Both the position numbers and the translations under genes were made by a program. Below, piece after piece: positions 1 to 38,118 of a stretch of 38,118 nucleotides of DNA; position 1 is the first letter of the stretch; each line of letters begins with the position of its first letter. The stretch spans positions 1 to 38,118 of the forward strand of contig JAKAHU010000002.1 of NCBI GenBank assembly GCA_021825385.1, written 5' to 3'. Origin of the DNA: Chloroflexota bacterium. GTDB taxonomy: Bacteria; Chloroflexota; Limnocylindria; Limnocylindrales; CSP1-4. The notes below the pieces were generated by a model, which was given only the letters and a program-made list of their open reading frames with translations, did not search any database and had not been told where the DNA came from.

Positions 1-877
1 GTTCGGGGATTCCGTGCGTCGCCCAGGGCTTGGCCCCGGTCTCGAAGAATCCGACCATCAGCTTGCCCGCCTCGTTGCGGGCATACGCGCCATCGTCGGG
101 CATCCGGAGAACGGGCAGGTTGGGAGTCAGCTCGGCGATCGGCTCGGTGATCAGGTAGAAGTGCTCCGCGGCATGGAGCGGCACGACCACCTCGTCCCTG
201 GCCGCGAGCTCGCGCGCCCACATCCCGGTGCAGTTGACGACGAACTCGCAGGCGATCTCGCCCCGCTCGGTCGACACGCCGCTCACCCGGCCGTCGCGGC
301 GCAGGACCCGGAGCACCTTCGTCTGCTCGAAGACGCGCCCGCCGGCCATCTGGGCCGCCTTCGCCAGGGCATGCGTCACGTCGGTCGGATTGGCCATCCC
401 GTCACCGGGGATGAAGGCGGCCCCGAGCACGTCGCCGGTGTCGAGGAGAGGCCACATCTCGGCCACCCGCTCCGGTCCCACGAGCTCGAGGTCGACCCCC
501 ACCAGATGGGCCATGGATGCGTTTCGACGGATCTCGTCCCAGCGACCCGGGCTCGACGCGACGAGCAGCGAGCCCGGCTGCTCGAATCCGGTTTCGCTGC
601 CGGTCTTCCGCTCGAGCTCCCGGAACAGGTCCTTGGCGTAGCTCGCCAGAAGGCTCATGTTGTAGGTCGCGCGGAGCTGGCCCACGAGGCCGGCGGCGTG
701 CCATGTCGTCCCCGAGGTGAGGGTCCTGCGCTCGAGGAGAACGACGTCGTTCCAGCCGCGCTCGGTCAGGTGGTAGAGAACGCTGGCGCCAACGATTCCG
801 CCACCGATGACGACGACGCGGGCCTGGCTGGGGAACGGCACGCTCAGGGCGTCCGGCGAGGACGCGGGGTTCGACAT
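1..877 (-). CDS. FAD-dependent oxidoreductase, DAO-type N-terminal part of a dimethylglycine/sarcosine dehydrogenase-like enzyme (3' end runs off the window)
   Basis: Absent from the ORF track because there is no stop inside the window. Reverse-strand ATG at 877-875. My translation MSNPASSPDALSVPFPSQARVVVIGGGIVGASVLYHLTERGWNDVVLLERRTLTSGTTWHAAGLVGQLR... carries the GxGxxG FAD fold. It is clearly paralogous to the N-terminus of the 1712-4141 product. Confidence 0.8.
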   Translation of the reverse strand, partial: MSNPASSPDALSVPFPSQARVVVIGGGIVGASVLYHLTERGWNDVVLLERRTLTSGTTWHAAGLVGQLRATYNMSLLASYAKDLFRELERKTGSETGFEQPGSLLVASSPGRWDEIRRNASMAHLVGVDLELVGPERVAEMWPLLDTGDVLGAAFIPGDGMANPTDVTHALAKAAQMAGGRVFEQTKVLRVLRRDGRVSGVSTERGEIACEFVVNCTGMWARELAARDEVVVPLHAAEHFYLITEPIAELTPNLPVLRMPDDGAYARNEAGKLMVGFFETGAKPWATHGIPE

Positions 878-973
878 CGCTCCTACTCCACTTCACCATC
901 GATCGCGCCGGCGCCGGCGGCGTCACGTGCCAATAGCGCGATATTAGGGTGTTCGACTGGTCGCCGCCCCCGG

Positions 974-1612
974 TCAGCGGCCATGGCCCGGCCCGGCCAG
1001 ACGAACGCCGAGCAGCGTCCGGGCCGCGGCATGGTGGATCGAGAGGAAGCGCTCCCGCGAGGTCCCGGGCGCCCCGAGCGCCGTGGCAACCTCCGCGCCG
1101 TCGACGAGCATGATCAGCGCATCGACGAGCCCATCGGTCGGCATCGTCGGCACGAACAGGCCGCTGCGCACCCCGGCCTCGATCGCCTCTCGGAAGGGCT
1201 GGCGCCAGGCTTCGTAGAACATGGCCAGCCTGGCCCGGATCGTCTCGTCGCGGGCCATGGCCAGGAACTCGATCCAGATCCGGCTCTGACGGAGCAGCGG
1301 CTCGGCCAGGGCGCGCTCGATCAGGGTCTCGATCCGGCGCCAGGGGTCGCCGTCGGCGGGCTCGATCGAGACCCAGGCCTCGAGGCGCCGGCGCGACGAC
1401 CAGTCGAACAGCTCGGCCACCAGCCGGTCCCGGGTATCGAAGTAGTGCTGGACCATTCCGATCGAGACGCCGGCGGCGGCGGCGACATCGCGGAGCCGGG
1501 TGCGCTCGACGCCGTTGTCGACGAGCAAACGCTCCGCGGCGGCCAGAATCTGTTCCCGCCGCTGCGCACGCCGGGCCGCGCCGCGCTCCGCGGATCGGGC
1601 CTCCGTCGCCAT
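974..1612 (-). CDS. TetR family transcriptional regulator
   Basis: From Met at 1612: MATEARSAERGAARRAQRREQILAAAERLLVDNGVERTRLRDVAAAAGVSIGMVQHYF..., a typical TetR N-terminal HTH. A GAGGAGGG RBS lies just upstream. The 330-aa track ORF (to 1966) is an upstream extension into the divergent gene. Confidence 0.85.
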   Translation of the reverse strand: MATEARSAERGAARRAQRREQILAAAERLLVDNGVERTRLRDVAAAAGVSIGMVQHYFDTRDRLVAELFDWSSRRRLEAWVSIEPADGDPWRRIETLIERALAEPLLRQSRIWIEFLAMARDETIRARLAMFYEAWRQPFREAIEAGVRSGLFVPTMPTDGLVDALIMLVDGAEVATALGAPGTSRERFLSIHHAAARTLLGVRLAGPGHGR

Positions 1613-1711
1613 CAATCCCTCCTCGACATGCTCATCGGGAGATCCTCGCCGGCTCAATCGTAGCATCGTATTATGGACAACGGAGAAGGGGGCAGGGATG
1701 GGAGGCCGGCG

Positions 1712-4141
1712 ATGAGGACACACGCGCGGGTCGTGGTGATCGGCGGAGGGGCCGTGGGCGCCAGCCTGCTCTACCACCTCGCCAGGCGCGGCTGGACCGA
1801 CACGCTCCTGCTCGAAAAGAACGAGCTGACGGCGGGCTCGACCTGGCACGCGGCCGGGTTGTGCACGCAGTTCAACTCGAGCATCAACGTCACGTCGCTG
1901 CTGATGTACAGCGTCGATCTGTTCCGGCGGCTCGAGGCCGAGACCGGCCAGTCGGTCGACTTCCACGGTGTCGGGAGCATCCGGCTGGCAACGACCCCGG
2001 ACCGGATGGACCAGTACCGCGACCAGGCCGGACTGGCCAAGATCGTCGGCCTACCCTACGAGCTGATCGGCCCACGGGAGATCGGCCGGCGCGCGCCGCT
2101 CCTGTCCCTGACGGGTGTCATCGGTGGGGCCTGGACGCCGACCGACGGGTACGTTGATCCGACGAGCGTGACCCAGGCCATGGCCAAGGGTGCCCGCGAC
2201 CTGGGGGCGGAGATCGCGGTCCGGACAGCCGTGCGCGAACTGCGGCCGGTGCCGGGCGGCGAGTGGGACGTGGTGACCGACCGCGGCACGGTCCGGGCCG
2301 GGATCGTGGTCAACGCGGCGGGGATCTGGGGACGCGAGATCGGGGAGCTGGCCGGGGTCGAGCTCCCGATCGTCCCGATGTCGCACCAGTACCTGGTCAC
2401 CGACGTGATCCCCGAACTCGAACTCGCGCACGCCGAGATGCCGGTCATCCGCGACGTGGAGGCATCCTTCTACGTTCGCGAGGAGGCGAGCGGCCTGATC
2501 GTGGGGCCGTACGAGCGGAACCCGAAGCCCTGGGCCCCGCGCGGGATCCCCCGCGAGTTCGGCAAACAGCTCCTGGCTCCGGAGTTCGAGCAGGTGGGCG
2601 ACGTCCTCGACCTCGCCCAGCAGCGGATCCCGGCCCTCAGAACGGCCGGCATGAAGCAGCTGCTCAACGGCCCGACCAGCTACACACCCGACGGCAACGC
2701 GCTCATGGGCTGGGTCCCCGGCCTGCGCAACTACTTCGTCCTGGCCGGCTTCAGCTACGGGATCGTCCAGAGCGGCGGGGCGGGCCGGAACGCCGCCGCC
2801 TGGATCGTCGACGGTCAGCCGATCGACAACATGTGGGAGCTCGACGTCACCCGCTTCGGACCGTACGCCAGCGCGCTCCCCTACCTGATCGCCCGGGCGC
2901 AGGAGGTCTACGAGCGAGAGTACGCGATCCCCTACCCGTTCCAGGAGTTGCCCGCGGGCCGACCGCTGAAAACTGACCCGCTGTACGACCGCCTTCTCGC
3001 CCGCGGCGCGGTCATGGGCGCGCGCAATGGCTGGGAACGCCCGCTCTACTTCGTCCCCGAAGGGGCGCCACGGGGCGACCGGCCGACCTACCGGCGGCCT
3101 GACTGGCTGCCCTACCAGATCGCCGAGTGCGCGGCCATCCGCGAGCGGGCCGGAGTTCTGGACATGACCAGCTTTGCCAAGTTCGAGGTGCGCGGTCCGG
3201 GTGCGGCCGCCCTTCTCGACCGGCTGAGCGCGAACAGGCTTCCGGCGGTGGGCCGAGCGGCGGTGAGCCAGCTGCTCACCCCGGCCGGCGGGATCGAGTG
3301 CGACCTCACGATCTCCCGGATCGCGCCGGATCGGTTCTACCTCATCACCGCGGCGGGGACGGAAACCCATGACCTGGCCTGGATCGCGAGCCATGCCCCG
3401 ACCGACGGGACGGTCGTACTCGAGAACGTCACCGCGGCCTGGGGCGTGCTCGCGATCGCCGGTCCTCGGTCGCGGGAGATCCTGGCCGCGCTCTCCGAGG
3501 ATGACTGGTCGAACGCCGGGTTCCCGTTCATGGCCGTCCGCGATCTCCACCTCGGCCCGGTCCCGGTCCGCGCCCTGCGGATCACGTACACCGGTGAGCT
3601 CGGCTGGGAGCTCCACCACCCGATCGAGTACACCCACACGCTCTACGACCTCCTGTTCGAGGCGGGCGCCTCGCACGGCCTCGCCGATGTCGGGTATCGG
3701 GCACTCGACTCACTGCGACTCGAGAAGGGCTACCGGCTGTGGGGCGTGGACATCTCCCCTCTGTACACGCCACTCGAGGCCGGCCTGGAGCGTTTCGTCC
3801 GTCTCGACAAGGGCGACTTCATCGGCCGTGACGCGCTCATCCGCCAGCTCGAGGACGGGATCCGCCAGCGGCTCGTGACCGTGCGCATCGAGCTCGACCC
3901 AGCGGACGACCTGTTCCCCCGCGGCGGCGAGCCGGTGCACACGGGAGGGCGACTCGTCGGCTACCTGCGCGCGGCGCATCCGGGCCATGCCGTGGGGATG
4001 GCGCTCGGCCTGGCCTATCTCCCGGTCGAGGTCGCCACGCCCGGCACGCCTGTCGAGATCGACATCCTCGGCATCAGCCGCCCGGGCCAGGTGATCCAAA
4101 CCGCGGTCTACGACCCGGCCGGATCCAGGATGCGGGCCTAG
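1712..4141 (+). CDS. Dimethylglycine/sarcosine dehydrogenase-like enzyme (FAD DAO domain fused to a GcvT/aminomethyltransferase-like folate-binding domain)
   Basis: The N-terminus VVVIGGGAVGASLLYHLARRGW...STWHAAGL is an FAD fold. The C-terminal half (TYTGELGWELHHP, LRLEKGY) is GcvT-like. Start chosen at Met14 behind GGGAGG; 1673 is also possible. Confidence 0.85.
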   Translation: MRTHARVVVIGGGAVGASLLYHLARRGWTDTLLLEKNELTAGSTWHAAGLCTQFNSSINVTSLLMYSVDLFRRLEAETGQSVDFHGVGSIRLATTPDRMDQYRDQAGLAKIVGLPYELIGPREIGRRAPLLSLTGVIGGAWTPTDGYVDPTSVTQAMAKGARDLGAEIAVRTAVRELRPVPGGEWDVVTDRGTVRAGIVVNAAGIWGREIGELAGVELPIVPMSHQYLVTDVIPELELAHAEMPVIRDVEASFYVREEASGLIVGPYERNPKPWAPRGIPREFGKQLLAPEFEQVGDVLDLAQQRIPALRTAGMKQLLNGPTSYTPDGNALMGWVPGLRNYFVLAGFSYGIVQSGGAGRNAAAWIVDGQPIDNMWELDVTRFGPYASALPYLIARAQEVYEREYAIPYPFQELPAGRPLKTDPLYDRLLARGAVMGARNGWERPLYFVPEGAPRGDRPTYRRPDWLPYQIAECAAIRERAGVLDMTSFAKFEVRGPGAAALLDRLSANRLPAVGRAAVSQLLTPAGGIECDLTISRIAPDRFYLITAAGTETHDLAWIASHAPTDGTVVLENVTAAWGVLAIAGPRSREILAALSEDDWSNAGFPFMAVRDLHLGPVPVRALRITYTGELGWELHHPIEYTHTLYDLLFEAGASHGLADVGYRALDSLRLEKGYRLWGVDISPLYTPLEAGLERFVRLDKGDFIGRDALIRQLEDGIRQRLVTVRIELDPADDLFPRGGEPVHTGGRLVGYLRAAHPGHAVGMALGLAYLPVEVATPGTPVEIDILGISRPGQVIQTAVYDPAGSRMRA

Positions 4142-4142
4142 G

Positions 4143-4190
4143 CCGCCCGTCCGCCCGTCCGCCCGGCCGCCCGGCCGATCGGCCGATCCG
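4143..4190. repeat. Six tandem 8-nt units (CCGCCCGT)x2 (CCGCCCGG)x2 CCGATCGG CCGATCCG, starting just after the stop codon at 4139-4141
   Basis: Read directly from the sequence. The 8-nt period is not a multiple of 3 and the array lies in the 320-nt intergenic gap. Confidence 0.85.
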
Positions 4191-4462
4191 CCTCGCTCCA
4201 TCCGGACCGGTCAGAGTGGGCGGACCCCATGGACCGCCCTGGGCCGCCATGTATACTCCTCCGATCGTTGCGCCCGGACTGCGCTCCGGCACCAGCCTCA
4301 TCACCGAGGGACCCGTGACGCCTGCAGCCCCCCTGGCGTCGACAACGGCATACGGATACCCGCTGGGTCGACCTCGACTTCGCCGCGACCCGGCCTGGAC
4401 GCGCCCGTGAGCCGACGATCGGGCGTGCCGAGCGACCGGGTCCGCGAGCGAGGGAACGCTCG

Positions 4463-5401
4463 ATGAGGATCTTCTTCGCCACGGACGTTCACGGCTCCGA
4501 GGTGTGCTGGCGAAAGTTCCTCAACGCCGGGGCGTTCCACAAGGCCGACGTGCTGATCATGGGCGGGGACATGACCGGCAAGGCGATGGTCCCGGTCGTA
4601 TCGACCCCGGTCGGCTGGGAGGTGACGGTCCAGGGCCAGAGGCACGCGCTGTCGAGCGAGGACGAGGTCCGGGCGATGGAGAAGCGGATCCGGGACCGGG
4701 GCTACTACCCGGTTCGCCTGACACGCGATGAGGTGGACGCGTGGGCCGCCGACCCCGTCCTCGTCGACACCCGGTTCCGATCGGAAATGCTCGCCTCGGT
4801 TGAGCGCTGGATGGCCCTGGCCGCCGAGCGGCTGGCTGGCTCGGGCATCCGGTGCATCGTCTCACCTGCCAACGACGACATGTTCGAGGTCGACTCGATC
4901 ATCGACCGCGCCGAGCGCGTCGAGCTCGGTGAGGGGAACACGATCGAACTCGACGGCTTCACGCTCGTCTCGACCGGCTGGGCGAACCCGACACCCTGGA
5001 ACACATACCGCGAGCTGCCCGAACCGGAGCTCCGCCAGCGGATCGACGGTCTCCTGGCCGCGGTCACCGATCCCCAGCGCTCGATCTTCAATTTCCATGC
5101 GCCACCGCATGGCTCGAACCTCGACAGCGCCCCGAAGCTCGACGCGGAGATGAACTACGTCGCCGGCGGCCAGGCCCTGGTACCCGTCGGCTCGCGAGCC
5201 GTCCGGGACGCGATCCTGGCCTACCGGCCGGCGCTCTCGCTGCACGGCCATATCCACGAGGGCAAGGGCGCGGTCCGCCTCGGGCCCACCCTGGCGGTCA
5301 ATCCCGGGAGCTCCTATGAGGATGGGGTGCTCCAGGCGGCGATCGTGGATCTCGACACGAAGAAGGGATCGGTGAAGCGCTATCTGCTGATCAACGGTTG
5401 A
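4463..5401 (+). CDS. Metallophosphoesterase (calcineurin-like phosphoesterase family)
   Basis: Motifs FFATDVHGS (DxH), IMGGDMTGK (GDxxG) and LSLHGHIHEG (GHxH), with a GAGGGA RBS upstream. Confidence 0.75.
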   Translation: MRIFFATDVHGSEVCWRKFLNAGAFHKADVLIMGGDMTGKAMVPVVSTPVGWEVTVQGQRHALSSEDEVRAMEKRIRDRGYYPVRLTRDEVDAWAADPVLVDTRFRSEMLASVERWMALAAERLAGSGIRCIVSPANDDMFEVDSIIDRAERVELGEGNTIELDGFTLVSTGWANPTPWNTYRELPEPELRQRIDGLLAAVTDPQRSIFNFHAPPHGSNLDSAPKLDAEMNYVAGGQALVPVGSRAVRDAILAYRPALSLHGHIHEGKGAVRLGPTLAVNPGSSYEDGVLQAAIVDLDTKKGSVKRYLLING

Positions 5402-5433
5402 TCGTCTAGGTTCGGAGGAGAGGAGGGAACTCG

Positions 5434-7218
5434 GTGACATCGGGCTCGGCACCGTCGCTGTTCCTCAGGAACGCAACGGGGCTCGTCAAGGGCTGGTCCG
5501 GCTTCGACGCGTTCATCTACTCGTTCATGTCGGTGAACCTCGTCACGCTGGGCATGTTCTACAGCTTCCTCACATTCGGGTGGGTCCCGGACGGCTCACC
5601 GATCGCCGCGATCGTCATCTCGGCGATCGCGGTCACGTTCCTCGCGATCACGTACGCGGGCTTGATCGCCGTCATGCCTCGCGCCGGGGGCGACTACGTC
5701 TGGCAGAGCCGCGTCCTGGACGGCATCCCCGGCGCGGTGTCCGGGGCGGTCGTGTTCGGGATCGGCGCGTTCCTGGTCGCCCAGGCACTTGCCCTCGGCG
5801 ACGCCGTCGCCCTCGCCGCCGGGGCGGTCGGGGTGGCCGGCGGCGCCCTGCTCGGTCTCCGTCGCGGTGGGATCGGATTCGTCCTGGCGGCCACCGGCTG
5901 GTGGTTCATCCTGGCCCTCTGGGCACCGATCTACGGCGCGATCCTGACGGTCGAGTTCGTCCAGCCGGTGACGGCCCTGGCCGGGCTCGAGAGCGTGTCG
6001 AGCTTCTTCGGCACGCCCGATGGCGTGTTCACGATCTCGCTCATCGTCATCGCCCTCGTGACCGGACTGGTTGCGCTCGGGATGGCGGGCTATGCCCGAA
6101 TCCAGCGCGCCAGCCTGTACGTTGGCCTGGCCGTGCTGGCGGTCGTGTTCGTGCTCATGCTCGTCTCGTCGCAGGCGGACTTCCAGCGCGCCTTCGACCG
6201 CGAGGCGTCGAGCCTGTTCGGGGTGGCGAACGCCTACCAGACGACGATCGACACGACGGCCACCTTCTACGGCGCCCCGTTCCAGGGCCTCGACCCGCTC
6301 GGCTTCGGACCGGGCACCCTGGCCCTCGTCCCGTTCATGTTCTTCTGGATCCTGTACCCCAACTGGGGCGCCACGCTGTACGGCGAGGTCCGCGGCGCGG
6401 GCGACTTCCGCAAGGTCCTCAATGGGATGCTGGGCGGCATCTGGGTGACCGCCGTCCTGGCGGTCGTCTTCGTCCTGCTCGCCGCCAAGACGTTCGGCTG
6501 GGAGTTCTTCCAGGCAACGAACGCCAACTTCGCCGACACGTTCTACGGGGTCGCCGACGCACCGGCTCCGATCATCCCGGTGTGGGGCTACCCGCCCCTC
6601 CTGGCCTCGTTCCTCGTCGACAGCAGGATCATCCAGCTCGTCATCGTGGTCCTGTTCGGGGCATGGTTCCTCGGCTGGGCCGGGACGCTCTTCCTGTCCT
6701 CGACGCGGATGATCTTTGCCGCGGCGTTCGACCGGATCCTGCCCGAGGCGGCCGCGCGCGTCTCGGACCGCGGCGTCCCGATGGTGGCGCTGTTGCTGAT
6801 CATGGTCCCGTCGGTCGTGCTGAGCTGGTTCTACGCCTACAACGCCGACTTCGTCGGGCTGACACTCGATGCCACGCTCGTGATCGCGGTCACCTTCCTC
6901 GGCAGCGCCGTGGCCGCGACGATCCTGCCGTACTGGAAGAAGGAGCTGTACGCGAATTCGCCCCTCGCGCGCTACTCGATCGGCGGGCTGCCGCTGATCA
7001 GTCTGGCCGGCGGGGTGACGACCGTGATCCTGGTCTGGGTGCTCGTCGAGTGGCTCACGAATAGCCTCTACGGTATCGGCGTGGGGAACACCCAGTCGAT
7101 CATCTTCCTCGGCATCCTCTACGGCGCCGCGGTCGTCCTGTACGTCGTTGCCCGCCTGTACCGGAGGGCCCAGGGGATCGACCTCGAGGCGATCCACGCC
7201 GAGATTCCGGCCGAGTAG
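5434..7218 (+). CDS. APC-superfamily permease (amino acid/amine transporter, substrate unknown)
   Basis: 594 aa with about 12 hydrophobic segments. The GTG start follows GGAGGAGAGGAGGG, 32 nt after the preceding gene. The family call rests on overall resemblance only. Confidence 0.75.
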   Translation: MTSGSAPSLFLRNATGLVKGWSGFDAFIYSFMSVNLVTLGMFYSFLTFGWVPDGSPIAAIVISAIAVTFLAITYAGLIAVMPRAGGDYVWQSRVLDGIPGAVSGAVVFGIGAFLVAQALALGDAVALAAGAVGVAGGALLGLRRGGIGFVLAATGWWFILALWAPIYGAILTVEFVQPVTALAGLESVSSFFGTPDGVFTISLIVIALVTGLVALGMAGYARIQRASLYVGLAVLAVVFVLMLVSSQADFQRAFDREASSLFGVANAYQTTIDTTATFYGAPFQGLDPLGFGPGTLALVPFMFFWILYPNWGATLYGEVRGAGDFRKVLNGMLGGIWVTAVLAVVFVLLAAKTFGWEFFQATNANFADTFYGVADAPAPIIPVWGYPPLLASFLVDSRIIQLVIVVLFGAWFLGWAGTLFLSSTRMIFAAAFDRILPEAAARVSDRGVPMVALLLIMVPSVVLSWFYAYNADFVGLTLDATLVIAVTFLGSAVAATILPYWKKELYANSPLARYSIGGLPLISLAGGVTTVILVWVLVEWLTNSLYGIGVGNTQSIIFLGILYGAAVVLYVVARLYRRAQGIDLEAIHAEIPAE

Positions 7219-7250
7219 GCCGCCCTCCGGGGCTTCCGGGAACCTGACCC

Positions 7251-7281
7251 GACCGGGCCCGGCGCATCGCCGGGCCCGGTC
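7251..7281. terminator. Perfect 14-bp stem / 3-nt loop hairpin between convergent genes (possible bidirectional terminator)
   Basis: GACCGGGCCCGGCG-cat-CGCCGGGCCCGGTC lies between the permease stop (7216-7218) and the aldehyde dehydrogenase stop (7288-7290). There is no strong U-tract. Confidence 0.55.
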
Positions 7282-7287
7282 GCCGAT

Positions 7288-8763
7288 TCAGCCGCGGAAC
7301 CAGCCGCTCGGCGCCGGCCGTGTGTTCTGGTAGATGTGCTTCGCCTCGCGGTACTCGTCGAGGCCGCTCGGACCGAGCTCGCGTCCGATGCCCGACTGCT
7401 TGAAGCCGCCCCATTCGGCCTGGGGCAGGTAGCGGTTGTACTCGTTGATCCAGACCGTGCCGTGGCGCAGGCGGGCCGCGACCCGCTGGGCCCGGCCCGC
7501 GTCGGCCGTCCAGACCGCGCCGGCCAGCCCGTAGCTCGTATCGTTGCCCAGCCGGATCGCCTCCTCCTCGGTCGTGAACCGTTCGACCGTGACGACCGGG
7601 CCGAAGACCTCCTCGCGGACGATCGTCATCTCCCTCGTCACGTCGGTGAACACGGTCGGCCGAAGGTAGAAGCCGGCCTGGAGCTCGGGCTCCGTCGGTC
7701 GCGTCCCGCCGGTCACCAGCCGGGCGCCTTCGGCCACGGCCGAGGCGATGTAGCGCTCGACCTTGGCGCGGTGCTCGGCCGTGATCAGGGCCCCGGTCTC
7801 GGTCGCGGGATCGAGACCCGGCCCGAGGCGGATCCGGTCGGCGCGCCGGGCGAGCTCCTCCACGAAGCGGTCGTGGATCGATGACTCGACGATCAGCCGG
7901 CAACCGGCCGAGCAGACCTGGCCCGAGTGCAGGAAGGCGGCGGTCAGGGCGTTGTCCACGGCGATCTCGAAGTCGGCGTCGGCGAAGACGATGTTCGGGC
8001 TCTTGCCGCCCAGCTCGAGGGCGACCCGCTTGATGTTGGCGACGGCCCCGCGCATCAGCGCACGGCCGGCCTCGATCCCGCCGGTCAGCGAAACCAGATC
8101 GACGTCCGGACTGTCCGCGAGCGCCTGGCCGACGCGGCCACCGGGGCCCAGGACGAGGTTGACCACGCCGGCCGGAACCCCGGCCTCCTCGAGCAGCCTG
8201 GTCAGGTGGACCGTCGTCAGCGGGGTCACCTGGGCCGGCTTCATGACCGTCGTGTTGCCCGCGGCGAGAGCGGGGGCGATCTTCCAGCTCATCTGCAGGA
8301 GCGGGTAGTTCCAGGGACCGATCAGGGCGCACACCCCGATCGGCTCGTACACGATCCGGCTGAGCGCATCGGGAGACCCGGTGGCGACGACCCGACCCGC
8401 TTCCTTGTCGGCGAGCCCGGCGTAGTAGCGAAAGACGCTGATCACGTCGTCGACGTCGTACTCGGACTCGCGGAGCGCCTTGCCCGTGTTCAGGGTTTCG
8501 GCGCGGGCGATGAGGTCTCGGTCGCGGGCGAGCAGGTCGGCGACCCGCGCGAGGAGAGTCCCCCGCTCGACGGCCGGGCGATGCGGCCAGTCCGATTCAT
8601 CGAAGGCGTGACGGGCTGCCCTGATCGCCCGCTCCAGGTCGGCATCGGCCGCGACGTCGACCTCGGCCACCACGCTCCCGTCGGAGGGATAGACGACCGG
8701 GCTGCGCTCGCCGCCCGCGCCATGGGTCCAGGTTCCGTCGATGAACAGGGTGGGCTCGCTCAT
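7288..8763 (-). CDS. NAD(P)-dependent aldehyde dehydrogenase (betaine-aldehyde dehydrogenase-like)
   Basis: ALDH motifs PWNYP, LELGGKSP, catalytic GQVCSAG and EEVFGPV; 491 aa. The context of betaine/one-carbon genes is consistent. Confidence 0.85.
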   Translation of the reverse strand: MSEPTLFIDGTWTHGAGGERSPVVYPSDGSVVAEVDVAADADLERAIRAARHAFDESDWPHRPAVERGTLLARVADLLARDRDLIARAETLNTGKALRESEYDVDDVISVFRYYAGLADKEAGRVVATGSPDALSRIVYEPIGVCALIGPWNYPLLQMSWKIAPALAAGNTTVMKPAQVTPLTTVHLTRLLEEAGVPAGVVNLVLGPGGRVGQALADSPDVDLVSLTGGIEAGRALMRGAVANIKRVALELGGKSPNIVFADADFEIAVDNALTAAFLHSGQVCSAGCRLIVESSIHDRFVEELARRADRIRLGPGLDPATETGALITAEHRAKVERYIASAVAEGARLVTGGTRPTEPELQAGFYLRPTVFTDVTREMTIVREEVFGPVVTVERFTTEEEAIRLGNDTSYGLAGAVWTADAGRAQRVAARLRHGTVWINEYNRYLPQAEWGGFKQSGIGRELGPSGLDEYREAKHIYQNTRPAPSGWFRG

Positions 8764-8850
8764 GGAAGGCAGGATCGGGGCTGGACGCGCGTGACGTCAA
8801 GGGCGTCGCGTTGACCGAGGCGAGGCCTGGGGCTTGACCGACTGCTATAT

Positions 8851-8866
8851 ACAACCGTATGGTTGT
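8851..8866. promoter_or_regulatory. Perfect inverted repeat ACAACC-gtat-GGTTGT, candidate operator of the adjacent ArsR-family gene
   Basis: Read from the sequence. It overlaps the track start codon at 8859 and a possible -10 (TATGGT 8858-8863), 18 nt downstream of TTGACC (8834-8839). Confidence 0.35.
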
Positions 8867-9209
8867 GTTTGTGCAGACCCACCCTCGTGACTACGACCGG
8901 ATGTTCGGCGCCCTGGCGGATGCCACCCGCCGCGACATCGTTCGCCGTGCGATCGAGGGCGGGGAGGGCGTCGCCGAACTGGCCAGCCATTACCCGATGA
9001 GCTTCGCGGCCGTACAGAAGCACGTCGCGATCCTCGAGCGGGCCGGCCTGGTCACCAAGGAGCGCATCGGGCGCCGCAAGGTCGTCCGCGCCAACGTCGA
9101 GGGCCTGCGCGCGGCGCGCCGGCTCCTCGACCAGTACGAGGAGTTGTGGCGCGGACGAATCGACCGGATGACCGCGCTCGTGACCGACAGGCAGGAGACC
9201 AACCCATGA
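8859..9209 (+). CDS. ArsR-family winged-helix regulator (non-metal type, partner of an SRPBCC protein)
   Basis: ...MFGALADATRRDIVRRAIEGGEGVAELASHYPMSFAAVQKHVAILERAGLV... is an ArsR HTH without Cys/His sensor motifs. The stop overlaps the next start (ATGA). The true start may be 8901 (MFGALAD). Confidence 0.8.
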   Translation: MVVFVQTHPRDYDRMFGALADATRRDIVRRAIEGGEGVAELASHYPMSFAAVQKHVAILERAGLVTKERIGRRKVVRANVEGLRAARRLLDQYEELWRGRIDRMTALVTDRQETNP

Positions 9210-9712
9210 CCGTGACATCTGTTCGTAAGGACGCCGAGGCGCGCACGATGACGGTGGAGGCCGAGTTCGACGCATCGGCCGAGCGGATCTGGCAGCTGTG
9301 GGCCGATCCGCGCCAGCTCGAGCGCTGGTGGGGGCCGCCTGCCTACCCCGCCACGGTCACGGTGCACGAGTTCCGTCCCGGCGGCCGGGTCGAGTACCAC
9401 ATGACCGGGCCCGCGGGCGATCAGCCCCACGGCTACTGGGAGATCGTCGAGGTCGCGGCACCTCGGCACCTCGTCTTCCGTAACGGCTCCGCCAACGACG
9501 ACGGCAGCCCGAACACCGACCTGCCGGCCATGGTCGGCCGAGTAACGATCGAGGAGATCGGCGACGGACGGACCCACATGACCATCCAGAGCGAGTTCGC
9601 GAGCGTCGAGGCGATGGAGCAGGTGCTCGCCATGGGCACGGAGGAAGGCCTCAAGCTGGCCCTCGGCCAGATCGATGGGCTGCTCGCCGAGGACCCTGTC
9701 CGTTCCGCGTGA
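9206..9712 (+). CDS. SRPBCC / Aha1-domain (AHSA1-like) protein
   Basis: From Met21 of the track ORF: MTVTSVRKDAEARTMTVEAEFDASAERIWQLWADPRQLERWWGPP..., a typical AHSA1-type SRPBCC protein. This is the classic ArsR-AHSA1 pair. Confidence 0.8.
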   Translation: MTVTSVRKDAEARTMTVEAEFDASAERIWQLWADPRQLERWWGPPAYPATVTVHEFRPGGRVEYHMTGPAGDQPHGYWEIVEVAAPRHLVFRNGSANDDGSPNTDLPAMVGRVTIEEIGDGRTHMTIQSEFASVEAMEQVLAMGTEEGLKLALGQIDGLLAEDPVRSA

Positions 9713-9788
9713 CCGGGTCTGCCCGATGACTCCCAGCGCCTCGCGCCGTCCATGAGTCCGACAGCCCACCACCCGAACGAGAGCGACC

Positions 9789-10658
9789 GTGACCGAGCCG
9801 ACGACCCGGACCCTCGATGTCTCAGGCGCGACCCTCACGTACGACGTCCGGCGCAACGCCGAGAGTGCTGAACCCATCCTCCTGCTCATCGGCTCGCCGA
9901 TAGGCGCGGCCGGGTTCGGCACGCTCGCCGGCCACTTCGCCGACCGCACCGTCGTGACCTACGACCCGCGCGGGGTCGAGCGCAGCACGAAGACCAACCC
10001 GACGTCCGAGTCGACGCCGGACGAGCATGCCGATGACGTGCACCGGATCATCCAGGCGCTCGGAGCCGGACCGGTCGACCTGTTCGCGACCAGCGGCGGG
10101 GCGGTGAACGCCCTGGCGCTCGTGGCCAAGCATCCGGAGGATGTGCGGACGCTCGTTGCGCACGAGCCCCCGCTCGCCTCGGTCCTGCCCGATCGCGAGG
10201 CGGCGCTCGCCGTCTCCCGGGCAGTCAGCGAGACGTATCGGCGGAGCGGCTGGGGGGCCGGGATGGCCCACTTCATCACGGTCGTCAGCCACCGCGGCGA
10301 GTTTTCCGACAACCACGCGCACCAGCCGGCGCCGGACCCGGCGATGTTCAGGATGCCGGCCGGGGACGACGGCTCGCGGACCGACCCGCTGCTCGGGCAG
10401 AACATGATCACCCGCACGCACTACGAACCCGACTTCTCGGCCCTGCGGGCCCCCTCGACGCGGATCGTGCTCGCGGCAGGCGAGGAGTCAGAGGGCGAGA
10501 TGGCGAATCGCGGCGCGCACGCGGTGGCCGAGCGCCTGGGTACCGAGCCTGTCCCCTTCCCGAGCAGCCACGGCGGCTTCCTCGGCGGTGAGTACGGCCA
10601 GACGGGCCAACCCGACGCCTTCGCCGCCAAGCTCCGCCAGGTCCTGGCCGGGACCTGA
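9789..10658 (+). CDS. Alpha/beta hydrolase
   Basis: 289 aa. The N-terminal LLLIGSPIGAAG and the nucleophile-elbow-like DLFATSGGAVNAL suggest the fold. Called on general resemblance. Confidence 0.7.
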   Translation: MTEPTTRTLDVSGATLTYDVRRNAESAEPILLLIGSPIGAAGFGTLAGHFADRTVVTYDPRGVERSTKTNPTSESTPDEHADDVHRIIQALGAGPVDLFATSGGAVNALALVAKHPEDVRTLVAHEPPLASVLPDREAALAVSRAVSETYRRSGWGAGMAHFITVVSHRGEFSDNHAHQPAPDPAMFRMPAGDDGSRTDPLLGQNMITRTHYEPDFSALRAPSTRIVLAAGEESEGEMANRGAHAVAERLGTEPVPFPSSHGGFLGGEYGQTGQPDAFAAKLRQVLAGT

Positions 10659-10671
10659 GGCGAGCAACCAC

Positions 10672-10785
10672 AGCCCGTCGCTCGTCGGGATCGTGCTCGA
10701 GATCGCTTCGCTCCCGGTCATGTCGTGGTTGGCGCACGAGAAGCGTCGCGTCAGCGCGGCGCTCGGCAGCCGGTCGATGCGCTGA
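10672..10785 (+). pseudogene. Short remnant (about 35 codons) resembling an internal segment of a small cation-efflux membrane protein
   Basis: SPSLVGIVLEIASLPVMSWLAHEKRRVSAALGSRS resembles, from memory, the ...VMP.L.WAKRR.G..LGS... segment of actinobacterial cation transporter proteins. No plausible N- or C-terminal remainder is present. Confidence 0.3.
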
Positions 10786-10824
10786 TCGGCCGCTCCAGCC
10801 CTCCATTGGCGGGCCAGTGCTAGC

Positions 10825-11496
10825 ATGTCGCCAATGCCCCGCTCCCGGATGTCGTCCTTGGCAGTCCTCGGCGCTCTTTCGCTGGCCGCGCTGGCGCTCA
10901 GCCATGAGTTGATCTACCTCATCGCGCACGGCGCGGGCGCCGGCTACACGGCTGCGATGCGGGAGGGTGGGCACGATCGCTACTGGACGAGCTTCGTCCT
11001 GATCGTGCTGGTTGTGACCGGTTGCCTGGGCGTCGTCGCGGCGGCGCAATGGCGGCGGCTCCGGAGACTCGCCGCCGACGTCCACGCCGGGACCGTGCGG
11101 GTCAATGACGGCAGTCTCGACCGATTCCTCGGGTTGCTCGGGCCGCTGTGGATCCGCGTGTCCGCCGGCACGATCGCCGCCTATGTGATCCAGGAGAACA
11201 TCGAAACGGCGAGCACGGGCGCCCCCCTACCAGGCGTCGGCGTCCTGGGCGGCGAGCACGCGATCGGCCTCCCGGTCCTGTTCGCGGTGAGCTTGGTGAT
11301 CGCGGTGGTCGGCGCGCTCGTCGGGTGGCGGCGGGAGGTCCTGCTCGCCCGGATCCGCGCAGCCGCAAGAGGGCGGCTCCGAGCCCCCGCCGCGACCCTG
11401 CGCCCGGCCCTGGCGGCCGCCAGGCTCGGCGGTCGTCGCGAGGGACGCCGTAACGGCGTCCGGGCGCCGCCACTCGGGCTGATCCGGCCAGCCTGA
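10825..11496 (+). CDS. Hypothetical membrane protein (about 4 TM), first gene of the copper/thiol operon
   Basis: Hydrophobic segments include LAVLGALSLAALAL, FVLIVLVVTGCLGVVAAA and LPVLFAVSLVIAVVGALV. No family recognised, and the Arg-rich tail could be a GC artefact. Confidence 0.5.
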   Translation: MSPMPRSRMSSLAVLGALSLAALALSHELIYLIAHGAGAGYTAAMREGGHDRYWTSFVLIVLVVTGCLGVVAAAQWRRLRRLAADVHAGTVRVNDGSLDRFLGLLGPLWIRVSAGTIAAYVIQENIETASTGAPLPGVGVLGGEHAIGLPVLFAVSLVIAVVGALVGWRREVLLARIRAAARGRLRAPAATLRPALAAARLGGRREGRRNGVRAPPLGLIRPA

Positions 11497-11523
11497 TCCA
11501 CCCCGTTCGGAACCGCCGGAGGG

Positions 11524-12156
11524 GTGGGCTCCCCTCGGAGGTGTCCCTTGACGCGCCCGTTCCTCCGCGCGCTCCTCTGCGCGGCACTCCTGTCGCTGAT
11601 CGCCAGTCCCGTCCTCGCCCACGCCGAGCTCGTGTCCGCCGCACCCGGCCTGGGCGATCAGGTCGAAGGCTCGCCGGCGAAGCTCGTCACGACGTTCAGC
11701 CAGAACCTCAACGTCTCGCGGACGTCGCTCGAGGTCCGCGACGCGTCGGGCTCAACCGTGGCCAAGGGCGGCGAGCTCGGCGCTAGTCCCCGAGAATTCC
11801 GCCTTGCCCTGCCCGAGCTCGCGCCCGGCAAATACCAGGTCCGCTGGACGTCGTTCTCGTCCGAGGACGGCGAGCTCGCTCGCGGCTCGTATACGTTTAC
11901 GGTCGTCGCGGCCCCGAGCCCGTCGCCATCACCCTCGCCGTCGCCGTTGCCGTCGCCGACCCCGACGCAATCGACCTCGCCGTCTGCTTCGCTGGCACCG
12001 ATCACGCCCGCCACACCATCACCGGCGCCGAGCGCGATACCTGCGCCCAGCGATGCGTCGGGCGGCGGTGGTGGCGCTGTGCTCATTCTGATCGGGGCCG
12101 CACTCGCGGTCGTGGGCGGGATCGGCATCTGGCTCGTCCGGCGACGAAGCACGTGA
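11524..12156 (+). CDS. copC: CopC-domain copper-binding protein with Pro/Ser-rich linker and C-terminal TM anchor
   Basis: The signal peptide ends ...SPVLA|HAELVSAAP, giving the N-terminal His of CopC. The CopC-like core is ...YQVRWTSFSSEDGELARGSYTFTV, followed by an (SP)n linker and AVLILIGAALAVVGGIGIWLV. An alternative TTG start at 11548 sits behind GGAGG. Confidence 0.85.
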   Translation: MGSPRRCPLTRPFLRALLCAALLSLIASPVLAHAELVSAAPGLGDQVEGSPAKLVTTFSQNLNVSRTSLEVRDASGSTVAKGGELGASPREFRLALPELAPGKYQVRWTSFSSEDGELARGSYTFTVVAAPSPSPSPSPSPLPSPTPTQSTSPSASLAPITPATPSPAPSAIPAPSDASGGGGGAVLILIGAALAVVGGIGIWLVRRRST

Positions 12157-13118
12157 GATTCGCACGAGTCACCCTCGCGGCGCTCGCGCTGGCGGTCCTC
12201 GCGCCAGCAGGGGCGCTCGCCCACGGCGCCGCGCAGGGACGGCCGCCAACCGACCCGCTTGGCATCGCGCTCGCCTGGCACCTCGACGTGTCGCTCATCC
12301 TCGGGCTCGCGGCGGCTGCGGCCGCCTATCTCTCGGCCGCCCGGTCGGTCGGCGCCGCCCATCGCGCGAACCCCTGGCCGCGGCGCCGGACCGTCGCGTA
12401 CCTCGCGGCACTGGCTGCCGTTGGCCTGGCCCTGCTCTCGCCGGTCGACACCCTGTCCGATGACCTCCTGAGCGTCCACATGGTCCAGCACCTCCTGCTC
12501 GTGTCGGTCGCCGCGCCCCTGTTCGCCCTGAGCGGGATCGGAACGCTCGCCCTGCGGGCGTCGAGCGCCGATGTCCGCGACCGGTACCTCCTGCCGTTCC
12601 TCCACAGCCGGCTCGTGAGCGCGCTGACGTTCCCGGTCGTCGGCGGGGTCGCCTTCGCCGGCGTCATGTGGGGCTCTCACTTCTCGACGCTCTACAACGC
12701 GGCCTTGCTCGACGGCAGGGTCCACGCCCTCGAGCACCTCTTGTACCTCGCCGCCGCCTGCCTGTTCTGGTGGCCGCTCCTCAGTCCCGACCCGCTCCGC
12801 TGGCGGATCCACCCGGGTGGCAAGCTCGTCGCGCTGCTCGCCCAGATGCCACCGATGAGCTTCCTCGCCGTCACGATCATCGGTGCTTCGGCGCCGCTCT
12901 ACGCCGCCTACCTCGGACGGACCGACGCGTTCGGCATCGACGCCCTGTCCGACCAGCGCATCGCCGGATCGCTGATGTGGCTCACCGGCGATCTCGCCTT
13001 CCTCATCCCGGGTGCCGCTCTCCTCCTCGCGCTGGTACGCCACGAGGAGGCCGAGGCGAAGCGGGTCGACGCCCGCCTCGACCGCGAGCGCCGAGCCCTG
13101 TCTCGAAAGGAGTCCTGA
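12153..13118 (+). CDS. Cytochrome c oxidase assembly factor CtaG-type (Caa3_CtaG family) membrane protein
   Basis: HMVQHLLLVSVAAPLFAL, FWWPLLSPDP and multiple TM segments match the family. The GTG start overlaps the CopC stop (GTGA). Confidence 0.75.
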   Translation: MRFARVTLAALALAVLAPAGALAHGAAQGRPPTDPLGIALAWHLDVSLILGLAAAAAAYLSAARSVGAAHRANPWPRRRTVAYLAALAAVGLALLSPVDTLSDDLLSVHMVQHLLLVSVAAPLFALSGIGTLALRASSADVRDRYLLPFLHSRLVSALTFPVVGGVAFAGVMWGSHFSTLYNAALLDGRVHALEHLLYLAAACLFWWPLLSPDPLRWRIHPGGKLVALLAQMPPMSFLAVTIIGASAPLYAAYLGRTDAFGIDALSDQRIAGSLMWLTGDLAFLIPGAALLLALVRHEEAEAKRVDARLDRERRALSRKES

Positions 13119-13120
13119 CG

Positions 13121-14044
13121 ATGCGCGCCCTCCCGGCCCTCCTCACCGCGACGCTCCTGCTCGCGGCCTGCTCCTCGGGCGGCGGCTCCCCGCCGGCATC
13201 GAGCGGCGCGGTGGCGAGTCCGTCGGCCGCCGCGTCCGGCGGGCCCGAGATCCTGCCGCTCCTCATCAATTCCGAGATCCTCAAGGGTCCGAACCGGTTC
13301 CTGTTCTCGCTGACCGACCGGGCGAACAAGCTCGTCGCCGCGCCCGACGTCAAGGTCCACCTGCTCTTCTACGACGTCGACACGGCCGAGAACACGGTCG
13401 TGTTCGAGGCGGACGCCCGGTTCCTGTGGGCGATCGAGGGCGAGCAGGGGCTGTACGTCGCCACCATCGATTTCCCCGACGCCGGGCGCTGGGGCACGAG
13501 GTTCGAGGCGACGTTCCCGAACGGCGCCGTCAAGGCCGTCCGCGCCGATTACGACGTGCGCGAGTCGGGCACGACGCCGGCGCTCGGGACCAAGGCGCCG
13601 TCGGTCGACACGCCGACCGCGGCCGACGTCGGCGGCGACCTCGCCAGGCTCTCGACGGACCAGTCGCCCGACCCGCGCTTCTACGAGCTCTCGATCGCCG
13701 ACGCGCTCGCCGCGGGGAAGCCGGTCGTCGTGACGTTCGCCACGCCGGCCTTCTGCCAGACCCGCCTGTGCGGCCCGACGCTCGAGACCGTCAAGCGGGT
13801 CGCCAAGGACTACCCGGCGATCACGTTCATCAACGTCGAGCCCTACAAGATGGCCTACAAGGACGGCAGCCTCCAGCCCGAACTCGACGCCCAGGGTCAG
13901 CTCCAGCCCGCCGACTGGACGAACGCCTGGGGCCTCCAGTCCGAGCCGTACACGTTCGTCGTGGCAGCCGACGGGACGGTTGCCGCGAAGTTCGAGGGCG
14001 TGCTCGGCGAGGACGAGCTGCGAGGCGCGCTCGATGCCCTATGA
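13121..14044 (+). CDS. Lipoprotein with an N-terminal beta-rich domain and a C-terminal thioredoxin-like fold (CX4C)
   Basis: MRALPALLTATLLLAAC is a lipobox and an AAAGGAG RBS precedes it. The C-terminal KPVVVTFATPAFCQTRLCGPTLE...FINVEPY is thioredoxin/AhpC-TSA-like. Confidence 0.7.
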   Translation: MRALPALLTATLLLAACSSGGGSPPASSGAVASPSAAASGGPEILPLLINSEILKGPNRFLFSLTDRANKLVAAPDVKVHLLFYDVDTAENTVVFEADARFLWAIEGEQGLYVATIDFPDAGRWGTRFEATFPNGAVKAVRADYDVRESGTTPALGTKAPSVDTPTAADVGGDLARLSTDQSPDPRFYELSIADALAAGKPVVVTFATPAFCQTRLCGPTLETVKRVAKDYPAITFINVEPYKMAYKDGSLQPELDAQGQLQPADWTNAWGLQSEPYTFVVAADGTVAAKFEGVLGEDELRGALDAL

Positions 14045-14367
14045 ACCCGTTCCGTTCGCTGTTCCTGTTCCTGGCCCTGGCGGTCGCACTCGCGGCCTGC
14101 GGCCCGGCTCCGCGGACCGTGGCGGGCTTCGTGGTCGACGTGAAGAGCACGAGCCTGACCGAGATCCAGAGCTTCACCCTGCGGACCCCGGACGGCCAGG
14201 AGCTCGTGTTCAAGGTCGGCGCGCTCGAGCTCGATGGGGGCGCCTTCCCGGCGGGTCACCTCCGCCAACACATGGCTCTCAACCAGGCGGTCGCGGTCGC
14301 CTACCGCGAGGAGGGCGGCGAGCGGGTCGCCTACCGGCTCGTCGATGCGACGTGGCTGCAGCCGTGA
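14041..14367 (+). CDS. Small lipoprotein, unknown function (108 aa)
   Basis: MNPFRSLFLFLALAVALAACG is a lipobox. There is an ATGA overlap with the upstream gene and a GTGA overlap with the downstream gene. Confidence 0.6.
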   Translation: MNPFRSLFLFLALAVALAACGPAPRTVAGFVVDVKSTSLTEIQSFTLRTPDGQELVFKVGALELDGGAFPAGHLRQHMALNQAVAVAYREEGGERVAYRLVDATWLQP

Positions 14368-15779
14368 GACGCCTGCCCGTCGCGCTCGCTGCCCTCGCGG
14401 CGCTCCTGGCGCTCCCGGGCCCCACCCTCGCCCACAACCTCGTCGGCCGGCTCGAGTCGCCGCTGCCACTGGCGGTCTACCTCGCCGGGGCGGCGATGGC
14501 GGTCGCACTCTCGTTCGCCTTCGTCATCCTGCGCGACGTCCGGGCACCGGCCGACCCACCGGCCCGGACGGTCACGGTCCCACGGCCGCTCGTCCTCGGC
14601 CTCCGGGCGATCGGCCTCGCGGGCTGGCTCTGGATCGTCGCCCAGACGATCGTCGGCGGCTCGTCCAACGCCGACGTCTCGAGCCTCTTCCTGTGGGTCT
14701 ACGGCTGGGTGGGCCTGGCCGCGGTGTCGGCGTTCGTCGGCCCGATCTGGAGCTGGCTCGACCCGTTCGCGACGCTGTTCGACCTCGGCGCCGCGGTTCT
14801 CCGCCGCCTCGACGTCGCGGCCTGGGAACCGGCACCGTATCCGGCAAGGCTGGGGGCCTGGCCGGCCGTCGCGGGCCTGGCGTTCGTCGCCTGGCTCGAG
14901 CTCGTCTACCGCGGCGGCGGGCTCGGCGTCGTCCTGCTCGGCTACACGGCCCTGACCCTCCTGGCCATGGCCAACTTCGGGCGGGACGCCTGGCGTGAGC
15001 GGGGCGAGACGTTCTCGGTCTGGTTTGGGACGCTCAACCGGCTCGCCCCGTTCGGGCCGCCGAGCGAGCCCGGGGGGCGCACGATCGAGCGGCGGCGGTT
15101 CGCCTCGGGGCTTCTCGCGCCGGGGTGGACGCGGCCCCACGTCGTCCTCGTGGCGATCGGCGCGGCCTCGATCCTGTACGACGGCCTGTCCCAGACACAG
15201 ATCTGGTTCGACCTGTTCGGGCTGCCCGGCCTTCCGCTCGCTACGCTCCTGCTGCTCGGCTTCCTTGGCCTCGTCGTCGGCCTCGCCCTCGCGGTCGGGC
15301 GCCTGGTTAGCCTCGCCGCGGTCGGGGCCGGCCTCGTGCCGATCGCGGTCGGCTACCTCGTCGCCCACTACCTGACCTACCTGCTCGGTGACGGCCAGCG
15401 GATCGTCGTCGCGATCTCCGATCCGCTCCAGCTCGGCTGGGACCTCTTCGGGACCGCCTTCTACGAGCCGGGCACGGACTGGATCCCGCCGGCGCTGCTG
15501 TGGACGGTCATGCTCGCGGCGGTCGTCGGCGGCCACGTCCTGGGCGCCTGGTCGGGCCATGTCGTCGCCGTCCGCGACGCACCGGCGCGATCCGACGTGC
15601 GCCTTCGCCAGGTGCCGCTCGCGGCGCTCATGGTCGGGCTCACCGCAACGACCCTGTGGTCGCTCGGCCAGACGATCGTCAAGGAGCCGGCCGAGATGCC
15701 GGGGGCCGTCTCGACGTCGGTTGACGTCCTCGCCGCGATATCCGTCGGCGAGGAACCCGGCCCTCGGGGCACGCCATGA
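14364..15779 (+). CDS. Polytopic membrane protein, unknown function (471 aa, roughly 10 TM)
   Basis: The GTG at 14364 is in frame with track ORF 13980..15779. The signal-like N-terminus ends ...GPTLA|HNLVG. Many TM segments are present and no family was recognised. Confidence 0.65.
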   Translation: MRRLPVALAALAALLALPGPTLAHNLVGRLESPLPLAVYLAGAAMAVALSFAFVILRDVRAPADPPARTVTVPRPLVLGLRAIGLAGWLWIVAQTIVGGSSNADVSSLFLWVYGWVGLAAVSAFVGPIWSWLDPFATLFDLGAAVLRRLDVAAWEPAPYPARLGAWPAVAGLAFVAWLELVYRGGGLGVVLLGYTALTLLAMANFGRDAWRERGETFSVWFGTLNRLAPFGPPSEPGGRTIERRRFASGLLAPGWTRPHVVLVAIGAASILYDGLSQTQIWFDLFGLPGLPLATLLLLGFLGLVVGLALAVGRLVSLAAVGAGLVPIAVGYLVAHYLTYLLGDGQRIVVAISDPLQLGWDLFGTAFYEPGTDWIPPALLWTVMLAAVVGGHVLGAWSGHVVAVRDAPARSDVRLRQVPLAALMVGLTATTLWSLGQTIVKEPAEMPGAVSTSVDVLAAISVGEEPGPRGTP

Positions 15780-16336
15780 TCGGAGTCGAGACGGTCGCCG
15801 TCTTCTACTCGATCCTGGCCCTCGTCGCGAACGCCGCCGTCGTCGCGGTCGTTGTTCTCGTTGCGGCGGGCCGCCGCGAACGACTGCGCGACGGGCTCGG
15901 CGGGAGCGTGCTGCCAGCCGCGTTCGTCGTCGCGACGCTCGCGACGCTGGGCAGCCTGTACTTCTCGGAGGTCGCCCACTTCGAGCCGTGCCGGCTGTGC
16001 TGGTACCAGCGGATCGCGATGTACCCGCTCGTCATCATCCTCGGAATCGCCGCCTGGCGGGGCGACGCGCGCGTCCGGCGGTACGTCGTCCCGCTCGCCG
16101 CCATCGGTGCCCTGATCGCCGGCTACCACTACGCGCTCGAGTGGCTGCCGTGGCTGGACTCGGGCGTCTGCTCGGCGTCCACGCCGTGCACGCTCGTCTG
16201 GTTCCGCGAGTTCGGCTTCGTCAGCCTGCCGTACCTCGCGCTGTCGGCGTTCCTTTTCATCCTCGCGCTGGTGGCGCTCGCCCCTGTCCCGGCGTCGGAC
16301 GATCGCGAGGATCCGCTCCCTCGGAGGCCATCGTGA
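15776..16336 (+). CDS. Disulfide bond formation protein, DsbB/BdbC family
   Basis: Contains the CRLCWYQR first-loop CxxC, a second Cys pair (CSASTPC) and 4 TM segments. There is an ATGA overlap upstream. Confidence 0.8.
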
Positions 16337-17094
16337 CGAAACCCCGACGATGGCGAGCCCAGCCCGGGCCCGCCAGCACCCCCGGTCGCGCCACGGCCGG
16401 TCCGACCCAGCCAAGTCCGGTCATGCCGGTGCGCGGCCGCCGGTCGCCAGATCGACCAGTCCCGGGACGGTTCTCCGGCGCCGTGCTCGCCGTCGGTGCC
16501 GTGGTCGTCGCTGCTGCCGCGGTCATCGCCGTCCTCCTGACCCAGTCGCCAGGCGCGCCAGCAGGTTCGGCAGCGCCGACTGTGGCCTCGCCATCGACGG
16601 CTGCCACGCAGCCGGCGGTCGGCGCCGCCTTGCCGGCCTTCGTCGCCACGGAGAACGACCCCGCCGTCGGGCGGCCGATCCCCGAGGTTGATGGCGCCTC
16701 CTTCGACGGCAGTTCCGTCAGCATCGCCGCGGACAGCCGCCCGAAGGTCGTCCTGTTCCTCGCCCACTGGTGCCCCCACTGCCAGCGCGAGGTGCCCGTG
16801 GTCAAGGCCTGGCTCGACCGCGGAGGCCTGCCGGCCGGGGTCGACCTCGTGTCGGTGGCCACGGCGATCGACCCGAACCGGCCGAACTATCCCCCCGACG
16901 CGTGGCTGTCACGCGAAGGCTGGCAGGCGCCGGTGCTGGTCGATGGCGACGGCTCGATCGCGACCCGGTACGGCCTGAGTGCGTTCCCCTACTGGGTGGC
17001 GGTCAACGCGGATGGCACCGTGGCGAGGCGGTTGACCGGCGAGCTGAGGCCCGACCAGCTCGATGACCTCGTGGCCTCGGTGGCAGGGTCATGA
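16333..17094 (+). CDS. Membrane-anchored TlpA/ResA-like thiol-disulfide oxidoreductase
   Basis: A single TM anchor (AVLAVGAVVVAAAAVIAVLL) precedes VVLFLAHWCPHCQREVP (WCPHC). The GTG at 16333 overlaps the DsbB stop; an alternative ATG lies at 16423. Confidence 0.8.
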   Translation: MTKPRRWRAQPGPASTPGRATAGPTQPSPVMPVRGRRSPDRPVPGRFSGAVLAVGAVVVAAAAVIAVLLTQSPGAPAGSAAPTVASPSTAATQPAVGAALPAFVATENDPAVGRPIPEVDGASFDGSSVSIAADSRPKVVLFLAHWCPHCQREVPVVKAWLDRGGLPAGVDLVSVATAIDPNRPNYPPDAWLSREGWQAPVLVDGDGSIATRYGLSAFPYWVAVNADGTVARRLTGELRPDQLDDLVASVAGS

Positions 17095-17184
17095 GGAGAC
17101 CCTGCGTGGCCGTGGCCGCCCGTCGGCGCTCGCGGCCGATCCTAACCGAGCCGCCGCTGGCGGCGATCGCCCGGGTGGTCTCCG

Positions 17185-17892
17185 ATGGCTAAGCGCCGCC
17201 GAAGCTCGCGCCCGGCCCCGGTGATGCCGGCCGCCGCGCGCCCGCGACGCCGGGCGCCGGAGCCCAAGCGGCGACGGCTGCCGTCGCTGCGGGTCGTCCT
17301 CGTCGGTCTCGCCGCGGTCGGGGTGGTCGGCGTGGTCGGGCTCGCGTTCATCGGCAGCGCGACCGCCCGCGACTACTCGTGCGCGGAGCTGCTGACCGCC
17401 CCGCCCGACGCGTCGGTCGCCGACGGGTTCGCGACCAAATCGCTCGGCCAAGCCCACGTCGGGGTGGGCACGAAGATCCGCTACGGCTTCTGCCCGCCGA
17501 CATCGGGCGGCCACTACAACGCCGCCGGTGCCGGGCCGCTCCGGCCGGGCTTCTACGGGCCCGACGCTGACGCCGGCCCGGGCGGCTGGGTCCACAACCT
17601 CGAGCACGGCTACGTCGTCGCCCTCTACCGCTGCGCCGAGGGGTCGTGCCCGTCGGACGCCGAGCTCGCGACTCTCCGCGCGTTCGCGGCGAACGGCCCG
17701 CCGACCCAGTCGGCGGCCGCCTGCGGCTATCGCTCGAAGGTCCTCGTCGCCCGCTTCGACGAGCTGTCCACGCCATATGCGCTACTCGCCTGGGACCGGG
17801 CGCTGCTCCTCGACGCCTTCGACGAGGCGACGGCCCGCGACTTCGCGAGCCGCTCGATCGAGGCAACCGCGCCGGAACCGAATGCATGTTGA
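17185..17892 (+). CDS. DUF3105-domain protein with N-terminal TM anchor
   Basis: YGFCPPTSGGHY...GGWVHNLEHGYVVALY matches my memory of the DUF3105 signature. The Arg-rich N-terminus is followed by one TM segment. Confidence 0.7.
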   Translation: MAKRRRSSRPAPVMPAAARPRRRAPEPKRRRLPSLRVVLVGLAAVGVVGVVGLAFIGSATARDYSCAELLTAPPDASVADGFATKSLGQAHVGVGTKIRYGFCPPTSGGHYNAAGAGPLRPGFYGPDADAGPGGWVHNLEHGYVVALYRCAEGSCPSDAELATLRAFAANGPPTQSAAACGYRSKVLVARFDELSTPYALLAWDRALLLDAFDEATARDFASRSIEATAPEPNAC

Positions 17893-17930
17893 CCCGAGAA
17901 CACCGTCGAAATCCCGAACTGGAGGCATCG

Positions 17931-19094
17931 ATGACGACTGGAACCCCTGATCCGCCCGCCCTCAGCCCGATTGGCCGTCGCGCGTTCCTCCGTGGCGCGG
18001 CGGTTGCCGGTGGTGGCGCCGTCGCAGCAACGCTCGCCGCCTGCGTTCCCGCAGGCGGGCCTGTGTGGACATTCGGCCCAGCTTCCTTGCCGGCGCCGGG
18101 CGGCTCGCCCGCCGTACCGAGCCCGTCGCCCGCCGCGATCTCTCATGCGGCGACACCCGCCGCCTCGACCGCTGCCACGACCGACCCCAACGCGGCGGCG
18201 ATGAACGAGGAGCACGATCGATCGGCGGAGACCCGCGTCAAGCGGTTTCTCGCGGGCGAGTGGGAGAAGGCGGGGCCGTACGGCAACCAGCCCCTCGAGC
18301 CGACGATCGACGGCGACTTCAAGGTCTTCGAGCTCGAGTGCACCGCGTTCGAGTGGCGGATCGACGCCGAGCTTCCGCCCGTGAACGCGCTCGGCTACAA
18401 CGGCACGTGGCCCGGGCCAGTCCTGCGCGTGACCGAGGGCGACAAGGTCCGGGCGATCGTCAGGAACTCGATGGCCGAGTCGACATCGGTTCACTTCCAC
18501 GGGCAGGCGCTCGTGAACAAGATGGACGGTGTCCCGTTCGTCACCCAGCCGCCAATCAAGCCGGGCGAGACGTTCGTCTACGAGTTCGTGGCCAAGCCGT
18601 ACGGCTCGCACATGTACCACAGCCACCACAACGCGGCTGATCAGGTCGGCCGGGGCCTGCTCGGCGCGTTCCTCGTCGACCCGAAGGATGCGAGGCTCCG
18701 CCACGACCGACGCTACGGGATCAGCCAGGACATCGTCTGGGTGAGCAACGACACGCTCGGCGGTTTCACGATCAACGGCCGGGGCTTTCCCGCGACGAAG
18801 CCGCTCACGGCAAAGCGGGGTGAGCGGATCCTGGTCCGATTCATGAACGAGGGCCAGATGATACACCCCTGGCACCTCCACGGGATGCCGATGCGGGTCG
18901 TCGCCCGTGACGGCTACTACCTGGGCTCGGCCGAGTTCACGTGCGACACGCTCGGGGTCAACCCCGGCGAGCGCTACGACGTCATCATCGACTGCGACAA
19001 CCCGGGAGCATGGGCCTTCCACTGCCACATCCTCAGTCACGCCGAGGGTCCGCAGGGGATGTTCGGGATGGTGACGGCCCTGATCGTCCAATGA
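17931..19094 (+). CDS. Two-domain multicopper oxidase, Tat-exported lipoprotein
   Basis: The start sits behind GGAGG. A Tat motif (GRRAFLRG) and lipobox (TLAAC) are present. The four Cu-ligand motifs are HFHG, HSHH, HPWHLHG and HCHILSHAEGPQGM. Length fits two cupredoxin domains. Confidence 0.85.
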   Translation: MTTGTPDPPALSPIGRRAFLRGAAVAGGGAVAATLAACVPAGGPVWTFGPASLPAPGGSPAVPSPSPAAISHAATPAASTAATTDPNAAAMNEEHDRSAETRVKRFLAGEWEKAGPYGNQPLEPTIDGDFKVFELECTAFEWRIDAELPPVNALGYNGTWPGPVLRVTEGDKVRAIVRNSMAESTSVHFHGQALVNKMDGVPFVTQPPIKPGETFVYEFVAKPYGSHMYHSHHNAADQVGRGLLGAFLVDPKDARLRHDRRYGISQDIVWVSNDTLGGFTINGRGFPATKPLTAKRGERILVRFMNEGQMIHPWHLHGMPMRVVARDGYYLGSAEFTCDTLGVNPGERYDVIIDCDNPGAWAFHCHILSHAEGPQGMFGMVTALIVQ

Positions 19095-19195
19095 CGGCCG
19101 CTGTCGACGTGCGGCAGACTTTGGATGGTTCATATACGATGGTGGAGCAATGATTCAACAATGGCTTCTCCGCCGGTTCGAGGACCCGTCGGAGG

Positions 19196-20170
19196 GTGCG
19201 GAGCGGCCTCGCGGCCACCCGGCGGGAACCTAGCGCAGTGGCATCTGACGCACCGGCGGCCGCGGGCGCACGGCCAGCGCCCGCCGGACACAGTCACTCG
19301 GCCGCCGGCGCAGGCGCCGGCCGCCTCCGGATCGTGCTGGCGCTCACCGGCGGCTACATGGCCATCGAGGTCGCGGGCGGCATCCTGACCGGCAGCCTGG
19401 CGCTGATCGCCGATGCCGGGCACATGCTCACCGACGTTGCGGGCGTATCGATGGCGCTCCTCGCCATCCGCTTCGCGGCGCGCCCGGCGAACGACGGCAA
19501 GTCGTATGGCTACTACCGGCTCGAGATCCTCGCCGCGATCGCGAACGGGATCCTCCTGTTCGGCGTCGCGGCCTACATCCTCTACGAGGCCTACCGGCGG
19601 TTCCTGGAGCCACCCGAGATCCTCGGGCTGCCGATGCTCGCGGTCGCGACCGTCGGCCTGCTGGTCAACCTCGTCTCGGCACGCCTCCTGCTCGCCGGCC
19701 AGAAGTCGAGCCTCAACCTCCGCGGGGCCTTCTATGAGGTTGTTGGGGACCTCCTGGGCTCGGTCGCAGTCATCGTCGCCGGCGTCGTCATCGCGCTCAC
19801 CGGCTGGAACATCGTCGACCCGATCGCCTCGGTCGTCATCGGCCTGTTCATCCTGCCCCGAACCTGGACGCTCATCCGCGACGCGGTCGACGTTCTCCTC
19901 GAGGCGACCCCGAAAGGCGTCGACATGGCCGAGGTTCGCCGGCACATCACCGAGACCGAGGGTGTCAAGGATGCCCACGACCTCCACGCCTGGACGATCA
20001 CGAGCGGGATGAACGTCCTCTCCGCGCACATCGTCCTCGCCGACGGGGCGCGAGCCGACGAGGTGCTCGATCGGCTGTGCGGCTGCCTCTCCGATGACTT
20101 CGACATCGAGCACAGCACGTTCCAGCTGGAGCCGACCGACCGGCGCACGGTCGAGAAGGCGACCCACTGA
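19196..20170 (+). CDS. Cation diffusion facilitator (CzcD/ZitB-like) efflux transporter
   Basis: ALIADAGHMLTDV, YGYYRLEILAA and LHAWTITSG are CDF hallmarks, with an N-terminal HSHS. The start may instead be the GTG at 19238. Confidence 0.85.
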   Translation: MRSGLAATRREPSAVASDAPAAAGARPAPAGHSHSAAGAGAGRLRIVLALTGGYMAIEVAGGILTGSLALIADAGHMLTDVAGVSMALLAIRFAARPANDGKSYGYYRLEILAAIANGILLFGVAAYILYEAYRRFLEPPEILGLPMLAVATVGLLVNLVSARLLLAGQKSSLNLRGAFYEVVGDLLGSVAVIVAGVVIALTGWNIVDPIASVVIGLFILPRTWTLIRDAVDVLLEATPKGVDMAEVRRHITETEGVKDAHDLHAWTITSGMNVLSAHIVLADGARADEVLDRLCGCLSDDFDIEHSTFQLEPTDRRTVEKATH

Positions 20171-20198
20171 GTCTCAAGCACGCGAAAGGAGAACCCGA

Positions 20199-20567
20199 AT
20201 GACCGACCTGAACCAGACGGTGCAGAGCACCCCGACGAGCCTGACCTGCCCCAAGTGCGCCGGCGCGATGCGGGCCTACGAGCGGAACGGGATCACGATC
20301 GACCAGTGCACCGAGTGCCGGGGAATCTTCCTCGACCGCGGCGAGCTCGAGCGGCTCATCGAGGCCGAGGACGTGCACTACAGCGGCCAGACGGCGCCCG
20401 GATCGGAGCAGGCGGGCGGATACCCCGACCCCCGCGACTACCCGCCAGATCCCGGCTATCGCGGCGACCGCGGCGGGAAGCACGGCGGCGGGAAGCACGG
20501 GGGCTACGGCGGGTACCAGCGCCGGCGCCGTGGCGGCTTCCTCGGCGACCTGCTCGACTTCGGCTGA
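20199..20567 (+). CDS. TFIIB-type zinc-ribbon protein with a Gly/His/Tyr-rich tail
   Basis: CPKC...(17)...CTECRGIFLDRGELERLI is followed by a low-complexity GGKHGGGKHGGYGGY tail. The start sits behind AAAGGAG. A 15-nt tandem duplication lies at 20472-20501. Confidence 0.7.
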   Translation: MTDLNQTVQSTPTSLTCPKCAGAMRAYERNGITIDQCTECRGIFLDRGELERLIEAEDVHYSGQTAPGSEQAGGYPDPRDYPPDPGYRGDRGGKHGGGKHGGYGGYQRRRRGGFLGDLLDFG

Positions 20568-20603
20568 TCGAAGGACATCGAGACCGTGCGAAAGGAGGCC
20601 ACC

Positions 20604-21125
20604 ATGTCCGTCGAACCTGGTGCGGGGGGTGGAGCATTCCTCAGTCGGCGTCAGCTCCTGCGCCTGTCCCTCTTCGCCGGTCTTGGCGCGCTCGCCGCCG
20701 CCTGCGCGGGACGAAGCGAGCCGGGCTGGACCTACGGCCCGACCCTCGCGCCATCCACCGGCTCGCCCGAGCCTTCATCCGCCCCGAGCGGGGCGGCCAC
20801 GCCTGCGGCAGCGAGCGCCTCGCCCTCGGCCGGCGGGTCGGGGGTGGTGATCAAGATCGTCGCCCAGAACATCAAGTTCGATCTTGCCGAGTTCAGCGTC
20901 CCCGCCGACACCCCGTTCCAGATCGTGTTCGACAACCAGGACGCGGGGATCCCGCACAACGTGGCGATCTACCAGGGGCAGGCCGGTGGTCCGACCCTCT
21001 TCAAGGGCGAGATCTTCAACGGCGTCAAGACGGTTACCTATGACGTCCCTGGCCTCCCCGCCGGCAACCACTACTTCCAGTGCGACGTGCACCCGACAAT
21101 GAACGGCACGGTCCGCGCCGGGTGA
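20604..21125 (+). CDS. Cupredoxin (type-1 copper, amicyanin-like ligand spacing), Tat signal and possible lipobox
   Basis: The start sits behind AAGGAGG. SRRQLLR is a Tat motif and LAAAC a possible lipobox. Ligand candidates are IPHNV plus YFQCDVHPTMNG (C-x2-H-x2-M). Confidence 0.8.
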   Translation: MSVEPGAGGGAFLSRRQLLRLSLFAGLGALAAACAGRSEPGWTYGPTLAPSTGSPEPSSAPSGAATPAAASASPSAGGSGVVIKIVAQNIKFDLAEFSVPADTPFQIVFDNQDAGIPHNVAIYQGQAGGPTLFKGEIFNGVKTVTYDVPGLPAGNHYFQCDVHPTMNGTVRAG

Positions 21126-21216
21126 CGAACGCAGGGCACCGTCGAGTCACCGATCGGTCACGGTCGCGGGCGCCCAGAGACGCTGGGAGCGTGCGTCCTC
21201 GAGACATGCCTCAAGT

Positions 21217-23157
21217 ATGGCCGCCCGGACTTCGCCGTCCCTCGCCATGAGCGAGCACGACGACCACACTCCGGGACACGATGACGGCAGCGACGCGCCA
21301 TTCTGGCGGCTTCGCAACGTCCAGCTCGCGTTCGGCGCCGGTCTAGTCCTAGCCGCCGGGCTCCTCGTCGAGCGCCTGGCGGCCGCGCCCGGTGTCGCCG
21401 CGGCCGCCTACGTCGCCGCGGTCGTCGTCGGTGGCGCCACCTTCGTCCCCGAGTCAGTGCGCGCCCTCGCCCGCCGCGAGGTCGGCGTCGGCACACTGAT
21501 GACGATCGTGGCTGCCGGGGCCGTGCTGCTCGGCGAGTTCGGCGAGGCGGCCAGTCTCGCGTTCCTGTTCTCGATCGCCGAGGCGCTCGAAGCGTACTCG
21601 CTGACGCAGGCGCGGCGCGGCCTCCGGAGCCTGCTCGCGCTCGTGCCCCCGACGGTGACCGTCCTCCATGACGGCGGCACGCGGAAGGTCCCGGCCGGCG
21701 AGGTTCGGGTGGGCGACCGGATCGAGCTTCGACCTGGCGAGCGATTGGCGACCGACGGGATCGTGCGCGCGGGTCGATCGGCGCTCGACGTCTCGGCGAT
21801 CACTGGCGAATCCATGCGCGTGGAGGTCGAACCGGGCGATCGCGTGTTCGCGGGTTCGGTGAACGGCGGCGGGGTGCTCGAGGTCGAGGCGACTGCCACG
21901 GCCGAGGACAACTCACTCGCGCGGATCGTCCACATCGTCGAGGAGGCCCAGGAGCGCAAGGGGGGGGCGCAGCGGACCGCGGACCGGATCGCCCGCCCGC
22001 TCGTCCCCGGGATCATGGTCGTGGCCGCGGTGGCGGCCGTCGGCGGCAGCCTCCTCGACGACCCTGCCACGTGGCTGCCCCGGTCGCTCGTCATTCTCGT
22101 CGCCGCCGCGCCATGCGCGTTCGCGATCGCGGTCCCGGTGACCGTCGTGGCGGCGATCGGCGCGGCGAGCCGGGCGGGCGTCCTGGTGAAAGGCGGAGCG
22201 GCCCTCGAGATGCTCGGTGCGGCGCGGATCGTGGCTCTGGACAAGACGGGCACGATCACCCGCAACCGGCCCGAGGTGGTGGCGGTCGAAGCCGTCGACG
22301 GCGTCGATCGCGACACCCTGCTCTCGCTCGCGGCGGCGCTCGAGGCCCGCAGCGAGCACCCGCTCGCGGCGGCGATCCTCGCCGCCACACCCACCGTGCC
22401 GCCCGCAACCGACGTCGAGGCGGTCGCCGGACACGGGCTGACCGGGTCGGTCGGCGGCGATTGGGTGCGACTCGGCCGTCCGGGGTTCATCGCCCCTGAC
22501 GGGTTGACGCCCGTGCTCGATGCCGTCCAAGAGGCCGGCGCAACCGCCGTGCTCGTCGAGCGGGCCGGGAGGACAGTCGGCCTGGTGGCGGTCCGGGACG
22601 AACTCCGGCCGGAGGCCCCGGAGGCCGTGCGGGAGCTCCATGGGCTGGGCCTCGCGAGCGTCGTGCTGACCGGCGACAACCGCCGGACCGCCGAGGCGCT
22701 CGCCGCCCGGGCCGGGGTCGGCCGGGTCGAGGCGGAGCTGCTTCCCGAGGACAAGGCGCGCATCGTGGAGCGGCTGCGAATGGAGCGGCCGGTGGCAATG
22801 GTTGGCGACGGGATCAACGACGCCCCGGCGCTTGCGAGCGCCGACGTGGGCATCGCGATGGGCGCGCTGGGCACGGACGTCGCGATCGAGACTGCGGATG
22901 TGGTCCTCATGGGGGAGGATCTCAGGCACCTGCCGGCATCCTTTCGGCACGCCCGCCGGGCGCTCGGCATCATGCGCCAGAACCTCGTCCTGTCGGGCGC
23001 CATCCTCGTCGTGCTCGTGCCCCTGGCCGCCCTCGGCATCCTCGGCCTCGCGGCCGTGGTCGCCATCCACGAGCTGGCCGAGGTCCTCGTGATCGCCAAC
23101 GGGCTGCGAGCCGGGCGCGGCCACGCCCTGACGCTCGCGCCCGCCGTCGCCCCGTAG
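21217..23157 (+). CDS. P1B-type heavy-metal-translocating ATPase (no HMA domain, APC motif)
   Basis: ITGES, DKTGTIT, SEHPLA and GDGINDAPAL are present. The membrane motif is AAAPCAFAIAVP and the last TM carries IHELAEVLV. The N-terminus is His/Asp-rich (HDDHTPGHDD). Confidence 0.9.
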   Translation: MAARTSPSLAMSEHDDHTPGHDDGSDAPFWRLRNVQLAFGAGLVLAAGLLVERLAAAPGVAAAAYVAAVVVGGATFVPESVRALARREVGVGTLMTIVAAGAVLLGEFGEAASLAFLFSIAEALEAYSLTQARRGLRSLLALVPPTVTVLHDGGTRKVPAGEVRVGDRIELRPGERLATDGIVRAGRSALDVSAITGESMRVEVEPGDRVFAGSVNGGGVLEVEATATAEDNSLARIVHIVEEAQERKGGAQRTADRIARPLVPGIMVVAAVAAVGGSLLDDPATWLPRSLVILVAAAPCAFAIAVPVTVVAAIGAASRAGVLVKGGAALEMLGAARIVALDKTGTITRNRPEVVAVEAVDGVDRDTLLSLAAALEARSEHPLAAAILAATPTVPPATDVEAVAGHGLTGSVGGDWVRLGRPGFIAPDGLTPVLDAVQEAGATAVLVERAGRTVGLVAVRDELRPEAPEAVRELHGLGLASVVLTGDNRRTAEALAARAGVGRVEAELLPEDKARIVERLRMERPVAMVGDGINDAPALASADVGIAMGALGTDVAIETADVVLMGEDLRHLPASFRHARRALGIMRQNLVLSGAILVVLVPLAALGILGLAAVVAIHELAEVLVIANGLRAGRGHALTLAPAVAP

Positions 23158-23173
23158 GAGGACGGAACGCGAG

Positions 23174-23614
23174 GTGGCGAGTGCACCCTGGCATACTGCG
23201 GGCATGATCCGCGCGTATGGCGCCGCCCTGTCCGAAGACCGCTGCGAGACGGAGTGCATCCACCCCGAGCAGGTCCGCCCGCTGCTCGGCCGCACGCTGT
23301 CGGGCCAGGCCGCCCTGCGGGTCGGCGACCTGTTCGGACTGCTTGCGGATCCGACCCGGGCTCGCATCCTCCACGCGCTCACGCTCATCGACGAGCTCTG
23401 CGTGTGCGACCTCGCCCTTCTCCTCGGGCTCTCGGTCTCGGGCTTGAGCCACCAGCTCCGGCTGCTCCGGGACCGGGACGCGGTCGCGCGCCGGAAGTCC
23501 GGACGGATCGTCTACTACCGCCTGGCGGACGAGCATGTCCGGCGTCTGCTGACCGATGCGCTCGTCCACGTCGGCGAGGGAGTCGCGGCCGACGTCACGG
23601 ACCAGACCGCGTGA
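23174..23614 (+). CDS. ArsR/SmtB-family metalloregulator with alpha3 (CVC) and alpha5 (DxHx10HxxE) type sites
   Basis: LLADPTRARILHAL...ELCVCDLA...LSHQLRLLRD...YYRLADEHVRRLLTDALVHVGE, plus an N-terminal CETEC. It lies 16 nt downstream of the ATPase. Confidence 0.85.
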   Translation: MASAPWHTAGMIRAYGAALSEDRCETECIHPEQVRPLLGRTLSGQAALRVGDLFGLLADPTRARILHALTLIDELCVCDLALLLGLSVSGLSHQLRLLRDRDAVARRKSGRIVYYRLADEHVRRLLTDALVHVGEGVAADVTDQTA

Positions 23615-23706
23615 CGCACCCGCCGGCCGCCAGCAGTTCCGAAGCTGCCAACCATGCCTGAACTGCCCCGCCCGCTGTGGCCGTGACGTCGATGGGCCAT
23701 GTGTGA

Positions 23707-24076
23707 ACCCGTCGCTCGGCCGGACCTCCTTACCGCGCGCTGGCAGATGGCGCTCTTGCTCTGCCGAGCCTCGGCATCCACGACTCTACCCGCGACCAGG
23801 CCGACCCGGCCCGGATGTGGGCGACGCTCGGGACGCCGCCGGCCCATCCGATGACTGGCCTTGCCGCCACGCCCGATGGTTGGACCGTCTACGCGGGGGC
23901 GCCCGACGGGCCTGTTCCGCAGCGACGGCGGTGGCCAGAGCTGGTCGCCGACCGGCTTCCGCGGGGGTGCGTTCGCAATCGCGACGACGACCGATGGAAG
24001 GACTGTTGCGATGGTAGGCCGAGAGACCGAGTTCTTCCGCTCGGAGGATCGGGGCACATCCTGGCCGGCTCCGTGA
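23707..24076 (+). pseudogene. C-terminal fragment of a BNR/Asp-box repeat (sialidase-like beta-propeller) protein with one frameshift
   Basis: Two Asp-box-like motifs (FRSDGGGQSW, FRSEDRGTSW) occur in ORF 23861..24076. The upstream continuation ...ATPDGWTVYAGAPDG lies in a different frame (the 23815 frame). No start codon and no N-terminal two thirds are present. Confidence 0.45.
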
Positions 24077-24178
24077 GCACTGCGGACTCATCGATCGAGC
24101 TGGCCGAGCGAACGCTCCGACGTCTCGGCGGGCCGGCAGCGCTGGCGACCCTCGTCGCGGCGCTCGCCGGGATCGCGC

Positions 24179-24751
24179 GTGCGCGGCAGCCGAGCCCCGC
24201 AGCGGCAGCCGAGCCCCGCAGCGGCAGCCGAGCGTGGCGTGAGCGAGACGGTGGCGCTGATTGCGGCGACGGCGGGCTTCGTCGGCCTGAGCGCGACCCT
24301 GTGGCGCCCGCTCCCGATCGCGCTCGGCGTCCCAGCCCGCGCCCTCGCTGCCGGAGCGGAAGCGGCCTCGATGCTCGGCGGTCTCGGTCTCTACCTGGCC
24401 GGGATGGCGGCCCTCGGTCCCGCCTACGACGTCTCCTCGGAGTTCGGGGCCCGGGTCCACGAGGGTCAGCGCCTCGTCACGTCGGGACCGTACGCAGTCG
24501 TCCGTCACCCGATGTATCTCGGGCTGGCGATCACGGCCGTCAGTGGGCTCCTGCTCTATCGGACCTGGACGACCCTGGCGGACGTCGCGGCGCTTCCGGT
24601 CCTGGTCGTTCGCGCGCGGCGCGAGGACGAGGTCCTGGCCGAGGCCTTCGGCCACGACTGGGCGACGTACCGCGATAGGGTGTCGGAGTGGATCCCGCGC
24701 TTGGCTTGCGCCACCCTCGCCGAGGATCTCGCCGCTCGATCGCAGAGCTGA
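24179..24751 (+). CDS. Isoprenylcysteine carboxyl methyltransferase (ICMT/PEMT, CzcN-like) family membrane protein; 5' end uncertain because of a tandem duplication
   Basis: GPYAVVRHPMYLG...RREDEVLAEAFGHDWATYRDRV is the family signature. An alternative GTG lies at 24239. A possible original start is GTG 24073, in another frame (see findings). Confidence 0.75.
   Translation: MRGSRAPQRQPSPAAAAERGVSETVALIAATAGFVGLSATLWRPLPIALGVPARALAAGAEAASMLGGLGLYLAGMAALGPAYDVSSEFGARVHEGQRLVTSGPYAVVRHPMYLGLAITAVSGLLLYRTWTTLADVAALPVLVVRARREDEVLAEAFGHDWATYRDRVSEWIPRLACATLAEDLAARSQS
24186..24233. repeat. 19-nt perfect tandem duplication GCAGCCGAGCCCCGCAGCG x2 plus a 10-nt partial third copy
   Basis: Read directly: units at 24186-24204 and 24205-24223, with a partial unit at 24224-24233. 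Confidence 0.9.
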
Positions 24752-24761
24752 TCGAAAGCAG

Positions 24762-24814
24762 GAGGGCCGAACCCACCCCTGCGCAGGCGGTCTCGGCCCT
24801 CTGCTTTCTGGTTT
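24762..24814 (+). terminator. Candidate intrinsic terminator after the ICMT-like gene
   Basis: A GAGGGCCGA ... TCGGCCCTC 9-bp stem (24762-24770 / 24793-24801) is followed by TGCTTTCTGGTTT. The 22-nt loop is long. Confidence 0.4.
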
Positions 24815-24937
24815 GGCGTGCAGACCTCAGCTCAGGCGGTCAGCACTCCGCCTCGGTTCACCTATTGATGAAACGATACGGCCAACCGGGCCGCGGCGCA
24901 AGACTGATCCGCGTCCACCCTCCGAGCGGGAGCGATC

Positions 24938-25351
24938 TCAGGCTGTTGGGTCGCCCTCGCCTGCGGAGGATGGGACCTGCTCGGCTACAGCACGGAGGCC
25001 GCGGCGGTTCGGTGGGCCGTAGTTGAGGCAGGCCTCGATCAGCGGAGCCACATCGGCCAGGACGCGCGTCGACGCATCGAGCAGCCGCCCGACGGCCGGA
25101 CTAGCGAGCCGGTAGACGTTGTACCGTCCCCGTGCCTCAATTGCGACGAGCCCGCACTCGAGCAGACAGCCGAGGTGGTTCGAGGCGCGTGGCGGGGTCA
25201 GGCCAACGAGGCTGGCGATCTGTCCGGCTGTCAATGGTCCATGGCGCAGCTGGCGCAGGATGCCCAGCCGCGAAGGATCGGCGAGGCCGCGGTGAAGTTT
25301 CGACTCGATCTCGAGTGGCAGCCGCCCGGCGAGCGGACTCGGTTCAGCCAT
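24938..25351 (-). CDS. ArsR-family metalloregulator, CmtR-like (alpha4C-type Cys pair in the recognition helix)
   Basis: GLADPSRLGILRQL...ASNHLGCLLECGLV resembles CmtR SNHLSCLRGCGLV. A C-terminal Cys lies in IEACLNYGPPNRR. Confidence 0.8.
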   Translation of the reverse strand: MAEPSPLAGRLPLEIESKLHRGLADPSRLGILRQLRHGPLTAGQIASLVGLTPPRASNHLGCLLECGLVAIEARGRYNVYRLASPAVGRLLDASTRVLADVAPLIEACLNYGPPNRRGLRAVAEQVPSSAGEGDPTA

Positions 25352-25381
25352 GGCTAGATGATAGCCCCGTTCGGGTCCGAC

Positions 25382-25627
25382 TCAGCCGCCGAGCGCGCGC
25401 TTGGCCTGCTCGAGCTCGTCGGCGCTGATCTCACCGCGGGCGAACCGACGGCGGAAGATCTCGATCGGATCATCCGTCGAACGGCCTCTCGGTCGAATCG
25501 CGAGCACGATCCCGACGATGACGAGGGCGGCGACTGCCGCCACGAGCAGAAGACCGAGCCAGCCGCCGGTCATCCAACCGCCCCCGAACACACCGTCTAC
25601 TCCATAGCACGAGCCGGAGCCCATCAT
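25382..25627 (-). CDS. SHOCT-domain single-pass membrane protein
   Basis: From the MM at 25627 behind AAGGAGG: MMGSGSCYGVDGVFGGGWMTGGWLGLLLVAAVAALVIVGIVLAI...FARGEISADELEQAKRALGG, with a SHOCT-type C-terminus. Confidence 0.7.
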   Translation of the reverse strand: MMGSGSCYGVDGVFGGGWMTGGWLGLLLVAAVAALVIVGIVLAIRPRGRSTDDPIEIFRRRFARGEISADELEQAKRALGG

Positions 25628-25864
25628 TCGCGCACCTCCTTGATGGTCGGATCGTGCCGACCATACGCCAGCCGACGTTTCAGCAGCCAGTGAAGGAGGG
25701 CCTGCCAGCCCGTACAGCCCGGCCTCAGGGGCACCAACGAGGGTTGGGACAGGTAGCGCGTCGGTCCCGGCTTCGGTCATGTCTCGTGGTCCTCGCTGGC
25801 TGAGCGTGGGCAGCGCGGTGGCGGCACCCGCGTCGGGTCTGCTATTGTTTCATGAATTGCTGAA

Positions 25865-26422
25865 ATGAGGACGAATCCGCGCATGCCCGAGCCTCCGCGT
25901 GACCTGCGTACCCGGGTGGTCGAACCGATCCGCGCCGTCCAGCTCGTCGCCGGGATCTTCGTGGTTGGCATTGTCGTGATCGGCGACACGCTCGCCGACA
26001 CCGCCATCCGCGGGGCGGCTGAGCCGTCGATCGCCGTCGTCGGCGACTTGCTGCGGCTCACGCCGTCGGCGAACGAGGGGATTGCGTTCGGCCTCCTGAG
26101 TGATGTTGGCCCGGCGGTCGTCATCCTCCTCACGGGGCTCGCGCTCGCCGTCGCACTCGCCTCTGTTCGGCGGGTCCGCGGGTTCCTGTTCCGAGCGGCG
26201 ATCTGGCTCCTGCTCGGGGGCGGCCTGGCGAACCTGATCGAGCGAGTCGCCCATGGCCGTGTCCTCGACTACGTGGATCTCGGACTGGGGAACGCACGAT
26301 GGCCGACGTTCAACGTCGCCGATGTCGCCGTCAGCCTCGCGGTCGTCGCTGCGACCGCGGGCATCGCGGTGGAGCGACTGCGGCGCACCGTCGGCGGCGC
26401 GTCGGGCACGGGGCGGCCGTGA
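25865..26422 (+). CDS. lspA: Lipoprotein signal peptidase (signal peptidase II)
   Basis: Motifs NEGIAFGLL, GGGLANLIERV..GRVLDY and FNVADVAVSL with 4 TM segments. The start may be 25883, behind GAGGA. Confidence 0.8.
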   Translation: MRTNPRMPEPPRDLRTRVVEPIRAVQLVAGIFVVGIVVIGDTLADTAIRGAAEPSIAVVGDLLRLTPSANEGIAFGLLSDVGPAVVILLTGLALAVALASVRRVRGFLFRAAIWLLLGGGLANLIERVAHGRVLDYVDLGLGNARWPTFNVADVAVSLAVVAATAGIAVERLRRTVGGASGTGRP

Positions 26423-26844
26423 CGGACGGGCGGCCCCCCGACGATGGTCGGCCGGTCGGCGGCTGGGCCAACGCTGGCCACCTGGGCCCGACGGCCGGCG
26501 TCGCCCTGGGCCAGGACGCAGCCGAACGGCTCGCGGCCGCGTTCGGCCTGCTCGCGGATCCGACCCGGCTGCGGATCATACACGCGCTGGCGTGCTCGTC
26601 CGAGGTCCGCGTCGAGGAACTCGTTCGGCTCATTGGGCTCGAGCAGTCCACCGTTAGCCGGCAGCTCCGGATCCTCCGCGACCGGGCGTTCGTTGGACGC
26701 CGGCGCGAGGGTCGACTGACTTACTACCGGCTGGCCGATGGGTCGCTGCGACGCGTGCTGTGCGGGTCACGCGACGTCGCAGGCGACCTCGCCTCCTTCC
26801 TCGCCGAAGGCACCGGGGCACGACGCGAGCCCACCGAGGGATGA
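26419..26844 (+). CDS. ArsR-family regulator (sensor site unclear)
   Basis: The GTG at 26419 overlaps the lspA stop (GTGA). LLADPTRLRIIHALACSSEVRVEELVRLIGLEQSTVSRQLRILRD...YYRLADGS has no CVC and no DxH. Confidence 0.75.
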   Translation: MTDGRPPDDGRPVGGWANAGHLGPTAGVALGQDAAERLAAAFGLLADPTRLRIIHALACSSEVRVEELVRLIGLEQSTVSRQLRILRDRAFVGRRREGRLTYYRLADGSLRRVLCGSRDVAGDLASFLAEGTGARREPTEG

Positions 26845-27002
26845 CCGCCAGCCGCGGCGCCGGCCGTCGACCGCGCTCGAGATCCCGCGCGCGGCGAGAT
26901 CGCGTCGAGGAGTTCGAGCCAGCGAAGCGGATTCTGGGCGATGACCGCCTCGAGGGCCGTCCAAACTCCACCTACGGACCGGCCCGCACATCCAGGAGGC
27001 AC

Positions 27003-27298
27003 ATGGTGATCGAAACAAGCTACACGTTTGGCTCCGGATCGATGGCGAGATCGCCGACCTGCGACCACGAGTCGAGGCTGCGCTGCGCGACGAGGGCTTC
27101 GGGGTGCTCACTGAGATCGACGTCGCAGCGGTCTTGAAGGCGCGGCTCAGCGTCGAGCGTCCGCCCTACCTCATCCTGGGCGCCTGCAACCCGACGCTCG
27201 ACCACGCAGCGCTCGACATCGAGCCGTCGGTCGGCGCGCTCCTTCCGTGCAACGTCGGCCTCCGCGAGGACGAGCCAGGGGAGACGACGGTCGAGATC
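27003..27298 (+). pseudogene. DUF302-domain gene remnant (1-nt frameshift near 27031, C-terminal roughly one quarter missing)
   Basis: The ATG at 27003 behind AGGAGG gives MVIETSYTFG. In the next frame it continues RIDGEIADLRPRVEAALRDEGFGVLTEIDVAAVLKARLSVERPPYLILGACNPTLDHAALDIEPSVGALLPCNVGLREDEPGETTVEI, a typical CNP-type DUF302. Confidence 0.6.
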
Positions 27299-27370
27299 CG
27301 CCCGCCGTGGGCAGGGTGCGTGTGGTTGCGTGTCGGTTCACGATACTATGAAATGACAGGAGGTAACGAA

Positions 27371-29344
27371 TTGAGCCAGAAGGACCGCCCTGTCGCGGGG
27401 GACGAGCGCGACGACCGCGAGGACGACGAGCGGGAGGGGGCACATTCGGGTCCGTGGTGGACATATCGGCCGATCCTCGGCGCGGTCGGGTCGGGTCTCC
27501 TGCTGGCGGCCGGCTGGCTCGGATCGATCACCGGGGCCCTGCCGGACCCGCTGCCGATCGCGTTCTACCTCGCCTCGATCCCGTTCGGCGGCTACTGGTG
27601 GGCACGCGAGGGCCTGGAAGAGCTGATCCACGATCGCGTGGTTGGCATCGAGGTTCTGATGGGTGTCGCCACGATCGGGGCGGCCGCGCTCGGTGCGTGG
27701 GAGGAGGCCGCGTTCCTCGTCTTCCTGTACGGCTCGGCCGAAGCCGTCGAGTCACTCACGTTCGCCCGGACTCGCTCCGCGATCCGCGCCCTGCTCGACC
27801 TCGCCCCGAAGGAGGCGCACGTCCTGCGCGACGGTGCCGAGCTGACGATCCCGGCGACCGAGCTCGTGCCGGGTGACCTGTTCCTCGTCCGCCCCGGTGA
27901 GGGCCTCGCGACCGACGGCGTCATCCGGGCCGGGCGCTCGAGCCTCGACGAGTCGCCGATCACCGGCGAGAGCGTGCCGGTCGACAAAGGACCGGGGGAC
28001 CTCGTCTTCGCCGGCACGATCAACCGCCAGGGAGCGCTGACGATCGAGGCGACGAAGTCGTTCGCCGACAACACCCTCTCGGCGATCATCCACCTGGTCG
28101 AGGAGGCGCAGGGCCAGAAGGGCCGCGCCCAGCGGTTCATCGACCGCTTCAGTCGCATCTACAGCCCGCTTGTGCTCGTCGGCGCGGCGGCTCTGGCCGT
28201 CGTCCTCGTCGCCTTCGGCGACGATCCGACCGAGGCGATCACCCGGGCGATCACGGTCGTCGTGGCCGGAGCACCATGCGCCCTCGTCATGTCGACACCG
28301 GTGGCGATGGCCGCCGGGATCGGCTCGGCCGGGCGGCGCGGCGTCCTGATCAAGGGCGGGATCCACCTCGAGAACCTGGGCACCGTCCGGGTCGTCGCGC
28401 TCGACAAGACCGGCACGCTCACCCACGGCCGGCCAGTCGTGACCGACGTCGTCCCACTCGACGGCACCGACGAGCGGGACCTGCTCGCGGCCGCCGCCGG
28501 CGTCGAGCGCTATTCCGAGCATCCGCTGGCGCGGGCGATCGTGGCCGCCGCGGCCGAGCGCGGCGTCCTCCCGTCCCAGGCCACCGACTTCTCGGCACTC
28601 GCCGGAGCCGGTGCCACAGCGCGCCTCGACGGCCGGCGCGTCCACGTCGGCAGCCCGGAGCTGTTCGCCGAGCTCGGTGCGACAGCGTCGGCCGCGAGCG
28701 CGGGCCTCCTCGAGAAGATGCGCGAGGAGGGCAAGACCGTCGTCCTCGTCGGCGAGCGTCCGGTCGACACGACGGCCAGCGTGCGCATCCTCGGCCTGCT
28801 CGGGATCCGTGACCAGGTCCGTCCCAACGCCGCTGCGGCGATCCGCGAGCTCCACCGCCTTGGCATCCGCCGGGTCGTGATGCTGAGCGGCGACCACCCG
28901 CGGACGGCCCGGGCGATCGCTCGGGAACTCGGGATCGACGACGTCAGAGCGGGCCTCACGCCCGAGGACAAGGTCGCCGCGATCCGCGAGCTCGAACGCG
29001 CCCACGGTGCGGTGGCGATGATCGGAGACGGGGTGAACGATGCACCGGCGCTCGCCGCAGCGACCGTCGGGATCGCGATGGGGACCGCCGGCTCCGACGC
29101 CGCGATCGAGGCGGCCGACGTCGCGCTCATGGCCGACGATCTCGAAAAGACCGGCGATGCCCTCCGGATCGGACGGAAGGCGCGCCTCGTGTCGCGCCAG
29201 AACCTGGCCTTCTCGCTGGCCATTCTGCCCGTCCTCATCCTGGGCGCCGCGGGCGGCCTGTTCACGATCGCCCTCGTGGTCACCGTCCACGAGGCGGCCG
29301 AGCTGCTGGCGGTCGCCAACGGCCTGCGGGCGGCGCGGGCCTGA
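27371..29344 (+). CDS. P1B-type heavy-metal-translocating ATPase, paralogue of 21217-23157 (no HMA domain, APC motif)
   Basis: ITGES, DKTGTLT, SEHPLA and GDGVNDAPAL are present, with AGAPCALVMSTP and VHEAAELLAV. The TTG at 27371 lies 7 nt after AGGAGG in a locally AT-richer stretch. An in-frame ATG at 27353 is the alternative. The track ORF from 27104 includes the DUF302 remnant. Confidence 0.85.
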   Translation: MSQKDRPVAGDERDDREDDEREGAHSGPWWTYRPILGAVGSGLLLAAGWLGSITGALPDPLPIAFYLASIPFGGYWWAREGLEELIHDRVVGIEVLMGVATIGAAALGAWEEAAFLVFLYGSAEAVESLTFARTRSAIRALLDLAPKEAHVLRDGAELTIPATELVPGDLFLVRPGEGLATDGVIRAGRSSLDESPITGESVPVDKGPGDLVFAGTINRQGALTIEATKSFADNTLSAIIHLVEEAQGQKGRAQRFIDRFSRIYSPLVLVGAAALAVVLVAFGDDPTEAITRAITVVVAGAPCALVMSTPVAMAAGIGSAGRRGVLIKGGIHLENLGTVRVVALDKTGTLTHGRPVVTDVVPLDGTDERDLLAAAAGVERYSEHPLARAIVAAAAERGVLPSQATDFSALAGAGATARLDGRRVHVGSPELFAELGATASAASAGLLEKMREEGKTVVLVGERPVDTTASVRILGLLGIRDQVRPNAAAAIRELHRLGIRRVVMLSGDHPRTARAIARELGIDDVRAGLTPEDKVAAIRELERAHGAVAMIGDGVNDAPALAAATVGIAMGTAGSDAAIEAADVALMADDLEKTGDALRIGRKARLVSRQNLAFSLAILPVLILGAAGGLFTIALVVTVHEAAELLAVANGLRAARA

Positions 29345-29531
29345 GCACGCGCACCCATGGCGGGGCGGGAACGCCGAGCGGCAGGCCAACGTTTCCTACC
29401 GGTCCGCGCGGTCCGCCCGGGGGACGAATCGCCCACGCCATCGAGCGCCCGGCGGCCTGATCCTGGTGGGCGTCGGTCTGTGCTTCGTCTGGATCGCCCG
29501 AGCGAGGTCCTGCCCGGTCACAGGGGCCGGC

Positions 29532-29571
29532 ACTGACGCCCCGCCGGCGTGATCGACGGCGAGGCGTCAGT
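29532..29571. terminator. Hairpin between convergent ATPase and mmsA genes (weak terminator candidate)
   Basis: ACTGACGCC ... GGCGTCAGT forms a 9-bp stem with a 22-nt partly self-complementary loop. Confidence 0.3.
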
Positions 29572-29594
29572 CGGTTGGGTGAGCGCCTGCTCGA

Positions 29595-31142
29595 CTACCG
29601 GTTGCCCGGGAAGACCAGGCTCAGGGTCTCCCGCCGGCTGGGATCCGGCCAGCGCTCGGTGACCATCTTCTGCTGGCTGAAGAAGCGCACGCCGTCCTCG
29701 CCGCGCATGGCGAGGTCGCCGCTGGCCGACTGCTTGGCCCCACCGAAGGAGAGATACCCGGCCGGGACCGGGATCGGCACGTTGACCCCGATCATCGGGA
29801 CCTGGACCTCGAGCTTGAACCGCCGAGCGGCGCCGCCGTCGGTCGTGAAGATCGCGGTGCCGTTGGCGTACTTGTGGCCGTTGATGAGGCTGATCGCCTC
29901 CTCGTACGTGGCGACCCGGACGATGCCCAGGACCGGGCCGAAGATCTCCTCCTGGTAGATCTCCATCTCGGGGGTGACGTGGTCGAACAGCGTGACGCCA
30001 AGGAAGAACCCGTTCGGGTTCGTCGGGTGGACGAACGGCCGACCGTCGACGACCAGCTCAGCACCCTCGGCGACGCCCTTGTCGATCCAGCGAATGATCG
30101 ACTCCCGGTGCTCGCGGCTGTAGATCGGGCCCATGTCGACCCCGGGCTCCATGCCCGGGCCGACCTTGAGCCTGGCGATCCGCTCGAGGATCAGCGGCCG
30201 CAGCCGCTCTGCCGCGTTGCCGACCGCGATCACGAGCGTTTGGGCCATGCACCGCTCACCGGCCGATCCGTAGCCTGACGCGACCGCCGCGTCGGCGGTC
30301 AGCTCCATGTCGGCGTCGGGCAGCACGAGCATCGCGTTCTTGGCACTCGTGAACGAGGCTACCCGCTTGCCGCGCTTGGTGCCCTCCTCGAACACGTGGC
30401 GCCCGACCGCGGTGCTGCCGACGAACTGGATCGCGGCGATATCGGGGTGCTCGACGATCGCGGCGACGGCCTCGCGGCCGCCGTACACGATGTTGAACGT
30501 CCCGTCCGGCCCGCCGGCCTTGGTCCACAGCTCCGCCTGGAGCTGGGTGGCACCCGGGGTGTGCGAGCTGGGCTTGAGGATGAACGTGTTGCCGCACATG
30601 AGCGCGATCGGATAGATCCACATCGGGACCATGGCCGGGAAGTTGAAGGGCGTGATCGCGGCGGTCACGCCGAGCGGTACGCGGAGCGTGAACGCATCGA
30701 CGTTCGTGGCGACGTTCGGTGTGTTCAGGCCGGCCAGCTGGGTCGGCAGGCCGCAGGCGAACTCGATCGTCTCGAGGCCGCGGAGGACCGAGCCAAGCGC
30801 GTCGGGAAACGTCTTGCCGTGGTCGCGGGTGATCAGCTCGGCCATCTCGTTGCGGTGCTGCCAGACGAGCTCACGGAAGGCGAAGAAGATCTCGCTCCGA
30901 GCGATCAGGGGTGTGTCGCGCCAGCCGGGAAATGCGGCCTTCGCCGCGGCGACCGCGCGAGCGACCTCGTCCGCGCCGCCGCGGGGCACGCGAGCGACGA
31001 CCTCGCCGGTGGCGGGGTTCCAGACCGGCCCGGTGTTCTCGGGCAGCACCTCGACCGGCCGGCCGTCGATCCAGTGGGACAGGATGGGTGGGGTCGCGCC
31101 CTCTGCTTCCGCCTCGGGGCGGCCGGTGACCGTGTCGACCAT
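29595..31142 (-). CDS. mmsA: Methylmalonate-semialdehyde dehydrogenase (CoA-acylating)
   Basis: It has the ALDH fold with catalytic GERCMA. The MmsA-type C-terminus is VNVPIPVPAGYLSFGGAKQSASGDLAMRGEDGVRFFSQQKMVTERW. Start at Met10 behind GGAGAGGAGG. Confidence 0.85.
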   Translation of the reverse strand: MVDTVTGRPEAEAEGATPPILSHWIDGRPVEVLPENTGPVWNPATGEVVARVPRGGADEVARAVAAAKAAFPGWRDTPLIARSEIFFAFRELVWQHRNEMAELITRDHGKTFPDALGSVLRGLETIEFACGLPTQLAGLNTPNVATNVDAFTLRVPLGVTAAITPFNFPAMVPMWIYPIALMCGNTFILKPSSHTPGATQLQAELWTKAGGPDGTFNIVYGGREAVAAIVEHPDIAAIQFVGSTAVGRHVFEEGTKRGKRVASFTSAKNAMLVLPDADMELTADAAVASGYGSAGERCMAQTLVIAVGNAAERLRPLILERIARLKVGPGMEPGVDMGPIYSREHRESIIRWIDKGVAEGAELVVDGRPFVHPTNPNGFFLGVTLFDHVTPEMEIYQEEIFGPVLGIVRVATYEEAISLINGHKYANGTAIFTTDGGAARRFKLEVQVPMIGVNVPIPVPAGYLSFGGAKQSASGDLAMRGEDGVRFFSQQKMVTERWPDPSRRETLSLVFPGNR

Positions 31143-31488
31143 GACTCGGGCCTCCTCTCCTGGACGCATGTACTAGGTTAGCGTGCTTCCCGGGCGGCCT
31201 GCCAGAGCGTTCCGCGGTGGGCGGCGAGGGTGATCGACCGGGCGAACGCGATCCTGCGACCGCCGATCGTGACGGTCACCGTGAGGGCGGGTGACACCCT
31301 GAACGATGTCGTCGCCGCGCGGGGGCTGACGCTGGCGAATAGACCGCGGCGTCAACCGAGCTCACGCCTGTGACGGTGAGACGATCCCCGCCGGCTGGGG
31401 TCTGAGCGTGCCCTGGACGCCGCCACGCCATGCCCTGCCGATGTTCGACCGTGGGCGCCTTCGTCCGTACCAGCGGCTCCCGGCGCTG

Positions 31489-31971
31489 TTACTCCTGAAC
31501 CGTCTCGGCAGCCGTGGACCCGACGCTTCGGCGCTCGCCACCGCCGTCCGAGAATGCTTCGTCCGAGAATGCTTTGGGTACGGATGCAGACGCGCGGACC
31601 GGACGAAGAGCCCGTCGCGACGGTGGGCCGTAGTTGCGGCAGGCCTCGATGGTCGGTGTGACCAAGTCGAGAAGCTCGGCGCTCGCCTCGAGGAGCCGTG
31701 AGACGGCCGGGTCGGCGAGTCGATAGCGGTTGAACCGACCCTCGGATGCGACGGTCACGAGTCCACACTCGAGCAGGCAGCGCAGATGGTTCGAAGCGTT
31801 CGAGGCGCTCAGGCCGAGCGTCCGGGCGAGCTCGCCCGCGCTTCGCGGCGCGGTACGGAGCTCGAGGAGGATCCCCAGCCGGGCCGGGTCAGCCAGCCCG
31901 CGAAAGAGCTTGGTCTCGACGGAGAGCGCGCCGGTCTCCCTCGGCAACGCGGCGGCGAGCGTTCGTTTCAC
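31489..31971 (-). CDS. ArsR-family metalloregulator, CmtR-like, paralogue of 24938-25351
   Basis: The GTG at 31971 sits behind AGAGGA. GLADPARLGILLEL...ASNHLRCLLECGLV...IEACRNYGPPSRR. The tail contains an in-frame 15-nt tandem duplication at 31546-31575 (KAFSD/EAFSD). Confidence 0.75.
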   Translation of the reverse strand: MKRTLAAALPRETGALSVETKLFRGLADPARLGILLELRTAPRSAGELARTLGLSASNASNHLRCLLECGLVTVASEGRFNRYRLADPAVSRLLEASAELLDLVTPTIEACRNYGPPSRRALRPVRASASVPKAFSDEAFSDGGGERRSVGSTAAETVQE

Positions 31972-32387
31972 GATCCTCTGAATCCTAGTCCTTGGCGACC
32001 GGTCCGGCAGCGAGTCGGGGGGCCGGTCGGGACGAGCCGGGTCCCGCCGGGATTCGAGGACCTGTCCGTATCGCTGCTCATGACCGACGGGCCAGGAGCG
32101 GTGGGTTGCGCTCGGTCCCCATGGATCGCGGGCATCGATCGCGGGCGGGCACATCACGGCCGCGGGGCGATGCCGGGCACGCCCGCGCGGCAACGGCGAG
32201 GCAGCGCCGCTCTGACTGCGCGAGCTCGGGTCCACCGCCGGTTCGCTGGCGCACGTCGCTGCTGCCGCAACAACATGAACCCGTGGTACACAGCACACCC
32301 CGGACCGACGAAGATGCGAGATGCTGCGCGCTCGGGCCAGGGGATGCCCTGGCCTCAGCGTCCTTTCGAGCATGGGTGGGCCAAGAC

Positions 32388-33629
32388 GTGGATGTGACCG
32401 GACCAGACCTGGCACCTGGCCGCTGGCGGCTGCTCGTCCTGTTGGGCCTGGGCGAGCTGCTCGCGATGTCGCCATGGTTCAGCGCCTCGGCGGTCGCGCC
32501 CCTGCTCACGGAGCAGCTGTCCCTGACCGGCCTGGACCTGCCGATGCTGACGATCGCCGTGCAGCTCGGCTTCGTGGTCGGAGCATTGCTGCTCGCGGCC
32601 ACCGGGGCCGCCGACGTCCTGCCCGCAGGCGGCCTGTTCCTGGCCGGTGCCCTGGCCGCCGCGGCTGCGAACCTCGGCTTCGCCTACTCTGCGGACAGCC
32701 TCGGCGAGGCTGCCGTCTTCCGCTTCGTGACGGGGTTCGCGCTCGCGGGCGTGTATCCCGTGGGCATGAAGATCGTCACCGGCTGGTTCCGGCAGGAGCG
32801 GGGCCTCGCGATCGGGATGCTCGTGGGCGCCCTGACGGTCGGCGCGTCGCTCCCCTACCTGTTCCGGGCCCTCGGCGCCCTGTCGGGTCTCGACTGGCGG
32901 GCGGTCGTCGCGAGCGCAAGCGCCGCCGGGGTGCTCGGTGGCCTGCTGGTCGGCGGCTGGGTGGGCCGTGGCCCGTTCGACGTCGCGGCCCCTCGTTTCA
33001 GTCTCGCGGTGGCGCGACACGCCTTCGCCGAGCCCTCGGTCCGGCTGGCCAACCTCGGCTACCTGGGCCACATGTGGGAGCTCTACGCGATGTGGACGTG
33101 GATCCCGCTCTTCTTCGCGGCCAGCTTCGCGGCGGCCGGCGTGACCGATGTGGCGGCGGCCAGTCTGGCCGCCTTCCTCGTCGTGGCCGCCGGGGGGATC
33201 GGCTGCGCCGGAGCGGGTCTCCTGGCCGACCGCGTCGGTCGGACGACGCTGACGATCGGGGCCATGGCGGTCAGTGGCTCGACCGCGGTGGTCATCGGGT
33301 TTCTGTTCGGGGCCCCACCGGCCCTCACCCTGATCGTCGGGTTGGTCTGGGGCGTCAGTGTCGTCGCCGACTCCGCTCAGTTCTCGGCGGCGGTGACGGA
33401 GCTCGGGCCGCCGGGCACGGCCGGATCAGCCCTCGCCCTTCAGACGGCCTCCGGGTTCCTGCTCACCGGGATCACGATCACCCTGGTCGGTCTGCTGAGC
33501 GCCCCGGATGCCCTCGGCTGGCGGGTCGTGTTCGCGCTGCTGGCCGCCGGGCCCCTGGTCGGGATCGCGGCCATGTGGAGGCTCCGCGGCCGACCCGAAG
33601 CCGTGCGCATGGCGAACGGCCGGCGCTGA
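32388..33629 (+). CDS. MFS transporter
   Basis: About 12 TM segments from VDVTGPDLAPGRWRLLVLLGLGELLAMSPWF.... The upstream 130 codons of the track ORF are Arg/Gly-rich and look non-coding. It is divergent from the CmtR-like gene. Confidence 0.75.
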   Translation: MDVTGPDLAPGRWRLLVLLGLGELLAMSPWFSASAVAPLLTEQLSLTGLDLPMLTIAVQLGFVVGALLLAATGAADVLPAGGLFLAGALAAAAANLGFAYSADSLGEAAVFRFVTGFALAGVYPVGMKIVTGWFRQERGLAIGMLVGALTVGASLPYLFRALGALSGLDWRAVVASASAAGVLGGLLVGGWVGRGPFDVAAPRFSLAVARHAFAEPSVRLANLGYLGHMWELYAMWTWIPLFFAASFAAAGVTDVAAASLAAFLVVAAGGIGCAGAGLLADRVGRTTLTIGAMAVSGSTAVVIGFLFGAPPALTLIVGLVWGVSVVADSAQFSAAVTELGPPGTAGSALALQTASGFLLTGITITLVGLLSAPDALGWRVVFALLAAGPLVGIAAMWRLRGRPEAVRMANGRR

Positions 33630-33720
33630 GACTCGGTCAGGGCCGGACGCGATCTGGCTTGCATCGCCCGGCATGGAGCGGATCGATCGTCCGCGACGAC
33701 CGCGCTGCCCCTGGCCGACG

Positions 33721-34267
33721 CTAACGCTCGGATTCGATCAGTTCCTTGATCCGGCGGAGACTGTTCTCGACCGGCATCGGGTCGAGCGGGTTCGGCGCCC
33801 CGGGGATATCGACACTGATCGTGAACCTGCTGCTGCTCTCGCCCTCGGGCTCGATCGACTGGCGGCCGCGCATCTCGACCGGGCCGTCGTGGATCAGGAA
33901 CCCGATCGCGCGGGGCGGATCGAACTCGATGCACTCCATCGTGCCATCGATCGGGTACCCGGCGCGGGTGTGACGCCGCCGCACGACGGTTCCCACCCCG
34001 AGCGGCCCGGGCGTGATGAGTGGTGGCCGACGCCGAGCTTTGAGTCCACGATCGGGGCCCGAGGGAGCAGAGGCCATCCCGGTGGGTCTGGCGAGCGCCC
34101 TTCGCATCCAAGCCGGCCGCACCCTCGCGCTCGGCGAACGCCCGCACCTGGTCGGCCGGGCCGTAGCCGGGACCAGATGATCTCCTCGTCGGGATCGGCG
34201 AACGTGCGGATGCGCCAGGAACAGGCGCTCCGGTCGGTCTTGGGCGCTCTCGGGTGACCCACTTCAT
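33721..34267 (-). pseudogene. SRPBCC-like gene, C-terminal half intact, N-terminal half apparently frameshifted
   Basis: The C-terminal frame reads GPLGVGTVVRRRHTRAGYPIDGTMECIEFDPPRAIGFLIHDGPVEMRGRQSIEPEGESSSRFTISVD...LRRIKELIESER. A coupled ATG at 34267-34265 (MKWVT...) overlaps the CDF stop by 1 nt but is in a different frame. Confidence 0.4.
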
Positions 34268-35406
34268 CACGCCGGTCCTCGATGCGCGACTTCGCTCGAA
34301 GCGTGCCCCGCCAACGAGTCGTGGTGCCGGGTGAGCTCATGGGCATCCAGACCCGAGTGGCCGCACGGGTTCACATGGATGACCGCGGTGTCGAGCCGGC
34401 GGACCTCGTGGAGCAGGCGGTGCCTGACCTCCTCTGACACTCGATGGCCCTCGCTGACGGTCATGTCGCAGTCGACGGTGATCGCCATCGAGGCCTCGAG
34501 GGTGTGCCCGAGCCAGCGGACACGAAGTCGGTCAACCGACTGGACCTCGGGCACCGACGTCGCGATCGTCTCGACCTGCTCGACCAGCTCGGGCTCGACC
34601 GCATCCATCAGCCGCCCGAGCATCTGGCCGGTCGCCTGCTTGAGCACGACCAGGATGACCGCGGTGATGAGCAACCCGACGAGCGGGTCGGCGAGCGGGT
34701 AGCCCGCGGCGACGCCGAGCGCACCGGCGACGACCGCAAGCGAGGTCAGCCCATCGGTCCGGGCGTGGTAGCCGTCGGCGACCAGGGCGGCCGATCCGAT
34801 CGAGCGGCCGACCCCGATGCGGTAGAGCGCGACGAGCTCGTTGCCGGCGAAACCGATCAGTCCAGCGGCGATGACGATCGGGATGTTCGTGATCGGCTCA
34901 GGGTCGATCAAGCGGCTGATCGACTCGTAGGCGGCGAGGATCGCCGAGCCCGCGATCATCAGCAGGACGAACAGCCCCGCCAGGTCCTCCGCCCGCCGGT
35001 AGCCGAACGTGTAGCGCCGGGTCGCGGCGCGACTGCCGATCGCGAACGCGATCCAGAGCGGGATCGCGGTCAGGGCGTCGCTGACGTTGTGGATCGTGTC
35101 GGCCAGGAGCGCGACCGAGCCCGAGACGACGACGACCGCAAGCTGGGCGACCGCCGTGATCGCCAGCAGCACGAGCGAGACCTTGAGCGCGCGGATGCCG
35201 CGCCGGTCGTTCGTGAGCGCGTCGTCAATCGAGTCGCCCGGATCGTGACTGTGACCGATGAACAGCTCAGCCAGTCGTCGCAGCCGCCCCTCCGGGTGGT
35301 CGTGAGGATGGTCATGGCCGTGAGCGTGGCCGGCGCCGTGGTGATCGTCGTGGTCGTGCGACTCGCCCTGTTCATGAGCACCGGGCGAGTGCGGATGCTC
35401 GGTCAT
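34267..35406 (-). CDS. Cation diffusion facilitator with His-rich N-terminus (FieF/MamB-like branch)
   Basis: From Met36 of the track ORF: MTEHPHSPGAHEQGESHDHDDHHGAGHAHGHDHPHDHPEG.... Also SVALLADTIHNVSDA, FGYRRAEDL and ADGYHARTD. Confidence 0.85.
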   Translation of the reverse strand: MTEHPHSPGAHEQGESHDHDDHHGAGHAHGHDHPHDHPEGRLRRLAELFIGHSHDPGDSIDDALTNDRRGIRALKVSLVLLAITAVAQLAVVVVSGSVALLADTIHNVSDALTAIPLWIAFAIGSRAATRRYTFGYRRAEDLAGLFVLLMIAGSAILAAYESISRLIDPEPITNIPIVIAAGLIGFAGNELVALYRIGVGRSIGSAALVADGYHARTDGLTSLAVVAGALGVAAGYPLADPLVGLLITAVILVVLKQATGQMLGRLMDAVEPELVEQVETIATSVPEVQSVDRLRVRWLGHTLEASMAITVDCDMTVSEGHRVSEEVRHRLLHEVRRLDTAVIHVNPCGHSGLDAHELTRHHDSLAGHASSEVAHRGPA

Positions 35407-35558
35407 CTGGCCTCGTGCGCGTTGCGCCCGCCTTGTCAGCTTGGGGAAGCATTGTAGGTCCGTCGAGGTGGCCACTCGCCCCGCGGCCCCCGAACACGGG
35501 CTGACCATCACTGAACGGCTCGCGGAGCCGCTGGAGCCGCTCGACTGGTTCGCAGCGC

Positions 35559-35874
35559 ATGACGCGACGGTCGTCTCGTCCCGCCGAACGCGTCACCGAC
35601 CGCGAGGCCGGCGTGGTCGCGGCGGCTCTGGCGGCTGGGCCGGAGAAGGCGGCGGCCCACCGACTCGGCCTGTCGCACTCGGCAGTCCAGCACCACCTGG
35701 CGACTGCAAGGTCGAGGGTGGGCGCGACGACCACAGCTCGTGTGGATCCTCGTGCCGCGGCTGCCCAAGCCCGAGAGCACCGCCCCGGACGACCACTCGC
35801 CTCGACGGGACCTGAACACACCGGCCCCGGCCGAAGGGCGGTCGGATGCGCGGCCTCCCGGGTTGTGCCTATGA
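35559..35874 (+). pseudogene. Small LuxR/GerE-type HTH regulator, copy 1; frame break (+1) near 35730-35736 (pseudogene or recoded)
   Basis: MTRRSSRPAERVTDREAGVVAAALAAGPEKAAAHRLGLSHSAVQHHLATARSRVGATT is followed, in the +1 frame from 35734, by QLVWILVPRLP.... That frame ends at TGA 35872-35874, overlapping the next ATG. Confidence 0.5.
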
Positions 35875-36638
35875 TCCGCGCTGTGACCACTGCCTCGTTC
35901 ATCTCCCTGCACCTGGCGCGGTTCAATCAGCTCCGTCCAGCCGGGCCGGCGGATCCCGGCGGGCGACCTGGGCTGCTGTTCTGCGAGGTGGGCGCCGACT
36001 GTCGCGCGGCGGGCACGGACCCGGCCTCGCGGGAGGCGTTTTCGTTCCTCGTCGTGGGGCTCCACGACAGCAAGGAGTCAGCGGACCGCCTGGTCGACGA
36101 TGTCGCCACCGTCGCCCCGTGGTTCGCGGACGCGGCGGAGCGCTGGAGCGGCGTCCTCGCGCCGTTTCGAACGACGGGCGAATCCAACCTCATCCACCCC
36201 ATGGCGCCAGCCCGCCTGTTCGATCCGCTCGTCTCCGCGCCCAGGCGCGGGACGCCGGTGGTCGTGTTCACCACCGCCGGCTGGAACCGGGCCGGCCTCG
36301 ACATGGCACGGGTGCAGGATTTCGGGACCGGCGTAGCCGCGGTCAGGATCTCGATGACGGCTGTCCCGGGCCTCCGGTCGCAGCAGACGTTCTTCTTTCC
36401 CGGGATCATCGCCCTCGACCCGCCGACCCTGACCTTCTGGGACGACGAGGTGTCGCTCGTCTCGTGGGCGCATCGCCAGGCGACACACAAGCGCCAGATG
36501 GACCGCTACCGGGCGACCCGGAACGCCGACCGAGCCTCCTTCACACGCCTCACCCCGCTCAGCAGCATCGGGACGTGGTACGGCCGGGACCCGGTCGCCA
36601 CGGCGGGGGCCGGCGGGCCGGCCGATCCGGGCTCGTAA
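35871..36638 (+). CDS. Hypothetical protein; resembles CrtA/spheroidene-monooxygenase-like proteins (from memory, unverified)
   Basis: MIRAVTTASFISLHLARFNQ...FLVVGLHDSKESA...PVVVFTTAGWNRAGL...TLTFWDDEVSLVSWAH...ASFTRLTPLSSIGTWYGRDP. The codon usage looks real. The track ORF 35559..36638 fuses it in frame to the LuxR-like copy 1. Confidence 0.55.
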   Translation: MIRAVTTASFISLHLARFNQLRPAGPADPGGRPGLLFCEVGADCRAAGTDPASREAFSFLVVGLHDSKESADRLVDDVATVAPWFADAAERWSGVLAPFRTTGESNLIHPMAPARLFDPLVSAPRRGTPVVVFTTAGWNRAGLDMARVQDFGTGVAAVRISMTAVPGLRSQQTFFFPGIIALDPPTLTFWDDEVSLVSWAHRQATHKRQMDRYRATRNADRASFTRLTPLSSIGTWYGRDPVATAGAGGPADPGS

Positions 36639-36836
36639 GCGGCTGCCCGCCACCTGGCGCACTCGACGGTGAAGCGCCGCCTGGCGAATGTGCGGTCCAA
36701 CGTTGGCGCGACGATGGCGGCGCAGCTCGGGTGGATCCTCACCCACGCTTACCGGAGCCCGAGGCTGGAGCCGAGGCGGATGACCAGGCGAGCAAGCGCG
36801 CCGACTCCCGTCTGCCATTGCCCGGCAGGTGACTGA
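36639..36836 (+). pseudogene. Remnant of a LuxR-type HTH gene, copy 3 (no start codon; follows a TAA in frame)
   Basis: AAARHLAHSTVKRRLANVRSNVGATMAAQLGWILTHAY... is homologous to copies 1 and 2. It begins immediately after the stop at 36636-36638. Confidence 0.4.
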
Positions 36837-37020
36837 ACTGCCGCCGTTAGCGATCGGGCCCTAGCCACGGAATGGCCGGTGACTCTGGGTGAGGTCGAGA
36901 CCCTGGTTGATCGCCGTCACTCGGGCGTGTGCACGCCGGAACATTGCCTGTCGAACGGCTCCGACGACAGGGCCCCGGCGACGGTGAGCGAGCCTCCCAT
37001 GCTTCTGAGGCCCCCGTCGG

Positions 37021-37063
37021 GGCCGTGAAGCATCGGGGCCCGTGAAGCATCGGGGCCGTGAAG
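37021..37063. repeat. Imperfect tandem repeat: GGCCGTGAAGCATCGG (16 nt), GGCCCGTGAAGCATCGG (17 nt), GGCCGTGAAG (partial)
   Basis: Read directly from the sequence. Confidence 0.85.
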
Positions 37064-37168
37064 ACCGCGCTCGTCCGCGGTGTACCCGGGCGGCAGATGC
37101 CGAAGCCAGGAGCCATCCGTGCCGTTCCCATGCGGCACGTGGGGTGGAGACAATTGATCGCGGAGCGG

Positions 37169-37360
37169 CTACTGAAGCCAGGCGCTGAAGCCCTGGTGCA
37201 TCCCGGGGTTGTGGTCGCCGCTGAACATGCCTGCGCGAGCGCACTCGGAGACATGCGCGCCGAAATTGGCGCCCGTTCCGGCGGCCGCCACCGGCGACAC
37301 GAGCAGCAGACTTGCGAGCACGGCGGACGCGGCGACGATGATGCGGAACACACGGACCAT
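37169..37360 (-). CDS. Small secreted protein (63 aa precursor) with a Cys/His/Met-containing mature part
   Basis: The ATG at 37360 sits behind GGGAGAG. MVRVFRIIVAASAVLASLLLVSPVAAA|GTGANFGAHVSECARAGMFSGDHNPGMHQGFSAWLQ has a clear signal peptide. Confidence 0.55.
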   Translation of the reverse strand: MVRVFRIIVAASAVLASLLLVSPVAAAGTGANFGAHVSECARAGMFSGDHNPGMHQGFSAWLQ

Positions 37361-37667
37361 GGCTGCTCTCCCTTGGGGTACCCGGCGGGCTCTCCGCCGC
37401 AACTCCATCTGTATCGCTCCTCTTGCTGAGAGGAAGATGAGCGCAGGATGAGAGTGGTGGGGATGTCGCCAACGCTGAGCAGGCTCATCTCGCTCGCACT
37501 GGAGGCACTCCCGCGCTACGAGGCGGGCGCGACGGCCGGGCCGCTCGGCCTACTCGACGCGAGAGGGTGGCTGGTCGGGGCGAGAGGATTTGCCCCGCGA
37601 CCACCGACCTTCCGATCACGATGCGCCTGGCCGAGCCTCCCGAGCCTTGCGAGTGGCTACGGAGCGC

Positions 37668-37929
37668 ATGACGAGACCGACGTGCCGCCCAGCCCAGCGT
37701 GCCACCGAGCGTGAGGCGGTGGTCGTTGCCGCCGTCTTGACGGCCGGCTCCGAAAAGGCAGCCGCCCACCGCCTCGGCCTCTCGCACTCGACCGTGAAGC
37801 ACCACCTGGCGAACGCCCGGCCCAAGGCAGGGGCCGACGACGACGGCGCAGCTCGTGTGGATACTGGCGGAGCGGCTGCCCGAAGCCGAGGGCACAGTCC
37901 GGACAAACGACGAGCGATTTGCTCGGTGA
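37668..37929 (+). pseudogene. Small LuxR/GerE-type HTH regulator, copy 2; frame break (+1) near 37833-37837 (pseudogene or recoded)
   Basis: MTRPTCRPAQRATEREAVVVAAVLTAGSEKAAAHRLGLSHSTVKHHLANARPKAGA is followed, in the +1 frame from 37837, by TTTAQLVWILAERLPEAEGTVRTNDERFAR, with a stop at 37927-37929. The uninterrupted frame instead runs as Arg/Gly/Ser-rich sequence to 38042. Confidence 0.5.
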
Positions 37930-38041
37930 GGTCGCGGGGCGAGCTCGGCGGCAACGGCGGCCCAGGAGTTCCGCGATCGGCGACGAGTTCTGCGGCGTCC
38001 GGCGGTCGGGTCATTGAACCAGTCGCCAGGGAGGATTTCTG

Positions 38042-38118
38042 ATGCGCAGCGTGACCTACTCGATGGGCGTCTCGCTCGATGGCTACACCGTCGGGCCGGA
38101 TGGCCACTTCGACTGGAC
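38042..38118 (+). CDS. RibD C-terminal domain / dihydrofolate-reductase-like family protein (5' end only)
   Basis: MRSVTYSMGVSLDGYTVGPDGHFDW is the characteristic N-terminus of this family. A GGGAGGA RBS precedes it. Confidence 0.7.
   Translation, partial: MRSVTYSMGVSLDGYTVGPDGHFDW

Follow-up and report, generated by a model that had tools for sequence, protein, structure and literature searches.

A conserved pairing of CopC with a cysteine-free membrane protein at the core of a patchwork copper-related gene cluster in a Chloroflexota bacterium

The window analysed here, a 38,118-nucleotide stretch of Chloroflexota contig JAKAHU010000002.1, contains ten consecutive genes (g1 to g10) in which copper-protein families lie beside disulfide-bond machinery and a multicopper oxidase (MCO), and this raises the question of what such a unit does. 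A first-pass annotation had proposed a dedicated extracytoplasmic assembly line for the MCO or another cuproprotein. That interpretation holds only partly, since the ten genes are found in this order nowhere outside the window's own population: the copper-related character of the unit and its conservation in part (in six relatives, and by recurrence at ~30% identity) stood, whereas its dedication to the MCO did not. The ten-gene unit is an accreted patchwork around a conserved copper module composed of the CopC protein g2 and the membrane protein g6.

The ten open reading frames were confirmed, all on the + strand with a coding-type GC3 of 0.82-0.95, and all are under purifying selection (dN/dS 0.13-0.35). 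The five 4-nt overlaps described previously were found (GTGA 12153-12156, ATGA 14041-14044, GTGA 14364-14367, ATGA 15776-15779 and GTGA 16333-16336), as was the 2-nt gap, which lies at g3/g4 (TGA-CG-ATG); the remaining gaps measure 27 nt (g1/g2), 90 nt (g8/g9) and 38 nt (g9/g10). Such overlaps are normal operon architecture at 70% GC and no statistical anomaly. The family calls likewise stood, with Pfam cut-offs passed by CopC, Caa3_CtaG, DsbB, Redoxin/AhpC-TSA, DUF3105 and Cu-oxidase_3 plus Cu-oxidase_2. The fifth overlap hinges on the choice of g8 start, on which public gene calls are discordant (170, 203 or 253 aa). When g8 is read from GTG 16333 (VTKPRR..), its N terminus agrees with those of stand-alone homologues, one of which also overlaps its dsbB by 4 nt, and the start chosen in the first-pass annotation is therefore supported. 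The ten genes are probably co-transcribed as one compact unit, and sequence comparison places its probable right boundary at an AT-richer intergenic stretch ahead of a CDF gene (19095..19195), common to the related loci L178 and L005. A copper-responsive regulator and a promoter for the unit were searched for, and neither was identified.

When gene order was checked in relatives, the ten-gene unit failed and a smaller core passed. The full order was present in the window's own population only. Six relatives, at 65-90% identity, carry g1-CopC-CtaG-g4-(g5)-g6-DUF3105, with DsbB, thioredoxin and MCO all missing; this seven-gene form, g1-g2-g3-g4-(g5)-g6-g9, shows 72-84% nucleotide identity over 4.8 kb in L001-L005 and L011. 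The DUF3105 gene also lies directly 3' of g6 in L009, L010 and L012. At 69 of 77 testable genome loci a same-strand CopC gene precedes g6 by no more than 1.3 kb, and CopC and g6 share a cluster at 75/77 Limnocylindria loci; the conserved core is CopC followed by g6. At L184 the g6 homologue has 33% identity and the order is cupredoxin-like protein, g6, Zn-ribbon protein, a g4 homologue (30% identity, FCxxxxCGP retained), DUF3105 and DUF305. The DUF305 domain is also that of CopM, a resistance protein that binds copper (PMC4335983). Co-occurrence of g6, g4, DUF3105 and a Cu-binding beta-sandwich protein extends down to ~30% identity. Contexts were varied among the handful of loci with distant g6 homologues inspected, and at five independent distant loci a small Cupredoxin_1-like protein with HLHGY[DG] is encoded directly 5' of the g6 homologue.

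The first core gene, g2 (11524..12156, + strand; PF04234, 59.7 bits), encodes a CopC-domain protein whose signal peptide is predicted to end at VLA|H, leaving an N-terminal His on the mature protein. A Pro/Ser-rich linker and a C-terminal membrane anchor follow (transmembrane scan). An alignment of 45 homologues placed DGE in g2 where canonical CopC has DGH, and mature g2 has no Met. The departure from the canonical DGH ligand set is a point against a copper relay.

Its partner g6 (14364..15779, + strand), a protein of 471 aa with ~10 transmembrane helices, stands out as the unit's most conserved member and its most interesting one. It has no Pfam or NCBIfam match and belongs to a family of ~3,600 clusters at 50% identity. 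The signal peptide ends at TLA|H, so that the predicted mature N terminus is again His; the protein has five His in total and no Cys, and all Limnocylindria members are likewise without Cys. Among 49 diverse members, A23/H24 (after the signal peptide), H391 and H399 were at least 90% conserved and H335 was invariant. A family-specific C-terminal module of five helices carries the motifs AHY, SDPxGxGWDLFG and GHxxxxxxxH, and one family member is fused at its C terminus to a Cu,Zn-SOD (Sod_Cu, 6.6e-34).

Judged by its sequence, g6 is a Cys-free, distant relative of the CcoG/YccM/NapH (Fer4_5) membrane ferredoxins. The link to YccM and NapH is drawn through one intermediate paralogue together with motif positions that are in register: the g6 profile aligned with an Fe-S-bearing paralogue over 390 columns (E 2.5e-38), and that paralogue passes Pfam Fer4_5 and matches E. 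coli YccM (7e-10) and NapH (7e-8), while the g6 profile compared directly with YccM or NapH gave no significant match (probability 0.4-1.2%). By this route the N-terminal half of g6 (helices 2-5) appears homologous to CcoG/FixG, YccM, NapH and NosR, and the two CX3CP positions, degenerate in g6 (WSWLDP at 129-134, WRERGET at 210-216), come after matching helices, on the face predicted to be cytoplasmic. Unlike that group, g6 has neither Cys, [4Fe-4S] motifs nor the FixG_C Ig domain and scores below the Fer4_5 thresholds, and it adds the N-terminal-His signal peptide, an extra first helix and the C-terminal module. A six-Cys insert at the position of the NapH/YccM ferredoxin domain is kept in 16 of 94 full-length representatives of the g6 family. 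CcoG, a cupric reductase to which YccM is homologous (PMC7558416), acts in copper trafficking for oxidase assembly; the Cys and Fe-S motifs by which these relatives of g6, the only characterised ones, are defined have been lost from it, and CcoG chemistry is therefore not transferable to it.

CopD was considered as an identity for g6 and rejected, there being no PF05425 match and an hhalign probability of 0.14% against YebZ plus PcoD. The earlier remark that CopD is absent is better read as the replacement of CopD by a different membrane partner, g6. The arrangement resembles the CopC-CopD copper uptake pairs (P. syringae CopCD, E. coli YobA-YebZ and plasmid-borne PcoC-PcoD) in that an N-terminal-His CopC gene lies immediately 5' of a polytopic partner with suspect membrane His; in B. 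subtilis YcnJ, a CopC-CopD-YtkA fusion, the partner carries YtkA, as one g6 member carries SodC. It differs in that g6 is not CopD (hhalign 0.1%) and has ~10 helices rather than 8, and in the DGE of g2.

Two further proteins accompany g6 in relatives. The lipoprotein g4 (13121..14044, + strand; lipobox Cys17) begins with a beta-sandwich and ends with a thioredoxin-like domain; its motif FATPAFCxTRxCGP (C212/C217) is invariant in the alignment. The thioredoxin fold assigned to it earlier is weakly supported by sequence (a faint Thioredoxin_2 match, PDB matches at E ~0.5), and the AlphaFold model (pLDDT 82.7) displays a beta-alpha-beta pattern; the best Foldseek matches are CrdA, CopC, PmoD and FetP. 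The alignment revealed no invariant His, Met or Cys in the beta-sandwich. The membrane-anchored DUF3105 protein g9 (17185..17892, + strand; PF11303, 61 bits), encoded directly 3' of g6 in relatives, has six Cys and conserved SGxHY and WVHNLEHGY motifs; C150 and C155 were lost jointly in L005 (alignment of nine homologues).

The CtaG-type protein g3 (12153..13118, + strand) is a polytopic Caa3_CtaG-family member (PF09678, 206.8 bits) whose signal peptide ends at ALA|H by comparison with the N termini of relatives; against TIGR02737, the Bacillus CtaG equivalog, it scores 54 with a cut-off of 279. The membrane protein g1 (10825..11496, + strand; ~215-223 aa, with an alternative start at ATG 10849) matches no Pfam or NCBIfam family. 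It conserves the motifs SHELIY, GGHDRYW, QENIE, GGEH and NGVRAPP (dN/dS 0.22-0.30), and its homologues come first in the cluster in L001-L005 and L011 and 5' of CopC in L030, L051, L062 and L078. The 108-aa lipoprotein g5 (14041..14367, + strand; dN/dS 0.13-0.28), to which no family is assigned, is variable, with tblastn matches in L001-L004, L011 and L015; it is missing in L005, as the DNA synteny there shows.

The disulfide machinery had been taken as wired into the unit, and a native wiring was not borne out. A segment of 1.44 kb (15701..17144), delimited by blastn synteny breaks and junction alignment and bordered by a short, imperfect CCGAG..GCCG repeat, has been inserted into the 3' end of g6, bringing a new g6 tail (the final ~25 codons), dsbB and a thioredoxin gene. 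Six relatives lack it and have contiguous flanking DNA, and the pair is absent at all 80 of the 80 genome loci with a g6 homologue. A relic of the original g6 3' end (..TCCGATGGCTAA) persists at 17145..17196 on the + strand, as identified by junction alignment and synteny; in relatives the g6 stop and g9 start overlap by 8 nt (ATGGCTGA). The product of g7 (15776..16336, + strand; PF02600, 54 bits; NF002849, 132.4 bits with a cut-off of 124) is a DsbB/BdbC-type disulfide oxidoreductase with the Cys pairs Cys72/75 and Cys132/138. In unrelated contexts, homologues 73% identical to g7 form stand-alone pairs with the same thioredoxin. That thioredoxin, g8 (16333..17094, + strand), is membrane-anchored, has a TlpA/ResA/DsbE fold and a WCPHC motif, and matches Redoxin and AhpC-TSA; its PDB relatives are PilB-Trx, Mpt53, ResA, StoA and DsbF, and the stand-alone pairs conserve HWCPHCQREVPVV. 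E. coli DsbA has the same CPHC dipeptide. Most likely g8 serves g7 as its oxidising partner. As in BdbC-BdbD and DsbB-DsbA, a DsbB/BdbC-type gene lies beside, and overlaps, that of a secreted thioredoxin-fold partner; here, however, the partner has the TlpA/ResA rather than the DsbA fold and, compared with those pairs and with mycobacterial DsbE/DsbF, g7-g8 is a copy inserted within a copper operon.

The last gene, g10 (17931..19094, + strand), encodes a two-domain MCO (Cu-oxidase_3 and Cu-oxidase_2) with a Tat signal (RRAFL) and a lipobox (LAAC). Its start is most likely ATG 17931, preceded by GGAGG, giving 387 aa. All four Cu-ligand motifs are present, including the T1 motif HCHxxxHxxxxM in domain 2, and among PDB structures g10 is closest to the two-domain laccases 2zwn and 3g5w. 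The protein shares its two cupredoxin domains and Cu-ligand motifs with SLAC-type small laccases and the N. europaea blue copper oxidase, and its Tat signal and lipobox with the lipoprotein MCO MmcO of M. tuberculosis; no specific difference from these was found, and g10 is an ordinary member. Its link to the cluster is lineage-specific. In the sister lineage L178/L179 the MCO body has been deleted, leaving in L178 the first ~89 nt as a Tat-signal stub, with g1-g9 intact and under selection. Homologues of g1-g9 occurred near MCO relatives (56-74% identity) at 0 of 80 loci, 33 of which had >2 kb available upstream of the MCO.

Downstream lies a metal-efflux island (19196..23614, all + strand) in which Pfam identified a CDF gene (19196-20170), a Zn-ribbon protein (20094-20567) and an ArsR/SmtB regulator (23132-23614), and Pfam together with sequence and motifs identified a Tat-lipoprotein cupredoxin (20586-21125) and a P1B-type ATPase with an APC motif (21217-23157). 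The observation that the usual copper partners are absent is correct within the ten genes, but not over the next 10 kb, where a CDF exporter, the Tat-lipoprotein cupredoxin, two P1B-type ATPases and ArsR-type regulators are found. Both of these ATPases have APC, not CPC. No heme-copper oxidase genes are present in the 38-kb window.

Several readings of the locus can be weighed against these data. An assembly line in which copper chaperones and disulfide machinery are wired together to fold and metallate g10, or one specific cuproprotein, would fit the tight, co-oriented genes, an MCO that comes last with its own Shine-Dalgarno, the four coppers required by this Tat lipoprotein, and an MCO already carried by the ancestor that the window and L178 lineages share. 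It is very unlikely, however, given the loss of the MCO body beside a selected g1-g9, the six relatives that carry the module without an MCO or MCO remnant, the 0/80 MCO-relative loci, and the position of the CopC-g6 pair beside carAB and M16 peptidase genes, a housekeeping context, in most species. A Cop/Pco-type copper-resistance operon suited to this envelope, in which the MCO is CopA/PcoA, CopC is PcoC, g6 stands for PcoD/CopD and the rest are accessories, and which would serve periplasmic detoxification in copper stress and not supply, can be entertained tentatively. The pcoABCD layout groups MCO, PcoC and PcoD, and the best NCBIfam match of the MCO is copper_res_A (1.9e-44, under cut-off); ArsR-CDF or other metal-efflux genes invariably come after the expanded module, which is an extra paralogue where the genome has a housekeeping CopC-g6 pair as well (three loci in MAG CAZOHT01, two in JBBEBL01), and the L184 operon includes the CopM-like DUF305 protein. 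Against this, g6 is not CopD, the sister lineage does without the MCO, neither CopB/PcoB, CopRS/PcoRS nor a Cu(I) ATPase is present, both ATPases being of the APC type, and the CtaG-family and Sco-like components suggest supply over detoxification (PMC9145763).

It could also be that the genes form a Gram-positive-type maturation kit for heme-copper oxidases, with CopC and an importer, copper insertion by g3, a Sco-like g4, and g4/g5 resembling CtaK/YtkA. B. subtilis employs YcnJ, CtaG, Sco and CtaK, of which Sco and CtaK are lipoproteins (PMC13344008, PMC9145763), and the C-terminal anchor of g2 is that of the CtiP-partnered C. glutamicum CopC (PMC9145763). With that set (Caa3_CtaG/CtiP, Sco YpmQ, CtaK, Cg1884) the locus shares a CtaG-family protein, a strong match in g3, together with the anchored CopC, a thioredoxin-fold lipoprotein with a Cys pair, and small lipoproteins; the g4 beta-sandwich is similar to copper-chaperone folds, and lspA is nearby. 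This reading is unlikely: oxidase subunit genes are absent from the window and from the flanks of related loci, g4 is not Sco (no PF02630, Cys-x4-Cys rather than CxxxC, no conserved His), no PCuAC is present, g3 lies far under the CtaG equivalog cut-off, and most CopC-g6 loci lack g3-g5. Rather less probable again is a g6 that is still redox-active, a reductase of cupric or other metal ions or an electron conduit like CcoG, NapH or NosR, which would use His-ligated cofactors in place of Fe-S clusters to reduce Cu(II) held by CopC or the cupredoxin partner. The homology to Fer4_5 membrane ferredoxins, the six-Cys insert in 16/94 representatives, the cupric reductase activity of CcoG (PMC7558416) and the three conserved His within transmembrane helices are in its favour. 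Those three His are insufficient for two bis-His hemes, however; the window g6, with its five His, and all Limnocylindria members have no Cys; heme, flavin and quinone motifs were searched for in g6 and none was detected; and CopC, its partner, is a tight Cu(II) binder familiar from import systems (PMC13344008).

The preferred interpretation, held at a probability of roughly 55% and drawn from sequence comparisons, is that the locus is a CopC-fed copper relay or uptake module, later joined by extra genes inside a metal-efflux island. Copper import for oxidases by CopC and a membrane partner has precedents in B. subtilis (YcnJ) and in C. glutamicum, whose CopC carries a C-terminal anchor and works with CtiP (PMC13344008, PMC9145763). 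The core would act at the cytoplasmic membrane, where membrane-anchored g2, with its N-terminal His exposed by cleavage, would capture Cu(II) outside the cell and pass it to g6. Descended from a membrane iron-sulfur protein of the CcoG/YccM/NapH type, g6 would have lost every Cys and gained an outside N-terminal His, three conserved His in the last helices, and carboxylate or amide residues at the ancestral CX3CP sites on the cytoplasmic face. It would move copper across or along the membrane, the job of CopD elsewhere, and in this way supply the cell and its envelope copper proteins. Standing partners may be the CtaG-like g3, the Cys-x4-Cys lipoprotein g4, and g9, whose translation is coupled to that of g6 in relatives, with g1 and g5 as additions in this lineage. 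The pair inserted into the g6 3' end, copied from the general DsbB-thioredoxin oxidation pair of the lineage, may serve the six-Cys DUF3105 protein and g4, and the Tat-lipoprotein MCO downstream would be a dispensable client or detoxifier. The whole unit stands at the head of a metal-efflux island.

The ten plus-strand open reading frames at 10825-19094 (g1 to g10; window GC 70%) all showed coding-type third-position GC (GC3 0.82-0.95), and dN/dS values of 0.13-0.35 indicate purifying selection on every gene. Judging by its nearest protein and genome matches, the window belongs to a Chloroflexota lineage (Candidatus Limnocylindria/Limnocylindrales). The five 4-nt overlaps and one 2-nt gap reported in the first-pass annotation were found exactly in place, and Pfam agreed with its family calls for six genes: CopC (g2), Caa3_CtaG (g3), DsbB (g7), a Redoxin/AhpC-TSA protein with a WCPHC motif (g8), DUF3105 (g9) and a two-domain multicopper oxidase, or MCO (g10). 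The membrane proteins g1 and g6 (471 aa), the thioredoxin-like lipoprotein g4 and the 108-aa lipoprotein g5 gave no match in Pfam or NCBIfam. The GTG at 16333 as the start of g8 is contested by public gene calls; it is backed by a VTK.. N terminus kept in stand-alone homologues, one of which likewise overlaps its own dsbB by 4 nt. The ten-gene layout recurred unchanged on 17 public contigs from the same population, GCA_027348195.1 among them. In that assembly (L165:6378-7343) g3 is annotated as two ORFs of 95 and 212 aa, and in L178, a locus of the sister lineage, there is a frameshift in the N-terminal tail of g8; both are probably assembly errors in low-complexity, GC-rich sequence. A promoter and terminator scan returned nothing usable, the sole promoter-like site preceding an unrelated HTH gene and the terminator-like matches falling within genes, and no convincing inverted repeat or operator was found in the three intergenic regions of the window. 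Tight gene overlaps are no proof of an ancient functional unit, and of the three functional blocks that had been joined in one proposal, two are recent add-ons: one was inserted, and the other is already gone from the sister lineage.

Conservation of gene order was examined with a g6-homologue profile, which recovered 239 relatives in representative genomes, and every window protein was compared by tblastn with the best 80 of these 239 loci, nearly all of them labelled Chloroflexota. No homologue of DsbB, the thioredoxin or the MCO was detected within 10 kb in any of the best 80 g6 loci, so the expectation of a conserved gene order was borne out for a smaller CopC-g6 module and not for the full ten-gene order. 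The arrangement g1-CopC-CtaG-g4-(g5)-g6-DUF3105, followed by ArsR and CDF genes, was present at six loci (L001-L005 and L011) and CopC-g6-DUF3105 at three (L009, L010, L012), while nearly all remaining loci among the best 80 carried CopC-g6 alone. An HMM made from the CopC domains located CopC upstream of g6, at a distance of at most 1.3 kb, in 69 of the 77 loci that could be tested, and six of the other eight were expanded clusters with CopC farther upstream. In most species the pair is found among housekeeping genes, with two M16 peptidase genes on one side and carB-carA on the other. The gene for a 369-aa protein with a C-terminal ArsR-type HTH often lies ahead of it in the same orientation (L014-L080, e.g. 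L045:7858-8967), and this protein is a candidate regulator of the pair. A small 117-aa ORF is also often found ahead of CopC-g6 in these housekeeping loci (L014-L080). Short and expanded versions coexist in some genomes. The smaller copper module, centred on the uncharacterised g6 family, is real and conserved.

The origin of the disulfide block was apparent from L004, one of the relatives with an expanded cluster. The window is colinear with L004 over 10869-15700 (84% identity), and the match resumes, gap-free in L004, at 17145-17898. Because L004 is contiguous across this point, window 15701-17144 is an insertion; it comprises a new g6 C-terminal tail, dsbB and the thioredoxin gene, and a short imperfect CCGAG..GCCG repeat lies on both sides of it. 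In relatives, g6 runs 8 nt into the start of the DUF3105 gene (ATGGCTGA), and a relic of that junction remains in the window at 17145-17196. Free-standing pairs of a DsbB homologue (~73% identity) and the same thioredoxin (HWCPHCQREVPVV) occur in unrelated neighbourhoods, which makes the inserted pair a copy of the system that carries out general thiol oxidation in the envelope of this lineage. The g7 protein scored 54 bits against DsbB PF02600 and 132.4 against NF002849 (cut-off 124), with cysteine pairs at Cys72/75 and Cys132/138. The WCPHC-containing g8 scored 48.8 bits against Redoxin and 34.5 bits against AhpC-TSA, and it has the thioredoxin fold and membrane anchor of the TlpA/ResA/DsbE group, with ResA, StoA, Mpt53 and DsbF as PDB relatives. 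No CcdA or DsbD was found in the ten-gene cluster. Given that DsbB is the constant partner of g8, stand-alone loci included, and that the CPHC motif is DsbA-like, an oxidase role for g8 appears more likely than a reductive TlpA role.

The MCO gene most plausibly starts at ATG 17931, behind a GGAGG; the resulting product of 387 aa has the Tat motif RRAFL and the lipobox LAAC. Pfam detected Cu-oxidase_3 and Cu-oxidase_2 only, as expected of a two-domain MCO; the copper-ligand motifs HFHG, HSHH, HPWHLHG and HCHILSHAEGPQGM could be read in the sequence, and the best PDB relatives were 2zwn and 3g5w. In the sister lineage (L178 and L179; 88% nucleotide identity over 7.1 kb) g1-g9 are present, insertion included, and all that is left of the MCO gene is its first ~89 nt, a stub of 43 codons that encodes the Tat signal. 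Both lineages thus inherited the MCO from their common ancestor, and one of them deleted it with the rest kept. At 80 metagenomic loci with MCO relatives (56-74% identity), 33 of which offered more than 2 kb of sequence upstream of the MCO gene, no g1-g9 homologue was detected. The idea of an assembly line dedicated to the MCO thus finds no support, and the simplest reading is that the oxidase is a dispensable passenger or client. With the cop/pco resistance operons the window shares an MCO and CopC; it lacks CopD, CopB and CopRS, and does not match their layout.

The identity of g6 is central to the conserved module. A profile search of 1.84 billion representatives returned 3,632 clusters at E ≤ 1e-3 and 2,170 at E ≤ 1e-10, and the family (~3,600 clusters at 50% identity) has no Pfam or NCBIfam model. 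A Pfam scan that covered the longest fusions found no domain in g6 members other than in fusions, one of which has a C-terminal Cu,Zn superoxide dismutase (SodC). Also observed were 890-920-aa fusions of a g6 domain to a ~400-aa C-terminal region without a Pfam match (L176:5659-8331 and L175:3446-6208; P0154, P0177), with a conserved, unannotated 383-400-aa secreted protein ahead of them. In 49 diverse members a signal peptide is followed by A-H in the motif AHGFGxRYDLPxPL, the His being the predicted mature N terminus; H335 is invariant in this set, and conservation reaches at least 90% at H391 and H399. Further signatures of the family are PIAxxYxxAHY and SDPxGxGWDLFG. The AlphaFold model of g6 has ten helices (pLDDT 87.6, pTM 0.86), and its best TM-score against the PDB was 0.16, a value that does not establish an absolutely new fold since CopD, CcoG and NapH structures are probably missing from the PDB.

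The absence of CopD that had been noted for this cluster was upheld when g6 itself was considered for that role. Neither g6 nor 10 distant members matched CopD PF05425 at E ≤ 0.01, hhalign gave probabilities of 0.1% against YebZ and 0.14% against YebZ plus PcoD, and a YebZ tblastn against 1.95 Mb of locus sequence was negative. Kinship with the CtaG-like g3 was also rejected, the alignment covering only the signal peptide and AH (probability 3.5%).

A connection was provided by a 502-aa g6 paralogue at L175:758-2266, which matched the g6 profile at E 2.5e-38 over 390 columns and contains two CX3CP motifs and a CxxCxxCxxxCP ferredoxin motif. This paralogue scored 25.5 bits against Pfam Fer4_5 (cut-off 22) and aligned both to NapH (7e-8) and to YccM of E. 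coli (7e-10). Direct comparison of g6 with YccM and NapH was not significant (0.4-1.2%); the motifs were nonetheless in register. Judged from these alignments, the membrane core of g6 appears to be homologous to the CcoG/YccM/NapH (Fer4_5) membrane ferredoxins, transitively via the L175 paralogue. CcoG, to which YccM is homologous, is a cupric reductase of the membrane that is required for cbb3 oxidase assembly (PMC7558416). In g6 both CX3CP positions are replaced (WSWLDP and WRERGET) and there are no cysteines at all, and ferredoxin-type [4Fe-4S] motifs are absent from the window protein and from Limnocylindria members. A six-Cys insert (CxxCxxxC..CxxCxxC) occupies the ferredoxin position in the TM5-TM6 loop of 16 of 94 full-length representatives. 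The family thus grades from CcoG/NapH-like forms, with the CX3CP pair and the ferredoxin motif, through forms with the six-Cys insert only to cysteine-free forms, which looks like a stepwise loss of Fe-S clusters. The N terminus of g6 would be outside, because the signal peptide is cleaved, and so would the C terminus, because a periplasmic-type SodC is fused there; this topology also agrees with the basic residues of the predicted cytoplasmic loops. The degenerate CX3CP sites would then lie on the cytoplasmic face, and H335, H391 and H399 within the last helices. In NapH the CX3CP motifs are on the cytoplasmic face.

The neighbours g2 and g3 were assigned at family level. The g2 protein scored 59.7 bits against CopC PF04234 (cut-off 23.3) and 49 against the NCBIfam equivalog copper_CopC, short of its cut-off of 95; g3 scored 206.8 bits against Caa3_CtaG PF09678 (cut-off 27.7) and 54 against the equivalog TIGR02737, short of its cut-off of 279. 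Neither the window nor the related loci that were examined contained heme-copper oxidase subunit genes. A VLA↓H cleavage context in 44 of 45 CopC sequences predicts a mature N-terminal His, and the signal peptides of window g2, g3 and g6 all end in A↓H. The CopC D-x-H position reads DGE in the window and has E, D or H among relatives. CopC-domain proteins with an N-terminal His are Cu(II) binders that supply a membrane partner, and the resulting uptake supports oxidases: in Bacillus subtilis YcnJ, CopC His24 and a CopD His are both needed, and in C. glutamicum a C-terminally anchored CopC operates with CtiP (PMC13344008, PMC9145763).

At five independent distant loci, the immediate upstream neighbour of the g6 homologue is a gene for a secreted or anchored protein of 119-154 aa with the motif HLHGY[DG] (L082:7553-7972, L084:361-750, L176:5292-5651, L184:4540-5004 and L185:6630-7004). 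These proteins resemble Cupredoxin_1 (best 3e-7), mostly below Pfam thresholds, and often have a second His-rich stretch; in Limnocylindria CopC takes their place. The L184 operon encodes, in order, the cupredoxin-like protein, a g6 homologue (33% identity), a zinc-ribbon protein, a g4 homologue (30% identity, FCxxxxCGP retained), DUF3105 (153 bits) and DUF305, the domain of the copper-binding CopM (PMC4335983). From the content of this operon, a copper-binding beta-sandwich protein, g6, g4 and DUF3105 form a deeply conserved set. The g4 lipoprotein has an N-terminal beta-sandwich like CrdA, CopC, PmoD and FetP by fold, in which no His, Met or Cys is invariant, and a thioredoxin-like C-terminal domain with an invariant Cys-x4-Cys. 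An assignment to Sco/SenC (PF02630) was rejected, there being no Pfam match, a C-x4-C-G-P motif instead of CxxxC and no invariant His; comparison with Sco or YtkA by sequence was negative, and g4 gave a generic thioredoxin-like signal, nothing more specific. The DUF3105 protein g9 (17185-17892) has six conserved cysteines and the motifs SGxHY and WVHNLEHGY. Its C150 and C155 are both replaced in L005 (11367-12071), and this joint loss suggests that the two may form a disulfide. Nothing relevant was found in the literature on DUF3105, or on Limnocylindria and copper.

Downstream of the ten genes lie genes for a CDF exporter, a zinc-ribbon protein, a cupredoxin, a P1B-type ATPase and an ArsR/SmtB regulator, and farther on lspA, a second P1B ATPase and a second CDF. 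The cupredoxin (20586-21125), situated between the CDF and zinc-ribbon genes and the ATPase gene, has a Tat signal, a lipobox and the full type-1 ligand set His/Cys/His/Met; it is conserved in L002, L005, L006 and L178 and is the second lipoprotein cuproprotein of the island. Both ATPases (21217-23157 and, with a DUF302 N-terminal domain, 26945-29344) have APC rather than CPC or SPC in the metal-binding helix. Of the partners described as missing, a P1B-1 ATPase is indeed absent; the isolation implied for the unit did not hold, as it heads a metal-efflux island. Four predicted lipoproteins (g4, g5, the MCO and the cupredoxin) are encoded in this island, which also contains the lipoprotein signal peptidase gene lspA (25856-26422). 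In relatives (L001/L003/L004) the ArsR-CDF genes are preceded by a perfect palindrome (AATACTTGAGC-N4-GCTCAAGTATT), and a related AT-richer element (..GAGCAATGAT..CAA..) precedes the CDF gene in the window (19095-19195), L178 and L005; no clean inverted repeat was found at window 19095-19195. Synonymous divergence from L178 (window 10882-23764) was 0.2-0.55 for g1-g6 and the CDF gene and 0.02-0.13 for g7-g9, the cupredoxin and the ATPase. This mosaic indicates recent recombination of the right-hand part and, taken with a left flank that differs between the window and L178, points to recombination or mobility of the island.

On the simplest reading, g6 may be the membrane component of a copper relay fed by CopC or a cupredoxin. 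The N-terminal His of g6 itself would take up Cu(II), and its membrane His residues would pass copper to cytoplasmic carboxylate sites or to periplasmic clients, the latter proposed because the SodC fusion suggests them. The g4, DUF3105 and CtaG-like g3 proteins would be downstream copper handlers, and the DsbB-thioredoxin pair, whose insertion site lies just before the cysteine-rich DUF3105, may act on that protein and on g4. As to the purpose of the expanded module, the evidence leans in two directions. Its constant ArsR-CDF association, and the fact that it is an extra paralogue, incline towards a role in tolerance or stress; its CtaG and Sco-like components incline towards copper supply.

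Taken together, the observations can be read, with a probability of about 0.4, as follows: g6-type proteins would be an unrecognised, widespread, CcoG/NapH-derived class of membrane copper-handling proteins, replacing CopD and feeding envelope cuproenzymes with their partners. Fe-S clusters and thiolate sites would have been exchanged for the N-terminal His, membrane His residues and carboxylates. A two-part copper import or relay system would be formed by g6 and a periplasmic Cu(II) binder, CopC in Limnocylindria and the small HLHGYD cupredoxin elsewhere, and the Cys-x4-Cys thioredoxin-like lipoprotein and DUF3105 would complete a deeply conserved module feeding envelope cuproenzymes. The unit would represent CopC-dependent copper handling on a CcoG-like scaffold in CopD's stead.

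To our knowledge, bacterial copper import and delivery to envelope enzymes are far less understood than export, with only CopCD/YcnJ, CcoA and a few others known. A non-CopD partner of CopC, in essentially every sampled Limnocylindria genome and in thousands of clusters elsewhere, would amount to a new route of copper uptake or relay and, if the reading is true, a redox scaffold of the CcoG/NapH type would have been repurposed. The proposal gives a testable context for three unannotated families, g6, the g4 lipoprotein and DUF3105, and for DUF3105 it would be the first functional context.

What the first reader, a model, noticed from the sequence alone, without database searches (positions are those of the whole stretch)
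35559..37929. Paralogous LuxR-type HTH genes share a +1 reading-frame discontinuity at the same point, with both halves apparently under selection
Copies 1 (ATG 35559) and 2 (ATG 37668) encode ...REA(G/V)VVAA(A/V)L(A/T)AG(P/S)EKAAAHRLGLSHS(A/T)V(Q/K)HHLA(T/N)AR. The next conserved helix, QLVWIL(V/A)(P/E)RLP, lies in the +1 frame (from 35734 and 37837). Between GA and QL there are 7 nt (copy 1) or 13 nt (copy 2), where the single-frame remnant copy 3 has 12 (GATMAAQLGWIL). The copies are only about 70% identical by eye. Even so, their differences are mostly synonymous in the HTH frame upstream (gcg/gca, gcg/gcc, cga/cgc, ctg/ctc, gtc/gtg, gca/gcc, agg/cgg). They are also synonymous in the +1 frame downstream (atc/ata and ctc/ctg within W-I-L). 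The copy 1 +1 frame ends at TGA 35872-35874, overlapping the next ATG (ATGA coupling). The options are independent or inherited frameshifts in a slippage-prone gacgacgacggc context, a systematic sequence error, or conserved +1 recoding.
Basis: partly seen in the sequence, partly recalled or inferred. Interest (0 to 1): 0.65.

Follow-up and report, generated by a model that had tools for sequence, protein, structure and literature searches.

The report
Two independently frameshifted LuxR regulator pseudogenes
Two neighbouring copies of a small LuxR-type regulator gene really are broken just before their last helix, but by two different mutations in a multi-copy gene family that often decays, so they are ordinary pseudogenes and not a conserved recoding signal.

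Summary
In copy 1 (ATG 35559) and copy 2 (ATG 37668) helices 1-3 of a LuxR/GerE HTH lie in one frame and helix 4 (QLVWIL) in the +1 frame. Contigs from at least five metagenome studies and six assemblies carry the same sequence without indels, so this is not sequencing error.

The interpretation does not hold.
- About 2,900 database homologues are uninterrupted, mostly ~81 aa, single-frame proteins from Chloroflexota 'Ca. Limnocylindrales' MAGs.
- The two lesions differ. Copy 1 lost 5 nt at 35734/35735. Copy 2 gained one C at 37834/35. They lie about 7 nt apart in gene coordinates.
- Orthologues of copy 1, upstream of the same 255-aa gene in other metagenomes, are in frame at this site but carry other frameshifts elsewhere.
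- Copy 1 also has a second 2-nt deletion, a lost leader uORF start and five changes at residues at least 95% conserved.
- No slippery site is shared. The zero frame has no stop or rare codon at either junction.
- The synonymous bias between the copies predates the lesions. It is strong only in the N half (31 syn/16 nonsyn) and absent in the C half (3/6). Strain-level SNPs in both copies are 8 of 9 nonsynonymous.

In passing: the family has a conserved leader uORF and polar arrays of full copy, cargo gene and 5'-truncated remnant.

The parts
35463..35558 (+). Degenerate leader of copy 1. It is homologous to the family's conserved ~96-nt leader, but the uORF ATG is lost (ACG ATG CGC -> ACT GAA CGG) and a 1-nt deletion puts the uORF frame out of register with the TGA.
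   Evidence: Alignment of 63 family loci, uORF survey, pairwise alignment with copy 2.
35559..35734 (+). Copy 1, N-terminal part in frame 0: M...HHLATARSRVGATT, helices 1-3 of the LuxR/GerE HTH. It has 5 substitutions at columns at least 95% conserved in the family (A12V, V23A, S28P, T42A, K44Q).
35734..35735 (+). Copy 1 lesion 1: a 5-nt deletion (GACCAC[GGCGC]AGCTC relative to intact relatives), net +1 phase.
   Evidence: nhmmer indel catalogue; alignment with L089, L095, L096 and L090.
35734..35815 (+). Copy 1 C-terminal part: helix 4 QLVWILVPRLPKPESTAPDDHSP in the +1 frame. A second lesion (2-nt deletion at 35801/35802) follows, then the ancestral ending ..DGT* with TGA 35813-35815 in the +2 frame.
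35871..36638 (+). Intact 255-aa cargo gene with no Pfam hit and a weak CrtA-like NCBIfam hit. It is under purifying selection. Its stop codon lies inside the copy 3 remnant.
36636..36783 (+). Copy 3: a 5'-truncated remnant covering gene nt ~88-242, with a 6-nt deletion and a 1-nt deletion (gene nt ~201).
37572..37671 (+). Intact leader of copy 2: TGGTCGGGGCGAGAGGATTTGCCCCGCGACCACCGACCTTCCGATCACG plus the uORF at 37621-37671 (MRLAEPPEPCEWLRSA*). The uORF's TGA overlaps the LuxR ATG.
   Evidence: Contigs of other loci join at 37571/37572.
37668..37835 (+). Copy 2, N-terminal part in frame 0: M...HHLANARPKAGA, helices 1-3.
37834..37835 (+). Copy 2 lesion: one extra C (GGGGC[C]GACGACGACGGCG). It is present in both strain alleles.
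37837..37929 (+). Copy 2 C-terminal part in the +1 frame: TTTAQLVWILAERLPEAEGTVRTNDERFAR*, containing helix 4.

Best explanation
Copies 1 and 2 are paralogues of a small (~81 aa) LuxR/GerE-type 'solo' regulator. The gene is present in many copies in genomes of Chloroflexota 'Ca. Limnocylindrales'. Each window copy was inactivated by its own indel in the G+C-rich tract GGGGCG(ACG)3GCGCAG that links the recognition helix to helix 4: a 5-nt deletion in copy 1 and a 1-nt insertion in copy 2. By chance both indels move helix 4 (TAQLVWIL) into the +1 frame.

Translation from either ATG would give helices 1-3 followed by out-of-frame sequence. In GerE/NarL-type domains helix 4 packs against the HTH and forms the dimer contact (established knowledge of the family). 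The products are therefore most likely non-functional, and the genes are pseudogenes.

Copy 1 is the older wreck. It has a second indel, a lost leader uORF and altered recognition-helix residues, and its orthologues are broken in other ways. Copy 2 is a recent lesion in an otherwise canonical gene.

The synonymous-biased differences between the copies are inherited from their long divergence as functional paralogues.

Shown: the reality of the lesions, their different nature, the intact family, decay of the orthologues, and the lack of a shared shift motif. Inferred: loss of function, and the absence of translation across the break.
For: - Family normally in one frame. There are 2,872 homologues; all 120 listed cover at least 59% of the spliced query and most are 81-82 aa. 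The consensus reads ...RSKVGATTTAQLVWILAPRLPEPEG. The genome collection holds 498 stretches, mostly Limnocylindrales/Chloroflexia MAGs, with several per MAG.
- Different lesions. Copy 1 has a 5-nt deletion at gene nt 174; copy 2 has a 1-nt insertion at nt 167.
- Orthologues of copy 1, next to orthologues of the 255-aa gene:
  - L089 has a 1-nt deletion near codon 21.
  - L095 has a 1-nt deletion near codon 13 plus tail shifts.
  - L096 has an in-frame HTH and a shifted tail.
  - All three are in frame at the window's break.
- Decay is common in the family. In the flanks of 80 intact copies there are frameshifts at gene nt 17-233, plus 29 5'-truncated remnants.
- Copy 1 has 5 deviations at columns at least 95% conserved. 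Only 4 of 71 intact copies have 4 or more. It also lacks the uORF start.
- Recent polymorphism in the two copies is 8 of 9 nonsynonymous. The neighbouring 255-aa gene shows 16 synonymous and 6 nonsynonymous.
- The AlphaFold2 model of an intact member has helices at 14-26, 29-36, 40-54 and 59-66 with pLDDT near or above 90. It matches GerE, NarL, VraR and TraR DNA-binding domains (sequence level). The lesions at codons 56-58 therefore remove exactly helix 4.
- The sequence is not an error.
Against: - Two lesions in the same net phase about 7 nt apart are somewhat unlikely by chance. My rough estimate is ~5%, based on the spread of lesions seen in the family.
- Copy 2 is otherwise pristine: intact leader and uORF, and only 1-2 deviations at conserved residues. 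Its extra C sits in A_GGG_GCC, where a tRNA-Gly could in principle re-pair in the +1 frame.
- The extra C has persisted in populations from several sites and in two alleles that differ by 4 SNPs around it.
- No expression or proteomic data are available. The only metatranscriptomes found contain nothing from this region.
- No orthologue of copy 2 beyond strain level was found, so its lesion cannot be dated.
Confidence: 0.85

Rival explanations
1. Conserved, programmed +1 ribosomal frameshifting (recoding). Ribosomes would shift at the junction to make a full four-helix regulator, with the shift acting as a regulatory device shared by the paralogues.
For: Both copies need the same net +1 shift within a few codons of each other. 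Copy 2 has GGG_G with an SD-like AGGGG just upstream. The +1 frame is open across both junctions.
Against: - The family is uninterrupted in thousands of homologues.
- Orthologues of copy 1 lack the break and carry other breaks.
- The two junctions share no motif. Copy 1 has no codon where a P-site tRNA could re-pair in +1 (ACC_A, ACG_A, GCG_A).
- There is no zero-frame stop at the site. The next zero-frame codon in copy 2, GCC, is the most used Ala codon (68 per 1000).
- Recent SNPs are mostly nonsynonymous.
- Antonov et al. (PMC3711429) identify recoding by conserved position and direction plus specific motifs near the frameshift. Neither criterion is met here.
Confidence: 0.04
2. Sequencing or assembly error. 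The genes would be intact in the organism and the indels would be artefacts.
For: G+C-rich repeats and a G4C2 run are contexts where some platforms miscall.
Against: Identical junctions with no gaps appear in contigs from five studies, at depths up to ~780x, and in six separate ENA/NCBI assemblies. Two natural alleles of the copy 2 junction both keep the extra C.
Confidence: 0.01
3. One ancestral frameshift inherited by both copies through duplication of an already broken gene, followed by an in-frame 6-nt change.
For: The spacings of 7 and 13 nt differ by 6, a multiple of three.
Against: Copy 1 reads GGC GCG ACG ACC (G A T T) in frame 0, so it does not contain the extra C that shifts copy 2 directly after GA. 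Orthologues of copy 1 (L089, L095, L096) have the full in-frame 12-nt spacer, so the 5-nt deletion arose in the window's lineage. The N halves differ at 66% of synonymous sites, so the duplication is ancient relative to the lesions.
Confidence: 0.03
4. The frame-0 products are themselves functional. Either they are truncated three-helix proteins, or, for copy 1, a fusion of the HTH N-part to the downstream 255-aa protein (ORF 35559-36638, 359 aa). Alternatively, copy 2 is partly rescued by low-level spontaneous +1 slippage at GGG_G (a 'savior' shift).
For: The frame-0 ORF of copy 1 runs uninterrupted into the 255-aa gene. The frame-0 ORF of copy 2 ends at a TGA overlapping the next gene's ATG (38040-38044). 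The copy 2 lesion has persisted in several populations.
Against: Long open off-frames are expected at 71% G+C. The fusion is absent in the orthologues, which keep a stop (DGT*) between the genes. Gene callers placed the 255-aa start at the conserved MIRA.... The out-of-frame tails show no family hits. SNPs are mostly nonsynonymous.
Confidence: 0.06

Closest known systems
Frameshifted pseudogenes in multi-copy bacterial gene families (the 'pseudogene clusters' of genome-wide frameshift surveys, e.g. Antonov et al. 2013, PMC3711429)
   Same: The indels disrupt a gene whose relatives are intact. The position of the break is not conserved among orthologues. There is no shift-prone motif. Further lesions accumulate.
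   Different: Two neighbouring paralogues happen to be broken within about 7 nt of each other and in the same net phase. One of them (copy 2) is otherwise undecayed.
prfB (release factor 2) programmed +1 frameshifting
   Same: A +1 shift would be required. Copy 2 has an SD-like AGGGG a few nucleotides before the junction.
   Different: prfB has a conserved CUU_UGA_C shift site with an in-frame stop and a precisely spaced SD, conserved across bacteria (my own knowledge). Here there is no stop, no re-pairing codon in copy 1, no conservation, and the same G-rich codons (K-V-G-A) occur in intact family members.
GerE / NarL-C / FixJ-C / EL222 LuxR-type four-helix HTH domains
   Same: Intact family members match Pfam GerE and PDB sequences EL222, FixJ and GerE. 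The AlphaFold2 model superposes on GerE 1fse with TM 0.76 and rmsd 1.4 A.
   Different: These are stand-alone ~81-aa proteins with no receiver or ligand domain. They are preceded by a conserved 16-codon uORF and are highly multi-copy. The two window copies lack an in-frame helix 4.
Displaced 3' gene remnants beside genomic islands, and orphan modules behind rhs/cdi loci
   Same: The family shows polar arrays of full gene, cargo and 5'-truncated remnant on the same strand.
   Different: The remnant edges lie at many positions, so there is no single att core. Cargo is only 0.3-2 kb, without integrases; one locus has a serine recombinase. The mechanism is untested.

Membership tests
LuxR/GerE-type HTH (Pfam PF00196) | Sequence match to the family model above the curated threshold | tested here: inconclusive
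   Spliced copy 2 scores 26.1 bits against a 23.5 cutoff and passes. The frame-0 product of copy 2 scores 21.1 and fails. Spliced copy 1 scores 14.6 and fails. Intact homologues carry PF00196.
LuxR/GerE-type HTH (Pfam PF00196) | Four-helix bundle with the HTH in helices 2-3 and a C-terminal fourth helix | tested here: met
   This holds for the intact family. The AlphaFold2 model has helices at 14-26, 29-36, 40-54 and 59-66. Top Foldseek matches include GerE, NarL-DNA, VraR-C, DosR-C and TraR. For the window copies as encoded in one frame, helix 4 is missing.
Programmed +1 ribosomal frameshift (recoding) | Position and direction of the frame change conserved among orthologues/homologues | tested here: not met
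   Homologues are uninterrupted. Copy 1 orthologues are in frame at this site and broken elsewhere.
Programmed +1 ribosomal frameshift (recoding) | Shift-prone codon allowing P-site tRNA re-pairing in +1, with a slow or stop codon in the zero-frame A site | tested here: not met
   Copy 1 has no such codon (GCG_A, ACG_A, ACC_A). Copy 2 has GGG_G, but it is followed by GCC, the commonest Ala codon (68 per 1000). The zero frame stays open for 68 codons or more in both copies.
Programmed +1 ribosomal frameshift (recoding) | Trans-frame protein product detected | not testable with these tools
   There are no proteomic data. The metatranscriptomes found hold no reads of the region.
Pseudogene (unitary frameshift decay) | Disrupting mutation relative to intact close homologues, real in the DNA | tested here: met
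Pseudogene (unitary frameshift decay) | Relaxed constraint after the lesion (further lesions, radical substitutions, neutral polymorphism) | tested here: met
   Copy 1 has a second indel, a lost uORF start and 5 changes at conserved columns. Across the two copies, 8 of 9 SNPs are nonsynonymous. For copy 2 taken alone the evidence is thin: 5 of 6 SNPs are nonsynonymous.
Phase-variable contingency locus | Length polymorphism of a simple repeat switching the frame within populations | tested here: not met
   No indel variants appear at either junction in contigs of eight DNA runs or in six assemblies. The tract is a trinucleotide repeat plus G4, too short for efficient slippage. Contigs can hide rare variants.

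The most novel reading that the evidence does not exclude
The broken copies may be by-products of an undescribed gene-cassette system in 'Ca. Limnocylindrales'. The unit is a ~340-nt module: a sharp-edged conserved leader, a 16-codon proline-rich uORF (MRLAEPPEPFDWLRSA) translationally coupled to the regulator by ATGA, and the 81-aa LuxR solo. This module is repeated many times per genome and flanks small, diverse cargo genes.

5'-truncated remnants of the regulator lie almost always downstream of a full copy (26 against 3). For a given cargo the cargo-to-remnant junction is conserved: for the 255-aa gene it is the same in the window, L014, L090 and L093. This suggests that copies of the regulator act as portable homology arms, or as a recombination target, through which cargo is inserted. 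Each insertion would displace the older 3' end.

A lesser possibility (about 5%) is that copy 2 is kept partly functional by spontaneous +1 slippage at A_GGG_GCC.
Probability: 0.3. Interest if true: 0.55.

Novelty: already known. Interest (0 to 1): 0.18.

Why it matters
For the finding itself, it matters mainly as a caution. A shared frame break between paralogues, with synonymous-biased differences on both sides, looks like recoding. Two independent indels in an old, conserved, multi-copy family produce the same picture, because the selection signature predates the lesions. The decisive test was orthologue comparison, not dN/dS between the paralogues.

The annotation consequence is simple. 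35559-35815 and 37668-37929 should be marked as frameshifted LuxR-family pseudogenes, and 36636-36783 as a gene fragment.

The family context may deserve its own study in a poorly known soil and freshwater lineage. It is an abundant uORF-coupled LuxR solo with polar arrays of cargo genes and gene remnants.

Tried and rejected
- Rfam scan of 35300-38118 at E up to 1 gave no hits.
- RNAalifold on 35 leaders gave only a weak consensus (-4.6 kcal/mol) with almost no covariation. I make no claim of a structured RNA.
- The sigma-70 promoter scan found nothing, and the terminator-like sites were at chance level.
- Metatranscriptomes from the same study (X24-26) hold nothing from 30000-38118, so expression could not be assessed.
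- Dating the copy 2 lesion through the downstream RibD_C gene failed. The next-best homologues are 87-88% identical and widespread, including in Streptomyces. The three loci examined (L064, L098, L099) have no LuxR copy upstream.
- I looked for a recurrent mobile-element partner. The neighbours of 80 family loci are heterogeneous. The largest neighbour cluster has 12 members and is held together partly by read-through of the conserved leader. Only one clear recombinase was found (L041, Resolvase domain).
- A single site-specific att core inside the gene is rejected. Remnant edges are sharp but occur at about 20 different gene positions.
- A literature search for Limnocylindria plus LuxR found no paper.
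- My first frame-pairing screen was biased towards breaks near the N/C boundary. I replaced it with an nhmmer indel catalogue.
Full report
**1. What is in the sequence**

The right end of the window (71% G+C) holds three related stretches on the + strand.

- Copy 1 starts at ATG 35559 and copy 2 at ATG 37668.
- Both encode, in the frame of their ATG, the first three helices of a LuxR/GerE-type helix-turn-helix...REAGVVAAALAAGPEKAAAHRLGLSHSAVQHHLATARSRVGA and ...REAVVVAAVLTAGSEKAAAHRLGLSHSTVKHHLANARPKAGA.
- The next conserved element, (TTTA)QLVWIL(V/A)(P/E)RLP, is in the +1 frame in both.
- Copy 3 (36636-36783) is a 5'-truncated piece that begins directly at the stop codon of the 255-aa gene at 35871-36638.
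- Position-specific G+C changes phase exactly at the two junctions.
- Only conceptually spliced proteins match the GerE model through residue ~63-65. Spliced copy 2 scores 26.1 bits against a cutoff of 23.5, whereas its frame-0 product scores 21.1.

**2. Sequence artefact?**

No. The 2.6-kb stretch is present at 95-99% of sampled words in ten public metagenome runs from three studies, and partly in runs of further studies. The samples are labelled mine drainage, biofilm, sediment, soil, mine tailings or simply 'metagenome'.

Contigs of X1 (~780x), X3 and X9 cover both junctions without any inserted or deleted letter, and contigs of X11 and X12 do so at the copy 2 junction. X11's listed contigs do not cover the copy 1 junction.

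Six ENA/NCBI assemblies that encode the identical 255-aa protein have the same copy 1 junction. They carry one of two alleles of the copy 2 junction, and both alleles have the same length.

**3. What the gene normally looks like**

A search with the spliced copy 2 protein returned 2,872 homologues. Most of the 120 best are 81-82 aa, and all are 72-92% identical to the query. They read ...ANARSKVGA(T/E)TTAQLVWILAPRLPEPEG... in one frame.

In the species-representative genome collection, 498 stretches encode a relative. Nearly all of the 80 retrieved are MAGs labelled Chloroflexia, Chloroflexota or 'Candidatus Limnocylindrales', often with several copies per MAG.

The profile of the family matches the LuxR-type domains of EL222, FixJ and GerE. 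An AlphaFold2 model of an intact member (mean pLDDT 83, near or above 90 over residues 11-70) has helices at 14-26, 29-36, 40-54 and 59-66. It superposes on GerE (TM 0.76, rmsd 1.4 A), NarL-DNA, VraR-C, DosR-C and TraR.

The window's breaks at codons 56-58 therefore cut off exactly helix 4 (TAQLVWIL). From established knowledge of GerE/NarL-type domains, this helix completes the hydrophobic core and forms the dimer contact.

**4. The two breaks are different mutations**

I aligned every copy in hand to a DNA profile of intact genes.

- Copy 1 lacks 5 nt at gene position ~174: GACCAC[GGCGC]AGCTC, between 35734 and 35735.
- Copy 2 has one extra nucleotide at position ~167: GGGGC[C]GACGACGACGGCG, the extra C at 37834/35.
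- Copy 1 still reads Gly-Ala-Thr-Thr in frame 0. Copy 2 is shifted immediately after Gly-Ala.

The breaks are thus neither at the same point nor inherited from one event. They are -5 and +1 changes that happen to have the same net phase.

**5. Orthologues**

Relatives of the 255-aa gene (74-87% protein identity) were found on ten metagenome contigs. Three of them (L089, L095, L096) have, directly upstream, a LuxR copy with the same distinctive tail as window copy 1 (...TAPDxDSPxDGT*). All three have the full in-frame 12-nt spacer at the window's break.

Each is damaged elsewhere:
- L089 has a 1-nt deletion near codon 21.
- L095 has a 1-nt deletion near codon 13, plus an insertion and a deletion in the tail.
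- L096 has an in-frame 3-nt deletion and a 1-nt deletion in the tail.

These orthologues also show that the ancestral stop of copy 1 is TGA 35813-35815. The window misses that stop because of a second lesion, a 2-nt deletion at 35801/35802. The ATGA overlap of the +1 frame with the 255-aa gene is therefore fortuitous. ATGATCCGC is simply the conserved start context of the 255-aa gene.

A fourth contig (L090) has a canonical intact 82-aa LuxR gene upstream of the 255-aa gene. This ortholog group is evidently decaying independently in several lineages, while the cargo gene stays intact (16 synonymous and 6 nonsynonymous differences in a diverged strain).

**6. Other signs of decay**

Intact family members have a strongly conserved ~96-nt leader. 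It contains a 16-codon uORF (MRLAEPPEPFDWLRSA) whose TGA overlaps the regulator's ATG in 54 of 63 copies, plus 6 with GTGA. Copy 2 has this leader intact (37572-37671). Copy 1 has lost the uORF ATG and its register.

Copy 1 differs from the family at five columns that are at least 95% conserved among 71 intact copies: A12V, V23A, S28P, and T42A and K44Q in the recognition helix. Only 4 of the 71 intact copies have four or more such deviations. Copy 2 has two.

In the flanks of the 80 retrieved loci I found frameshifting indels at gene positions 17-233, and many gene fragments. Disrupted copies are thus common in this family. Lesions in the tract 160-190 are only mildly over-represented: roughly a fifth to a quarter of events in about 15% of the length.

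**7. The selection argument**

Nei-Gojobori counts between copy 1 and copy 2 give 31 synonymous and 16 nonsynonymous differences in codons 1-56 (pS 0.66, dN/dS ~0.09). In the 16 conserved codons after the break they give only 3 synonymous and 6 nonsynonymous (dN/dS ~0.7). The claim for the downstream half therefore rests on two codons.

More fundamentally, the copies are ancient paralogues. Their synonymous-biased divergence accumulated while both were intact, so it says nothing about selection after the indels.

The polymorphisms that separate near-identical strains are more recent. In the two copies, 8 of 9 are nonsynonymous: P/S, A/V, T/A, V/A and D/N in copy 2, and A/V, P/S and K/Q in copy 1. 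This fits neutrality (about 70% expected). It does not fit the constraint seen between intact family members, where median pN/pS is about 0.19-0.26.

**8. Recoding signals**

In copy 1 no codon in the open overlap allows a P-site tRNA to re-pair in +1 (GCG_A, ACG_A, ACC_A).

In copy 2, GGG_G would allow it. However, the following zero-frame codon GCC is the most used alanine codon in this window (68 per 1000), and there is no stop. The G-rich K-V-G-A codons are equally present in intact genes. In both copies the zero frame stays open for 68 to more than 300 codons.

A genome-wide survey of prokaryotic frame transitions identified recoding by conserved position and direction plus specific motifs, and found many more pseudogene clusters (4,010) than recoding clusters (146) (PMC3711429). 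This locus fails both criteria. Expression could not be examined.

**9. Conclusion**

Copy 1 is an old pseudogene, and I am confident of this. Copy 2 is most likely a recent pseudogene. Its near-perfect state, and the persistence of the extra C in two alleles that differ by four SNPs within 22 nt around it, leave a small chance of residual function through spontaneous slippage.

The co-occurrence of two lesions of the same phase within about 7 nt is best read as coincidence in a mildly indel-prone tract.

**10. What else is there**

The family itself is more interesting than the breaks. Across 80 loci there are 29 5'-truncated remnants that reach the gene's 3' end. Of these, 26 lie 0.05-2.2 kb downstream of a full copy on the same strand, and only 3 lie upstream, although the flanks were symmetric. 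Some loci have arrays of full copy, cargo, remnant, cargo, remnant.

The remnant edges are sharp but lie at many positions (nt 43-185), with a mode near GTCGGAGAAGGC at ~78. This argues against a single att core.

For one cargo, the 255-aa gene, the cargo-to-remnant junction is conserved in the window, L014, L090 and L093, and the cargo's stop codon lies inside the remnant. This suggests that cargo plus a 3' piece of the regulator moves as a unit.

Cargo is diverse and encoded on either strand. It includes ECF sigma factors, SnoaL-like proteins, dehydrogenases, the CrtA-like 255-aa protein, and a RibD_C protein 85-88% identical to Streptomyces proteins. One locus has a large serine recombinase ending in the leader.

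The mechanism is not established. Homology-guided insertion of cassettes flanked by regulator sequence is my working idea. No Rfam family matches the leader, and its RNA structure is unsupported by covariation. No paper linking Limnocylindria and LuxR was found.

Noticed in passing
window 37572-37671 (copy 2 leader); degenerate counterpart at 35463-35558; 60+ related loci, e.g. L001:4905-5004: The family has a conserved ~96-nt leader with a sharp left edge: TGGTCGGGGCGAGAGGGATAGCCCCGCCACCAACGACCTTCCGATCACG, an imperfect palindrome TGGTCGGGGC-N10-GCCCCGCCACCA. It is followed by a 16-codon proline-rich uORF (MRLAEPPEPFDWLRSA*) whose TGA overlaps the regulator's ATG in 54 of 63 copies. Two other leader classes exist (...LMVNATPREPPVPLELVRSA*, and ...YDMPIEGRDEWLAAARR). 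The uORF start AUGCGC is complementary to the GCGCAU at the regulator start. There is no Rfam hit and no covariation support.
   Followed up: partly
window 35559-36783; loci L003, L014, L023, L029, L041, L047, L057, L062, L065, L066 and others: Polar arrays of full LuxR copy, cargo gene(s) and 5'-truncated LuxR remnant, all on one strand. Of 29 remnants, 26 lie downstream of a full copy. Remnant edges are sharp but at many gene positions. The junction between the 255-aa gene and its remnant is conserved in the window, L014, L090 and L093.
   Followed up: partly
L041:1080-3050: A 656-aa large serine recombinase (Resolvase N-terminal domain) whose reading frame runs into the leader of a LuxR copy. 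It is the only clear recombinase among the neighbours of 80 family loci.
   Followed up: no
window 35559-36638: Because of the two deletions in copy 1, its frame-0 ORF runs without a stop into the 255-aa gene, giving a 359-aa conceptual fusion. Orthologues keep a stop (DGT*) between the two genes, in the same frame as the 255-aa gene.
   Followed up: partly
window 37821-37909: Six of the eight differences between the window and strain X9 over 2.6 kb fall in the 3' part of copy 2. Four lie within 22 nt around the extra C (37821, 37828, 37837, 37842). The alternative allele restores the consensus RSKVG. This could be a conversion tract from a paralogue or local relaxed constraint.
   Followed up: partly
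window 38042-38118 and L082:12172-12735: The RibD_C (dihydrofolate-reductase-like) gene after copy 2 is 85-88% identical in protein sequence to Streptomyces and other distant taxa, with nothing between 88% and 100%. This suggests a horizontally spread cargo gene.
   Followed up: partly
window ~25560-35410 (via L082 annotation): The neighbourhood looks like a metal-handling accessory region: signal peptidase II, an ArsR-type HTH, a P-type ATPase with DUF302, aldehyde dehydrogenase, an MFS transporter, and a His-rich cation-diffusion-facilitator gene divergent from copy 1. This fits the mine-drainage origin of several runs.
   Followed up: no
window ~38100-38300 (right end), seen in L083-L087: Five of the six assemblies shown for this locus end their contig within a few hundred bases of the window's right end, inside the RibD_C gene. 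This suggests a repeat or strain-variable junction there.
   Followed up: no
window 37169-37408 (- strand): A small 79-aa ORF with a signal-peptide-like N-terminus lies between the copy 3 remnant and copy 2. Gene finders called it in all six assemblies. It has no family hit on record.
   Followed up: no
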